Assembly (NCBI GenBank): GCA_044892525.1
Contig: CM097887.1
Span: 42,284,001 to 42,348,000, forward strand
Origin: Schmidtea polychroa
Taxonomy: Eukaryota
Length of the DNA: 64,000 bases
Reading direction: 5' to 3'
Shown here: positions 1 through 64,000 of the stretch, one piece after another
Layout: each line of letters begins with the position of its first letter
Position numbering within the stretch: the first letter of the stretch is position 1
Made by a program: the position numbers and the translations under genes
Notes under the pieces: model-generated
What the model was told of the DNA's origin: nothing
Seen by the model: the letters and a program-made list of their open reading frames with translations, nothing else
Databases searched by the model: none

Positions 1-189
1 GCGATTTATTTTGTTTTTATGCGCTTTAAAATGTGTTTTATGTGTAACTGCTTTGCTTTTCTTATTTTATTACTCATGTTTTACTTATTTTTAAATTTTT
101 GTTTTATTTGATATTATAAATGATTTTTAATAATCTTAGTAGGGTTTAATTGTTATATAGAGTTGTCTCAGCTGACCAGTCACTGTTAT

Positions 190-1735
190 TTATTTAATTA
201 TTGCTGAAGCTTTGTGTGATAAATTTTGAAACACGAAGGAATACACAATGACACAGCGCAATATACAGCTGTATGTTTGCTAATTTTTCCGGCTTACAAA
301 ACAACGTCTGGGTTATTTACGTGTAGTATCTACTCGATTAAACTACTCAGGAAAGTGTCTTTCTGTAAGTCGGAGAGTATGAGGTGATACGGAATGTCTT
401 CTAACTGACCGGGTTTGCAGTGGTCCAAATTTTGAATGGTATCTTTTACTATCATCATTCTGAATTCGGAGAAATTCATTAGAATTTTCTTTTTATTGCA
501 ATAAATACGTTGAAAAGTGAAAGGTGAATGGAAAAGAAAAATACCATTTATTCCATTTTCGTATGGTCTCTGTGAATGAAATCTACATGTCCACTTATCC
601 ACGCCGCCCATCTACTCGAATAATAAATTGTGTATGTAGGTTTTAGAATAGGATTTTTACTTCTATTTTTTGTCGATTGAGAAAAATTATCTTCATAAAT
701 TGATGAATACACAATGGCAATCTTTCCATCTGATGCCTAATACATTTTCTGAACACAATAATTGGTACATCAGTTTTCAATTTATTTGCCAATGTAGGAA
801 AAATTTTCCTATTGTTTCTTACTGCACCAGAAGCTCCAAATCGACAAGAGCGAAGTTTTGTGAATAAGACTGGGTTTGTATACCAATTATCAATAAATAC
901 AAACAATCAACCAATAAGAAAGTTTTAATTCCTAAACAATTTCTTTTTGAAGAGATATCTTGCTTGAAATACAATCTCCCTTTCAAAAGCATCAATGCAT
1001 AATTCTTTATTTGGGTAAGTTTAATACCTGAACCTATTTCTCAAATGATTGACTATCGGATCAATCTTGCAATCAGCATTCATCTTTCTATTATCATTGA
1101 AATGCAGACAATACAGGATACATTGAAATTTATTTCTTGTAAATATAGATGCGAAGAGATTAGAGCTATTAAGAAGATCTGTCAACCAATAATCTCATAT
1201 TTTCTGTTTGCCAAAAATCCATGTTAGCATAACTTTAGTATAGTATGATATATTAAATTTTCTTGCTTCTTTACATTGCAGAAAATTGTAATCTTTAACT
1301 TTAATTTCTTTTGATTAATAAAATTCTAAAACTCTAATCTCTTTTGACGATTTTCATGTTCCTTTTTGAGAACCATTTAAATATTTTTCTATTTTTATCT
1401 TGATCTCTACTAGTTCTTATTCTTTTTTGTATTTAAGTATTCTCAAAATTCTACAAAATAATTAAATAAAAAATCTGTATGTTAATAAACTTACCTGTTT
1501 TCGTTTAAACTTCAAAAAAGGCAAAATATACTTTATTATTAATTATTTTGCCAACTGTATCAAATGAAACTAGATGTTGAGGTCTCAATATTTGAGATGC
1601 TCAACAATACTGGTTCTTATATAAATAAATGAAGATAAGTCTAATTATAAAAATTTATTTAAAAATAAAATTTACCAATTAAAAATGTACAGATGCTTCA
1701 GGTACGTATAAATGTACGTTTGGTTGATTAATTAA
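190..1735 (-). mobile_element. Degenerate piggyBac (PGBD4-like) transposase remnant
   Basis: Minus-strand fragments in the expected order: ELCIDAF (~985), VFIDNWYTNPVLF...GAVRNNRKIFP (ORF 643-906), MGGVD...FSEFR (ORF 330-611), and the Cys-rich tail CAVSLCIPSCFKIYHTK (~205-265). Many stops and frameshifts. Boundaries approximate. Confidence 0.8.
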
Positions 1736-2319
1736 AATGTCACTTATCTTATCATGTTATCTCAAAATAATACATCAGACCGCTAGCACACCTCTCCCTC
1801 TCCTGTTGAGACTATAGTCAGAGAAATGTTCAGTGATGCTTGTCGGATTTTGTTTTCAGCGACATGAGCATCAGTTTTCTTTTTCTCTTTATAATTCGTT
1901 TTCTGTCTTCCCATAAAAATACTTAAAATAAAGTAAAAAAATAATTTATTAAAAATAATAATAAACATAATAATAATAATAATATTAAAAATAAATGACT
2001 ATTAAAATATTGAATATCATCGATATTATACGGACATTGTCGTTTCCAGCCCCGGATTAATGAGATACTTTTTGTGGTCCGACTGTAAATTTTTTGGGGC
2101 ATCCTACGATTCGTAAAAAAGAGTATTAAAATAAAGACAATTTACGGTTTTAATTTTTGTTTACAGTATAAGAAATGTGTTATAATGTAAAAATTTACAA
2201 ACTAACATTAAAATGTTTTCTTTTGCGCTTTTATCGTTCTAAATTCAGAAATATCTTCAAAATTTACGTCACGCAAAAAAACCTGAATCTATTGCAAGAA
2301 GAGATAAATAATTTAATCT

Positions 2320-2900
2320 TTCTTTTCCAATTCAAGCACGCATTTTGATCTTCAATAACTTTAATTTTGAAAAATATCTTTCTGTTTCACAGTTCGATAT
2401 TGGTATAGTTAAATATAGTCGTAAAGCAGTACAAATATTTGGAAACACACTTGATAAATTATGATGATAATAATACTTGAATAAAGAATACGCATCAATA
2501 TTTTTAATATCTGTTTCCTTTATAAATTCAGAAAATTGAATAATTTTTTGGTACAATGTGTCTTGAATATTGTTTTTGTAAAGATTAAACAGTTTTTCGC
2601 AGTTACTTTTTAATTCCTCAGATTCTGGTTAGTAGAATATCAACCTCGTTATAAAACCGAAGTTGTCAGCAATTTCAGTGTAAGCGAAATTAAGAGGATT
2701 GATTCCGATTTAAATTATATAGATATGGAATTAATCTCTAAAACTAAAGTATTCATGCAGGGAAGTTTTTCAATTTATTCATTCTCATATCCGGAGAAAG
2801 AAATAAAAAATTTCCTGGGAAAAATTATTACTATTAATTTAAAAAAAATTAAATAGTTTTAGCCCTAGAGCAGGCGCGCGTGGTCTCTTGGACTGACGCC
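2320..2900 (-). mobile_element. hAT (ZMYM1-like) C-terminal dimerisation-domain remnant
   Basis: ORF 2332-2556 contains VFPNICTALRLYLTIPISNCETERYFSKLKLLK, the hATC motif. A GC-rich TIR-like segment lies at ~2870-2900. Confidence 0.7.
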
Positions 2901-2984
2901 ATATAAAATGATATCAATTTAATTCATTATTTAATTTCGAAAAATTAATTTGATAATTATAATTTAAAATTTAATCTTTAAAAT

Positions 2985-3269
2985 TTATTTGAATTTTAAA
3001 TGACAATAACAAAAGCATTTGCCTGTATTAAAGAATTTTTCAATTATTTAATAAATTTCTAATAAATTTTATTTTATTTAGTGAACATTGATTTATTTTA
3101 ATTAATTTAACAATTATTTTTCAATATTAGTAAATAATTTAAAATTTAAATTATTTACTAATATTGAAAAATAATTGTTAAATTAATTAAAATAAATCAA
3201 TGTTCACTAAATAAAATAAAATTAATTAGAAATTTATTAAATAATTGAAAAATTCATTTAAAATTCAAA
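2985..3269. repeat. Long AT-rich palindrome (arms ~111 bp, 1-nt centre at 3144)
   Basis: 3033-3143 is the reverse complement of 3145-3255 with one mismatch. Pairing resumes (tttgaattttaaatg / catttaaaattcaaa) after about 30 extra bp in the left arm. Confidence 0.95.
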
Positions 3270-3989
3270 TAATTTAATAAAATTAATTACTAAAACAAAC
3301 GAAATAATACTTATTTAGAAAAATATATTTTAGAAAAGAAAAACTGAAATAGTAAAAATTAATTAATAAGTAGTAATTGTTTCATGACCTAAATAATTAA
3401 GAAAATTTTAAATATTATTAAAGTTATAAATTATTATTTAATTACGATTAAAACACTATTTACTAAAAAATTAACTGCAAATATAGAAAATTATTTATTA
3501 AAATATTAATTTAAAAAACAATTATAATACAAAAAATTATACTTCACTATTACTTCCATTTAAATTTAATAAATTTTCACCATTACAAATTATCTCAGAA
3601 GCACTTTCATTTAATCTAATTGAGTTATCCCCATGAATAATTTTCAAATCTTCCTCATTTATCATTTCTATTTAAATTATAGATTTCATTATTTTTATTG
3701 TTAGAAATCATTTTCTAAAGAAAATTTATAAAACTTACTTAAGTTGATATTATGCTAAAAGTAGAAAATCGTAAATTTGATTAACCTAAATTTAAAAATT
3801 AATATTTCTATTGATTTTTATAATTTCGGGCGATTATTAGAAATTCGCAAAGAATCAATAAGAAACATAATTTATAAATATAAAAAACTAGAGGACGTAC
3901 CCGATGTTGTTTTAGATTAACGATCTTTGATGTCGCAAAATTTCTTTTCGATAGTTGTCCTCTCTTATGAGCTACTTTTATTAAAAAAA

Positions 3990-6200
3990 ACTGTTTCATG
4001 AAACACATTTTTTATCGTAGAGCTGATTCATACACAACGTTTCGGGTTTTACTATCAGGCACAAAAACAAATAAATTCTTCCCGGTCCCTACTCTTGAAC
4101 ATGACACGCCGCGGCTGCTTGTCGTAAAGGTTGATCATCGAGCCAAGTGTGTGTCTGCTCCGGCGTTTCCGCTGCTCGGGAGGCTGTCAATACCCTCGAA
4201 GCTGATGTACTTCTGCCTATTAAGGTTCTTCTTTTTGGTGGCAGTTTGAAGATTTTCCAATGAAGTAATATAGTTTAGCAATATCACCTGAAAGAACTGT
4301 ATTTTACAAAGTTATCTTGAAAATTTGTTCTTGAAGTTACAATCAAAGACACATTGATAACTCAAACGCAGATCCGTTTAAAATACCAGTTTGATGAAAA
4401 ATTGGAAAATTGATTTCAGAATCTTTATGAGAAATGGCCTTGAACGATGTTTTAAACAATTTTGAAGTTGATTTGTAGGTAAGAAAGTTTCTTAGTAAAA
4501 TGTGTTTGGTAATGAGAGATGTCTTGCGATTTGCATATATATATATATATACTTTTATTCTTGAATTATTGAGGAAGCAATCACGTGCACAAACTTGGAA
4601 TTAAAGAACCCATCCCATAAGAAAGTCTTAACTGGTTCAATGGAAGAGACTCTAAACCTCGTTATTCTGATAGGAAAACCCGCTTTCAGAGAAGTAGAAT
4701 TAGGGTCACGTTTTTTGTAAAAACGCATAACGTTATTAGTTTATTTATCGTCGTAGATCACAGTCTTATTCTTCAATAATGTTTTCTTAGTGTTTTTTAA
4801 TTTTAAGTAATTCTCTTGTGATGTGTGCTATATTAGCAATTGGTTTGGCAAACTTTCCAATGAAGATCGCGTAATATCTCCTTTAATTGTATTCTTCCAT
4901 GCTTTTTATATATCCATTTATTTATTATATTTGTAACTTATTTAGGAATCCGGATAATCGACAATAAATTCTTCAACAAAGTTAAGATGAGGGAATGATT
5001 AGTTACAGGATAAAATTACCTCTCATGTGTTACTCCATAATAATTATGCTTGGTTTTAATTAAATAAAATTGATTTCACAATATACAACTCTCGGTGTCA
5101 AATCACTATAAGTGTTTTTAATGAATATTAGTAAATTGAAATAACCAATTAACCACTTTGTACTCAATCAAAATTCCTGTCAATTCGTAGCATGATAATA
5201 ACATCTCAAGCAACCGAGACTCCTTATAAGGGAATAGCACTGTCAATAAATCACTCAGTCTCATTTATTTCTCACTTAATTATTTTCAGAGAACTTTTTT
5301 TAGATTTAATCACAATTAGAATCAGCGGGATAAACATTGATATTATGCATAAAGTAAGAAATAATCATGGAATTGATCAAGCTTAGGTCAACGAATAATT
5401 AATGATCCCATTAATGAAAAAAATTTTTAAATAATTCGAAATTAAGGGAAAATGAAGTTGAAAAATAATCAACTAAAGTTAATTCCCACAGATTGGAAGG
5501 TGCAATACACGGTATTTGTTTTTATGAATTCCAATTTTGAGGTTGATACAGATGAAAGCTGTCGAAAAGTTAATATTTGAGATTTATTTTCACTATTTAA
5601 TATTGATCGAATATTTCCATATTAATAAAAACTTCTATGATTGGGATCCGCTTGTCGGGTAACATACATCCTCTGATTATGGATATGGAAAATAATTCGA
5701 TTTGTTTCATTGATTAGAGTGAATTCTAACCCACTGATTTACACTAAGTTCTGTTTCGATATTCGGATTTTTCGTAATAATGAATCAATATATTATGCCT
5801 GAAACAAATTTAAATTAACGCTATTCAGTGTGTCTATAGCGTAATTTTGGAAAACCGTTTTACCTTATTGGGATTCTCAGATTTACCAATATACATTAAT
5901 TCCATTTACTGCAAGTTCGATTGACATACAATTCATTAATCTCTTTGTCAAAACATTTTTCTAACTTCACATTCAGGAATTTGTGTTGAATTTGCCTTGA
6001 TTTAATAACACCTGTGTTGCATTCGTTTAGTTTACTCTCTTTGTGTTATGGTTAATTTACTAGCAAAATCACTAAAACAAAACTTTTGTAAAACATTTTT
6101 TGATCTATATTGAAATTTGAATTCGACTGAATTCAGAATCATAATTTACCAAATATCATCAATATAAATCATCAATATTCTGTGATATACTAATGGATAT
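3990..6200 (-). mobile_element. Highly degenerate Penelope-like retroelement remnant
   Basis: Minus-strand traces: ETELSV..GLEF (~5720-5760), YYGVTHER.FYPV (similar to FYGLPKxHK, ~5000-5050), a GMGS motif (~4610), a GIY-YIG-like tail SLENLQTATKKKNLNRQ (~4215-4270), and a terminal cctgatag...cgaaacgtt motif typical of PLE ends (~4036-4062). Confidence 0.45.
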
Positions 6201-7067
6201 ATTATTGGAACACTTATTTATTAGATAATGTGCGTATGATCAACTCGTATGACCAATTCAGGCCTTCTACGGCGTTAAAGCGATTTTAGAAGTGTATATA
6301 TTTTGTGGTTCCGAGTTTCAATTCTTATTTTCTTCACTTTTGAAGTGTTTGGATTAATATTTGTAATATTTGGCCTAATTTGAATATGTAAAATATTTTG
6401 CTTGTTATTTGTCATATTAAACTTCATAATTTATTCATTTGGAATATTTTACTTCTTAACTTGTTTAATATCTAAATTTGAATAATAATTATATCAATAT
6501 TTATAAATTAATATACCTATATGAAAATCTTCCTCAATACCCACTGTGACATTTATTCGTTGATAATTTAACACTGTCATGGGGAGCTACTCGCGCAGCA
6601 AGCTAATAATCGGAAAAATTGATGAATTGTAAATGCAACATAGTATAAAATTTTGTTCCATTTAACAGCTTCGATAATAAAATTTGCGTAGATAGTTGCG
6701 ATTGTATCCACGAGCTGGTTTTTATTCTGTTCCAAGTTCATTGAAATGACTTTTCGCTGTTCCTACTGAATTTGTTATTTACTGTAAAATCTTAATATGG
6801 TGGAATTTTGTCTGTTGCTATTACTAAGGTAGGCATGTTTTTTTATTAATTTTTATTATTCAAACAAATTACACCGAATCAAATTTTAATATGCAATTTA
6901 ATATTAAATGTAATATAAAGAAAAAAAAGTGTTTCAGCAGGCACTACAAACACCTAATTAATTTTATTAATAATAATAATTTTACATTACCGAGGTTTAT
7001 TAATAATTTCTGTGGTTTCGTCCATAAAAAGGCATATATATCCTAAATAATAATTCCTAAATCTCAC

Positions 7068-8860
7068 CATCATTTATAATAAATTTAGTGAAGTTCATTA
7101 TTATTTTGATTTTCTAAGTGATTAAATAATAAAATGTTTCTACTTAAAAATAACTTACCTTAATCATTACACCTAAATCCGAAATATAAAAGTTTCTATG
7201 ATCTAAAAAATCGATAAAATTATAGTATAATAACACACAAACTTACCTGTGTGTAAAATTTTAATGTTCCGAAAATTAAAAGTTTTTAAATAGGAATTGA
7301 GAAAGTGACAGAAAAATATTGTTACATACATACACAGCACACATAATATAAAATACATGCAATTTATATTAGCGTTTTTTATTCCGAAGGTTAAAACTAA
7401 TTAACAAAATCATTATTTTTAATATATTCTTTCTTAAATGTATTAAAAAATTAATGTGTTTGGTGATTACTTTATTTATTTATAGTTAAAAATATATCTA
7501 ACTTACATTTTATCGAAATAATTCCAAGTAAATTCATAACATTTCTTAAAAAATCCTGAAAATTAATTAAAAATAATTTATAATCAAAATGTTAAAAATT
7601 TTAATGTTCCGAAAATTAAAAGTTTTTATATAGGAATTGAGAAAGTGACAGAAAAATATTGTTACATACATACACAGCACACATAATATAAAATACATGC
7701 AATTTATTATAGCGTTTTTTATTCCGAAGGTTAAAACTAATTAACAAAATCATTATTTTTAATATATTCTTTCTTAAATGTCTTAAAAAATTAATGTGTT
7801 TAGTGATTACTTTATTTATTTATAGTTAAAAATATATCTAACTTACATTTTATCGAAATAATTCCAAGTAAATTCATAACATTTCTTAAAAAATCCTGAA
7901 AATTAATTAAAAATAATTTATAATCAAAATGTTAAAAATTTTAATGTTCCGAAAATTAAAAGTTTTTATATAGGAATTGAGAAAGTGACAGAAAAATATT
8001 GTTACATACATACACAGCACACATAATATAAAATACATGCAATTTATTATAGCGTTTTTTATTCCGAAGGTTAAAACTAATTAACAAAATCATTATTTTT
8101 AATATATTCTTTCTTAAATGTCTTAAAAAATTAATGTGTTTGGTGATTACTTTATTTATTTATAGTTAAAAATATATCTAACTTACATTTTATCGAAATA
8201 ATTCCAAGTAAATTCATAACATTTCTTAAAAAATCCTGAAAATTAATTAAAAATAATTTATAATCAAAATGTTAAAAATTTTAATGTTCCGAAAATTAAA
8301 AGTTTTTATATAGGAATTGAGAAAGTGACAGAAAAATATTGTTACATACATACACAGCACACATAATATAAAATACATGCAATTTATTATAGCGTTTTTT
8401 ATTCCGAAGGTTAAAACTAATTAACAAAATCATTTTTTTTAATATATTCTTTCTTAAATGTCTTAAAAAATTAAAGTGTTTGGTGATTACTTTATTTATT
8501 TATAGTTAAAAATATATCTAACTTACATTTTAACGAAATAATTCCAAGTAAATTCATAAAATTTCTTAAAAAATCCAATTAATTAATTAGAACTAATTTA
8601 TAATCAAAATGTTGACTACAAGTAATATTTAAAAGCTTAAATGATGATCTCATAATTATATAAAATCAAAATTCAAGCCTTAAAAGTTACTTAAATACTT
8701 GTAAAACCATTAAATAAAAATTGAATAAATGAAGTACAAATGTAAATAACTCTCATAAATGGTGAATCATCCACTGATGAACACACCAATGTGTATTACA
8801 CCAAACACCACTGAGAACCGTTTCCAATAATAAAAGTATTAGAAGCTGCTAAAACATCTT
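7068..8860 (-). CDS. Unidentified multi-exon membrane-protein gene or relic (partial model)
   Basis: Phase-consistent GT-AG exons: 8860-8802 (phase 1>0), 7555-7507 (0>1), 7396-7247 (1>1), 7202-7159 (1>0), 7113-7068 (0>1). Introns among the last four exons are 110, 44 and 45 nt. Spliced peptide: ..DVLAASNTFIIGNGSQWCL-DFLRNVMNLLGIISIK-FLTFGIKNANINCMYFILCVLCMYVTIFFCHFLNSYLKTFNFRNIKILHT-DHRNFYISDLGVMIK-KIKIIMNFTKFIIND. Start and stop not resolved; family not recognised. Confidence 0.45.
7255..8613. repeat. Tandem repeat, four copies of a 340-bp unit
   Basis: The marker gttaaaaattttaatgttccg recurs at 7591, 7931 and 8271 (period 340). Copies differ by only a few substitutions. Confidence 0.97.
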
Positions 8861-8939
8861 CTAAATTGTTTTTTTAAATCCGGTTCAAAAGTTAAAGACA
8901 TAATTCCAAATATTTATTTAATGAAATTGTTGGGTTTTT

Positions 8940-10800
8940 AGTTAATTTAAGTCGGTTACCTCTGACTCCTCGTTTCCTTTAAATCCAAACAATAAACGAT
9001 CCAACGTATATTGAAATCAAAATATATTTTCTCTCAATAATACACAATCAATAATAAATAGTCGAACAGTTCGAGTTTGACTGATTCTCAGCTCGGTGTT
9101 GATGCTTTGATAAAGATAATACTCACTTTTATTTCCTTAGGTTCTCTTGACCAACGTTTCTCTTTGATTTGATGCTTTTCACACTTTTTATTCTTATCCT
9201 ATCTCTTCTTTTTCCCTAATCTCCTAAATTTGTTTTTACCTTTTCCTAAGCTCGATTTGTTCTAACCGTAGCTGAGGCAAAATGCCGATTTGCTCTGATT
9301 TTCCCCTTCCTTATATACTCTTCGAAATCGGGATGACAAATGGTTATTGCCGAGCCAATTTCTCACTTGACATTGGCTTCCACGTATCTGTTAGGTTCAA
9401 TGGGTAGGTACTCGAACTAACACAATCGTAAATCTGACTCCACAAATATTAGTTATAACACGTGTAGGTAATTTATATATAAATAACAAATAGGCTTTTA
9501 AATATTTATTTAAAACTAAATATTTTACAAAAATTGATTCAATTACAATTAAGAAAACTGGCTGCACGCTAAAGCTCAGATATCGGTTAAATAAACCGCC
9601 CTAAAGATTATTTCAAAGGATCAAGGCTGGCCCTAAATGCGCCAACAGCCAGGTGAACGGATAAAGAAGAGGGATTCCCGAAGTTTTATCGCTATACTAT
9701 TAACCCAGATAATTGATTAATAGTTGTAATTATAACAGTCAAAACAGCTACAAAAGTGTTGGCTGATGACTGTGCTCTTTAGATTTAAATGTTTAAATAT
9801 TAAAATGTGAATAACTATTATAACTATTACTGTAATTAATTAATAAACTAACTCAAGTTGTTTTAACTCTTGTGAATAATGATGAAATAGTATATTCCAA
9901 AGTAGATAACACCGATCGATAAATAATTTACAGAAATTTGAATTGTCTCGATTATATTCTAAAAATAGTTTTGATTTCATTTATTTATGGTGAGCCTCCT
10001 AAATATATTCTTTTCTTTTCGTTTGTCCTATTTTTTGTCGTCCCCTAAACTAAAATTTACAGCGGTATTTATATTATTTTTATTTAATCTATTTTATTAA
10101 TAGTAATTATTTAATTACTATTTTTTCTACTTATTTTTATTTAAATACTATTTTTGTTAAAAATCTAAATATAGTAATTGTTTATTACTATTTATAATTA
10201 AATTCTAAACTTAGTAATTTTAATTCTATTTTTGGTAATTATTTAATACTATTAGTAATTAATTTTTATTTAACTCAAAGATTTCATAATACTTTTAGTT
10301 CCGGTTCCTACTGAACCCCAACATATCTGCTTTGGCTGTCACCCATAATGGTCCAACGAACAAAGATAATTAATGGCCCGTCCGGCCTTTCTACACGCAC
10401 TATATTCTCCTTGCTCTTTTCCAATTAATCATTGTGTCAAGCTAATGGGTCCAAATCTTCCTTCTGTTTACTTTTCTTCTTGTTTATCCAGCTCGGGTTT
10501 CCTTCATCTCTCCGGTTCTCCATTGGCTCGGGTTTCCCACTAGCTCGGGTTTTCTATTAGCTAATTAATTAATTAATGTTTTCGGTTTTTACACATTTGA
10601 ATGCTTTTCGAGAACTTCCTAACCATTTTCTGATAAATCCCCAATCATCATCTTGTTGACCATTAGCTAATCTATACCTGTCCCGTTTTCCCGATTCGAT
10701 TTCGATGATTTTACAATTTATTGATTTTTCTCGGATTTCCGGATTCTTGCCTTTCGTAACTGCTTTTACCATTTCCTAATACTGCTTCCATCGTACTTTC
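8940..10800 (-). mobile_element. LTR-retrotransposon remnants (LTR, leader and pol 3' fragments)
   Basis: The leader motif acgaggagtcagag..ccgactta (8950-8975) is shared with 24815-24845. The motif ttggctcgggttt..attagctaattaatt (10520-10570) is shared with 21670-21710 and 25300-25370. Confidence 0.55.
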
Positions 10801-11049
10801 CTTTACTATTAATTCTGTGCATGATCACGCTCTTATTTGTCTTTTTTCTTCACTTACTTTTTATTTAAATTACCAACCTAAATTTCATTTAAATTTTATT
10901 TTAATTTACAGACCTCTACAAAATCAAATTTAAAAATTATTTAAAATTATTTTAATAGTCAATTATTTGCAATTTAAAATTATTTTGATAAACCATTGAA
11001 ATATTTAACTCTCAGCTGAAAACACTTCACAATAAGAAAAAGATCAATA

Positions 11050-12500
11050 ATTTTACATTATAGAAACAAACATACTTACTTTGATTCCACGCTGATGTTT
11101 TCATTTAAAGTGCAGTGAGATACATCTTATACTATAGAAATCTAAAGAGTGGAAGAAAAATTAAATACTGCACACAAGCAACACATATTTTAATAAAACA
11201 CATACAAACTTTTGTTTAATAGAAATGCACCACTGAGATACATTTCTATAATAACTTGATTTTAGACAATTTTTAGAAGAAAAAGATCGCTGAAAATTTT
11301 TTAAAATATATTTTTAATGAAATTATCAAGAGCTGATGAATTTGGTTCAATGTCTTTTCAATCCAGATTTGATTTCCTGAAAGAAGCCCCTCATATTAAG
11401 CTCAGAAAAAAAATTAATTTTATTCATATTCGGCGAATTTATTTATTTAATTATAATTAAAAATATATCTGACTCATATTTTTTCGAAATAATTCCAAAA
11501 TACTTAAAGATAAATCTCATAAAATTTCTTAAAAACCCTGAAAATTAATTAAAAATAATTTATAATTATACTGTTGATTAAAAGTAACATTTAAGAACTT
11601 AAATAATTATCTCATATCTATATGGATCAAAATTCAAATAATCACCTTTGTTGGATGATGAGTGTAGGCCCATCACCACATTTATACTCAACAAATATTA
11701 TAAGACAGGGCCCAGGAGATGTAGGGTCAATATATGTGCTGAGGAGAGACAGTAGACCCAGATAACCTAATCCAATACAAAAATAACACACTCAACTCGA
11801 ATCTTTGCAATAAAATAGTATTTGTGAACAATCGAACATTCAATCCTTCCTTATGTTATTCAATCCAATCCAATACAGTCCAAAAACATTATCATCATCC
11901 CTTGTGATTTTATTAACTATACATCTAATTAACAATGGATATATTTTATTCATTTATTGACTATCTGTATATTTATTTTATAACAATGGTATATATATAT
12001 GATCCTTTATATGTGACTAATTTTACTTATTTTATTATTGGCATATATATGAATTATTTGTATTATATTTGTAGTTTGTTAATATATCTTTCCGTATACA
12101 TATTTAATATTTTACAAAAGGGTAAATTAATCAATAATAATTAAATTTAGAGATAAATAATAAAAATAATAACAACAATAATAATAATATTAATAATCAG
12201 CAATCTAATGGTCTGTAATTATTTTATTACAAAAAGAAAAAGAAACAGCTGTCAATGAAAAAGAAATTATAATATTATAAAGCTATAATAAATCTGTAGC
12301 TAAGAAATAAATTAATAAACAGATGTTAAAAATTATTAAAAATATATTCCGTGCATATATGCCGGAAATTAAAATATTTTATTTTATTGACATATGAAAT
12401 AGTATAAATACCCAAAAAATATGCAAAAAATTCGCCAAAAATTAGCGCGTTAACCGTTTCAAAGGGAATTCCTGCAAAACATTTAAAACCGTAGACAACA
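11050..12500 (-). pseudogene. Diverged paralogous exons of the unidentified membrane gene
   Basis: 11440-11640 aligns at DNA level with the 3' part of the 340-bp unit and its flank (8500-8660). ORF 12326-12565 (AGIPFETVNALIFGEFFAYFLGIYTISYVNKIKYFNFRHI) resembles the 7396-7247 exon (FGIKNANINCMYF..NSYLKTFNFRNI). The equivalent donor sites appear lost. Confidence 0.35.
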
Positions 12501-13060
12501 CAGAAACGTCTCACACGTTCTTTCAAGCAGTAACTATAGCAGTAAACATAAGCACGAGTACACAACAGATAACACTACACACAATTTAAACCAGTTTCTG
12601 AATAAAGCCAATTTAGATATTTTGTATTGATCTTGTCATTTTTGTCATAATTGTCATTTTGAAATTCTATTCTTGAGGTAAATATATATTCATATACAGT
12701 TTTTCGTTTTGATATATATATATATATATATACATAAGAACCAGACAAGTTGAGTGTTTTCGAATATCGAGACCTCAACACCTTTAATGATAGTGTTAAT
12801 ATTTTCCTTTAATATTTTCTGGGAAATCCCGTATCCTGGTTAATTAAAAAGTGTCGGAAAATGAAACTCTAGGCATGATTAATTCATCATATGATATATA
12901 ACAATAAAAATGCAGCTAATATGCAAGTTGTCTTTGTTAATTTGTATAAAAAAATTTATAAGAACTTCTTTTGATTTTCAATTGACATTATATTTATTGA
13001 AAACTTGACTATGAATCAGTAAATATATAAAAAAACATCGATATCTTTACTGGTTCATAG

Positions 13061-15594
13061 TAGGGTTTGCAAATTACCCGAAATCTTAATACCCGGGTAA
13101 TCGAGTATTATTTTGTTTAAATACCCGGGTACTCGGGTACTCGAAAAAAAATTATTTTATGAATAAAAACAAAGTAAAGAACTAATTTTAATTAATATAA
13201 ACAAAAACAAAACAAATTCATTTATTCAACAAAAAACAAAGAAAAAATTAATAGTGAAATTTCACAATACATAAGTATAAATACAAAAATAACTACAAAA
13301 ATAACTAATTATTTTTATTAAAATAATATTTTAAAAATACCAATGCGTTAACAGTATCTGTGCCTAATCTATTGCGTACTTTATTAATAGTATTACTAGC
13401 AACTGAAAATACCCTCTCAGATGATGTTGATGTTGGGCTTATTGACAATAGAGCTTCATATAAATTATTCATATTGCTACTTCTTTTGCCATCGTTTCCC
13501 TCAATAAATTTGAATTCTTTGTCAACATTAAAACTAGATTTATGATGTTTTAATTTTGTTATAGATTCGATACTTTTTTGTAAATTGTAGTGTTCAGCTT
13601 CTATACGTTCATCATCCTCTATTTCAATTTCTGACTCTTCATCAATTTCACTTTGATTACTTCCCTCTTCTAAAAACAGCCTGTGAAACATTTGTTTTGC
13701 AAAATTCTTTGTAATAAATTTTGAAGAATAGTTTAAAAAATCATTTTCATTTTGTTTTGGAAAAGTACCATGGTGTAAGAATAATAGTAATGATATTAAT
13801 TCTTTATATCTACGTTTTTCAATTTCAATCTTCAATATTTCAAATAAATTCAGCGAAAATTCTGTATTAATTTTCTTCAATCTTTGGAAAACGTATAACA
13901 TTGTACCTTCTGCTGTCAATAAATTAGCACTGTCTTTACTCAGTTGTTCTACAGCTAACATGGTTGGCTCAAGTGTAGTTGACACATTTTTTAAAACACT
14001 AACATAATCTTCATTAAAACATTGGAAACCAAGTTCATCTAATGCATTATTTATGCAATTAATTAGTTTTAGGAATCTATTTATAGATTGAGCCAATGAG
14101 TTCCAACGTGTTGGTACATCTAATATCAATTTTAGTTCTTGTACTTCTTGTTGTCGTTAATAAAATTTCTGTTCGTATTGATGAATTTCTGAGAAATTTA
14201 ATCATTTTTCTCATTTCGTATAATGCTGGTTTAATATCTGAAATTAAGACATGATTTTGTGAATCTTCTACAATTACTAAATTTTCGTCATCTTCTTGGT
14301 CATCTCCTTCGTCTCCACAGAAAAGCTCATCCTCATAATCTTTTTCAACATTTGCAATATCATCTGAATTAATCTTTTTATATATAACTTTAAGTATAGC
14401 CAAATGTACAGCATGGTTATAACATAGCTGTTTCTCAGCGGTAATAAGTGAACAGTATTTTACCATCACGCTGGCACCATCATTTGTTGAAGCAACAATA
14501 TCTTTCCTTAGACTTACACCAAATTCTCTCAAAATATTTTCCACCAATTCTTTGGTTTTTTCAGCTGTACACTTTTCTGTGATTGTTACTAAGCCAAGAG
14601 CAAACTGTTGCAAATTCGATGACCGTAAATTAACATTCAAATATCTCCGCATTGAAACGTCTGTCCACTCATCAACGGAAATACTAAATTTCTTCTTCAA
14701 ACTTAATAATTTCTGTAATTCGTTTTTTGTTTCAACTTTTTTTTCCTCAAAAAAATCTAATATATTCTTGCGAACTGTATTGCAGCTTCTCGGCATATTA
14801 TAATGGCGGCTCGCAACATATCCTCTAATTGCATCAGAATGAACAATGGCATTGAACGAAAATCCATCCTTGGCTGCGCATTTTGATAAAATTTCATTCA
14901 AACTTTCCTTTTTTATGAAATTCGTAATTAATGAATTAGATGACTTATTTTGTTTAGATGTTGAAGCCTCAGAATTAAATTCATCAAAGTTGCTTGCATT
15001 AATAAAAATTCTGTGAAGTTTTAGATGGTTAATTAAACCAGTAGTATTTCCCCCCTTACAACTTAGTCGTGCTCCGCAATCATAGCATTTAGCTTCGCCT
15101 TTATCTATTTTTTGAAAATGATTCCATGCTTCAGACTTTCGTTTGCTCATTTTAGCAACGGGTAAATAAAACTAAAAAAAATATATAACTTTCTGTAAAA
15201 AATAATTTATTTATTATTTATAGAAAAGAGCATACATAAAGTAAAATAAATATAGTTTTAAATGAATTAAGATTTGACTAGTGAATTAAACCGATTTACA
15301 TTTGAAAACTGAAATCAATATAAATAAAAATCAGCTGATTTTAACTCAGTATTGCTATTGCAATACTACCCAATATTGTCAACATTTCTTAAAATCCCTA
15401 TAAGCAATAGTACTCATTTTAGTTAAACTTTAAGTTTCGGAATTTTCATATAGTGATTTAGATATTTTTTTAAATAATTTAACCGAATTTTGAATCCCGG
15501 GTACTCGATTCGAATTACCCGGGTATTAAATTACCCGTGCAACTACCGAAAATGGTGGGTATTCGAGTACTCGGGTACTTGATTGCAAACCCTA
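13061..15594 (-). mobile_element. Near-intact hAT DNA transposon (2534 bp)
   Basis: Perfect 12-bp TIRs (tagggtttgcaa at 13061, ttgcaaacccta ending at 15594) and clustered subterminal tacccg/cgggta repeats at both ends. It encloses the transposase ORFs. No 8-bp TSD is preserved (gttcatag vs gtttttta). Confidence 0.93.
13305..15150 (-). pseudogene. hAT transposase with one frameshift near 14160
   Basis: BED zinc finger (AWNHF..AKCYDC..GNTTGLINHLKLH), SVDEWTD, TNDGAS and CYNH in ORF 14077-15150. LDVPTRWNS and the SPTSTSSERVFS dimerisation domain follow in a second frame (13305-14129). Confidence 0.92.
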
Positions 15595-15985
15595 GTTTTT
15601 TAATAAATACATTATTTTATATAAGACTATCTGATAAAATATTTATCAGAAAAACTCGAAGAAATAAACGGGGTAAACGTGTGTCGTATAATAATTAACG
15701 ACAAAGAAGATGAATCTCAGTCTAAAAAGGATACGGAAGAAAAGGCAGTGAATATGTTTCTATTATTTCACAAAATATAACAAAGGAAAAAGGTGAAGAT
15801 GAGGATTGTGTGTAATAAGTAAATATTATAACATGAATTTTGTAAAAATTCAATAAGATTGAAAACATTTACTTTTTAAAACTTTACTGTAATATATATA
15901 TATATAGGAAATCCCCAAAATAAATAAAATTGTTAAGGTCTCAATAAAATGGCTTGAGATTCTCAACGTGCACTGTTTGCTTATA

Positions 15986-16020
15986 CAGTAGAACCTCGAT
16001 TATCCGGACTAATTGGGGAT
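15986..16020. mobile_element. Single end of a pogo/Tigger-type element
   Basis: ta|cagtagaacctcgattatccgga is a Tigger-type TIR start preceded by TA. The partner end was not found. Confidence 0.45.
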
Positions 16021-16379
16021 TAAGGTAGTATGAGGAACACAAATCTTATATGTAAGATTTATGCAATATTAAAATTTGCCAATTTCTTCACAATCTGCAT
16101 CTCTTTTCAATCTCGCAATATAACTCGAATTTTTACACAATTAAGATGGTTGTTAAGTTTTGTGTGTGAATGTTATGTGATGCTTGTTATGTTGTGTGTA
16201 AAGCTTTAGACTATTCTATTGTGTCTATCTTAACCCCTTCAGACCTGGTGTGCATAATTTTGCTCACCAACTTCATGCACATCAACATCAATATATTTTT
16301 AATCACGTTACAATTATTAAATAATGTCAATATTTATAAGCATAACCTAAAATTTCTGTTAGTGTGTGTCTAGTTGTTC

Positions 16380-16800
16380 CTGAGATACTCCATAATTAAA
16401 TCATCATGGCTGAGTAATTTTTTATTCGACCAAATATCAATTCTGTTGACTTGGCTGCCCTTTTTATACTCATCATATAATTAAATTCTTTTCCGTTCAT
16501 TTTGATTTTGTCATTTTGGGCATCTTCTCTCCGGACTTCTTGCTGACCTAATTTGTTTTGAATTTCGAGGTTATAGGTTTTGGGACAATTCATTTATTTT
16601 TATAATAATTTGATCGAATTTAATTTACCATTGGGTCTCTTTTCTCTCGGCTTTTCCTGATTCCCCAATTTGGCGTGACCTAATTAAAAAAGCTTGTTGA
16701 TCACTCGGATTTCCCCACACTTCTCTGGTTTCCAATTTTGTGCCTATTTCACTAAATCCCATTATACCCCCCCCCTTTAATTTAGATTCGTCTTCGAATC
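16380..16800 (-). mobile_element. LTR fragment with polypurine tract
   Basis: On the minus strand a purine tract aaagggggggg (~16767-16777) is followed by LTR-like sequence resembling the other LTR fragments in the window. Confidence 0.4.
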
Positions 16801-17059
16801 TTTACATAAAATTTCCAGCGCATCGTTTTGTATTATACAACACCGATATAGTAACAATAGTAATAATAGTTATTTTGATTTTTTTGTGAAATACAATTTA
16901 ATTTGGTAATTGAATTTGTGTTCAACACAAATTAAATTATTTCGGGTGATATTCTCCCGGTGGTGTCGATTTTACTGAAGTCATTTAATGTTTCGGAGAC
17001 ATTATGAAAATTTATGATGCTAGCCCACGATTGATAGTCTATGTTAGGGTGTTTGTCGT

Positions 17060-17720
17060 TTTTAATTAATTTTTTTGAAGGTATTTAAGCTTTTATTTCA
17101 AAGACCTCAACAACTACGTTAGGAATAACAACCGGGACAGTGAAGAAATGGTGGGAAATCGGAGATTAAGTAGTGATGCTCGATTTAAAGAATGCCTATT
17201 TGCCGTTTTATGTCAGAGAATATCTATATTGGAAATACTAAAAAGTTCGATACAAAGAAAAGGCTTCAACTGTAGTTCAAAAATAATTTCTCTAGAGTTC
17301 AAAAAGATGTTAAGCCCCAACCGTAGAATTCAAAATGTGACAGATGACTGCATTGATGACATTGCCAATGATGCGAGCATAATTCAAATAACGAGTGCGA
17401 GTCATTTGACTCGATATAACTTAATTTCAAAAGTAGCAATCAATAGAAAATGCAAAGGTTCTTGGGATCAGAAGAAATTAGAATGATGCTATCGAAAGTG
17501 AAATGACTAGTCGTATGTTGTTCTCTATATGCAGAAAGCTTGTAGGACATTACATGGTTGTAGGATAACTAAGAGTAGCATGTTGATATTTTAAAAGAAC
17601 TGCAAACGACACGAAATTGAAAAAGATCTCAGTAAAATATTTATCAAGGTTTCTATCAATGAAAGAAAATCGAAAATTTGTTCAAAAAAATGATGAATCA
17701 CATTAAAAAGAGAGTTTCAA
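17060..17720 (+). mobile_element. LTR-retrotransposon reverse transcriptase/RNase H remnant
   Basis: Frameshifted motifs VVMLDLKNAYL, CIDDI (YxDD-like), AKVLG and MTSRMLFSICRKLVGHYMVVG*LRVAC occur in the expected order. Confidence 0.65.
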
Positions 17721-18768
17721 GCTATGTTAATAAAAGCTAATATTTATTTATATATTATATACATGAATTATTACGCGATGGGCGAACGTGAATCCCATTT
17801 TACATGCAATGATGAAATATAATTCTTATTTGAATTACAAATCGGTTAAATTTCCCCTTTCGTATGTTTCTCCCTTAGAAATTTTCGTTTAATGTTTAAT
17901 CGAATTTGCTCATTAAGATTTTCTGATATTTCTCTATTAAAATCAAAAATAAACTTTATAAAATTAAAATTTTTAAAAAATATTAAAAGTTAGTATTTTA
18001 TTATTTAAAAAATATTTCTATCATTATTAATATACTTGCGAAATCCCGGCATGTGTTGCAATGCCCCTCAAAAAATTTTTATACATTACATACACAAACC
18101 TAACACCAACGGCACGGAAACAACAACTTCCCAAAGTTTCGTCGGAATCTGGCAAACAGTGAATATTGAAATAAATATCAATAAATAAAATTTATTTAAT
18201 AGCGATTTTATAGAAAAAACATTAACTTACAAAAAATTCAAATTAATGAAAAAGTTTATTATTTCTAGAGTTTTAACTGATTTGTAACTGATGATATATA
18301 TAAAATTTCATTTCTATTTATATTATTTATGATAATCAAAACTATATTGATTTATAAAAAATAATTATAATGTACAAACTATTTATTTTACATTACGTTG
18401 CAATACATACATTGTCTGAAACATAGATAAATACTCTAAATTTCAAGGTTACATCAACTCAATAGCATTAATAATAATACATATAACTATGATAGAAAAT
18501 GTATGAAAAATTAAACTGAAAAAGGAATAGGATTTCTCGTCTAAGGTCTATCTACCGTATAGCAAAATTTCAGCACTATAGTACGAGTATAAATTGAGTA
18601 ATGTTAGAAAATGTATGAAAATAAATTTTTCAAAATTCCGACTTTACCTCACTTCTGCTCACTAAAAAACTGAAGCCATCGCCCTATCGACCTCACAAAC
18701 AATAGGGTTCATCATTAAAGATGTATCTACCAAATAACGAAAGTTTTAAGACGATAGTTCTAACCACT

Positions 18769-18902
18769 NNNNNNNNNNNNNNNNNNNNNNNNNNNNNNNN
18801 NNNNNNNNNNNNNNNNNNNNNNNNNNNNNNNNNNNNNNNNNNNNNNNNNNNNNNNNNNNNNNNNNNNNNNNNNNNNNNNNNNNNNNNNNNNNNNNNNNNN
18901 NN
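18769..18902. other. Assembly gap (134 N)
   Basis: Run of N. Confidence 1.
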
Positions 18903-19015
18903 TATTTGACAATATTAAAATAATATTAATATAATAAATAAATATTACAAAATTTTATAAAATATTTTTTGCGAATAAAAAGATCATAGATGTTTAAATC
19001 GAATTTTACTGGATT

Positions 19016-19953
19016 TCATTTATTCAATGAATTGAATTTTCGGTCGACGTTATACGCCTTGATCCAGACATCGGTTAAGCAAACCACTGAATGGAATCGG
19101 AAAAAGAGAATTAACGGAAAAACGATATTTCCAAAAATCTTCCAGGTCTCCGAATTGAAATATTTCATTTCTATCACATACAAATCATACTTCGGTCCTT
19201 GAATCACTTCATTTAGCCACATGGATAAGTTAGAAATTATAGCAAATGTGACAAAAGATCGGCCTGGTTTTTCTTTAATTTGTTTTCTACTTCCTAAACA
19301 CTTCCTTGAACTTTCGAATACGAACAAAACTTGAATTGATGCCTGAATGATGCTAAATAGAGCTTTGACTCTGATTACATTCAACGCCATGGAAATAAAT
19401 ATTTCATTTATTTTTGGATTATGAATTAACAGAATTGTTAGCATCGTATTGTACAAGCAAACTCCACTCCAACCAATCATTAATAAGTTACCATCAAAAG
19501 CTTCCTCTTCTGATAGATCCCTAAAATTGAAATCTTTCATTTTTACTATGGCAATTATTATAGACAAAAGCAAAAGAGAGAGAAACAATAAATCACAGCA
19601 ATTATGCAGAAACCGCCCTTCAATCACATTGACCTTTTCGAGAAATTGCCCAATCGACAGATTAACGATTGATAAAACAAAGATAATTAATCCTAAAAAT
19701 AGGCCTTTGAAGGTACCATGAAATTTACTAAAAACTGATTGATAGGTCTCCATTTCAGACATTTGGTGATTGATTGAAGAAATGGGAAACGACGTGGAGA
19801 GGCTGTGGAGATATTTATAAAATACTGCTGCACATATTAAACAATATTCTACACAGCAAGGATTTATATAACGATTTATATATTTTGAAAAGGTAGATCC
19901 TCTTTGGACATGATAAAAGGTCTGATTTAGAAGGCCTTCATTGAAAGAATAAG
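19016..19953 (-). CDS. OTOP: Otopetrin last exon (C-terminal six-TM half)
   Basis: Acceptor ttttag at 19954-19959. Open frame from TYSFNEG..VEYCLICAAVFY through FFRFHS..AYNVDRKFNSLNK to the stop. Confidence 0.95.
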
Positions 19954-22900
19954 CTAAAATACATACAATTAAATAATAATTAAATATTGAAATTTAACAA
20001 ATATTATTAAATGGGGGTTCATCGGAATATCTTGGTCACCAAAAGTTAATAATTGTTAAAACCCTCCAACGACCATCACCGAGATATATGACGTTTAAAC
20101 TGATATTCCTTCCTTCGTCCCATCATATATAATATATTATGTATGTAAACAAAAGTACAGGCATCTATCGAATTACGCATTGAATTAGTTATAAAACTGA
20201 CTTGAAATTTTTGAAAAAAAAATTTAATTTTCATAAGTTATATCCCACGTTATTTAACCATTATTATAAGAAAAGCAAAAGAAATTTTAAACACGTAATT
20301 CAAGTTATGCAGTACTCTAACGTTACATGTAGCTGAAATATGTATATATTGTACAAAATAAGTAATTAGGTGTGTGTATTAAAAGTGTGTAATAATGTAA
20401 ATGAAATATTTTAATGTTACACAATTTCCATATTCAATCTGCTATAAAAAGATAACTGTATATGTCGTAGGCAAATGGTAATTTTAGGAAAATAACATTT
20501 GGCTAGGCAAATACCATTTGCTTGGTCAAATAGCTTTAGCTATTATTTCATTTCCATTGCTTGGGGGTGTGTGGTGTTGAATGTACGTGTACCCTTGTGA
20601 CCCGTACCCCTAGGGGGACAAATTATGGAAATGAAATAATAGCTAAAGCTGGCATTTTGCCTAGCCAAATGTTATTTTCCTAAAATTACCATTTGCCTAC
20701 GACATATACACTGCGAGATAGATGCACACATCAATTTTAGTGTCATTCAATTAGAACTACATCAATTAGACAAATGAAAAATGCATCGTGTTATGTGTAC
20801 ATCCTTCGACATTACAAATGAGCATAAAATTTTAATTTTATTGTGGGTTTCTCTATTTTCTATTTAACCACAGGATATGTAACGTGAATATGACGTAGAA
20901 CTTGCCGGCTTAAACCATATTCAATATGGAAATGATTCATCCATTTATAAAATTTTATGAATCAATAAATCAATTTAATGTGAATATTTTATGAAGTTTT
21001 TAATTATATTGAAGAAAAGGCTGATGAAAATGATGGTCATATTGAAATATGGAAAATGAGTAAGTTTACCAAGCGGTAATATTACTTTCCTTATCTTTGG
21101 AAGAAATAAAAATAATTGACAAAAGTTTTCATAAAAATAAATTAGAACCTCGACAATATAAATTTAACTAAACCGTCAGATAAATGTATGTGTTTCATTA
21201 ACAAAATTAACAGTAAATTAGAGTTTATAAAATTTCTATAATAAAAAATGCACTCAACAAAAATTGTTACAGATAAATTTAAGAATTAAAAAAATTACGA
21301 ATATTTTGAAAGGTATTTCTAATTCACAAAAGGAGATATCCCTTTCTGGTACGCTGTATTCAAAATGATTTGATTAGTACTAAGTTAAATTCATTTTAAC
21401 TCATTTTTACTATACTGCTACTTGTCTTTCTTTGACAAACTGGCAATTCTGTTTATTTGCCGGTCACTTTTATACCCGTCTCGTAATTTTAATATCGCCC
21501 TATCAAATTAGTTTGGATACTTTTCTCCGGGATTCTTCTTACCGATCTAATTGGCTTCGGCAATTTATTCATTTTTTGATAGTTTACACTAATTTAATTA
21601 CTCGTCGGCTAATTCTATTGTTCCTTCCTAATTTGATTGACCACACGGGTCCTTTCACACAGCTCGAGTTTTCCATTGGCTCGGGTTTTTATTAGCTAAT
21701 TAATTTTTAATTAATTTTAGTTTTTGTAATTGCTTCCTTCTGGGGACCCCCGTTAACTTGATTTTTATTATATTTGAACTCGTCTCATTGTTCGGCATCC
21801 GCTCATACCAGTTTCCCCCGGAAAATATTCCTTTTTAATTTTTTTGATTTTTAATTAATATTTTTATACTTTAAATTATTATTGTGAATTTGATGTTCTT
21901 ATTGATTTTCACCTATAGAGATTATAGTATTTTTTTACACGTATTCAATATTAATTGTGATTTTTATAACATTTGCATTTGTTTTTTTTTGTCTTATTCA
22001 AAACATTCCTTCGCATTGATTTGTCGGTTTTAATTTGTTTTTAATAAAAAATGTTTATAATAAAATAAAATACTTCGATTAAAATGTTTATTTATTGACA
22101 TTTCGTGGTCTATTTCATCGACTACCATTTTCAACCATAAACAAATATTTGTAATAACAATCTGACTGATCAAAACTCGAAAGACAATATGATTGCAATG
22201 GAAGCTGATCTAAATTGAAAATATTGCACAATTAAATTATATAATCATTACAATTAAAATTTATATTAAATATTGTATATGTTACAGTTAAAGTATAAAC
22301 CTAGACGGTTCTAGGACAAAATGGTACGGACAAAATGGTACTAGGATTAAATGGTACTAGTATTAAATTATATAGATTTAACTTTGTTTAAATAGAATAA
22401 TAAGTTTATTTTTTTTTCAAATGCATTTAATTAATTATTGCCCTAACACATAAGTAAGTATTTTTTATTTAGCATAAATTTCTGACTCTTTCCGTCTTTC
22501 GTTTAATAATATTAAAAACAATCCAAAAATCTAGACAATATATAAATTATAATGAATAAATAAATTTAAAAAAAACTAGTGTCAAACATCTAAGACTATA
22601 GGCCTACTCAGTTACAATGTTTAGTTTATGCTTAAACAGTAAACACCTGCAATACAGTGTCTCTCAGACAACATTTATATTGAGCACACGCGCAATATCT
22701 CCCAAATATGTAACCAGATCTCGGTTGTTATAATCGACTACCATGGTGTGAAGTGCTTCATTTATGCGGACGTATTCTTCTTGATGTGACAGTTTGTTGT
22801 ACGCTTCAATAATCTTACAACGATTTAATTTTTATTTTTTCCCATTGAATCACAAAAATTTAAAATAATAACATAAACAATGAAATGATCAAACATAATG

Positions 22901-25900
22901 CACTTAGTGCCTCTGAAAAAAATTGATTTTTCCTCTTTTTTGCCTGGCTAATTTATATTGGATTGGAGTAAACGTAAACAAAAAATCTATTCCAAGTCAT
23001 TTTTTAATTTCAAAGGTTTGATTTCTCAATTTAATTCAATTATTTCATAACAATATTATACAATAGTGATTTAAATAATTAAATCAATAATCTTTAAAAT
23101 TATTAATTAGTTAATTTTTCATGTATGTTGGGGGTATTTTAATTTAATATAAAATGTCACCAAGAACCAATAAATAAACAAAATATATAATTGCAGCTTA
23201 ATAACATAAATAAATAAGTTGATCAATCACATCCAATTTGTTAATAATCCTATTATTCACATAGATATTGTCATCATTGATTATTGTCCACATGTATATT
23301 TATCCTATATTTATTTGTTCCTATTATGTAATGTTTCAGTTTTAAAATCTAAGTGTTCATCCATCTTCTAACAGTTGCTTATATCCCACTATATCCCACT
23401 TATATCCCACTTATATCTCACTTTCATAAATACTTCGGCATTTTTATTACTCCATGAAGCTTGTTGTCACTCCTTAATCCTACTAATTCTATTGCTCTTT
23501 TAAATCGAAGTTCATTGCTCGTTCTTTCCCCAAATTTGGCTTCAATGTTGCATATTTCTATATTATTATTATATTCAGTTGCATTTGCCCTGTTATTTCG
23601 GACAACTTTCATTAGTTTTATGTCAAACCTACGTAATAAATCGATTCCTCCAATTATCGATGGAGATACATTTTCAACTACTAGAAAAACAATATTTTCT
23701 TCTCTACTTCCTATATTTATTCTAAGCTTGATTCTTCCCCAAGTTTTTAATGGACTCCCATTTGCGCACCAAATTTTGTCTCCGCGTTCGTTTAAAACTG
23801 GATTTCCGATCTCCTTTATAATCGAACTATCAATCACATTCATTCTAGCTCCTTTATCCAACAAACAATTCTTAAAGTAATTATTTATGCCTATTATTAC
23901 ACATGGACGTCCACCCATTTTATCATAAACAATATTATACTGATCTTTCTTCAAATATGTTTTACTTCTATTTTGTATTCTACAGTCACATGTATCAAAT
24001 ATTCTCTCCTTTTCATTATGTGCATAAATCATATTTTCTGTTTTTTAAAATTATTTTACGTCATCTATCGATAAAATCTGAGTACAATTATTTTCGAATT
24101 CTTTTTTATTATCGTCATCAATTTTTATTTTTTTAAAATTATTTTCATTCGGCATTTTTAAACAAAATTGCATCATGAATATCCGTAACTTTATTTTTTA
24201 CATTTTACATTATTTAACATTGATTCGCTTTTTTAAAATTTGTTTCCAGCTCATTATTTTTTTCAACTAAATCGATATTTCCTACAATTTTACTGCTACA
24301 ATTATTTCTAATTACATTATTCTCATCCAACATTTTATCATTTACTTTATTTAAATTATCTACGAAAGGAATTATACTATTCACGTTATTATTAATATTT
24401 TCTACATTATATACATTATTTACAAAAGGACTTATACTATTCACTTTACGACTAATACTATTAATATATTTATATCTACTTATACAATTATATTGGCATA
24501 CACAATCGTCATTATTACCCATTAATTCATTGCTCCGATCATCTCGCCTATGGATGGAGCTTCTTGGTTTCGGGAGTCTTCGTCTTGACATGAGATCTTT
24601 TCGTCGTTCTCGGCTTGATCAGTCTGAAACGCGGCTACCTGTGTCCGTCTCGGTGGTCCACACTCGTCTGGGCATCTTCTTCTGTCTGTCTGATTCCCGC
24701 TTTGAAATCGTAAGTGGCGTCTTCTACCGCATCCTGAGCACGATATTGATGGGTATTTCTCTTCTTTTGTGTCCAATATCTTTACACGCAAAACATATTG
24801 TTGAGTTTTTATTTGTAAGTCGGTCCTTTCTCTGACTCCTCGTGTTCTTATTTTACCAAATCAATGAAAACTCAACACAAAATAACTTTATTTGATTTTT
24901 ATCACAATTACAATTCGTCACTATTTGCACCTTTCTCTCAATTCAAATTTATTTCGTTAAGGTATAGAACCCAAGGGGCAATTACCTTTTCCTGTACGAG
25001 TCTAGCTTCTTTATAATTCACAAATTTCCTCTTTTGACTTGTCCTTGCTGGATTTTCTGTTTAGCTTTTCCTTTTTCTCTTCGACCAAATGGCGGCTTGC
25101 TCATTTCTAAGCTCTCCTCTTATACTGTGTCTAAGAGGCCAATTATCTAGCAAATTCAAATTAATTGTTTCCCCGGGCACCCTAAGTAAATTTTGAAAGG
25201 TTTGACAATTATTTTAATTTGTTTACCCTGAAATTATAAATCGAATTATTATTACCTTATCTGGTGTCTCGGGTCTCACTGCGCATCGGGTTTTCTTCAG
25301 TGCTCGGGTTTCCCATGGGCTCGGGCTTTCCATTGGCTCGGGCTTTCCATTACAGATTAATTAATTTTAATTAATTTGTTTTTCCTTATTAACTTTTTCT
25401 ATGATCACCCTATTACATTTTTATTATGCTTTCTAACCTCGTCTAACAATTTGGCATTCAACCATACCCGATACCCCCGTTCAATATTGATTTTTAATTT
25501 TCATTAAATTTTAATTAATTTTGTACTTATATTGATTTTACCAATTTTTGTTCTGCTTTCTGGTACCATGTGAAATTTATTTTGCTTTTGCTCTAACCCC
25601 AACAATATCATGTATGCATTCTGTGATCTCTGATTGCACTCTATGGATTGGTGCCCTTGGTTCTCGACATTCTCAACTCACCTTATGACCCACCTCCTGA
25701 CAATTCCAACATGTAATAACTGGTCTATTTCTAACGGGCATTTCTCTTCGTTGAAATTTGCTCTGGAAATTATATGCTTTCATGCTTGGTGTTGAATCAT
25801 ATCTTTGTTCACTTCGTTGTGAATTTATAAAAATTCTGTTTGGGTTCTGTCTGTCGGTAAATACTTTTCTTGTCTTGACAATACTCGCAAACGTGTCCTT

Positions 25901-28900
25901 CCTTATATTTATAACTGAAATTCCCGATACTTCAATATTTATATCATCGACCTTCTTTATCACTCCTTTTATTTCGACGACGCTCATCGCATATCTCATC
26001 TTTATTTCTTTCTGTGTATCCTTGACTTTGATACAATGGACCAAAAAATATGACATTAATTCGTTCTTGTCCCATTTGTGCTTCAGAACTTGATCAACCA
26101 TCTTTTCTATTTTTCGAAATATACTGGGGTAGTATCCTCGTTCTTTTCGTAATTGTAGAGGGTTAGGAAATCCGCTATCAATGTTGTTGGCTTCTTGTAA
26201 ACCTTTTTCAATCTGTCTTCAAAACAAGTTTCATTTTCTTCTATTGCTTCATAAATCGGCAACAACTCTCTTGTGATCAAACATTTGATCATCATACTTT
26301 GACTGGATTGTTCTAGTCCACATAGTTGGAAATACGTCTTGCATTGTCTTGATCATTGCCAAGGTTGTCATGTTAATAATTTAAGTCTAGTTGCTTAAAG
26401 ATATATACAAAAAAACTGATTTTGTAATAATTGGTAATAAATAACCGATTTGAATTGCAAATTAATTAATTTAATAATAATGATAATTATCAGTGCCATC
26501 ATTTATACTTATTATACTTTTACTATATAATAGTATTTGTTACTTATAATACAATATATATTTTATTTATAAATTAGTTATTTAAATATCCCTAACATAG
26601 ACATTGTGCTTCAGCGGAGTTTTGTGGATCTGATAATAATTTTCAACACACAGATGAGTTTGTATGTTTCTTATACATCAGCGGTTATAAATTATGAAAC
26701 AAGAACAAATATTACGGGCAGTTGGTAATTTATTCCCATGGATTTTTAATTTATTTTCAAAGGGATAAAATTTTAAACTTTTTATTTAAATACTTATTTG
26801 AAAGCACTTTTAAAATGCTTTCGTTCAGTAATCATTTTGCGATTTTCTATTATGTAAGTGTAGTAATATCCTCCCCGTTATTTGACTTCGATCAATCATT
26901 TTATCAATTATTTAATACCTATTTTTATAAAACTTTAGAATTTTTATTTAAATTATAAATTATGTTTTCAATGCTTTTGCAAATTTACGATAAAATTATC
27001 ATTATTTAAAAATCCCAAAGCTTACTCGATGGTATTTAAAAATAAAATAAGTTTGCCAGAAAGTAAATGAAGCATGACAAATTTTTTCTATAATGGTAAC
27101 AACCTCTGTGTAATAACTAGGACTCTTTTTATAAACATTGGCCATATATTCAGCAATGGAAAGTACATCACTTAGAATGGAAGCAAATCCAAATGCTTAA
27201 TTATCAAGTATTTGTCAAAAATAATCTTAACTTTTTAAAGCTTGCTACCGATAATTCCAAGACGCAAATAAAGATTGATTCCTTCTCCAAGTTTGTCAAC
27301 TTTTGGCTTCTTTAATAAAATATTTCTATTTCTAGCATGTAGCCTACTGGAAAACGAAGGTCTTCGTTTGATATCTCCTTAAGTAAATAGTTTAAAGACA
27401 AAAAATAAAAGATTTTACTTTCAACATTTTCGTCAGTAATTGTTTGGATATCATTCGACAAACATTCATTTTCTACAAAAATATAAAACAGTAATAAAAC
27501 AAAATTTTTATTTATTTTCATTTCAACAATAAATAAAAAATTTATTTGATCTGTAGCAGTAATGAAAATAAATTAAATGTCAAAAAAAATCAAAATAAGT
27601 GAAAGGATCAAAGAATAAAAGAATAAAAAAACACTTGTCCTCCACTGGTGATGGAGCAAGTAATATGATGAAGTTTGGAAAAAAAATCATTTTAGTAATA
27701 TCAAATATGTCTTTTCCGTGCCTTGCATTTGACTGTTACGAAAACATTTTATAAAGAGAATTTCCTATCTCAAGGAGCTCCCGGCTTAGATTTAGAAGAA
27801 GCCGAAAATTTTGATGAAATAAATGATATTTTAATTGGAGGAAATTGAGATAAAGAATGATTCATTCAAGAAAGACATAAATATTGTGAGACTTGTCGTA
27901 ATTTTGTCAGATTTATTTAAAAGAAATTCCAAATAGAACAACAACTTTCTCTTGGCTGTAAAGCCAGATGGAATTCAATACTAAAAATGTTTGGAACTTT
28001 TATTAAGTTATACGATGTTACTAAGGAAGTACTTATTAAATTAGGATCTGAGCATCTTTTAACAGACTTGAACTTTGAACTTTTAAAATATATAATCTTG
28101 GCATTGAAATTCCTTGAAATTCCTCTTAATGCTATGGATGAAAAGCTACACTATGAACAGTTAATGCAGGAAAGATTGACTGACGAAAAAGCTGAGATAA
28201 GTGGAAATCTTGTAAAAGAAATCGAATTTTAAACGAATAGTAGAATCCACCACGACATCAGAGATATAATAAATTTATTGAACAACCTGGATAAAACACT
28301 TTGAGACCACTTTGATGAATCGACTGTTTCCGTTGTTAAACATTTCAACGGATGAAGAAATTAGTTATAAATTACAAATAATTAGCAATGTCAAAGTTTC
28401 GTCAAACCTGTTCAAGTTAATCGAGATGAGAAATTATACCAAGAATTTTCTTTGTTAAAAAGGTAAAGGTGAGTTGAGAGAAAATCTAAAACAATTACTT
28501 GATACCCTCAATACAATAAAACCACCATTTTCAGTAGATAATAGTTTCTGTACAAAGATTCGGTCAAAGTTATCAGACAAATCATTGCACGTGCTCGTTT
28601 TTTAAAATATTATTTTATTAATTAGAATGTCTAAATAAATTTTAAAAAATTATCTTTGAATGATTGCTATTTATTTTATCTATATAAGTAATCTAATAAT
28701 TAAATTACCTATTTAATAATTATCATGATGCGTGTGTGTATGTTATTGTATGTCTGAAACGTGTCTCATATCTCATGTTCATTATTACATTTTAGTTTTC
28801 GAACCTAACGAGATAAATATTTGAACTGTTAGTAGATATTAGAAAATTCTGAACTTTGATTTATTTAACAACCTATATTGTACTTTTAATACTATTGTAT

Positions 28901-31900
28901 TTTAAACTCTAAAGCTCGAAAGCTGGAAATAGATATCAAGATCGAGGTTTCCTACATATTTATTTACAAGTATTTAAAATAATATTTTAAAAAGTATTAC
29001 AAAAACTCAAACCGTGACTGGAAATTTGACATATATTCAGAGCATTTTTTTTGTCATTATAATAAATATATCCAATAAAATAAAATATAGCACCAGTCGA
29101 AAAAATGTATTGAGTTGTTAGAAAAATCTGAAAATAATAAAAATAATATTAATATATTAAATGAGTATCAAATATATCAATTATTTTGACTTTTATGGGG
29201 TTAACTTGACATTAATCAATTCAATTTGCAGTTTATATCGTCGTTTCCAAAACTAATCAAGTTCAATAAATAACCAAATATTTACCACTCTGTGTTGCTT
29301 GACATGCCGGAATTATGCTTTCCTACTGAAATGATTAATGTTGTCAACTAGATTTTGATTAATTGCGGTAAAGCCTCTCTAATTAGTCAATGTCGGAAAT
29401 TAAATTTTTTGACGAATTTGAAATGGGTAAAATATAGATAATTTTATTTAAAAATTTCGACATAAATCATTTGTATTGTTTTAATTACAGCAATTCTTTG
29501 CAAAAAAAGTATATACAATTAATAAACATATTTATTTTTTAACCAACCAATCCTAAAAGTTAAAAGTCGCAATAGTTTCAATGGCTTTTCTTATGGATTC
29601 TATACATTTAAATGGTTTTGAATCAAATGGTTTTTGGTTAAAATATTCCTTGATTTTTTGCAAAACCCCAAAACATTCTAACTTTGTCATAGTTCTAATA
29701 GTTTCATTTCGAGTATCGCCATCATCAGCCATGAAATTTTCAAGCCTTTCGACGTCTGTAACATCAGTTTCAGAAATTTCATTAACAATGACATCATTCT
29801 CTGTGAAATTTATTTGAATAAAAATGGGAATGGATCTATTAAATTCAAAATCTGGTAAAATTCTTGGAAAATTTACTCAATGTTTTCTAATACTTCTTGT
29901 TGAATTTTTTCTGAACGTCATATTCAATTTCGATCACTTTATTAGGAATTAGTTCGTCTGATAATAAGGCACTTCTTGATACCAATTCCAATATAGATAT
30001 TAAGTTTTTTATCAACATTTCTTTTATCAACAAAGCTGACTGGCCTATTATTTATAGTACATTTTTTGAATAGAGACCCATTCTTCTTCTTTAAACCTTT
30101 CTTTACGTCATCTTGAAACCCAACGCCAATTTTTCATTATTATATTCGTGTTCAGTTTATAGTTTCCTACCTGCAAATATTATTTCCTCTGGAAAATATT
30201 ATTAGTTATATTTTTAATTATTTTTTTAGATTTTAATTTAGTATTAAATTTTAACATTTAGATGCTTTCGTGCTCATATCTTTGTACGTTTAAATTTAAA
30301 TTTAATTTATTTACACAACACAAACGTGAATATTATAATTTGTTATAGTATTTTTTAATTAAAATATTAAAATATTTATTTTTTCATTAATTCTTAGTTT
30401 TCAATGAAATATTTTACCAATTTCCAACTTATTAATTTTTTAATTATTAATCAAATAATTTTTTAATATTTTTCAAATTTATTATATATTTTTTATTTAA
30501 ATTTCTTAAATGATAATTTTTATTTCCAATTTTTTATTTATTATGTTTAAGCAGCAGGAGCCGAATCAGATGTAATCATATACAGTAAAATTTTGATAAC
30601 TCTTTAAAAATTAAAAATAGTTTAATTCATTCTTTTCAAATAAAAAAAATAAATTAAAGTGAACAACAGAAAATATTCAATTTTAAAAAAATTGCAGAAC
30701 ATCTAAAATCTTCCGAAATTACAAAGGCATTCAACGTANNNNNNNNNNNNNNNNNNNNNNNNNNNNNNNNNNNNNNNNNNNNNNNNNNNNNNNNNNNNNN
30801 NNNNNNNNNNNNNNNNNNNNNNNNNNNNNNNNNNNNNNNNNNNNNNNNNNNNNNNNNNNNNNNNNNNNNGTAATAAGGTAATAAGGTTATTTAATTTAAA
30901 TCCCAACAAACATTCAGTAACTTTTAGGGGGTATTTGATTTCTAAATACAGCAATAATGAAATTTCGATATATATATATCGAAATTTCATTATTGCTGTA
31001 TTTAGAAATCAAATACCCCCTAAAAGTTACTGAATGTTTGTTGGGATTTAAATTAAATAACCTTATTACCTTATTACCTTATTATAGTCGCTTAAAAAAA
31101 TAAATTTTTGTTACATTATTATGATTCATTATTTTAAACATTTTCGAATTTTATTGAAAAATTTTTCTAATATATTTAAAATATATTAAAAATAATAAAC
31201 TTTAAAATTTAATAATATTGCAAAAGAAAACTTTTAATCAAAACTCATTAAAATAGTTGGCCCTTTTCTAAGAAAAAAATAAAATACAATTTTTCCTTGA
31301 ATTAGATTTAAAATTGTTCAAATCAAATTTCAATATTATTGGTTATTTTAAAATGAAATTTTCTAAAAAATATGTAATTTAAATTTATATTGAAGTTTTA
31401 TTTTAATACGTTATTAAAATATTTTGTTTAAATAATATGGAATAAATAATCATACATTTCAATTTACATTTGATAAAAATTAAAAAAAATATAAATGTCT
31501 TTTAATAATAAAAAGAGGTCTAGAGCAGTTGATGACGAATTAGTTGGTGAATTTGATTACATTTCAGATGATGAAATTCAGGTGGACCCCAACTTAGCCA
31601 CACTAGAAATAAATGATCCATTCCCAGAAATTGAAGAAGGGGTGAAAAAATATGATACGTTACCCCTTAAGCCTGATCATCTTGTTCGACCTATTTTTGT
31701 GGGGGGCGATGGAATAATTTATTTAGAACTTTTTAATGAAAACCGTAAAATAGTCCAAGATTTCTTAATAACTATTTGCGACCCAGTTTCAAGAAGGAAA
31801 TATCTCCATATGTACAAGTTGACAGACACGTCTTTATATGCTGCAGTTTCCGGTGGGATGAAACCTCAAGACATTTTGAGATATCTTAACATATTATCTA

Positions 31901-34900
31901 AAACTCCTTTACCAGATAATATTGTTAAATTTATTGAGCGTTCCACGGCCAACTATGGAAAAGCGAGTCTTGTTTTACGTCATGGAAAGTTAAAAATTGA
32001 AAGTAAAAATCTTGATCATCTTCGTAAACTGACAAATCATCCCAAAATCCAAAAATGTTTGATAAAATATGAAAATGGATATATCCAAATTCCACAAGAT
32101 AATAAAGACGAACAAAGAGGAGTTTCAGATCCATTTGTTAATGAGGCGGATAAAAACGATTCACATCTTGCTCCTGATATCGTCGAATTTTATAAATATA
32201 TAGAAAAGGTTGATGAAGATTTTGGGAATAAGGAAGACCCCTTGGCAATGTTTAAAAAGGGGAACGTGGTTTATTCTATTGATATTATGGATGATAAACT
32301 AGAACAAGTTAAAAAATATTGTATTGAAATTCGGTCAACTTTATTAACAGAATATGATTTCCTTCATGATAACGCAAATCCTGATATTCCAATGGACCTG
32401 AAACCTACAACATGCTTGAGACCTTATCAAGAGAAGTCTTTGAGGAAAATGTTTGGAAGTAGTCATGCTAGATCAGGAATTATTGTTTTACCATGTGGAG
32501 CTGGTAAAACCTTGGTGGGAGTTACAGCTGCTTGTACAATTAGAAAAAAATGCATTGTGTTTTGTACAGGTGGAGTAGCTGTGGAGCAGTGGAAACAAAC
32601 ATTTCTTCATTATACAACAATAGAAGAAAAAAGAATCTGTCGATTTACGGGACCTACAAAAGATCCGTATAAAAACACAAGTATATTCATTACGACTTAT
32701 AACATCATTGGATATTCTGGTAAAAGATCTCACGAAACCGAAATGACAATGGAATGGATAAAAAATCAAGAATGGGGATTAATACTTCTTGATGAAGTTC
32801 ACACTATTCCCGCAAAAACCTTTCGTAGTGTTTTAAGTGTTATCCATGGGCATTGTATGCTTGGATTAACCGCAACACTGGTCAGAGAAGATGATAAAAT
32901 CAACGATTTAAACTTTTTAGTGGGTCCAAAATTATACGAAGCTGATTGGATGGAATTGACGAATAAAGGTTTTATTGCTCGAGTTCAATGTGTCGAAGTA
33001 CAATGTAAAATGACTCCAGAATTTTATACAGAATATATACGAGCTTCTTCAAAGAAGCAATTGCTTTTGTATTTAATGAATCCTGAGAAAATTCGTCGAT
33101 GCGAATTTCTTATTAAAAAGCATGAAGAAAGAAAAGATAAAATCATCGTATTTTCAGATAATTTGTACGCATTGAGACAATATGCTGCGTTAATGAAAAG
33201 ACCCTATCTTGAGGGTGACACGTCACACGAAGAAAGAATGCAAGTAATGAATGTCTTCAAAACCACCAATAAAGTTAACACAATTTTTGTATCAAAAATG
33301 GCTGACGTAGCTCTCGATTTGCCAGAAGCAACCGTGTTGATACAGATCTCATCACAGGGTGGATCTCGTCGTCAAGAAGCCCAAAGACTGGGTAGAATCA
33401 CCCGTGCTAAGAAAGGAATGAATCCAGATGAAATAAATGGTTATTTCTATTCACTTGTTTCAAGTAACACTCAAGAACACTTTTTTTGTTCAAAACGTCA
33501 ACAATTTTTAAAAGATCAAGGTTATACTTATAAAGTTATCTCTGATTTTCCAGACATGGACAAAGAAACCTTAAGTTATTCTACAAAAAAAGAACAAAAA
33601 GAGCTACTTGCTAAAGTAATGGAAGCTGATGAATGTGAACATGAAGTTGAAGGAAAACATTTAAAGAAGGAAAGAAGAATGATAAACAATAATAAAAATG
33701 ACGTTATGTTTGCAACCATGGCCAAAAAACTCAAACTTCATAAAGAGTCTACAGAAAGAAGATGAACAATATTTTCCGAAAGAGACTAGTGGACCACATT
33801 TTATTTATATCAATAATAATTTAATCAATTTTATTTTAATTTATTTTCGTTTAAATAGAGCTTATATATTTACTCTTTTCCTGCTTATAATATTTTATGA
33901 GTTAGAAATTTTCGTTAAAAAGTACTTTGTTTTAAATTAAAAAAATATTTTTTAAATATAATCATTGTGTTTCAAATTTGTTTTAAAAAGGAAATTGAAA
34001 TAACGATCTATAGTCGAAATCTAAATGAAGAATTTATAAGTGAAAATTATGGGAATTACAACATTCGATTTCAATTGCAAATTATTATTAACTCATAATA
34101 TGTGACATTCATACAAATTATTTCCCATTCGATCTTTTATGTAATATAATTAATATGGGATTCAATTTTCTTTGGAACCGGTACACTTTCCAAATCGTTA
34201 TTGATTTGTAAAATGAAAAATCCTTACGCATTTACTAGTACTTATTAAGAACCAGTACTGGCTGAATATAAGCATTGGACAATATTGTTATAAGCTATCA
34301 GTTATTAGTATTTTGTCATTTATGCTTTTGTGTTAAGAATAATTGTTTGTGTGTTACAACCAAACGATAGATAAAACATAAAAGTTGTACATATTACCAT
34401 TTTTTTGTTTGATTTTAGTTTTTGTGTATGTTGTTTGATTTGAAGCAGTCACTGTACAGCTTCTTGTATATCTTTAGTGTGGGGGAGTTTTTATTGGGAG
34501 CTTGTGATGATTCCTGTTTGTTGATTGGAATGTGTTCTTGTTTTGTTTGATCGTTGTAGTTTTTTGTATTGTATTGGTATGGATCTGCGAATATTTTTTC
34601 GCGTTTCTTTGTTATTTTTGAGTATCGTGGCCACATTTTTATTTAGTTCTAGTAGTTTGTATGGCCCTTCGTATTTTGATTCAAAACCTTTTGTAAATGG
34701 TTTTTTTACTAACACGTAGTCTGTGGTTAAGGCTGTTTTACCGCTTGTTTTTTTTGTCTTTCTTTTGGATCGAGTTCGTTAATCTCGTTTGTTTTATTGT
34801 CTTTTTGTTGTTTTCGCAATTAGTTTTAAGCGAAGGTAGATTTGTTCCTCTGCCAAAAACTTTGTATGCGGGACTTTCGTTATATAGTTTTTTTATCTTT

Positions 34901-35314
34901 TCCAAACGTGACACGCGCTGAACTATGTCACCAAAAATTACAGAACCTAGTTAAAAACAAAAAAACAAAATATAACAATACATTACAATTATTATTTAAT
35001 TATAAAATATGTAATAAGTAAAATATCTTTTGATTATTTTTAATATAATTATTTTTTAACGTATTTTACATAAAGAATGATATAGAACAAAGAGTTTACT
35101 TTTAGTAATATGCTTGGTTCACAATTTAAATCCAGGGATTCATAGAGCACTATTGCAATTCCAATAATTAATACTAGAATTCCGCTAATTAAGCTAACGG
35201 ACACGACAAAAGAATGCCTATAAAATAATTAAAAAAAATTCTCTTGAAATTATTCTTTAACCTTGAATTTTTTATTTTAAAATTAGAAAATGCTAAACTT
35301 CCTTTTTTTCGCAT
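19016..35314 (-). CDS. OTOP: Otopetrin-family proton channel, complete 8-exon model (570 aa)
   Basis: Exons: 35314-35262, 35217-35100, 29127-29013, 27472-27419, 27377-27249, 27195-27026, 22209-22074, 19953-19016. All introns are GT-AG, phases match (2,0,1,1,1,0,1), and the total is 1713 nt = 571 codons. Family motifs: GINLYLRLGIIAFG, HASFTFWQTYFIF, ITNICLW, VEYCLICAAVFY, GLFLG, IIQASIQ, KPGRSFVTFAIISNLSMW, PLILFFRFHSVVCLTDVW. The first exon could extend upstream. The symbol denotes the family, not a specific orthologue. Confidence 0.88.
20457..20710. mobile_element. Foldback-type MITE with 55-bp perfect TIRs (otopetrin intron 7)
   Basis: 20457-20511 is the exact reverse complement of 20656-20710. 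A second perfect 26-bp inverted pair lies at 20532-20557 / 20625-20650. No clear TSD. Confidence 0.85.
21430..21850 (-). mobile_element. LTR fragment of the same family as ~10500 and ~25300
   Basis: Shares ttccattggctcgggttttt..attagctaattaatt. A G-rich PPT-like tract lies at ~21815-21835 on the minus strand. Confidence 0.55.
22300..22830 (-). mobile_element. Mutator-like (MULE) remnant
   Basis: Tandem ggacaaaatggta subterminal repeats (22313-22360) and the minus-strand peptide LHTMVVDYNNRDLVTYLGDIAR, which resembles a MULE transposase C-terminus. Confidence 0.4.
23400..26400 (-). mobile_element. Ty3/gypsy remnants: gag with zinc knuckle, LTR, gag and aspartic protease (otopetrin intron 6)
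   Basis: CWNCQEVGH zinc knuckle in ORF 25673-26101; LTR-like block ~24850-25510; gag-like ORFs 24214-24791; protease LLDKGARMNVID..IIGGIDLL in ORF 23424-24032. No RT follows. Confidence 0.8.
27640..28620 (+). mobile_element. Degenerate hAT transposase (same subfamily as 13061-15594)
   Basis: Fragments TGDGASNMMKFG, ALHLTVTKTFYK and LSDKSLHVLVF parallel TNDGASVM, AVHLAILKVIYK and LGTDTVNALVF. Many stops. Confidence 0.7.
29370..30170 (-). mobile_element. Possible pogo/Tigger transposase C-terminal remnant
   Basis: A TIR-like cggtaaagcctctctaattagtca lies at ~29367. An acidic minus-strand peptide (VNEISETDVTDVERL..TKLECFGVLQKIKEYF) resembles Tigger tails. Confidence 0.3.
30739..30869. other. 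Assembly gap (131 N) inside otopetrin intron 2
   Basis: Run of N. Confidence 1.
30870..31077. repeat. Perfect 208-bp palindrome centred on (AT)6
   Basis: 30870-30973 is the exact reverse complement of 30974-31077. The left arm abuts the gap. Confidence 0.95.
31495..33765 (+). CDS. ERCC3: TFIIH subunit XPB, 3'-5' DNA helicase/translocase (756 aa, intronless)
   Basis: Single ORF with YKLT..SLYAAVS in the N-terminal domain, LRPYQEKSLRKMFG, Walker A LPCGAGKT, LDEVH, GLTATLVREDDKI (RED motif), GPKLYEA, DLPEA, GGSRRQEAQRLGRI and DQGY. Confidence 0.98.
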   Translation: MSFNNKKRSRAVDDELVGEFDYISDDEIQVDPNLATLEINDPFPEIEEGVKKYDTLPLKPDHLVRPIFVGGDGIIYLELFNENRKIVQDFLITICDPVSRRKYLHMYKLTDTSLYAAVSGGMKPQDILRYLNILSKTPLPDNIVKFIERSTANYGKASLVLRHGKLKIESKNLDHLRKLTNHPKIQKCLIKYENGYIQIPQDNKDEQRGVSDPFVNEADKNDSHLAPDIVEFYKYIEKVDEDFGNKEDPLAMFKKGNVVYSIDIMDDKLEQVKKYCIEIRSTLLTEYDFLHDNANPDIPMDLKPTTCLRPYQEKSLRKMFGSSHARSGIIVLPCGAGKTLVGVTAACTIRKKCIVFCTGGVAVEQWKQTFLHYTTIEEKRICRFTGPTKDPYKNTSIFITTYNIIGYSGKRSHETEMTMEWIKNQEWGLILLDEVHTIPAKTFRSVLSVIHGHCMLGLTATLVREDDKINDLNFLVGPKLYEADWMELTNKGFIARVQCVEVQCKMTPEFYTEYIRASSKKQLLLYLMNPEKIRRCEFLIKKHEERKDKIIVFSDNLYALRQYAALMKRPYLEGDTSHEERMQVMNVFKTTNKVNTIFVSKMADVALDLPEATVLIQISSQGGSRRQEAQRLGRITRAKKGMNPDEINGYFYSLVSSNTQEHFFCSKRQQFLKDQGYTYKVISDFPDMDKETLSYSTKKEQKELLAKVMEADECEHEVEGKHLKKERRMINNNKNDVMFATMAKKLKLHKESTERR
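34415..34935 (-). mobile_element. Ty3/gypsy integrase C-terminal fragment (otopetrin intron 2)
   Basis: VLVKKPFTKGFESKYEGPYKLLELNKNVATI matches the GPY motif of gypsy integrase tails. Confidence 0.6.
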
Positions 35315-35484
35315 CACTTTTGTCTAAATGGAAACTTTAATTTATTATGTTTAGTGAAATATAAAATTATATATTTTAAAATAATAAAGTCTTTCACTTA
35401 TTAATTTTTTTTCATTTATTTAGTAATGTATATATCAATTTTTTGTCAATTACAACATTTTTCAAAATAATTTTAAAAGTTTAA

Positions 35485-35666
35485 CTGTTTGCGGACGGTA
35501 GGCCAGTACTGCTGGTCACGAATTTCGTTCCAGACGTGCTGGCCAAACTTTAAAAAAATCATACCACGATATCGGGCATTCGTATACTAAAAGATTTTAT
35601 GCTAAAAAATATACTATATACTGTATACTAAGACTACTTATTAAAGTTAATTCCGTCCACAAACGG
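35485..35666. mobile_element. piggyBac-type MITE (182 bp)
   Basis: TTAA on both sides (35481-84, 35667-70). TIRs ctgtttgcggacgg / ccgtccacaaacgg match at 12 of 14 positions. Confidence 0.8.
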
Positions 35667-36379
35667 TTAAAATCAACCATTTATTATTATCAATTAAATA
35701 TGCATACATTTAAATTTAATATTTCCGCCATTTTTATATATTTAATAATTTTTTTATAAATGTTTGATTTATAAAAAGGGATGGTTTCTTGGTAACACCA
35801 AAAATTAAATGTCAAACAAATAAACGATATGATTTTTTACTGATATCTTTTTCTTGACACTTATTGATAAAATATAAATAATCAAAGCTTAAATAAGAAT
35901 ATTTATCCAACAATTATTACTGCAAACATATATAAAAATTTTATAATATTTGATATGTTCTGACCGACAATTTAAATGTTAAAAAATCAACAAATCAGTG
36001 GCATAGCTAAGGTCTGTGCCACCGGGCAATACTTATATTTTCAACCCTTTATAAAAATCTAAACTGTCATAAACCGTTCATTGAGTCACAATAGCCAACA
36101 AATTAAATGTATAAATGTCATAAAAATAAAAAAGCACAGTAATATTAACAATATACAGGTTTATCCATTAATATATACAAAAATATTCATTAATATATAC
36201 AAAATTTGAATAAAAAAATAAAATAAAAAGTATTATTTATAAAATATTTGATAAAACAAAAAGTTGAGCTTCAATATTATATTACATAATTTACATAATA
36301 TACTTTAGAGCCATATAACTATTTATTAAATAAAATCCTGTCTTGATAAAGCCTTTTTTACATACCTACACATATTCCT

Positions 36380-37260
36380 GAACTAATCGGAAAAATCTAC
36401 AAACTTTTCACTCAGTATCCCTGAAATTTTAAATTTAAAATCATTTCAATAGCTTATAATATTCTCTTGGCTATTTAACTTGAACTAAAATATTCCTCTA
36501 GGATTTAGCTGGGGAGAATACGGAGGTAAAAACCTATGATTAATGCCATGTTGATAAATAAATTAATTATATCACTTCTTTTGTGAAAGTCACAATTATC
36601 AAGGACTAAAACATCATTAGGATGCATTAAAAAGTGTGGTATCAAAAATTCATTTATAAATTTAATAAATTCAATTCCATCAAAAGGACCATCTTTTACT
36701 TAAAACCCAATTATTCCTAATTTTAGTTTCTGTTCTGGTGTAGATTTACGCCAATTTCATCTAAAAATATTAAATTATCATCTGAAACAAAACTTATCAT
36801 TCTTCCATATGCCTGTCGGAGATTTATATTTTTTTCTGAATTTCGATCTTCTTGCACCCGAACAATTCTTTTCCGAGTATACCCCATTGTTTTTATGTCC
36901 CTGCATATAATACTTTGCAATTTTCTTATCCCAACTTTTCTCAGTTCAATTTGAATTTCTTTTTAGGAAAAAGAAGAATCTTTCAATAAAAGTTCGGATA
37001 TTTTCGTCTTTGCTATGCTTTCATTTTAAACCGGCCTTCCATTTTTCTTCGATAGAATTTGTTCTTTTGTCATACCTTCTGAAGTTTTATCGACAATATT
37101 GTATGCTGTTTTTAAGGATATATCAGCATCTTCGGCTATATGTTTAATAGAAAATGTTTTTTTCTAACCCTCTTCAAATCCTTTTCAATATAATCAACCG
37201 ATATTTGTTGCCTAGGTTTTCTGGACTTTCTTTGGTTTTCATTTGATTCAAATTCTTCTG
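36380..37260 (-). mobile_element. Tc1/IS630-like DDE transposase remnant
   Basis: GYTRKR..LIFLDEIGVN (ORF 36723-36920), then VLVLDNCDFHK and FLPPYSPQLNP. Frameshifted. Confidence 0.85.
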
Positions 37261-37759
37261 CGTTCATGTTTTATTCCATAAAATATAGGTATTTTTATCA
37301 GATAATGAATTTTAAAGGTTAATAGAATTAGGATAAATTGATGTTTTATTTAACTTAGTACTTTAGTGAAAATCTTTTAACTATTCTATTATATAATTAC
37401 GCTCATCACTGATTCACTGACTGATTCTATAACGCTCGCTGATTGGTTGAAAAAGCAATTTTTTAAAAGCAATTTAAAAGCAATTTTTTTGTGTGTTTGA
37501 CTAAATCTGTGTGCATGAAATTTAAGGGGAACATTATGATATTTTTGTAAGTGATTTAGATTAGGATTTAAAAGCAATTTAAAAGTAGTTTTTCAAGAAG
37601 TTCTTCAATAAAAACAATTTTTTTGGCAATTTTTTTTTCATTCCATATATATAACAGAAATAATTTTCAAATTGCTTAAGAATACAAATTTTTTTTGTAT
37701 TGAATTTTTAATAAATATTTAGTATGTCAAACTGTTCCTTTATTTTATGATTTGTCAAC

Positions 37760-39350
37760 GGGCGCCTTAGGCGCCTTGCAATTAACTAGTCATTAATGTT
37801 TGATAATTTTATTTTGAATAATGTATATTTAAAATGGTATTTTTTATTCAAATTTTGTATATATTAATGAATATTTTTGTATAGATTTATGAATAAACTT
37901 GTAATAGAGCAAATAACAATCGACAATTTTTAATTGTTTTTGAATGTTAATACCATTAACTGCATTCTATTTGCTTTTTGTCTAGCAAAGTTGTTGATAA
38001 CATCATCAAGGTTTGCTTCCTCCGTTTGTTGATGTTCTATTGATAGTATTATGAGATTTCTCAACAGTAAACTGTGCATGGAAGATCTTAAATAACTTTT
38101 AATTAATAAGCCACACTTACCGCAATAGTGAAGAAAATTCGTAATGAAATAACAATATTCGGAACGGAATTTCAAAAATTGTATTTTTGAATAAACTGTA
38201 AAAGTTCTCAAAAGGTTTTTTCAACAAGGAACCCTTCCTTATCATAAGTTATTATAATCATTATTTAAGGGAAAATTGTAATTTTTGTTTAAAAGATTTG
38301 ACGAAACAAGAAATTCATATTTTGCACCAAGAACATAAATCTGTTGAAATCTCAGTTCTCTTCGCATTTCAGTTTCATGCCGTAATTTAACATCATGTAA
38401 TCCGCCTCCAAACTTTTTAATCTTTTTTTTCATTGACGCTGATGTTGTTCAATGACAATTTCTAGATCATTACAAATTTCATTGTCCACTAGTCTGTGTC
38501 TATTTTCCATTAAAATACCTTTAACGACTTGATCTGGTGTTTATCCTTTCCTTTTCATTAAACAAATCTTTTAGATAATTTAATATGTTTGATTCAAATA
38601 TATGAGTGGAGGGCAAATATGTGTGAAAATATGGTTCAAGACTCAAGAAAGCGTTACAGAATTGATAACCACTGAAGCTGCGTGTAAACTGACTAATTCC
38701 TGAGTATGATTCGTAAATGAAAAAAGCTCTGATTTTTTTTATTAATTTCTTTTATCCGTCTTTGGAAACGAGCATATCTTCCATTCATCAGGGTAGCATT
38801 GTCGTATGCTTATCCCCCACAGTTATAAATATCAAGTCCGTCATTTTCTAATTTCTCCAAAATTATAGTCGAAATAACTTTGGATGTTTTATCTTTATTT
38901 TCCGGTTTGATTTTGATATGCTCTCCCTCGGCACTGGATCATATTTTGCCTACAAATTCACTATTTCTAAAATGTTTTCTCTATTATTAATTGCGATTCC
39001 AGAATTTACATTTAATTTACAATTATGTTTTTGGGAATTTTATTATGTCCAACAATCTTGAAAAGATCAGCCTCCACTTCTTCGTTTCATTCTGTTCTTT
39101 TTTATCAATAGTTACTCAGCAACTAATTTTAATTTCTAGCTCCGTCCATTGGTTGAATTTTCTGTTTTGTCCTTTGATTGATGAACCTTAACGGATGACT
39201 TCACCGAAATCTGAATCTATGTGTTGGACCACAGGTGCACCTTGAATTACCAGTAAGATTGTTATAAAATCATTAATTTTGCTTGGCCATGTACCAGCTG
39301 TTTTTATGTTATCAGCCGGAAAAATGTGGGCATTTCATCGCTCGAAGTTG
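37760..39350 (-). mobile_element. Degenerate ZMYM1-like hAT transposase
   Basis: KWRLIFSRLLDIIKF (~39050), AYDNATLMNG (~38800) and the C-terminus LRSSM..LIILSIEH..DDVINNFARQKA (ORF 37930-38211). Confidence 0.75.
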
Positions 39351-39829
39351 AAGAATCTAAACTTAACTATTAAAACAAATATAATAAATTTCATAACATT
39401 TTTCTTTTTAAAAGAAGACCTAATTTCAATGCTAATTCCGAGAAAGCAGAGCGTGTTTGATTTTCCAATTTGTTAAAAATCATTTTCAAATCCAAATGTT
39501 TATTAGTTTGAATATTTTTATTCATTAAAAAATATTTTTAAATTAATTTTAATAAATTTTATTCCGAAAATCTGCTGTAACTTTGACTTTTACCTACTCT
39601 AAATTTTTGTGTAGGCCAAAGATATTTTTCTCTATAGAAGAGTCATTTTATGTACACCCCTTAGTTAGGCCACCTTATTTCTTTTTAAAAATAAATAATG
39701 GTATATGTCTGTCACATTAAATAATACAGTTCTTTATGAAAATAATTTGATCTCAAAAGAATTTTTTAAATATATTTAATTGAAAAACAAACAACATAAA
39801 ATTGCCATTGACAACTCCGCCGCGTACCA

Positions 39830-39846
39830 TAGGTTGCCGACCCCTG
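39830..39846. mobile_element. Single Charlie-type hAT TIR
   Basis: aggttgccgacccctg is the reverse complement of caggggtcggcaacct. The partner was not found. Confidence 0.5.
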
Positions 39847-39890
39847 ATGACTACGATAAAAAGTATTGATAGAGCTTCTTATAGACATAA

Positions 39891-39896
<6 letters not shown>

Positions 39897-39955
<59 letters not shown>
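39897..39955. repeat. (AT)n microsatellite
   Basis: About 29 uninterrupted AT units. Confidence 0.98.
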
Positions 39956-39956
<1 letters not shown>

Positions 39957-40710
39957 GAAAGAACTTAATGTTTAAACTTGATGAAGTTAGGAAAGAAACC
40001 AAAAACAAATTAAGAAATCAGGCTTTTGGAGTATTAAACCACAGAATTTAAGGTTACAACCTAACTATGAGAAATGATTGTGAATACCAGATATTTGCCC
40101 ATAGATGATTTGAACTCAATTTATATTAGGAATTTATCATTTTGAGAGATCAGAAAAGGTTTATCCAAGACCCTGACTCCAGTGGTTCTCATAACTCCTA
40201 GGGAAATTAATTATTTTTCATAGACGTTTTGTATGCCACCGGTGATATTCAATGTCATTTGTATATATTTTGTTTGACCTTCACCTTTTGCTTCACCTTT
40301 ACCCGCAATTACTAGTTTATCCTGGAATTTCTTTTATAACTTCAAATTTTAATGAAAGAACGTATTCTCATTAAGATAAATTTATATAAATTACTTACTC
40401 TAATAGAATAGATCTGATCTTGAGAAAAAATGAAATTGGCTACGTTGAATGTCTGAAATATATAATTTACTCATGAATTCGGATTTTATTTAATGCATTT
40501 TCTGAACAGAGGGCTGCCGAATGTAACAATATTTCAATGAGATGTGCTGATTTATTATGAAGGTTTTCATTTATAACATACATTCTCATCATTTCATATG
40601 ATGAGAATTTAAAATAGAAATCACATAGATAAAATATATCGAAATTAAAAATAAAAATAAAATAGCATTTATATTTTATTTCAAATATCTTTACATTCAC
40701 CTTTTCATTA

Positions 40711-41490
40711 AACATTATTTTAACATTTTATATCATTGCTGATTAAACTATTTGAAAACGAAAAACTGAAACGAATGACTTCGAAAATAATCTGCATGAT
40801 GTCTCGAATATTGAAATAATCTTTTGTACGAGAAATTGAATATTGAGAGAATATGTTTGAAATAATGTCTCGAAATTTGTTAGCCTGCTAATTTGTTGTA
40901 CATTCCTCCGGAAGTAAATTTAAAAATGTTATTCAAAGAAATATTTTTATTGATTTTTAACATTTAATTAATATTTTAATATATTAATTTAATTTGGTTT
41001 TTAATAAAAGTAAATATTTATATAGTTCATTTTTTCATTATCTGATCAGTTCAATTATATATGATTTTATATGGTGTAGGAAAATTTATTTTATATCATT
41101 TGCGATTTTATGTAATTATTTATTCAATTTAAAATTTATATTATTTAATTCTTTTCGTTATACAAAGCATATCTTTGAAAGCACAGGGAAATATGTTTGA
41201 CACCAATGAGTAAATCACGACATCTAATATAACAATTTTATTCATTGAATCATGACAATGATATCATTAAAATGATTGATTGATAATGAAAGTCACCGAA
41301 ATTTTTTTAAAATTTAAATTAATTAAAAATTATTCAATATTTATATAGTAGATAGTAGAATATAAATCACTCGTTTAAATTTCAAACAGTTGTTAGTGTC
41401 AAAATGAATTAATTGACAATGTGACAATAACCATAATAATAATAATAATAAACGAAGACTGTTATTATAACCTTTGAGAGTTTGAGATGG
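40711..41490. repeat. 780-bp dispersed repeat, copy 1 (copy 2 at 59716-60967)
   Basis: Near-identical from aacattattttaacattttatatcattgctg to gagagtttgagatgg. Confidence 0.95.
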
Positions 41491-41878
41491 CGAAATTAAC
41501 TTTTGAATTAAACCCGAAACATTACTAGCGTTGTAATCTTTCTCTTTTTGTCATGTCAATGAAATGTTCTGTGATTCGTTGGTTTTCTTGTTTTTATTAT
41601 AAGCTTCTAATTTATATAAAAAATAGGAATTAATTACTGTCACTTGTAAATTATGTAAATTATGCCCAGTTTGTATGACCCCCGAGACTGTGACATGCAT
41701 AAAGTTTTATCATCAAAACAGGGATCATTTAACTCAATATAATTCATCTAAATATGATTTGTTTAATTTTTTAATAAATACTATACCCACTACAAATAAT
41801 ATTCCCATCACCAGTACCAATATTCCCACTATAAATAATAATAATAATTCTACCGTAAATACTAATAAAATTCCCATT

Positions 41879-42174
41879 NNNNNNNNNNNNNNNNNNNNNN
41901 NNNNNNNNNNNNNNNNNNNNNNNNNNNNNNNNNNNNNNNNNNNNNNNNNNNNNNNNNNNNNNNNNNNNNNNNNNNNNNNNNNNNNNNNNNNNNNNNNNNN
42001 NNNNNNNNNNNNNNNNNNNNNNNNNNNNNNNNNNNNNNNNNNNNNNNNNNNNNNNNNNNNNNNNNNNNNNNNNNNNNNNNNNNNNNNNNNNNNNNNNNNN
42101 NNNNNNNNNNNNNNNNNNNNNNNNNNNNNNNNNNNNNNNNNNNNNNNNNNNNNNNNNNNNNNNNNNNNNNNNNN
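41879..42174. other. Assembly gap (296 N)
   Basis: Run of N, preceded by low-complexity repeats. Confidence 1.
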
Positions 42175-42462
42175 TCCTTGTGTTGACATAATTTATCGAT
42201 CTAAAGTTATTAGGGGGACAACTATTAATTTAAGGTTCTGACACATATCATTACATAAGTATTACCAATCTTGATAGACTTTTGAATTTTAACAATTCTA
42301 ATGTAACTGCTATTAGGATTTGTAGTAAATGGTGTCCGAGATGCTTAAATGGTGATTACCCTAAGATAAATATCTTAGTTTTACAAATTGGTAAAAGATT
42401 GTCACTCCTCCATTTGTTATTCATGCCGACTTTGAGGCAATTTTGCCTAAAGATATTAAATA

Positions 42463-42656
42463 CACTCATACCTCGCTATATGGCTGCTCTTTATACGGCT
42501 TTTCGCTATAACGGCCTACTTCAAATTATGGCACTTTTTGAGATTTACGGCCAAAAATCCTATTGAATTTATATGGAATTGTATCAAAATGTATTTGATT
42601 CGTTATGCGGCCAACTTTCCTGGAACGTATCTAGGCCGTAAAGCGAGGTATGAGTG
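42463..42656. mobile_element. pogo/Tigger-type MITE (194 bp)
   Basis: TA flanks and perfect 15-bp TIRs cactcatacctcgct / agcgaggtatgagtg. Confidence 0.85.
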
Positions 42657-43172
42657 TACCATTAAAAATATCTCAGCTGGTTTTTTTGTTTTTATAAATA
42701 ATAATAGTAAGGTTTTGGCCTTTGAAAGCCAATCACGATTTAAAATTTTAATGCTCTATTACACCATTTATTTAATTAATTGAAAGTCAATAGTCTTAAA
42801 CAAATCATCTCTCTCCCAATCATAAATTTGAAATTTTTAAATGTATAAAATTTAGAATATAATAAAATGTTAATTTTCAAATTTGTGAAATAGCTACCAA
42901 AAGCTAAAACACTAATACTTTCTTCATAATAATTTTATAAAAAAGATAAATTTATAAATTTATAATTTCATAATTTGTAATTTTAATAAATTGAATTTTT
43001 AATAAATTAAATTTTTAATAAATTGAATTTTTATAAAATTAACGACCCAAATTTAAGCAAAGTACCCAATAATAATTTTATAAAAAAATGATAATTTAAT
43101 AATTTTAATGATTTCACCGAATGATATGTACTAATACCGATAAGCCAAGTTCGAGAAAATTTAGGGCACAAC

Positions 43173-43481
43173 CATGGGCGTCCGCAGAAATTTTTCCAAT
43201 GGAGGGGGGCAAAATATTTTATTTACCAAGGGGGAAGAGAGTTGAAAAAAAATGCATGTTTGATATAAATATTTGGAGATTTATACAAAATAGGACTTTT
43301 TTCCGTTTATTTACAAAATAGAAATTTTTTTAATTAATTTACAAAATTTTTTTTTGTCTTGGGTTTTTCCAACATTTTTTGAGCGCATCTATTAAAATGT
43401 GTTTAAATTAATCGAAAAAATAGAATGGTTTGGGAAATTCAGGGGGGTGCCCCCACTTGCTCCCCTTTGCGGACGTCCATA
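43173..43481. mobile_element. hAT MITE (309 bp)
   Basis: TIRs catgggcgtccgca / tgcggacgtccata; degenerate 8-bp TSD ggcacaac / gacacaag. Confidence 0.8.
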
Positions 43482-44043
43482 GACACAAGAAAAATTTCAT
43501 TACATTTTCTTTAAACAGATCATAATAAATATAATCAATCAAATTCATAAAAGCATGGTATTTATAATGCTACTATAATTCTCTTCCTATATAATTCTCT
43601 GTCTATAAAGTATATACTATCTTCCTATTACCATGTTTTTGATGTATTATTTATAACTTTTAAAAATTAATTTAGAATTATTAATTTGAATTTCAAATTT
43701 TGTTAAAAATTTATAATTTTTATTTCACATTATTTTTATATTTATTTATTTTTATATATAAATTGAAGTAGTAAAACAAATATATTGTAAATTTAATTAT
43801 TATTTTTATTTTTATAATAATAAATTTAAAAGAATAAAATTTATGAATTTAAAATTATAAGATGAAAAAAAATTTTTTAAAACGATATTTAACTAATATT
43901 TAACTAAATCTATCATATAAAAAATGTCTGATAAAAAATATTGTAAAACGTGTAATAAAATTATTTCAGATTATTTAAAATATTGTCCTGAAAGATTCAA
44001 AACAACATAAATTACATGTAATTAAAAATTAATTGGAATAAAG

Positions 44044-45810
44044 TTATGAAAATTTAATCTTCAGAATCTTTAGAATCATGAATTTAATTTTTAAATTATT
44101 TTTATATGTATCCCAGAGTACATCATATACAAACCTATACATTACTAATTTTGATAATTCTAAAATTACAAACCCAACATAATTGAATTTATCAAATTTA
44201 ATTGATGATTTTTTAAAATGTACAGCTGCACAATCATCTGAAAATATGTTAGTTCTTTGATATCCAATTTTTGCAGATAATTTTCGATAACGTTCTGCGT
44301 TATTTACAAATAATATGTCTTGTCTATTTCTTACATTTCCCAAAGTATTCCCATAAAATGAATTATTTAATAATTTATAAAAGAAATCATCAAATTTATA
44401 TCCATTTCTTTTAGCTTGCATTGGAATTTAATTCAATATAGGGTTTTAACCAGTTTGATTTTCTATAAATTAATTTTCTATGGACAATTTCTAAAATCAT
44501 TCTATTTTCCAAATACCAATCCAACATTCTTTCTTCAACAATATAAATGTTTTTATCAAACTGAGTTTGAATTAATTTTTCTGTTGTCTTGTAATTATGA
44601 AGATTACTTTCTCTTTACCATGGTGAAAACCAATCATCTTTTACTTGTAATTTCTCAGGACAAAATGTAAACCATCTAGTTTTATGTTTTATACGACTAG
44701 GATATTCCGAATCCACTTCATAAATATATCCAACTCCAGAACCTTCAGTCGATTTTTCATAATTATATTCTCTAGGCCAGGGCTTTTCAAACTTTTTAAA
44801 CAAGGGACCCCTAATTTTTATTACGCTTAGTTTACGGACCATATTACTAAAAAATTAAAATCGCTCACGGACCCCAGTTTGAAAAGCCCTGCTCTAGACC
44901 AATTCATTTCCCCATCTGGTAATTCTTCAATCATTGCAGTTGGATACAAAGAATTAGCATCATAATATCCCAAATCATTTCCAAGCTCTTCTTTAACTTC
45001 TACAAATCTATCACTATAAACTCCTGAAACACCTCCTCTGACACCTTTTCAATAACAAATAATTGATCAAAGGTATTTTGTTAAAAATATTTTAGTTTAA
45101 CTTTTGTACATCTCAATCCCGCCAACCATGATGATCCTGGTGCTGAATAACAATAACAAGGATCAATTTTATAATTTATAAACAAGTATTTCTCAATGTT
45201 TCAAATACATCAGCTATAAAAGACATCCATTTTCAAATATGCCACTGTATAATCTTTAATTGTTTCACATTCTAATATTTTCCAAGATTCTTGAGCAAAT
45301 TCATAATCATGATATGATATATCAGATTGTTTTAAATGGGAATAACATTCATCTATTTCAGGTAATTCAGTTTCATTCATTATATTTTCAATATTCTCCA
45401 AGTTTCTTCCTGTAATATATTCATATGGTAACATATTCCTTTTCTTATACTAGTTGTGAAATATTCATTACATATTTGACATTCGATGGGTTCCAAAAGT
45501 GTTGATAAATATTCTAAACCAAAACTCATAATTATATACAAATATAAAAATCTAAAAACTCCAACATTAAATGAAATATACCGTTTATCTGTATTAACTA
45601 AAACTTTTGATATTCTAGGAGCCAACTTTACAAAGATTAAATGGTTATCATATCCACTAGCATTATAAAAATAAATCGGTACAAAATTTACCATTGATGC
45701 TTGTAAATTACAAATCGATGAGCCACCCCTCTATAATTATGTAATTTTTTGAAATGATCATGATCAATAACTTTACTTTTTTCAGGAACTGACCTTTCAG
45801 GATTTATAAA
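44044..45810 (-). mobile_element. Polinton/Maverick-type protein-primed DNA polymerase B fossil
   Basis: Motifs in order: KVIDHDH..YRGVAH, YNASGYD, LPYEYI..LPEI..FAQESW..YLKMDV, GGVSG..YYDANSLYPTAM, GYIYEVDSEYP, FYKLLNNSFYG..VGFVILELSKLVMYRFVYD. Truncated before the DTDS motif; multiple stops. Confidence 0.92.
44778..44891. mobile_element. Charlie-type hAT MITE (114 bp) inserted in the polB fossil
   Basis: Perfect 16-bp TIRs cagggcttttcaaact / agtttgaaaagccctg. TSD ctctaggc / ctctagac fits the NTCTAGAN target. Confidence 0.92.
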
Positions 45811-46269
45811 AATATAAAAATATAAAAATATAATATAAAAATATAATTTAAATTTTTTCTAAAGTACCCCCCCCCCCCAAGTATTATAATAGTCGAAATA
45901 TTGTATATATATAGTAGACATAAAAAATATAATTTACATTTTTCATATTTCAAGCTGTAAAATAATCGAAACCAATGTTCATAGTAATAGTCTAAATTAT
46001 ATATACAGATATCAAGCTTATAAAGGTATCATTTTCATTTTTTCATAAATACCCCCCAAGCTGTATAAGAGTCGAAAACCATGTTTTAATATTATAAATT
46101 CATTAAAGATCATATTTTTGAACGTAGCTCCTCGCCCTATGAGCCGATTCGCTTTATTATAATTGGCTTTAGTATTACAATATAATAAATCCTCGAAATG
46201 ATATACCAAAAGTGTTCTTACACAGATAAATACGATTAATAATCAGTTGATGAAACTATTTGTCTAAAG

Positions 46270-46517
46270 CAGCCATGGCCAACCGGTGGCCCGCGAAGCG
46301 TTTTGATGTGGCCCGGACACAATTTTAAACATTAAATCAATAATTGTCTTTTTTAGAATTCATATTCGAATTAAGCATGTTTTTAATTTAAAAAATTGAT
46401 TCTAAGTTTACTTGAATCGTAAAAACGAGTTATATTTATTTAAATGAATTTATTGTGGCCCGTGATAGTATTTTCCGAAAATTTGGCCCTTCGATTGATT
46501 TGGGTTGGCCACCACTG
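46270..46517. mobile_element. Charlie-type hAT MITE (248 bp)
   Basis: Perfect TSD gtctaaag on both sides. TIRs cagccatggccaacc / ggttggccaccactg match at 12 of 15 positions. Confidence 0.92.
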
Positions 46518-46634
46518 GTCTAAAGAAATCATCCTCCCAATTGATCTATATGATATCAATATCGAAATTACTAACCGAAATTACTAAGTAGCGTAATTAC
46601 TGATAATCCTAACTGAACTGATGATCCTATATAT

Positions 46635-47057
46635 CAGGGGTGGGCACGCATGAGGTCCTAGAGAGCCACATGGCTCATCAAAGAGCCGCACTTGCCCACC
46701 CCTGGTATATAGTGTAGTGAGACATGTATTATTTAAATATTGCTTATAAAAAGAATCAAACAAGGTAGAATGTAATAAGGAAATATTAAATTTTGATTCT
46801 AAATACCGCCATCGAATGACACTATAAATTTTAATTCTGTTTACACCTATTTTGTGACACAGGTAAAAATGAACTAACCATGAAAATACAATTGCAACAA
46901 AAAATTTTTTTTTAAAAATTCAGTTGAAAAAATTTCAAAATAAAAAAATCGAATTCAATTTTCAAATTCAATTATCAAAAATTCAATTATCAATGAGCCG
47001 CAGTTTACTCAACGAAGAGCCGCATGCGGCTCTAAGAGCCGCATTTGCCCACCGTTG
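46635..47057 (-). mobile_element. SPIN-like hAT non-autonomous element (423 bp) with an extra internal end
   Basis: Perfect TSD ctatatat (46627-34, 47058-65). TIRs caggggtgggca / tgcccaccgttg, plus an internal tgcccacccctg at 46693-46704. 46850-47057 matches the reverse complement of 54621-54770. Confidence 0.88.
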
Positions 47058-47109
47058 CTATATATCCTATCATATGTGGACGATATCTGGACATCGAAAC
47101 TACCTGAAA

Positions 47110-49330
47110 TTATTCTAGTTATGACATTTTTTAATATGCCTTGGCATTGTGATGTGCCTTATGATGGCTGTTTATGCATTGTGATCCCAAATATCTACTT
47201 ATGACTTTATGAATTATTGGGGCAAAGCACCGAACCAATCTTAAAAGCAATAAGGGGAAATTCAGACAGAACAGCGGCAATGTTGATTAAATAGAGAGAA
47301 AACGAATTGAAAGCGGAACTAATAGATATAAATTAATTTCGAAACAATGAAAATATTGTACTGAGAAGCGCCATATATTCAGGACCACCAATGCCAAAGA
47401 CCATTAAAGCATTAGTGAGAAGAAACAGAAATACTAGTATAAAAATGGCACCAGAAACAGCGGGAATATCAAGGAATCAGACGAGAACGAGAAAATATTT
47501 GCAATGACAAGAAAAAGATAATCAAAGCATACGAGGAGATAATCAAAGCAGCAAATGTCGAGGACGACATTTTTGTAAAAAGATGATGACTACGAAAAGA
47601 AGGAAGACAATGGAAAAAACGGAGAACAGAACGCAGACCAGCAAGAAGACGAAAAAATAACCGACAATGACGAAGATTTAGAATAAGACGAAAATATCCA
47701 ATACTGAAGCGAGGACCAGGATTTGCAAAACATAGAGCAAAAAATGGAAGTACCCACTACATAACATAGAGTTGTGTAAGAATCAAAACCAGCCATTCAT
47801 ACTACAAAGAATAGTAAAAATATTAACGCCTATTTGCCTAACAAAAACGAAAAATACGAGAACTACAAGTGAAAGTCCGGAAGAAGTTTAGCTATTCATG
47901 ATAAAAGTCAGTGACTATGACGGAAAAGCAGTCCAACAGGCCACATAGGAAACAGAGGTGGCGAGACAATGCTTCGAGGAAAATGATGCTAATCTGAGGG
48001 CAGAGATCGAAAACTGAAGGTGCTCGAAAGAACTCAACGGCTTGAAGAAAAGTTAGAGGAGATGGTGGGAAAATAAAATAAATTAATTTTCATGTTGGAC
48101 GAGGAAATAAATACCTCATCAAAATTACGAGAGGAGGTAAACCAGCTAAGAAATAGACCACCAGTACTACTGATGCCACTTTACCAAATTCCGTTACTAA
48201 TGTCACAACTCGCGGAATCGACAATCGACGAAGGTTTTGAAGAAAATAACGGCGAAAATAATCATGAGACTTGGATATGAAAGAGTTGTATAGCGTCAAA
48301 AGATGTAAATAACGTTAACAAATACATCAACTAAAATGCAACTACTAGCAACTCAGTTGGAAGTAATAAGATTAAATGAATTAAATCGAAAACGAGCATC
48401 CGAACCTCCAGTAAAATTTAAAGGTGAGATCGGTGAGTTCCTGTAAAAGGAATAAAAGCGGTGTAAATAAACTGTAAATATAAAGTTAATCATTAAATGT
48501 ATGTAATTTATATATGTAATATTCGTAATATTATGTAATAACATAATCTCCATCTAACTAAGATGGAGATCGAGAAAAGTCTAATCGTTGCGATGAAAAT
48601 GATGGCATGTCAGGAACCGTCCTATCCGAAGAGCCAATGCCAATGTGTAACAAAGAACAAAGAGAAGATAGTACCTGTAGTAATTTTCAATCAATCTGCA
48701 GAAAACCAAATATGGAATGCGAGCAGGTAAAATGCCCGAAAGAACCTGAGAAGAAAACCGACGTCCAAATAGCGCAGGCAATAAAAACCCTCTTGAAACA
48801 AGAAATTACCCAAATGAAAGCTATCCGAACTCAGATAATGACGCTGGTGAAACAATGTCAAGACCAGAAATCAAAACGAGACTATCAACAAGAACCAGCT
48901 ACATCCCGATTGACGATGATGATAAAAGCATTAGAAGAAATAAAACAACAAAAAATGATGACCGTTAATGGACGCCCAAGCAACTATGAGGTAATAGGAA
49001 AGTCGCTCGAAGAAATAAAGGAAAGATTGACTGACGCAATCAAAGAAAACCCAAATGCTCAAGATAAAATAATTAAAACATTGAAAGAAATAAATAAAGA
49101 AATAATAACTACAGTGAATAAAATCTGATGAATCACGGAATGATGATCAGAACCCTTGAAGAAATTAAAAAGTGAGTAGCAACCACCCACAAAAAACCTT
49201 ACAAACCCAGATATCTTGATGAAGATGCTAAAAGAAATCCAGAAGAAAGTAATGACGACAGTTTGAAGGTGCTTGAATAACGATGCTGTGCTTGAATAAC
49301 GATGTTGTGTTTGAATCAACAATACCTATA
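47110..49330 (+). mobile_element. Probable gypsy-like integrase tail plus 3' region carrying a coiled-coil ORF
   Basis: The plus strand is A-rich and higher in GC. A degenerate integrase tail (SAIYSGP, ~47368) is followed by broken ORFs and the 173-aa ORF 48607-49128. Confidence 0.4.
48607..49128 (+). CDS. Uncharacterised coiled-coil ORF (173 aa), probably element-borne
   Basis: Open frame with repeated KxLEEIK-like motifs (KALEEIKQ, KSLEEIKE, KTLKEINK). Two more such motifs follow the stop. Confidence 0.35.
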   Translation: MSGTVLSEEPMPMCNKEQREDSTCSNFQSICRKPNMECEQVKCPKEPEKKTDVQIAQAIKTLLKQEITQMKAIRTQIMTLVKQCQDQKSKRDYQQEPATSRLTMMIKALEEIKQQKMMTVNGRPSNYEVIGKSLEEIKERLTDAIKENPNAQDKIIKTLKEINKEIITTVNKI

Positions 49331-50014
49331 ATCTTTTTACATGTATTACGCTCAGCTTTTCTTTTCTCCACTTGAGTGAAATATTAACAAACTTTTGATG
49401 TTTTTTTGTAACATCGTTTCTAAGCTGAGGGGAAAAATAAATTAAAAATTTGTAATAAATTGATTTTAATAATTAGTAATTACCTTTTTTCATAGATAAA
49501 ACAGATTCGTCAATTATAATAATTGTCACAAAAACAAAGTAATATTGAACTATTATGCTTTAAGTCATAGCCTATGACTAAACATAGGTAGCTACATATA
49601 TTGCATGTGTAAACGTGTTATAAAAATTGGAATTTCAAAACCAAATTTTGCACTTTTGAAATTAATTTTATTTTTACTGACATACTAACCTACACTAACT
49701 ACAATCTTACCACGTATGAAATAGATTTGATTTTTATTTTCATTCAATATTGAATTTTGAAGTCTTCTGATCGTTTTTATGTTTCTTACGTTGAAAAATA
49801 AAAGTGCCGCTGTTCTGAGAATTTGTACAAACAAATTTGATGCCAAACAAACATTGTACAGTGAATATTAATAAAGGCGTAAGCGACAATGAAATTTATT
49901 AAATAGATGGACGCATTTTTGTTTAATTTTAAAGATTTGGACTCGGGACTAGACTCTAACACTCGACGAGTAACTACCCAATTTTTTTCTGCTTTTCTGT
50001 GTTATGGCCAAATG

Positions 50015-50190
50015 TATAAAAGAGATTTTTTTGGCAATAACAAAATACGTGGGCTTTTCCAGTGGTTAGTTTAAATGGATTATTTTCAACAAGGAATTTT
50101 CATCTCAGTCTTTTTGAACATAGTTTTTAAGGCGCTATTTTTACAAAAAGAATTTTCAGATCTCTTATTATCAAACAAAAAATATCGGTT
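50015..50190. repeat. Dispersed repeat; inverted copy at ~63715-63875
   Basis: gggcttttccagtggttagtttaaatggattattttcaaca matches the reverse complement of tgttgaaaataatccatttaaactaaccactggaaaagctc. Confidence 0.85.
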
Positions 50191-50912
50191 TCTGTATTTT
50201 GAACAGTCTTACTCTTTTTGAACAAGAATTTTGCAGTACAATACAATTTATGTGATTGATTTTAAATGTAAAAATTTGGTCAAGCGAGATTTCATACAAT
50301 ATATTTGTAGTTTCAACAAAAATTTACTAGTATATACATTATGAATTAATAGCAATAAAATTTTGGCTAACTCAATAAAAACACGGGATTTATGGTTGTG
50401 GTTTTCTCTAGTTTCAATATTTTTAACTGGGTTGATCAAAATATAAAATTATCAATCAAATATTTTAAAAAATCACATACAAGACAGTACAGACCCCATG
50501 AGTCAAATTGGATCATTTTTAGTCAATGAAACCTTATGCGAGATTCAATTAGATACGATAAAGAATATTAAAAATTTATTAACAGCAATTTATATTAAAT
50601 TAGTTGATAAAATGTTTCTAGTTTTTAAAAGGATTTATAATGGTTTGTTAGCAGATACAAATTTTAAAATTTAAATAGTCTAACGTATGTCTTGCTTCCA
50701 ATTTTTATTTAAAATCTTTAGTTACAATACAATCCTGACTATTCAAATTTCCTGAAATTATCATTCATATTTATACTCTATTTTTTTCTAAATTGATTTG
50801 TTGGTTTTTTTCCAAAATTAATAAAAATTTAAATTTAAGGATAAATTTTATGATAAAATTTTTATCCTTTATTATACTTTTATTATATCACTTCATATTT
50901 TCTATTTACAAA

Positions 50913-53900
50913 ATGTTTTTAAAATCTAGAAGTTTCAATAAAGTTAAATTTATTAATTTCTTAAGAAATTTTTCGGAAGTTCAATTGACTCGTGAAACTC
51001 ATAAAAATATTGCGAAAAAACCTTTTAGTAAAGTCAATGAAAGTGATATAAAATTTTTTGTAAGCATTCTTGACAAGCATAGAGTTCTAACCGATATAAC
51101 TGATGTGAGCGGATATAACACTGATTGGATGAAACAATTTAGAGGTTAGTAGTTAAAATTGACATAAATGATATCTTAATTAAGTGTTCTAATTCAAATT
51201 TAAACATTTTAATTAATAAATTAAAATTTTGTCCACCATTTTACTTTTTAGATTCTCTAATTTAAGATTTTTGGTGAATTTTATTATGATATAATTTATT
51301 TTTTAAATATATTATACGTTTTTATTATAAATTGTAAGTCAATTTGATTATTGCGTTATTAAATGGTAAATTTGTTGCATTTTTCACTTTGCAATTGTTG
51401 TACATGTTACTTAAGACAATTTTTTTTAAAATGCTTGCAAAAATAAATGTATTTGTTTTTGATTTAAAATGTATAGTTAATAAAAATTTTGATTTAGGTG
51501 AAAGTCAGTTAGTTTTAAAACCAAAAACGACTGAAGAAATATCAGTAATATTACGCTACTGCAATGAAAAACTATTGGCTGTGGTTCCACAAGGTGGCAA
51601 TACTGGGCTTGTTGGTGGTAGCGTTCCAGTGTTTGATGAAGTTATTGTTTCAACAAATTTAATGAACAAAATTCATTCTATTGATGAAATAGGAGGTGAA
51701 AATTTCAAGCACTAAAATATTAATTAATTGCTTTAAAATCCATGATCATAATATAATCTAGCATAATTTATACCTAAAGGGTAATAAAATGAAGTTAGAT
51801 GTATTTGGACACATTTTTCGAGTGATAAGATACGGCGTTATATGAATCCACTTATCACCTATTAACATCAATCTTTTTACCATATATTTTTCGCTTAGAT
51901 TTTCAACGAGCCTCTTACCAGACACGAAATATCTCCATAGATTGCACGAGTATTTTAGTAAATCGTTATGAAAAGGCAATTATATAAAGGATATTCTCAA
52001 AATATTTTTATTATTTAATTTTTAATTAAGCTACTTATTATTGTAAGTATTATATTTTGGACCAATTTACAAATGTCACTGAAAATTTATGAAGTCACAT
52101 TTATTTTTCCCCAAGTGATTTTGGAATGATCGGCGATGAGCATTGCAAAGATTCCACCAGGCCATACCTTCTGGTGAAAAAAAATATCAGGGAACATTTT
52201 GCGAAAGAATGTATTCTGATTTCTGTTGAGTGCTTGAAATACTTGGAAGATAGTAAATAGAAATCGGCCATATCGTCTGAAATATTCAAATTCTGTAATG
52301 TTTTTTTAAAATTAATATAGTAAATCAATAGAAATTTGAAGTGATGGAACAAAATTTAGTATACATTCGAGTTCAGCTTGAATTCAGTAATAACCTAATT
52401 CCATGCCGGAGAAAATTATAATTGTAATTATTATTTATTTCCCCGCCGCTCTGACGCATGAAAATATTGCATATACAATAACAAAGCCATTTTATCTCTC
52501 TATGCAAATAAACACCAATTGGTACCGTCTCAATTTGTTGCAAACAATTCCCAATAAAACGCACCATTTAGTAATTTTGGATGTATTTTTTGCCTCGCCT
52601 CGTCGAAGCCATTTCTATGTAACTCCCATCTGTCACACTTCTCTCTGCTACCTTCTCAATCAATAGTTCCCAAAATTCCCGCTCATATGAAGGTTTGCTG
52701 TTGACATTAATCCTTCATTAAACGGTTGAAAATTTTAATATTAATATTAAATGTTCATATTCATGTATAAGCGCGTGTTGATCCCAAAACATATAATTCA
52801 AGGTAATATACTTTGGTAAACCTCTGTTTTGTTCTCTGCGCGCTAAAAATCAATTTATTCAAAATATTTTTATACGTATCAATTTTAAAAGCTTTATTAT
52901 CCTAATTTTTAATAACCAATTGCATATCTTTTTATTTATTTATTTTCAATTAAAATTAAAGTTTCTTATCATTTTAAATAGTGAGTAATTAGAAAAGAGA
53001 AGCTTGGATCCTTTTGATTGATTTAAGTTAAGTTGAAAATGACTTAGATTTATTCGAATGTCAGAGAGAATATTTCCACCCGGTTTCTTTTCTTAAAATA
53101 TAATTTTAAGTAATTACCTCTATAAAATATAATGACTTATTTGATTGGTTACTGAAGTGAGTCGATATTTAATTTGTCTAAAAATGACCAATTCTAAAGA
53201 AAAATCAAAATTTGATAAATAAGATTGCAACAATAAAGGAAATACAGCAAATGATGATTATTTGGAATGGTTCTAATCAACGTTCACTCAAAGAGGCGCA
53301 CACGGAAATTTTTAATAGCGCACCAAATTTTTTTATTTTAAAATATATTACGTTTGAAAATTCGAGATCATAGAATTATTATTTTCCCATAGAAAACAAT
53401 TCGAAGGGAACGTTGGTTGTAATCATTATGGATTACAGTACAATCCGCTTAATAGCACATCGTTTTATATCACAATACGCTTATTATCACGCCAAGTAAA
53501 ACAAAAACCGTAGATAATACAGTACAATCCGCTTAATAGCACATTCGGTTTATATCACATTTATATATCGGCCGGACCCCGTGATATTAAGCGGATTCGA
53601 CTGTATTTAGAAAAATTAATTGACAATTTTGGATAAATCCATTATAAATTTCTAATATTAAATAAATTTTATTAATTTGATTGGCCAACAAATCAGAATG
53701 GCTTACAGACCAATGAATATTGTATTTTCATTCACTATAATAACATTATTGAAACAGGTAACGTTGTTTGTCAAGCTGGGGTTGTCTTGGAAAAGTTGGA
53801 GTCAGAAGTAAGTAAATATAATTTGTGTGTTCCACTGGACTTAGGAGCCAAAGGGAGTTGTCAAATCGGTGGTAATTTATCTACCAATGCCGGAGGAATA

Positions 53901-56900
53901 CGCTTTTTGCGATATGGTTCCTTGCACGGAAATGTTTTGGGATTAAAAGCGGTTAGATCAAATATCTTTTGAACAGTTATTTTAAAGAATTTCAAATCGT
54001 TTTTAATTTTAAATTATTAATATTATTTATTATTATAACAATTGTTATTTATTATTTAATATTATAAAATTTAAATAAATTATTTTAATTAATTTTTTGT
54101 TATTAACAATCAATAGGGCAATCTTTTGATTTCTTGGTTCATTTTTAAACAACAGCTATAGGAGATTTTCAGGAGATTTTAATTTGTAATTTTTTTCCTA
54201 ATGTTTTAAACCGGTACAATTGTCTCTTTAATAATTATTAGCAAGATGTGTTCCAATTAGATACAAACCCCGCTGTTATGTAATAATTGACCCTCGACCA
54301 TGGTATATGCACAGTAGCTTCCAGCAACTGAGTAATGGTACGCGTCCACGCGATGATATCAACTACAAACACTACGCACCCACTTGTACTCAATATCAGC
54401 TTTTCTTTTAATAACTGTAAAGTCATCAGGTTTATAAATAGATTTAAAGTATATTTTTTATTAATATTACATTCAGTTAAATGATCCTTTGCTTAAGAAA
54501 GAAAACAATAGTATTGGGTATGAAATGTTTTGCAACTTGGACACACAAAGATTTCAATTTCATTAAACTTATGGCGATAATATCTCGTCATTAGGTCATG
54601 GTATTGTCATTCATATATGCCAACGGTGGGCAAATGCGGCTCTTCGTTGAGTAAACTGCGGCTCATTGATAATTGAATTCTTGATAATCGAATTCGATTT
54701 TTTATTTTGAAATTTTTCACTAAATGTTTTGAGAAAAAATATTTTGTTGCAATTGTATTTTCATAAATGTCAAAAATTAACGAAACATTGTTTTTCACAT
54801 TTTACTGCTTTTTAAAATTATTTTGTAGTAGGCGGCGCTTTGTTATAACAACGAGAGAGAAGCATCAAAAATAAATTTAGTGAATTTTGATTGGTTATTA
54901 TTTTGTTTGTACAAGATTGCGGTCGTTTGTATATTTTAGTATAGTTTTCTATTCGTGTTTTTTGAAAAATTTGGTAAGAAGATTTTTTTATGAAGCATTT
55001 TAAAATTTTAAACTAATTAAAATTAAATTAATGTCTTTTTATTATTTTGTTTAAATTTCAGCTATATAGTTATTTAAATTTATTATTATAATGACATCAG
55101 AAAACATCAAAAAGCGAAAATACAGACAAGAAAATAGAACTTTTCAAGAAGAATGGACAGAAAAGTTTTTTTTTATTGACAATAATGGTAAATCGTTGTG
55201 TCTTATTTGTAAAGGTACAATTTCCAACTACAAAGTAACCAATTTACGTCGACACTATGAAGTAAGTCATCCACACTTATCAATTCAATATCCACTCAAT
55301 TCAAACTTGCGGACAGAAAAACTTAAGTCATTGCAATCAGGGCTTCAAGCCCAACAAGAATTGCTGCGAACAGCTTTAACAAAGTATACACCAAATTTCA
55401 AAGATTTGACCAAATGTCTTCGTTAATTCAAGAAATTTTATTACTTTTTATTAATGGATTTTTATGTTTGTTACTTAATGTTTGAAATAATTATTTTGTT
55501 TTTTTTTAATAGCGTTTAAGTCTCTTTAATCAAATTAATGAAATAAAAAAAATATGTACTTTACTATGGTGGCTCTGTAAAAAATAAATTTTCGGAAAAT
55601 GGCTCTTATTGAACCCATGCGTGCCCACCCTTGATATATGCACTACAATAATTTGGATAAAGTGAACTCATTTTGAATATAAAATAAATAGAATGTTAAA
55701 ATAATTTATTAAAAAATTATTACATATTTTAAGTAATATACAAAAGGTTAATAAATCAGAAATTTTGAATTTTTATAATCTTATGTAGTATTAGAGGTCA
55801 TAGAAATGATATAATTTCATTTAAATAATTATTAACAGTTTAAATCTAAATTTTTTAGTTTATGTTTAATTTGTTATTTTTTATCTATTATATCATTAAA
55901 AATATCATTAAAAATATCATTAAAATATCATTAAAATATCATTAAAAATATCATTAAAAATATCATTAAAAATATCATTAAAAATATCATTAAAAATATC
56001 ATTAAAAATATCATTAAAAATATCATTAAAAATATCATTAAAAATATCATTAAAAATATCATTAAAAATATCATTAAAAATATCATTAAAAATATCATTA
56101 AAAATATCATTAAAAATATCATTAAAAATATCATTAAAAATATCATTAAAAATATCATTAAAAATATCATTAAAAATATCATTAAAAATATCATTAAAAA
56201 TATCATTAAAAATTATATTAAAAATATTATTAACTTTTAAAAATCTAAAAGTAACATTCCAAAATCATTTTTAAAAATTCAGAAAATACTTGATTTATGG
56301 TTTTTTACCACACAATTTAACGGTTAAGAACTACTGGGCATAGAAAACCTCTTTTCTTTTAATTCGATTTACTTTATTTTGAAAATTTTTTTGAGTTGTT
56401 GCGAAACATTTAAACAGCTATGTACGTAACAGGTCCTTCCAGATGGCGAAATTCTAGACTGTCTTACCAGTCTTAGAAAAGACAGTACTGGATATGATCT
56501 TAAACATCTTTTTATAGGAGCCGAGGGAACTCTTGGAATTATTACCGATGTTAGTTTAATTTGTCCACCAAAATCTAATTCAATTAATGTAGGTTATTTT
56601 GGTAAGTCTTTTGATAAAGTTTTAAACTTTAATAATAATTTATCTAATTTATAATCTTTTCAACGTAATCATAAGAAAGTACATTACTAGGACTTTTATC
56701 CAAAATGATTAGTTATTTATAATGAATGTATCCATCGTGAGATTTAATGAATGCCAAAAAACCTTCTGTATATATTTCCATTCAATTTCGACCAACTCAT
56801 TGCTCGTAAATTTCATTTTTGTATATATGTACATATTGGACAGGTATTAATTAAAAATAGCATCCGTCCTAAGCAAATGCTTAAAGCACATTTTACCAAA

Positions 56901-58955
56901 AAAAACAAATAGAAAATGAATGTTGTAGAGATTTGAGGGCTGAATAATTAAATTTTCAATGATTGCCATATTTAGTATTTCCATTAATTCGAGACACTGC
57001 GAATTAAATCCAATTTCAAAGTTGTTAAGCAGAATGGAAATAAATCTCTTTCTCTTTTAATAATTATAAAATTTTCAAATTTAGCAAGAAATTAATCTTT
57101 CAATTCGACAATGTTGTGAAAATCAATTTTAAATATATTTTATTAAATTTAGGTGCACCCTAAAATACAATAGAGGGTTCCAATTTGTTTTAAAATAATT
57201 TATTTTAATTTTTACATAATATTTAAACTCACTGAGTTTGTGTTTTAATCATAAATTTTTTGAAAATTTAATTTTTATAATAATTCAAATATTATTTAAT
57301 AAACATTTTCAATTATGGTTTTTATTTTTATCAATTGTTTAACAATATTTAAATGGAACATTCAAAAGCTAAAAATCTAAACCTGTTTAAGAAACAATCG
57401 ATAATACGCATTAATTTAAGATGATATTGGATTCATTAGAACTCAAAGAATATTATTTTACTTGATCTATTTTTGTTGGAACTAATAGAAATATATATTC
57501 AGACAAATTTAGGGATTCAAATAAATTACAAATTACACAACTGCTGAAACTTGTCCACACTTACAAGTTAACTGATACATTTTTGTATCCTTGAGGTTTC
57601 TGATGGGCTAAAATCCAAAGGCATCTTGTGATATTCGGATACGTTTTTAAAAATAAACTACCTGAAAATATTGTTTCATTAAATTTAAATTATGGTAATG
57701 TAAATCTAGTTCTTTGTCCTGGTAAATTTAAAATTGAAAGCAAAACTTAACAATTTAAATTATTAATTGAAGAATGTTTAATAAAGATTTCCACCGAATT
57801 TCCAATTATTCACAGAATCAGATGATTTGGAATATATATCTAATCTATATAATAATGAATTAAATCGCAATGATTCAGATTAGGCCAATATATCATTGGA
57901 TTTTTTAAAAAAATACCGATATAGTTGTTGAAAATTTGAATTCAGTTCAGTTTTTGAAAAAAGTTGTTCATTCAGTAGAAATTTTAGAATCACATTTGGA
58001 AGAAGTGGTAAAACCATTGAATTATCAACTTTTTTGTCGGGATATTATTTGATGATATTTAACTTGATTTATTCTATTTTGATATTTGTACTAAAAGCTT
58101 GTGAAATCAATTTTGACTAACTTACTTGAACGTATGTGGAAAGTGCATATAATCTAATCCCATGTGCATTGAACTGTTGCGAAATATTTAAATAATTATG
58201 TACTTACTAAATCCTTCCAGTGTCGATTTGAAAGATATTAATTTCTTTCGAAATTGGAAATGTCCATCAAATCACTCAATTAATTTAAAGTACTAAAGCA
58301 CATTTATTAGACTGTTAATGCATGTTTCCGTGCAATTGGATTGAGTAAGTATCACAACAATAAAAAATACGAACTTTTTTCAATTTTCACCACTGATTTC
58401 TTTTCAATTGACAAAATTTCCAAAAATATTTTGTTATAAATTATTTTTGATTCAAAAGAAATATTAAAAATAAGAATGTAGTTTATTTATTTATAATCAT
58501 TGGAAAAAAAGAAATTCCTTATATTTTTAATAAATTATAATTTAATTTAAAAATATGATAGAAAACATTTTATTAAATAAATTTATGATAATAATTAATT
58601 CTAACCGAAATTCTCAAGGATGTTCAACTTTTGATGAAGTACTTGAAACATTTAAACTAGCCAAATTGAAACTTGGAGAAATTCTCTCAGCTTTTGAATT
58701 GATAGGTAGTTCAAAACGATATATTCCATTTCATCAATAGGTCTTATTTTAGATCACGCATCTATATTGTGTGTGAAAGACAACTTGAAATTGAAATCAC
58801 CTCTTGAATCGGAGCATAATTTTTACGTTTTAGTCGAAACTTCTGGTAGTAATCAAGGTCATGATGAAGAAAAGTTAAATGACTTCCTAACGGAAACAAT
58901 GGAAAAAGGATTTGTTAAAGATGGGATTTTAGCTCAAGATTTGAATCAAATCAAG
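50913..58955 (+). CDS. D2HGDH: D-2-hydroxyglutarate dehydrogenase, mitochondrial; exons 1-6 (3' exons not found in window)
   Basis: Exons: 50913-51144, 51498-51695, 53758-53951, 56433-56601, 58619-58705, 58753-58955. All GT-AG with matching phases (1,1,0,1,1,0). Motifs: [103 protein letters not shown]. The basic N-terminus resembles a mitochondrial targeting peptide. Confidence 0.96.
52090..52870 (-). mobile_element. Degenerate mariner transposase (D2HGDH intron 2)
   Basis: The minus-strand peptide [34 protein letters not shown] resembles the mariner SPDxAPSDYHLF..FF..FY..GI..L C-terminus. Confidence 0.45.
53436..53603. mobile_element. pogo/Tigger-type MITE (53520-53603) with a duplicated left end at 53436
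   Basis: ta|cagtacaatccgcttaatagcaca occurs at 53436 and 53520. The right end is attaagcggattcgactg|ta. Confidence 0.8.
54621..55633 (+). mobile_element. Internally deleted SPIN/GTF2IRD2-like hAT element (1013 bp, D2HGDH intron 3)
   Basis: Perfect TSD atatatgc (54613-20, 55634-41). TIRs caacggtgggca / tgcccacccttg match at 11 of 12 positions. Carries ORF 55091-55426. Confidence 0.95.
55091..55426 (+). CDS. Truncated hAT transposase: N-terminal zinc finger joined in frame to a C-terminal tail (111 aa)
   Basis: [35 protein letters not shown] is a SPIN-type zinc finger. [16 protein letters not shown] resembles the extreme C-terminus of this transposase family. Confidence 0.65.
   Translation: MTSENIKKRKYRQENRTFQEEWTEKFFFIDNNGKSLCLICKGTISNYKVTNLRRHYEVSHPHLSIQYPLNSNLRTEKLKSLQSGLQAQQELLRTALTKYTPNFKDLTKCLR
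55891..56212. repeat. Minisatellite (TATCATTAAAAA) x27
   Basis: 25 perfect 12-mers plus two 11-mers, in D2HGDH intron 3. Confidence 0.98.
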
Positions 58956-59715
58956 GTGTGATTCTTTCAGTTCAATTATTTTTTATTCACATTTGCCTAT
59001 TTGTATGTTTATAAATAATATTCCAATTTTAAAATAATAACACAATTTGTAAATATCCAATACCATTGAAATTTTTGATAAGTAACACTAATAATGTTCT
59101 TCTGATTCGTTTTAGACAAAACTAAAACCAAATATATACATACCACGGGTCCAAAGTGCCAAATTACATTTTGACGCTCAAATGCTTTTTCTGATAAAGT
59201 CGTTGAATCCAAGCAATTTAATTTTAATATCTTATTTTAAATTCTTAATACATTTATGTAATAATAAAAAATGTTTGATGAACTTGTTTAAAATTTTCTA
59301 GTATAACTCTGTTTAAAAATGGAAACATGGTAGAAACTTAACAAATTAAACATTAAAAACATTAATAATTAAATTACAATTAATTAATATATAATAATTT
59401 TTTATAATAATAATAATACCAATAATTATAATTAATAAATTTATTTTAATTAGCAAAACATTTGGAATTTTTTTATCTCCTTAATTTTTGAAAGCCCAAA
59501 TTTTCCATTATCTTAAGGGTACTTATTTACCTTAATTCTGTGCTGCCGGCTTCAACACTTGATTTTTTTCTCTTCATCGTTAGCTGGACAGTTTTCGCGA
59601 TAAGGAATTTCATTTTCTCCTTATTTTTTTGTTATTTCTGATTCCCGGAATAAAAATTGACATTCTTGGATATTTCTTAAATTAAAAATCTTCCAATTTT
59701 TTCGCCATTTCTTTA

Positions 59716-60967
59716 AACATTATTTTAACATTTTATATCATTGCTGATTAAACTATTTGAAAACGAAAAACTGAAACGAATGACTTCGAAAATAATCTGC
59801 ATGATGTCTCGAATATTGAAATAATCTTTTGTACGAGAAATTGAATATTGAGAGAATATGTTTGAAATAATGTCTCGAAATTTGTTAGCTTGCTAATTTG
59901 TTGTACATTCCTCCGGAAGTAAATTTAAAAATGTTATTCAAAGAAATATTTTTATTGATTTTTAACATTTAATTAATATTTTAATATATTAATTTAATTT
60001 GGTTTTTAATAAAAGTAAATATTTATATAGTTCATATTTTCATTATTTGATCAGTTCAATTATATATGATTTTATATGATGTAGGAAAATTTATTTAACA
60101 GCAAATTTTAACATTTTATATAATTTACGATTTTATGTAATTATTTATTCAATTTAAAATTTATATTATTTAATTCTTTTCGTTATACAAAGCATATCTT
60201 TGAAAGCACAGGGAAATATGTTTGACACCAATGAGCAAATCACGACATCTATATAGTTCATATTTTCATTATTTGATCAGTTCAATTATATATGATTTTA
60301 TATGATGTAGGAAAATTTATTTAACAGCAAATTTTAACATTTTATATAATTTACGATTTTATGTAATTATTTATTCAATTTAAAATTTATATTATTTAAT
60401 TCTTTTCGTTATACAAAGCATATCTTTGAAAGCACAGGGAAATATGTTTGACACCAATGAGTAAATCACGACATCTATATAGTTCATATTTTCATTTTTT
60501 GATCAGTTCAATTATATATGATTTTATATGATGTAGGAAAATTTATTTAACAGCAAATTTTAACATTTTATATAATTTACGATTTTATGTAATTATTTAT
60601 TCAATTTAAAATTTATATTATTTAATTCTTTTCGTTATACAAAGCATATCTTTGAAAGCACAGGGAAATATGTTTGACACCAATGAGTAAATCACGACAT
60701 CTAATATAACAATTTTATTCATTGAATCATGACAATGATATCATTAAAATGATTGATTGATAATGAAAGTCACCGATATTTTTTTTATATTTAAATTAAT
60801 TAAAAATTATTCAATATTTATATAGTAGATAGTAGAATATAAATCACTCGTTTAAATTTCAAACAGTTGTTAGTGTCAAAATGAATTAATTGACAATGTG
60901 ACAATAACCATAATAATAATAATAATAAACGAAGACTGTTATTATAACCTTTGAGAGTTTGAGATGG
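59716..60967. repeat. Dispersed repeat copy 2, with an internal 226-bp segment triplicated (~60025-60702)
   Basis: Homologous to 40711-41490. The marker tatagttcatattttc recurs at ~60026, 60252 and 60478. Confidence 0.95.
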
Positions 60968-62159
60968 TAAGATTAACAAAATTTATTTATAAACATTTTA
61001 TTTTCCAAATAGTTTTTATTTTATCTTCGTTAATTTTAACTCCTTGAATAAATATCTGAATTTTAACTTTTTTATCTTCTATGATGTTGCATTCTTTATC
61101 ACAGTCTTTATCACATGTCTTTATTAATCAAACGAAGAATTTCTCATCGATATTTTCAATTTGTATATTATATTTATAAGATTTTAAATTAACTAATTCC
61201 TAAAAATAATTTACCTAAATAATTAAAAATTAAATTTAAAATATCGTTTATATTTTTAATTTTGGTTACACACCAATGACAAATTGGATAATAAAATATT
61301 TATTTCAAATTTCCAATTATAATAATTTTGTTGATTTTGTGAATTATAATTTTTATAAAATTTGGTAAGGTTTGTCATATATAAATTTAGAAAACCTAAA
61401 ATTAAAATCAAACAATATAATCTGTCATTTGAAATTTAAAAAAACATTTATCAAATTTCATTCACACTATCAGAAAATAAACAGAGAAAAGTGATCTAGA
61501 CATTTCAAATCGATGCAATAATAATTAATCAAAAAGATCATCATTGAATATTTGAAATTAGACATTGAATCAATTATTGTAACTTTTTATAAAATTTTGA
61601 AAAGAAATTCATCATAGTACATTAGTATTGAGAATATCTCTATTTAAAAACATCAGAGGTCATCCTTGAATATTTGAAATAAAAAAAACTAACAGAATCT
61701 TAAATATTTAATAAAACATTTATCTAATTTATATTAAAATAAATTAATTCAAAATGATTTCAAAATAATATTGAGACTTTTTCATTAATGTTCATTTTCT
61801 AAAAATATTGATAAAAAATTCGTACATGAATCGATAATACCTTTTGAAAAGGTCAAAGTTCATTGACAGAATAAGCAAAACACTTATGCACTCTATCATA
61901 CAAACGATATGATTAAATTGTTCTTGAATTTTTAATCTTTCGATATTTTTATATATATTTTATTCTTTCTAGCTGATTAAAATCTCCAAATATTTTGATT
62001 CAATTTTTACTTTGTTTTTGGTCAGTGATTTGATGCTGAAATATTTTGATCGGCATGTTAAGATCGAAAAACGGGGACTACAGATCTCAACACAATGACT
62101 CCAATGATTGAATAAAATAAATAGATAAATAAAAATAAATATAAATATGTTATATTTAA

Positions 62160-62800
62160 TGTGGTTGCGCGTATAAGTTTAGATCACTGAATTAAGAACA
62201 AACTCTTCTCTTTTTATAAAACTGTATTTGATAATTTACAAAATGATTTACAATTATTGTACAGAGATATAAGATACCGGATTTATTAATCCCTGCTGTT
62301 TACCTCAGCCTGCAAGAGATCGATAGCTCCTGTGTAGCACAACGATCGCAATGTAACTAAAAGAGTTGGGCAAGCAAGAGGGAATGATTTTGGGGCTCCC
62401 AGGGAACACTAAAGTAAGAGATCAGTACTTTGTGTTCACTTAATTTACTTTTCACAGAATAATAATTTATCCCTTAACACAATAATTTTACCTGGTTTAA
62501 CAGCAACACTGGTGTGGAACTATTCTTCTTTGAACTCTAATCAAAATATTCTTGACTCTCTGTTTTTTTTCGATTTTGAACAGCTCTTGTTGACAATTTA
62601 TAGTAAATTCACTTGAACGAAATTTGATCCAAATTAGAGTCAAATTCTTGGTTCTCAAATTTAAACGCTCTCTTGATTAATTAATCAAAATTTGAGACAA
62701 GTTCTCGTCTCTCTAATTTAAATATTTTCAGTGATTTCAAATCACGTTTTTCCGTCTAATTGAATTAATGTAACAATAAATTTTCTCTAAATTCTGGGTC
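62160..62800. mobile_element. LTR-like segment
   Basis: Non-coding GC-richer block laid out like the other LTR fragments. Boundaries and TSD not defined. Confidence 0.3.
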
Positions 62801-63872
62801 GTCAATTTTGAACCAGTATTTATATTATATTTTAATTATTTATTATATTAATAGCAATTTTATAATTACTATATATAGTAACAGTATAATCAAATATTAC
62901 TATATACTACTTATTTCTATTAATAGTAATTACTTAAACCTATCTTTTATTTTCAGTAATTCTTTATTATTTTTATTTATACTATTTCTAATTTTAGTAA
63001 TTTTTATTTATTTTATCATCAAGGCTCCAGGCCTATCCCTAACAGGCATATTTCTATAGTCGTTGTTATTCTTTGATGAATGATGTTCATACAGTGGCCT
63101 TCGGTATGTAATTTTGATTAGTTCTTGTGTTGCATCTTGACGATCTTTATCAATCCATGAAAGGGTACAAAAATCTTGTGTCCGGTCTCTAGGATTCATA
63201 GTTTGTGAAAATTAATGATTGGTATGAAGTTCATCGGAAATGTAGGTATCAAAATTCAAACGTTGCATCTTGAAACTCTGGCAAATAACTAGACGAACGG
63301 AATAACGAACAGTTTTCATATTGTTTATAAAATATGTAACGATTAAAAAAACGAACGTAATTAACAAATATGACATGATTTACAAATATGATTAACAAAT
63401 GTAATAAATATGATTAGCAAATATGATTAACAAATATAATATAATTGAGGAATAAATGGCTTTGTTAATTAAAAATGCATATTAAAAAAACATTCAATAT
63501 TTTTAATTTCTATTTTCCGCGTTAAAAGCACCCTCTCCACATATATATATATATATATATATAAATTCAAAAATAATACAAAAAATTATATAAAATATAT
63601 CTTTTTCAATTTTATAAAAATTAAAATAGTCCGTATCGAAAGTACCTTGTTCTGGCTGGATACTCAGAACCACGCTCTGCTACCATTTTTGATTACGACA
63701 TTGAACGCACATACTCTTTGTTCGATAATAAGAGATCTCAAAATTCATTTTGTAAAAATAGCGCCTTAGAAACTATGTTCAAAAAGAAATGAAAATTCCC
63801 TGTTGAAAATAATCCATTTAAACTAACCACTGGAAAAGCTCACATATTTTGTTATGGCCAAAAAAATCTCTT

Positions 63873-64000
63873 TTGAAAGAAGCAAAGAAGGCGTTATTAG
63901 CGATTGCTGGAGAGGCTGAATCGACGAAGGAGGAGCTGCAAGCGGTCATTGTTGCGGCTGAGGATATAGTGAACAGTAGGCCATTGACAGCTGTTAGTGA
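63873..64000 (+). mobile_element. BEL/Pao retrotransposon integrase fragment (continues beyond window)
   Basis: LKEAKKALLAIAGEAESTKEELQAVIVAAEDIVNSRPLTAVS contains the BEL/Pao EEL..E..NSRPL motif. Confidence 0.8.

What the first reader, a model, noticed from the sequence alone, without database searches (positions are those of the whole stretch)
29128..35099. Core TFIIH helicase gene XPB nested antisense inside intron 2 of a proton-channel gene
Seen: the TM1 exon (35217-35100, phase 0) and the TM2 exon (29127-29013, phase 0) flank a 5972-bp intron containing the whole XPB ORF on the opposite strand. Established: XPB is essential for transcription initiation and nucleotide excision repair, so it is broadly expressed, while otopetrins are usually cell-type restricted. 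Inference: overlapping opposite-strand transcription could couple or exclude the two genes. Caveat: a 131-N gap lies in this intron, so the nesting depends on that scaffold join, although the exon phases and the otherwise missing TM1 support it.
Basis: partly seen in the sequence, partly recalled or inferred. Interest (0 to 1): 0.7.

Follow-up and report, generated by a model that had tools for sequence, protein, structure and literature searches.

The report
XPB paralogue nested in otopetrin intron
An intact, intron-less copy of the transcription and repair helicase gene XPB does sit backwards inside a 6-kb intron of an otopetrin proton-channel gene in this flatworm-like genome, but gene-in-intron arrangements are common in animals, and the genome has a second, more canonical XPB gene elsewhere.

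Summary
On the minus strand I could build one 8-exon, 570-codon otopetrin gene (ATG 35314, stop 19016), with every intron GT-AG. Its phase-0 intron 2 is exactly 29128-35099 and contains the whole 756-codon XPB ORF (31495-33765, plus strand).

The two short 5' exons are not chance ORFs:
- Profiles of the otopetrin TM1-TM2 region, built from about 70 homologues without reference to this window, rank them first and second among 2,176 ORF pieces.
- Introns 1, 2, 5 and 6 have the same position and phase as in the Clonorchis sinensis OtopLc gene.

No RNA evidence could be obtained.

The N run cannot be resolved. TM1 and XPB lie on the same side of it, and a genome self-match runs 28 places into it, so it is at least partly a mask.

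This is not the only XPB. A second intact copy (767 codons, two introns, 66% identical) lies 1.9 Mb away and keeps the conserved C-terminal motif that the nested copy lacks. A decayed third fragment lies at 57433-58013.

A short, intron-poor duplicate sitting antisense in a long intron is the textbook nested-gene pattern. Regulatory coupling is untested. Interest is low to moderate.

The parts
35262..35314 (-). Otopetrin exon 1: ATG at 35314, 53 nt, ends in phase 2
   Evidence: Sequence read. It joins in frame to exon 2. Intron 1 has the same position and phase (a split Arg codon) as intron 1 of Clonorchis OtopLc.
35100..35217 (-). Otopetrin exon 2, encoding TM1 (..VSLISGILVLIIGIAIVLY..), 118 nt
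   Evidence: First or second of 2,176 ORF pieces against four N-terminal otopetrin profiles, matching the TM1 part of each profile. Canonical AG and GT sites.
29128..35099 (-). Otopetrin intron 2: phase 0, 5,972 nt including the 131-N run. This is the host intron.
   Evidence: The homologous intron in Clonorchis OtopLc has the same position and phase, directly before the FLxxQY motif, and is only about 700 nt long.
31495..33765 (+). Intron-less XPB/ERCC3 paralogue: 756 codons plus stop
   Evidence: All helicase motifs are kept, and the C-terminal SGADD-VYME-type motif is absent. Against its paralogue, dN is 0.27 with saturated dS.
30739..30869 (.). N run inside the intron, 626 nt upstream of the XPB ATG
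   Evidence: A reverse-strand self-match in the genome copy runs to window 30842, inside the N run. It is therefore at least partly masked sequence. Its letters were not looked up.
30870..31077 (.). Perfect zero-spacer palindrome (104 + 104 nt) abutting the N run
   Evidence: By the arms are at least 132 nt long. Not seen at the other two N runs of the window.
29013..29127 (-). Otopetrin exon 3, encoding TM2 (IFLTTQYIFSTGAIFYFIGYIYY..), 115 nt
   Evidence: First or second of 2,176 ORF pieces, matching the TM2 part of the profiles. 11 of 27 residues are identical to TM2 of Clonorchis OtopLc by eye.
27419..27472 (-). Otopetrin exon 4 (cytoplasmic loop), 54 nt
   Evidence: Frame and splice sites. 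The motif ..DITDEN.. is shared with a paralogue of the same genome.
27249..27377 (-). Otopetrin exon 5 (loop plus the start of TM3, ..GINLYLRLGII)
   Evidence: Intron 5 has the same position and phase as in Clonorchis.
27026..27195 (-). Otopetrin exon 6 (TM3-TM4, ..FWQTYFIFKYHR)
   Evidence: Pfam Otopetrin positions 9-60, 25.4 bits. 29 homologues hit it. Intron 6 is conserved with Clonorchis.
22074..22209 (-). Otopetrin exon 7 (TM5)
   Evidence: Pfam Otopetrin positions 63-103, 20.2 bits. 31 homologues hit it.
19016..19953 (-). Otopetrin exon 8 (TM6-TM12 and the stop codon)
   Evidence: Pfam Otopetrin positions 170-434, 155.5 bits. 6e-22 to a solved Otopetrin-2 chain, 8ug4.

Best explanation
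This is an ordinary host and nested gene pair. An 8-exon otopetrin-like (OtopLc-type) proton-channel gene runs on the minus strand from 35314 to 19016. Its ancient phase-0 intron between the TM1 and TM2 exons has grown to about 6 kb. That intron now holds, on the opposite strand, an intact intron-less paralogue of the TFIIH helicase/translocase XPB.

The nested XPB is the derived member of a flatworm-lineage duplication. A second, intron-bearing XPB 1.9 Mb away keeps the canonical C-terminal motif.

Shown: the gene structures, the intactness of both XPB copies, long-term purifying selection on them, and the absence of a nested XPB in a trematode otopetrin gene.

Inferred:
- The copy arrived in the intron by duplication. 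Retroposition is possible but unproven.
- Each gene is transcribed from its own promoter.
- When both are active, polymerases meet head-on across 31495-33765. This could cause some transcriptional interference but need not have any regulatory purpose.
For: - The gene model is a single 570-codon ORF over 8 exons, with every intron GT-AG.
- It aligns end to end with full-length otopetrins. For example residues 21-561 match P0134 as one domain, and residues 16-250 match P0149.
- Collinear Pfam Otopetrin matches fall on exons 6, 7 and 8.
- The TM1 and TM2 exons are the top two of 2,176 ORF pieces against four independently seeded N-terminal profiles.
- Homologues uniformly have a short N-terminus, TM1, a loop of about 15 aa, TM2, then a long loop before TM3. 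The model has the same layout.
- Introns 1, 2, 5 and 6 have the same position and phase as in the Clonorchis sinensis OtopLc gene.
- XPB is intact and carries the family domains and motifs.
- The second XPB copy is intact with 2 GT-AG introns and is 66% identical to the nested one. Both are only 50-54% identical to outgroup XPBs, so the duplication is lineage-specific.
- dN is 0.27 with saturated dS between the two copies.
- There is no XPB in or beside the 47-kb Clonorchis otopetrin gene.
- The arrangement matches the published norm: internal genes are short and intron-poor, are often young duplicates, and lie mostly on the opposite strand (PMC5174743).
Against: - There is no transcript evidence for the 35100>29127 junction or for expression of either gene.
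- An N run of unknown nature lies in the intron, with a suspicious perfect palindrome beside it.
- The TM1 and TM2 profile scores are modest in absolute terms (10.0-16.9 bits).
- No paralogous TM1 or TM2 exons were recovered elsewhere in the genome for comparison.
- No poly(A) remnant or target-site duplication marks a retroposition.
- The paralogue's two introns are not at positions shared with a sea cucumber or an annelid XPB gene.
Confidence: 0.8

Rival explanations
1. Scaffold misjoin. The block right of the N run (30870-41878), which carries XPB and the TM1 exons, belongs elsewhere or in another orientation, so the nesting is an assembly artefact.
For: The N run lies at 30739-30869. A perfect zero-spacer palindrome abuts it, which is typical of fold-back artefacts at contig ends in long-read assemblies. 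This block lies between two N runs.
Against: - The TM1 exons lie upstream of a gene that otherwise lacks TM1, in the right order, strand and phase. Both of their flanking introns are conserved in position and phase with a trematode otopetrin. A random misjoin would not produce this.
- TM1 and XPB are on the same side of the N run with no gap between them. Any transcript joining TM1 to TM2 must therefore span XPB, whatever the N run hides.
- The genome copy has letters at least 28 places into the N run, which suggests masking rather than a contig break there.
- The flanks are unique in the genome apart from short matches of 72-89% identity to repeats.
Confidence: 0.05
2. Exons 35314-35100 are fossil or alternative 5' exons that are not used. 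The working otopetrin transcript would start between XPB and 29127, or at 29127 or below. XPB and otopetrin would then be head-to-head neighbours rather than nested.
For: There is no RNA support for exons 1-2. An in-frame-looking ATG ORF exists at 27521. Otopetrin expression is evidently low or restricted, since no transcriptome-sized run holds it.
Against: - Without exons 1-3 the protein would lack TM1-TM2, which every full-length homologue examined has.
- No other TM1-like or TM2-like piece exists in the window.
- Exons 1-2 keep an open frame, canonical splice sites and the ancestral intron phases, which argues for continued use.
- The 27521 ATG lies in intron sequence upstream of the acceptor at 27473.
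Confidence: 0.08
3. The nested XPB is a silent or dying (retro)copy with no function of its own. The intron-bearing paralogue would be the only working XPB.
For: The nested copy is intron-less and lacks the conserved C-terminal motif. A clearly decayed XPB fragment lies in the same window, showing that XPB copies do die here. There are no expression data.
Against: - The 756-codon ORF is uninterrupted although the copies have diverged 34% at the protein level and synonymous sites are saturated. dN is 0.27, far below saturated dS.
- Walker A (GAGKT), DEVH, RED and motif VI (QRLGRITR) are all kept.
- The copy aligns to human XPB over residues 12-727 at 785 bits.
Confidence: 0.07

Closest known systems
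Nested (intronic) protein-coding gene pairs of animals, as catalogued in Drosophila and mammals (PMC5174743, PMC3814207, PMC8467205)
   Same: The internal gene lies wholly inside one intron of the external gene, on the opposite strand. It is short and intron-less and is a duplicate gene. The external gene has long introns.
   Different: The pair itself (an XPB paralogue in an otopetrin gene) is not described in any paper I could find. No expression data exist here to say whether interference occurs.
Trematode otopetrins, e.g. 'Proton channel OtopLc' of Clonorchis sinensis (P0124, KAG5441351.1) and otopetrin of Schistosoma japonicum (P0123)
   Same: These are the best full-length homologues (3e-77). 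They share the TM1 / short loop / TM2 / long loop / TM3 layout, and four introns have identical position and phase.
   Different: Identity is only about 33-36% over the C-terminal domain, so orthology is not shown. The Clonorchis TM1-TM2 intron is about 700 nt long and holds no gene.
Human XPB/ERCC3 in TFIIH (e.g. PDB 8bvw, 6nmi)
   Same: About 50% identity over residues 12-727. The N-terminal domain, both RecA-like lobes and the RED, Walker A, DEVH and motif VI sequences are present.
   Different: The nested copy ends before the conserved C-terminal SGADD-VYME..HPLFK tail. It is one of two paralogues, whereas XPB is single-copy in most animals (the latter from my own knowledge).
Duplicated XPB in trypanosomatids (XPB and the repair-specific XPBz/XPB-R) and in Arabidopsis (XPB1/XPB2), as described in PMC4138998
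   Same: There are two intact XPB-type genes in one genome. As in trypanosomatids, the copies are considerably diverged (66% identity).
   Different: Functional specialisation is untested here. The two flatworm copies are similar in size and both keep all the helicase motifs.

Membership tests
Otopetrin (PF03189) proton channels | Match to the Pfam Otopetrin model above the curated cut-off | tested here: met
   Exon 8 scores 155.5 bits against a cut-off of 27.8, at positions 170-434. Exons 6 and 7 add collinear matches at positions 9-60 and 63-103.
Otopetrin (PF03189) proton channels | N-terminal TM1 / short loop / TM2 ahead of a long loop and TM3. This region lies outside the Pfam model. | tested here: met
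   Profiles from about 70 homologues pick exons 2 and 3 as the top two of 2,176 pieces. The layout matches that of the homologues.
Otopetrin (PF03189) proton channels | Twelve transmembrane helices in two six-helix halves | tested here: inconclusive
   A crude hydropathy scan found about 9-10 clear peaks. No structure was predicted, because a spliced protein cannot be handed to the folding tool.
Otopetrin (PF03189) proton channels | Proton conductance | not testable with these tools
   Needs electrophysiology.
XPB/ERCC3/RAD25 (TFIIH translocase) | ERCC3_RAD25_C, Helicase_C_3 (N-terminal domain) and ResIII domains in the canonical order | tested here: met
   E-values of 4e-103, 1e-23 and 3e-20. 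785 bits to human XPB over residues 12-727.
XPB/ERCC3/RAD25 (TFIIH translocase) | Catalytic and XPB-specific motifs: Walker A GAGKT, DEVH, RED, motif VI QRLGRI | tested here: met
   All are present in the alignment with annelid, echinoderm and primate XPB.
XPB/ERCC3/RAD25 (TFIIH translocase) | Conserved C-terminal tail (SGADD-VYME..) | tested here: not met
   Absent from the nested copy. Present as GGDGPVYMD in the intron-bearing paralogue.
XPB/ERCC3/RAD25 (TFIIH translocase) | Incorporation into TFIIH, with a role in promoter opening and NER | not testable with these tools
   Needs biochemistry or RNAi.
Nested gene pair | The internal gene's coding sequence lies wholly within one intron of the external gene model | tested here: met
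   XPB at 31495-33765 lies inside intron 2 at 29128-35099.
Nested gene pair | An external transcript that actually spans the internal gene (a spliced junction 35100>29127) | tested here: inconclusive
Retrogene | An intron-less copy of an intron-bearing parent | tested here: met
   The nested copy has 0 introns. The paralogue has 2 introns of 50 and 1,835 nt.
Retrogene | Poly(A) remnant, target-site duplication, or parental introns shown to be ancestral | tested here: not met
   No poly(A) remnant or direct repeats are evident in the AT-rich flanks. The paralogue's intron positions are 7-8 codons away from the nearest sea cucumber introns and absent in an annelid.

The most novel reading that the evidence does not exclude
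The flatworm lineage may have split the normally single-copy XPB into two long-lived, divergent working genes, as trypanosomatids did with XPB and XPB-R. One would be a canonical copy. The other would be the nested, intron-less copy that has shed the C-terminal tail implicated in repair incision, and it would have a specialised role (for example transcription only, repair only, or specific to stem cells or the germline). Its position inside a cell-type-restricted channel gene might then shape where it can be expressed.
Probability: 0.25. Interest if true: 0.55.

Novelty: new member of a known kind. Interest (0 to 1): 0.25.

Why it matters
As a structure it matters little. It is one more antisense intronic gene, useful mainly for getting both annotations right: the otopetrin needs its two far-upstream 5' exons, and XPB must not be merged with or masked by the host gene.

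The more useful by-product is that this genome carries two intact, old XPB paralogues and one dead fragment. [quoted passage not shown] A natural pair of diverged copies in an animal amenable to RNAi would let one ask which parts of XPB serve which job.

If both genes of the nest are ever active in the same cells, the pair would also be a simple test case for head-on transcriptional interference.

Tried and rejected
RNA and read evidence
I worked beside them (30400 onward). Local scripts only read the whole window file as a target for protein queries.
- The look-up of sequencing runs found no RNA run holding the otopetrin 3' exon.

Look-ups that returned nothing
- The look-up of encoding contigs for the window's XPB and for the Schistosoma otopetrin had nothing on record.
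- The search for homologous proteins with the otopetrin exon gave one hit. With XPB residues 1-300 it gave none. With whole XPB it gave no relative closer than 60%, so no close flatworm XPB could be compared.
- A genome-wide search for paralogous TM1 and TM2 exons returned only self matches.
- An N-terminal profile search of five paralogue loci gave only weak hits of 10.1 bits or less.
- Single-sequence phmmer of the TM1 and TM2 peptides gave 11.6 bits, barely above the shuffle maximum of 8.7. I replaced it with the profile test.
- Two literature searches (planarian with otopetrin, planarian with ERCC3) found nothing relevant.

Ideas rejected
- My first parse of exon 6 ending in phase 1 did not fit exon 7. 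It was corrected to the GTAAGC donor after CGA.
- The ATG at 27521 as the gene start, because it lies upstream of the acceptor at 27473.
- ORF pieces in the intron at 34494-34950 and 29556-30133, which look like transposon debris by eye, have no Pfam match.
- The test of whether the paralogue's introns are ancestral, which would argue for retroposition, came out negative or inconclusive.

Not done
- I did not look up or infer the letters under the N run.
Full report
**Setting**

The window is G000:C3:42284001-42348000 of a 781-Mb genome of about 27% G+C. Its named contigs C1-C4 are chromosome-sized: C2, C3 and C4 are 190, 145 and 93 Mb, and matches on C1 reach beyond 262 Mb. The nearest named relatives of its otopetrin are trematode proteins from Paragonimus, Schistosoma japonicum and Clonorchis sinensis. 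The organism is therefore a flatworm. Genome size, chromosome number and AT-richness suggest a planarian, but that is my inference and not a tool result.

**The XPB ORF**

- 31495-33765 (+) is one uninterrupted 756-codon ORF.
- It carries ERCC3_RAD25_C (4e-103), the N-terminal Helicase_C_3 domain and ResIII.
- It aligns to human XPB chains over residues 12-727 at 785 bits.
- In an alignment with annelid, echinoderm and primate XPB it keeps Walker A (GAGKT), DEVH, the RED motif and motif VI.

**The otopetrin gene**

A six-frame search of the whole genome with Pfam Otopetrin hits window 19094-19882 (-) at 154 bits. One hundred and fifty otopetrin-family proteins came from the representative search. 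Scored against every ORF piece of the window, they support three minus-strand exons: 27196-27005, 22209-22033 and 19993-19019. Pfam places these collinearly at model positions 9-60, 63-103 and 170-434. The Pfam model starts at TM3, so it cannot see TM1 or TM2.

Full-length homologues all have a short N-terminus, TM1, a loop of about 15 residues, TM2, and then a long loop of about 90-270 residues before TM3.

I built N-terminal profiles by jackhmmer from four different seed homologues, about 70 sequences each, with no input from this window. I scored all 2,176 ORF pieces of both strands of the window with them.
- In all four runs the top two pieces were 35228-35052 (-) and 29148-28990 (-).
- They matched the TM1 and TM2 parts of the profile respectively, at E 0.0006-0.08.
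- The best score of the same profile in 47 kb of five other loci of this genome was 10.1 bits.

**Gene model**

Reading the splice sites gives eight exons:
- 35314-35262
- 35217-35100
- 29127-29013
- 27472-27419
- 27377-27249
- 27195-27026
- 22209-22074
- 19953-19016

All seven introns are GT-AG, and the joined sequence is one 570-codon ORF. The protein aligns with full-length otopetrins from TM1 to the C-terminus. For example residues 21-561 match P0134 in one domain.

The exons are 118 and 115 nt. The phase-0 statement therefore holds for this intron, not for the outer ends of the two exons.

**Independent support from intron conservation**

I mapped Clonorchis sinensis OtopLc (P0124) onto its own 47-kb gene (L022).
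- Its intron 1 splits an Arg codon in phase 2 at the residue aligned with the window's intron 1.
- Its intron between TM1 and TM2 is phase 0, directly before NFLFFQY. The window's is phase 0, directly before IFLTTQY.
- Its introns before GFGFG (phase 1) and after FKHHQ (phase 0) coincide with the window's introns 5 and 6.

Chance ORFs would not reproduce two ancestral intron positions and phases around the TM1 exon. The Clonorchis TM1-TM2 intron is about 700 nt long. The 67-kb locus has no XPB by annotation or by tblastn. Within the limits of uncertain orthology, the nesting is therefore derived.

**The N run**

The window has N at 30739-30869. TM1 and XPB lie together on its right, with no further N between 30870 and 41878. 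TM2 and the rest of the gene lie on its left. Any transcript that joins TM1 to TM2 must therefore span XPB, whatever the N run hides. Only a wrong placement of the right-hand block would undo the nesting. The order, strand, phase and conserved introns of the TM1 exons argue strongly against that.

Directly right of the N run is a perfect palindrome with no spacer, 30870-30973 and 30974-31077. When I searched the genome with 30870-31300, the reverse-strand self-match ran to window 30842, which is 28 places inside the N run. The genome copy read by that tool therefore has letters there. The run is at least partly a mask rather than unread sequence. I did not pursue or infer its letters.

The flanks are unique in the genome except for short repeat matches of 72-89% identity. 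I cannot say whether the palindrome is real or a fold-back artefact.

**No RNA evidence**

No run on record as RNA holds the otopetrin 3' exon. The transcriptome-sized runs of this species hold none of its words. The junction 35100>29127 and the expression of both genes therefore remain untested.

**XPB is not single-copy here**

A six-frame search of the genome with the nested XPB found a second locus at C3:40422189-40426377 (-), 1.9 Mb away.
- It is an intact 767-codon gene with two GT-AG introns of 50 and 1,835 nt.
- The two proteins are 66% identical to each other and 50-54% identical to annelid, echinoderm and primate XPBs. Those outgroups are 68-73% identical among themselves.
- The duplication is thus lineage-specific and old. 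dN is 0.27 and synonymous sites are saturated, so both copies have been under purifying selection.
- The intron-bearing copy keeps the conserved C-terminal motif (GGDGPVYMD, against SGADDTVYMEY in primates). The nested copy ends before it.
- A third, dead fragment (aa 54-273, three frames with stops) lies in the window at 57433-58013 (+). It is closer to the intron-bearing copy.

**How the copy got into the intron**

An intron-less copy of an intron-bearing gene suggests retroposition. However, I found no poly(A) remnant or target-site duplication. The paralogue's two introns are not at positions shared with a sea cucumber XPB gene (7-8 codons off) or an annelid one (none there). They may be lineage-specific. 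I put retroposition at roughly 40%.

**Comparison with what is known**

In Drosophila about 10% of genes are nested and about 71% of nestings are on opposite strands. [quoted passage not shown] They typically arise when young duplicates land in long introns. Whether interference matters is debated (PMC5174743, read; PMC3814207 and PMC8467205, abstracts). This pair fits that pattern point by point.

Two XPB genes in one genome are known from plants and trypanosomatids. In trypanosomatids the second copy is repair-specific (PMC4138998). I found no report of either the nest or the XPB duplication in flatworms.

**Verdict**

- The structural interpretation is supported at about 0.8.
- The functional inference (coupling or exclusion, and an essential broadly expressed XPB) is not supported by any data and is weakened by the second paralogue.
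- This is a new member of a well-known kind. Interest is low to moderate, with a modest upside in the XPB paralogy.

Noticed in passing
window 30870-31077 (by the arms extend to 30842-31105): A perfect inverted repeat with zero spacer lies directly beside the N run, about 400 nt upstream of the XPB start. It is either a fold-back assembly artefact or a real long palindrome. The other two N runs in the window have nothing like it.
   Followed up: partly
G000:C3:40422189-40426377 (-) = L020:2189-6377: A second intact XPB gene: 767 codons, three exons, introns of 50 and 1,835 nt, 66% identical to the nested copy, with higher GC3 (0.33 against 0.25). It keeps the conserved C-terminal VYM(E/D) motif.
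   Followed up: yes
window 57433-58013 (+): A decayed XPB fragment (aa 54-273) spread over three frames with stops. It is 44-57% identical to the intron-bearing paralogue but only 29-47% to the nested copy.
   Followed up: partly
window 23427-26218 (-), inside otopetrin intron 6: Retroelement-like ORFs: a CCHC zinc knuckle (weak) and a gag-type aspartyl protease (6.9e-05), both below the Pfam cut-offs. This is probably an old LTR-retrotransposon remnant swelling that intron.
   Followed up: partly
window 14080-15171 (-): A 364-aa ORF with a BED zinc finger (9e-09) and a weak DUF659 match. It looks like a hAT/ZBED-type transposase-derived gene just downstream of the otopetrin.
   Followed up: no
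window 36508-36962 (-): A Tc1/mariner-like transposase remnant (DDE_3, 9e-04, below the cut-off) about 1.2 kb upstream of the otopetrin start codon.
   Followed up: no
window 18769-18902: Another N run begins only 114 nt downstream of the otopetrin stop codon (19016), so the 3' UTR of the host gene cannot be read through.
   Followed up: no
window 52376-52567 and 51480-51641 (-): The weak next-best hits (8.8-11.4 bits) of the otopetrin N-terminal profiles fall here. They are most likely hydrophobic segments of some other membrane-protein gene, since the genome-wide Pfam Otopetrin search found no match there.
   Followed up: no
G000:C3:97.16-97.27 Mb, C4:21.26 Mb, C2:36.1 Mb and others: The genome-wide Pfam Otopetrin search gave 19 matches. 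The five strongest other loci each have a large 3' exon matching the C-terminal part of the model, as this gene's does, and three of them cluster within about 105 kb on C3.
   Followed up: partly
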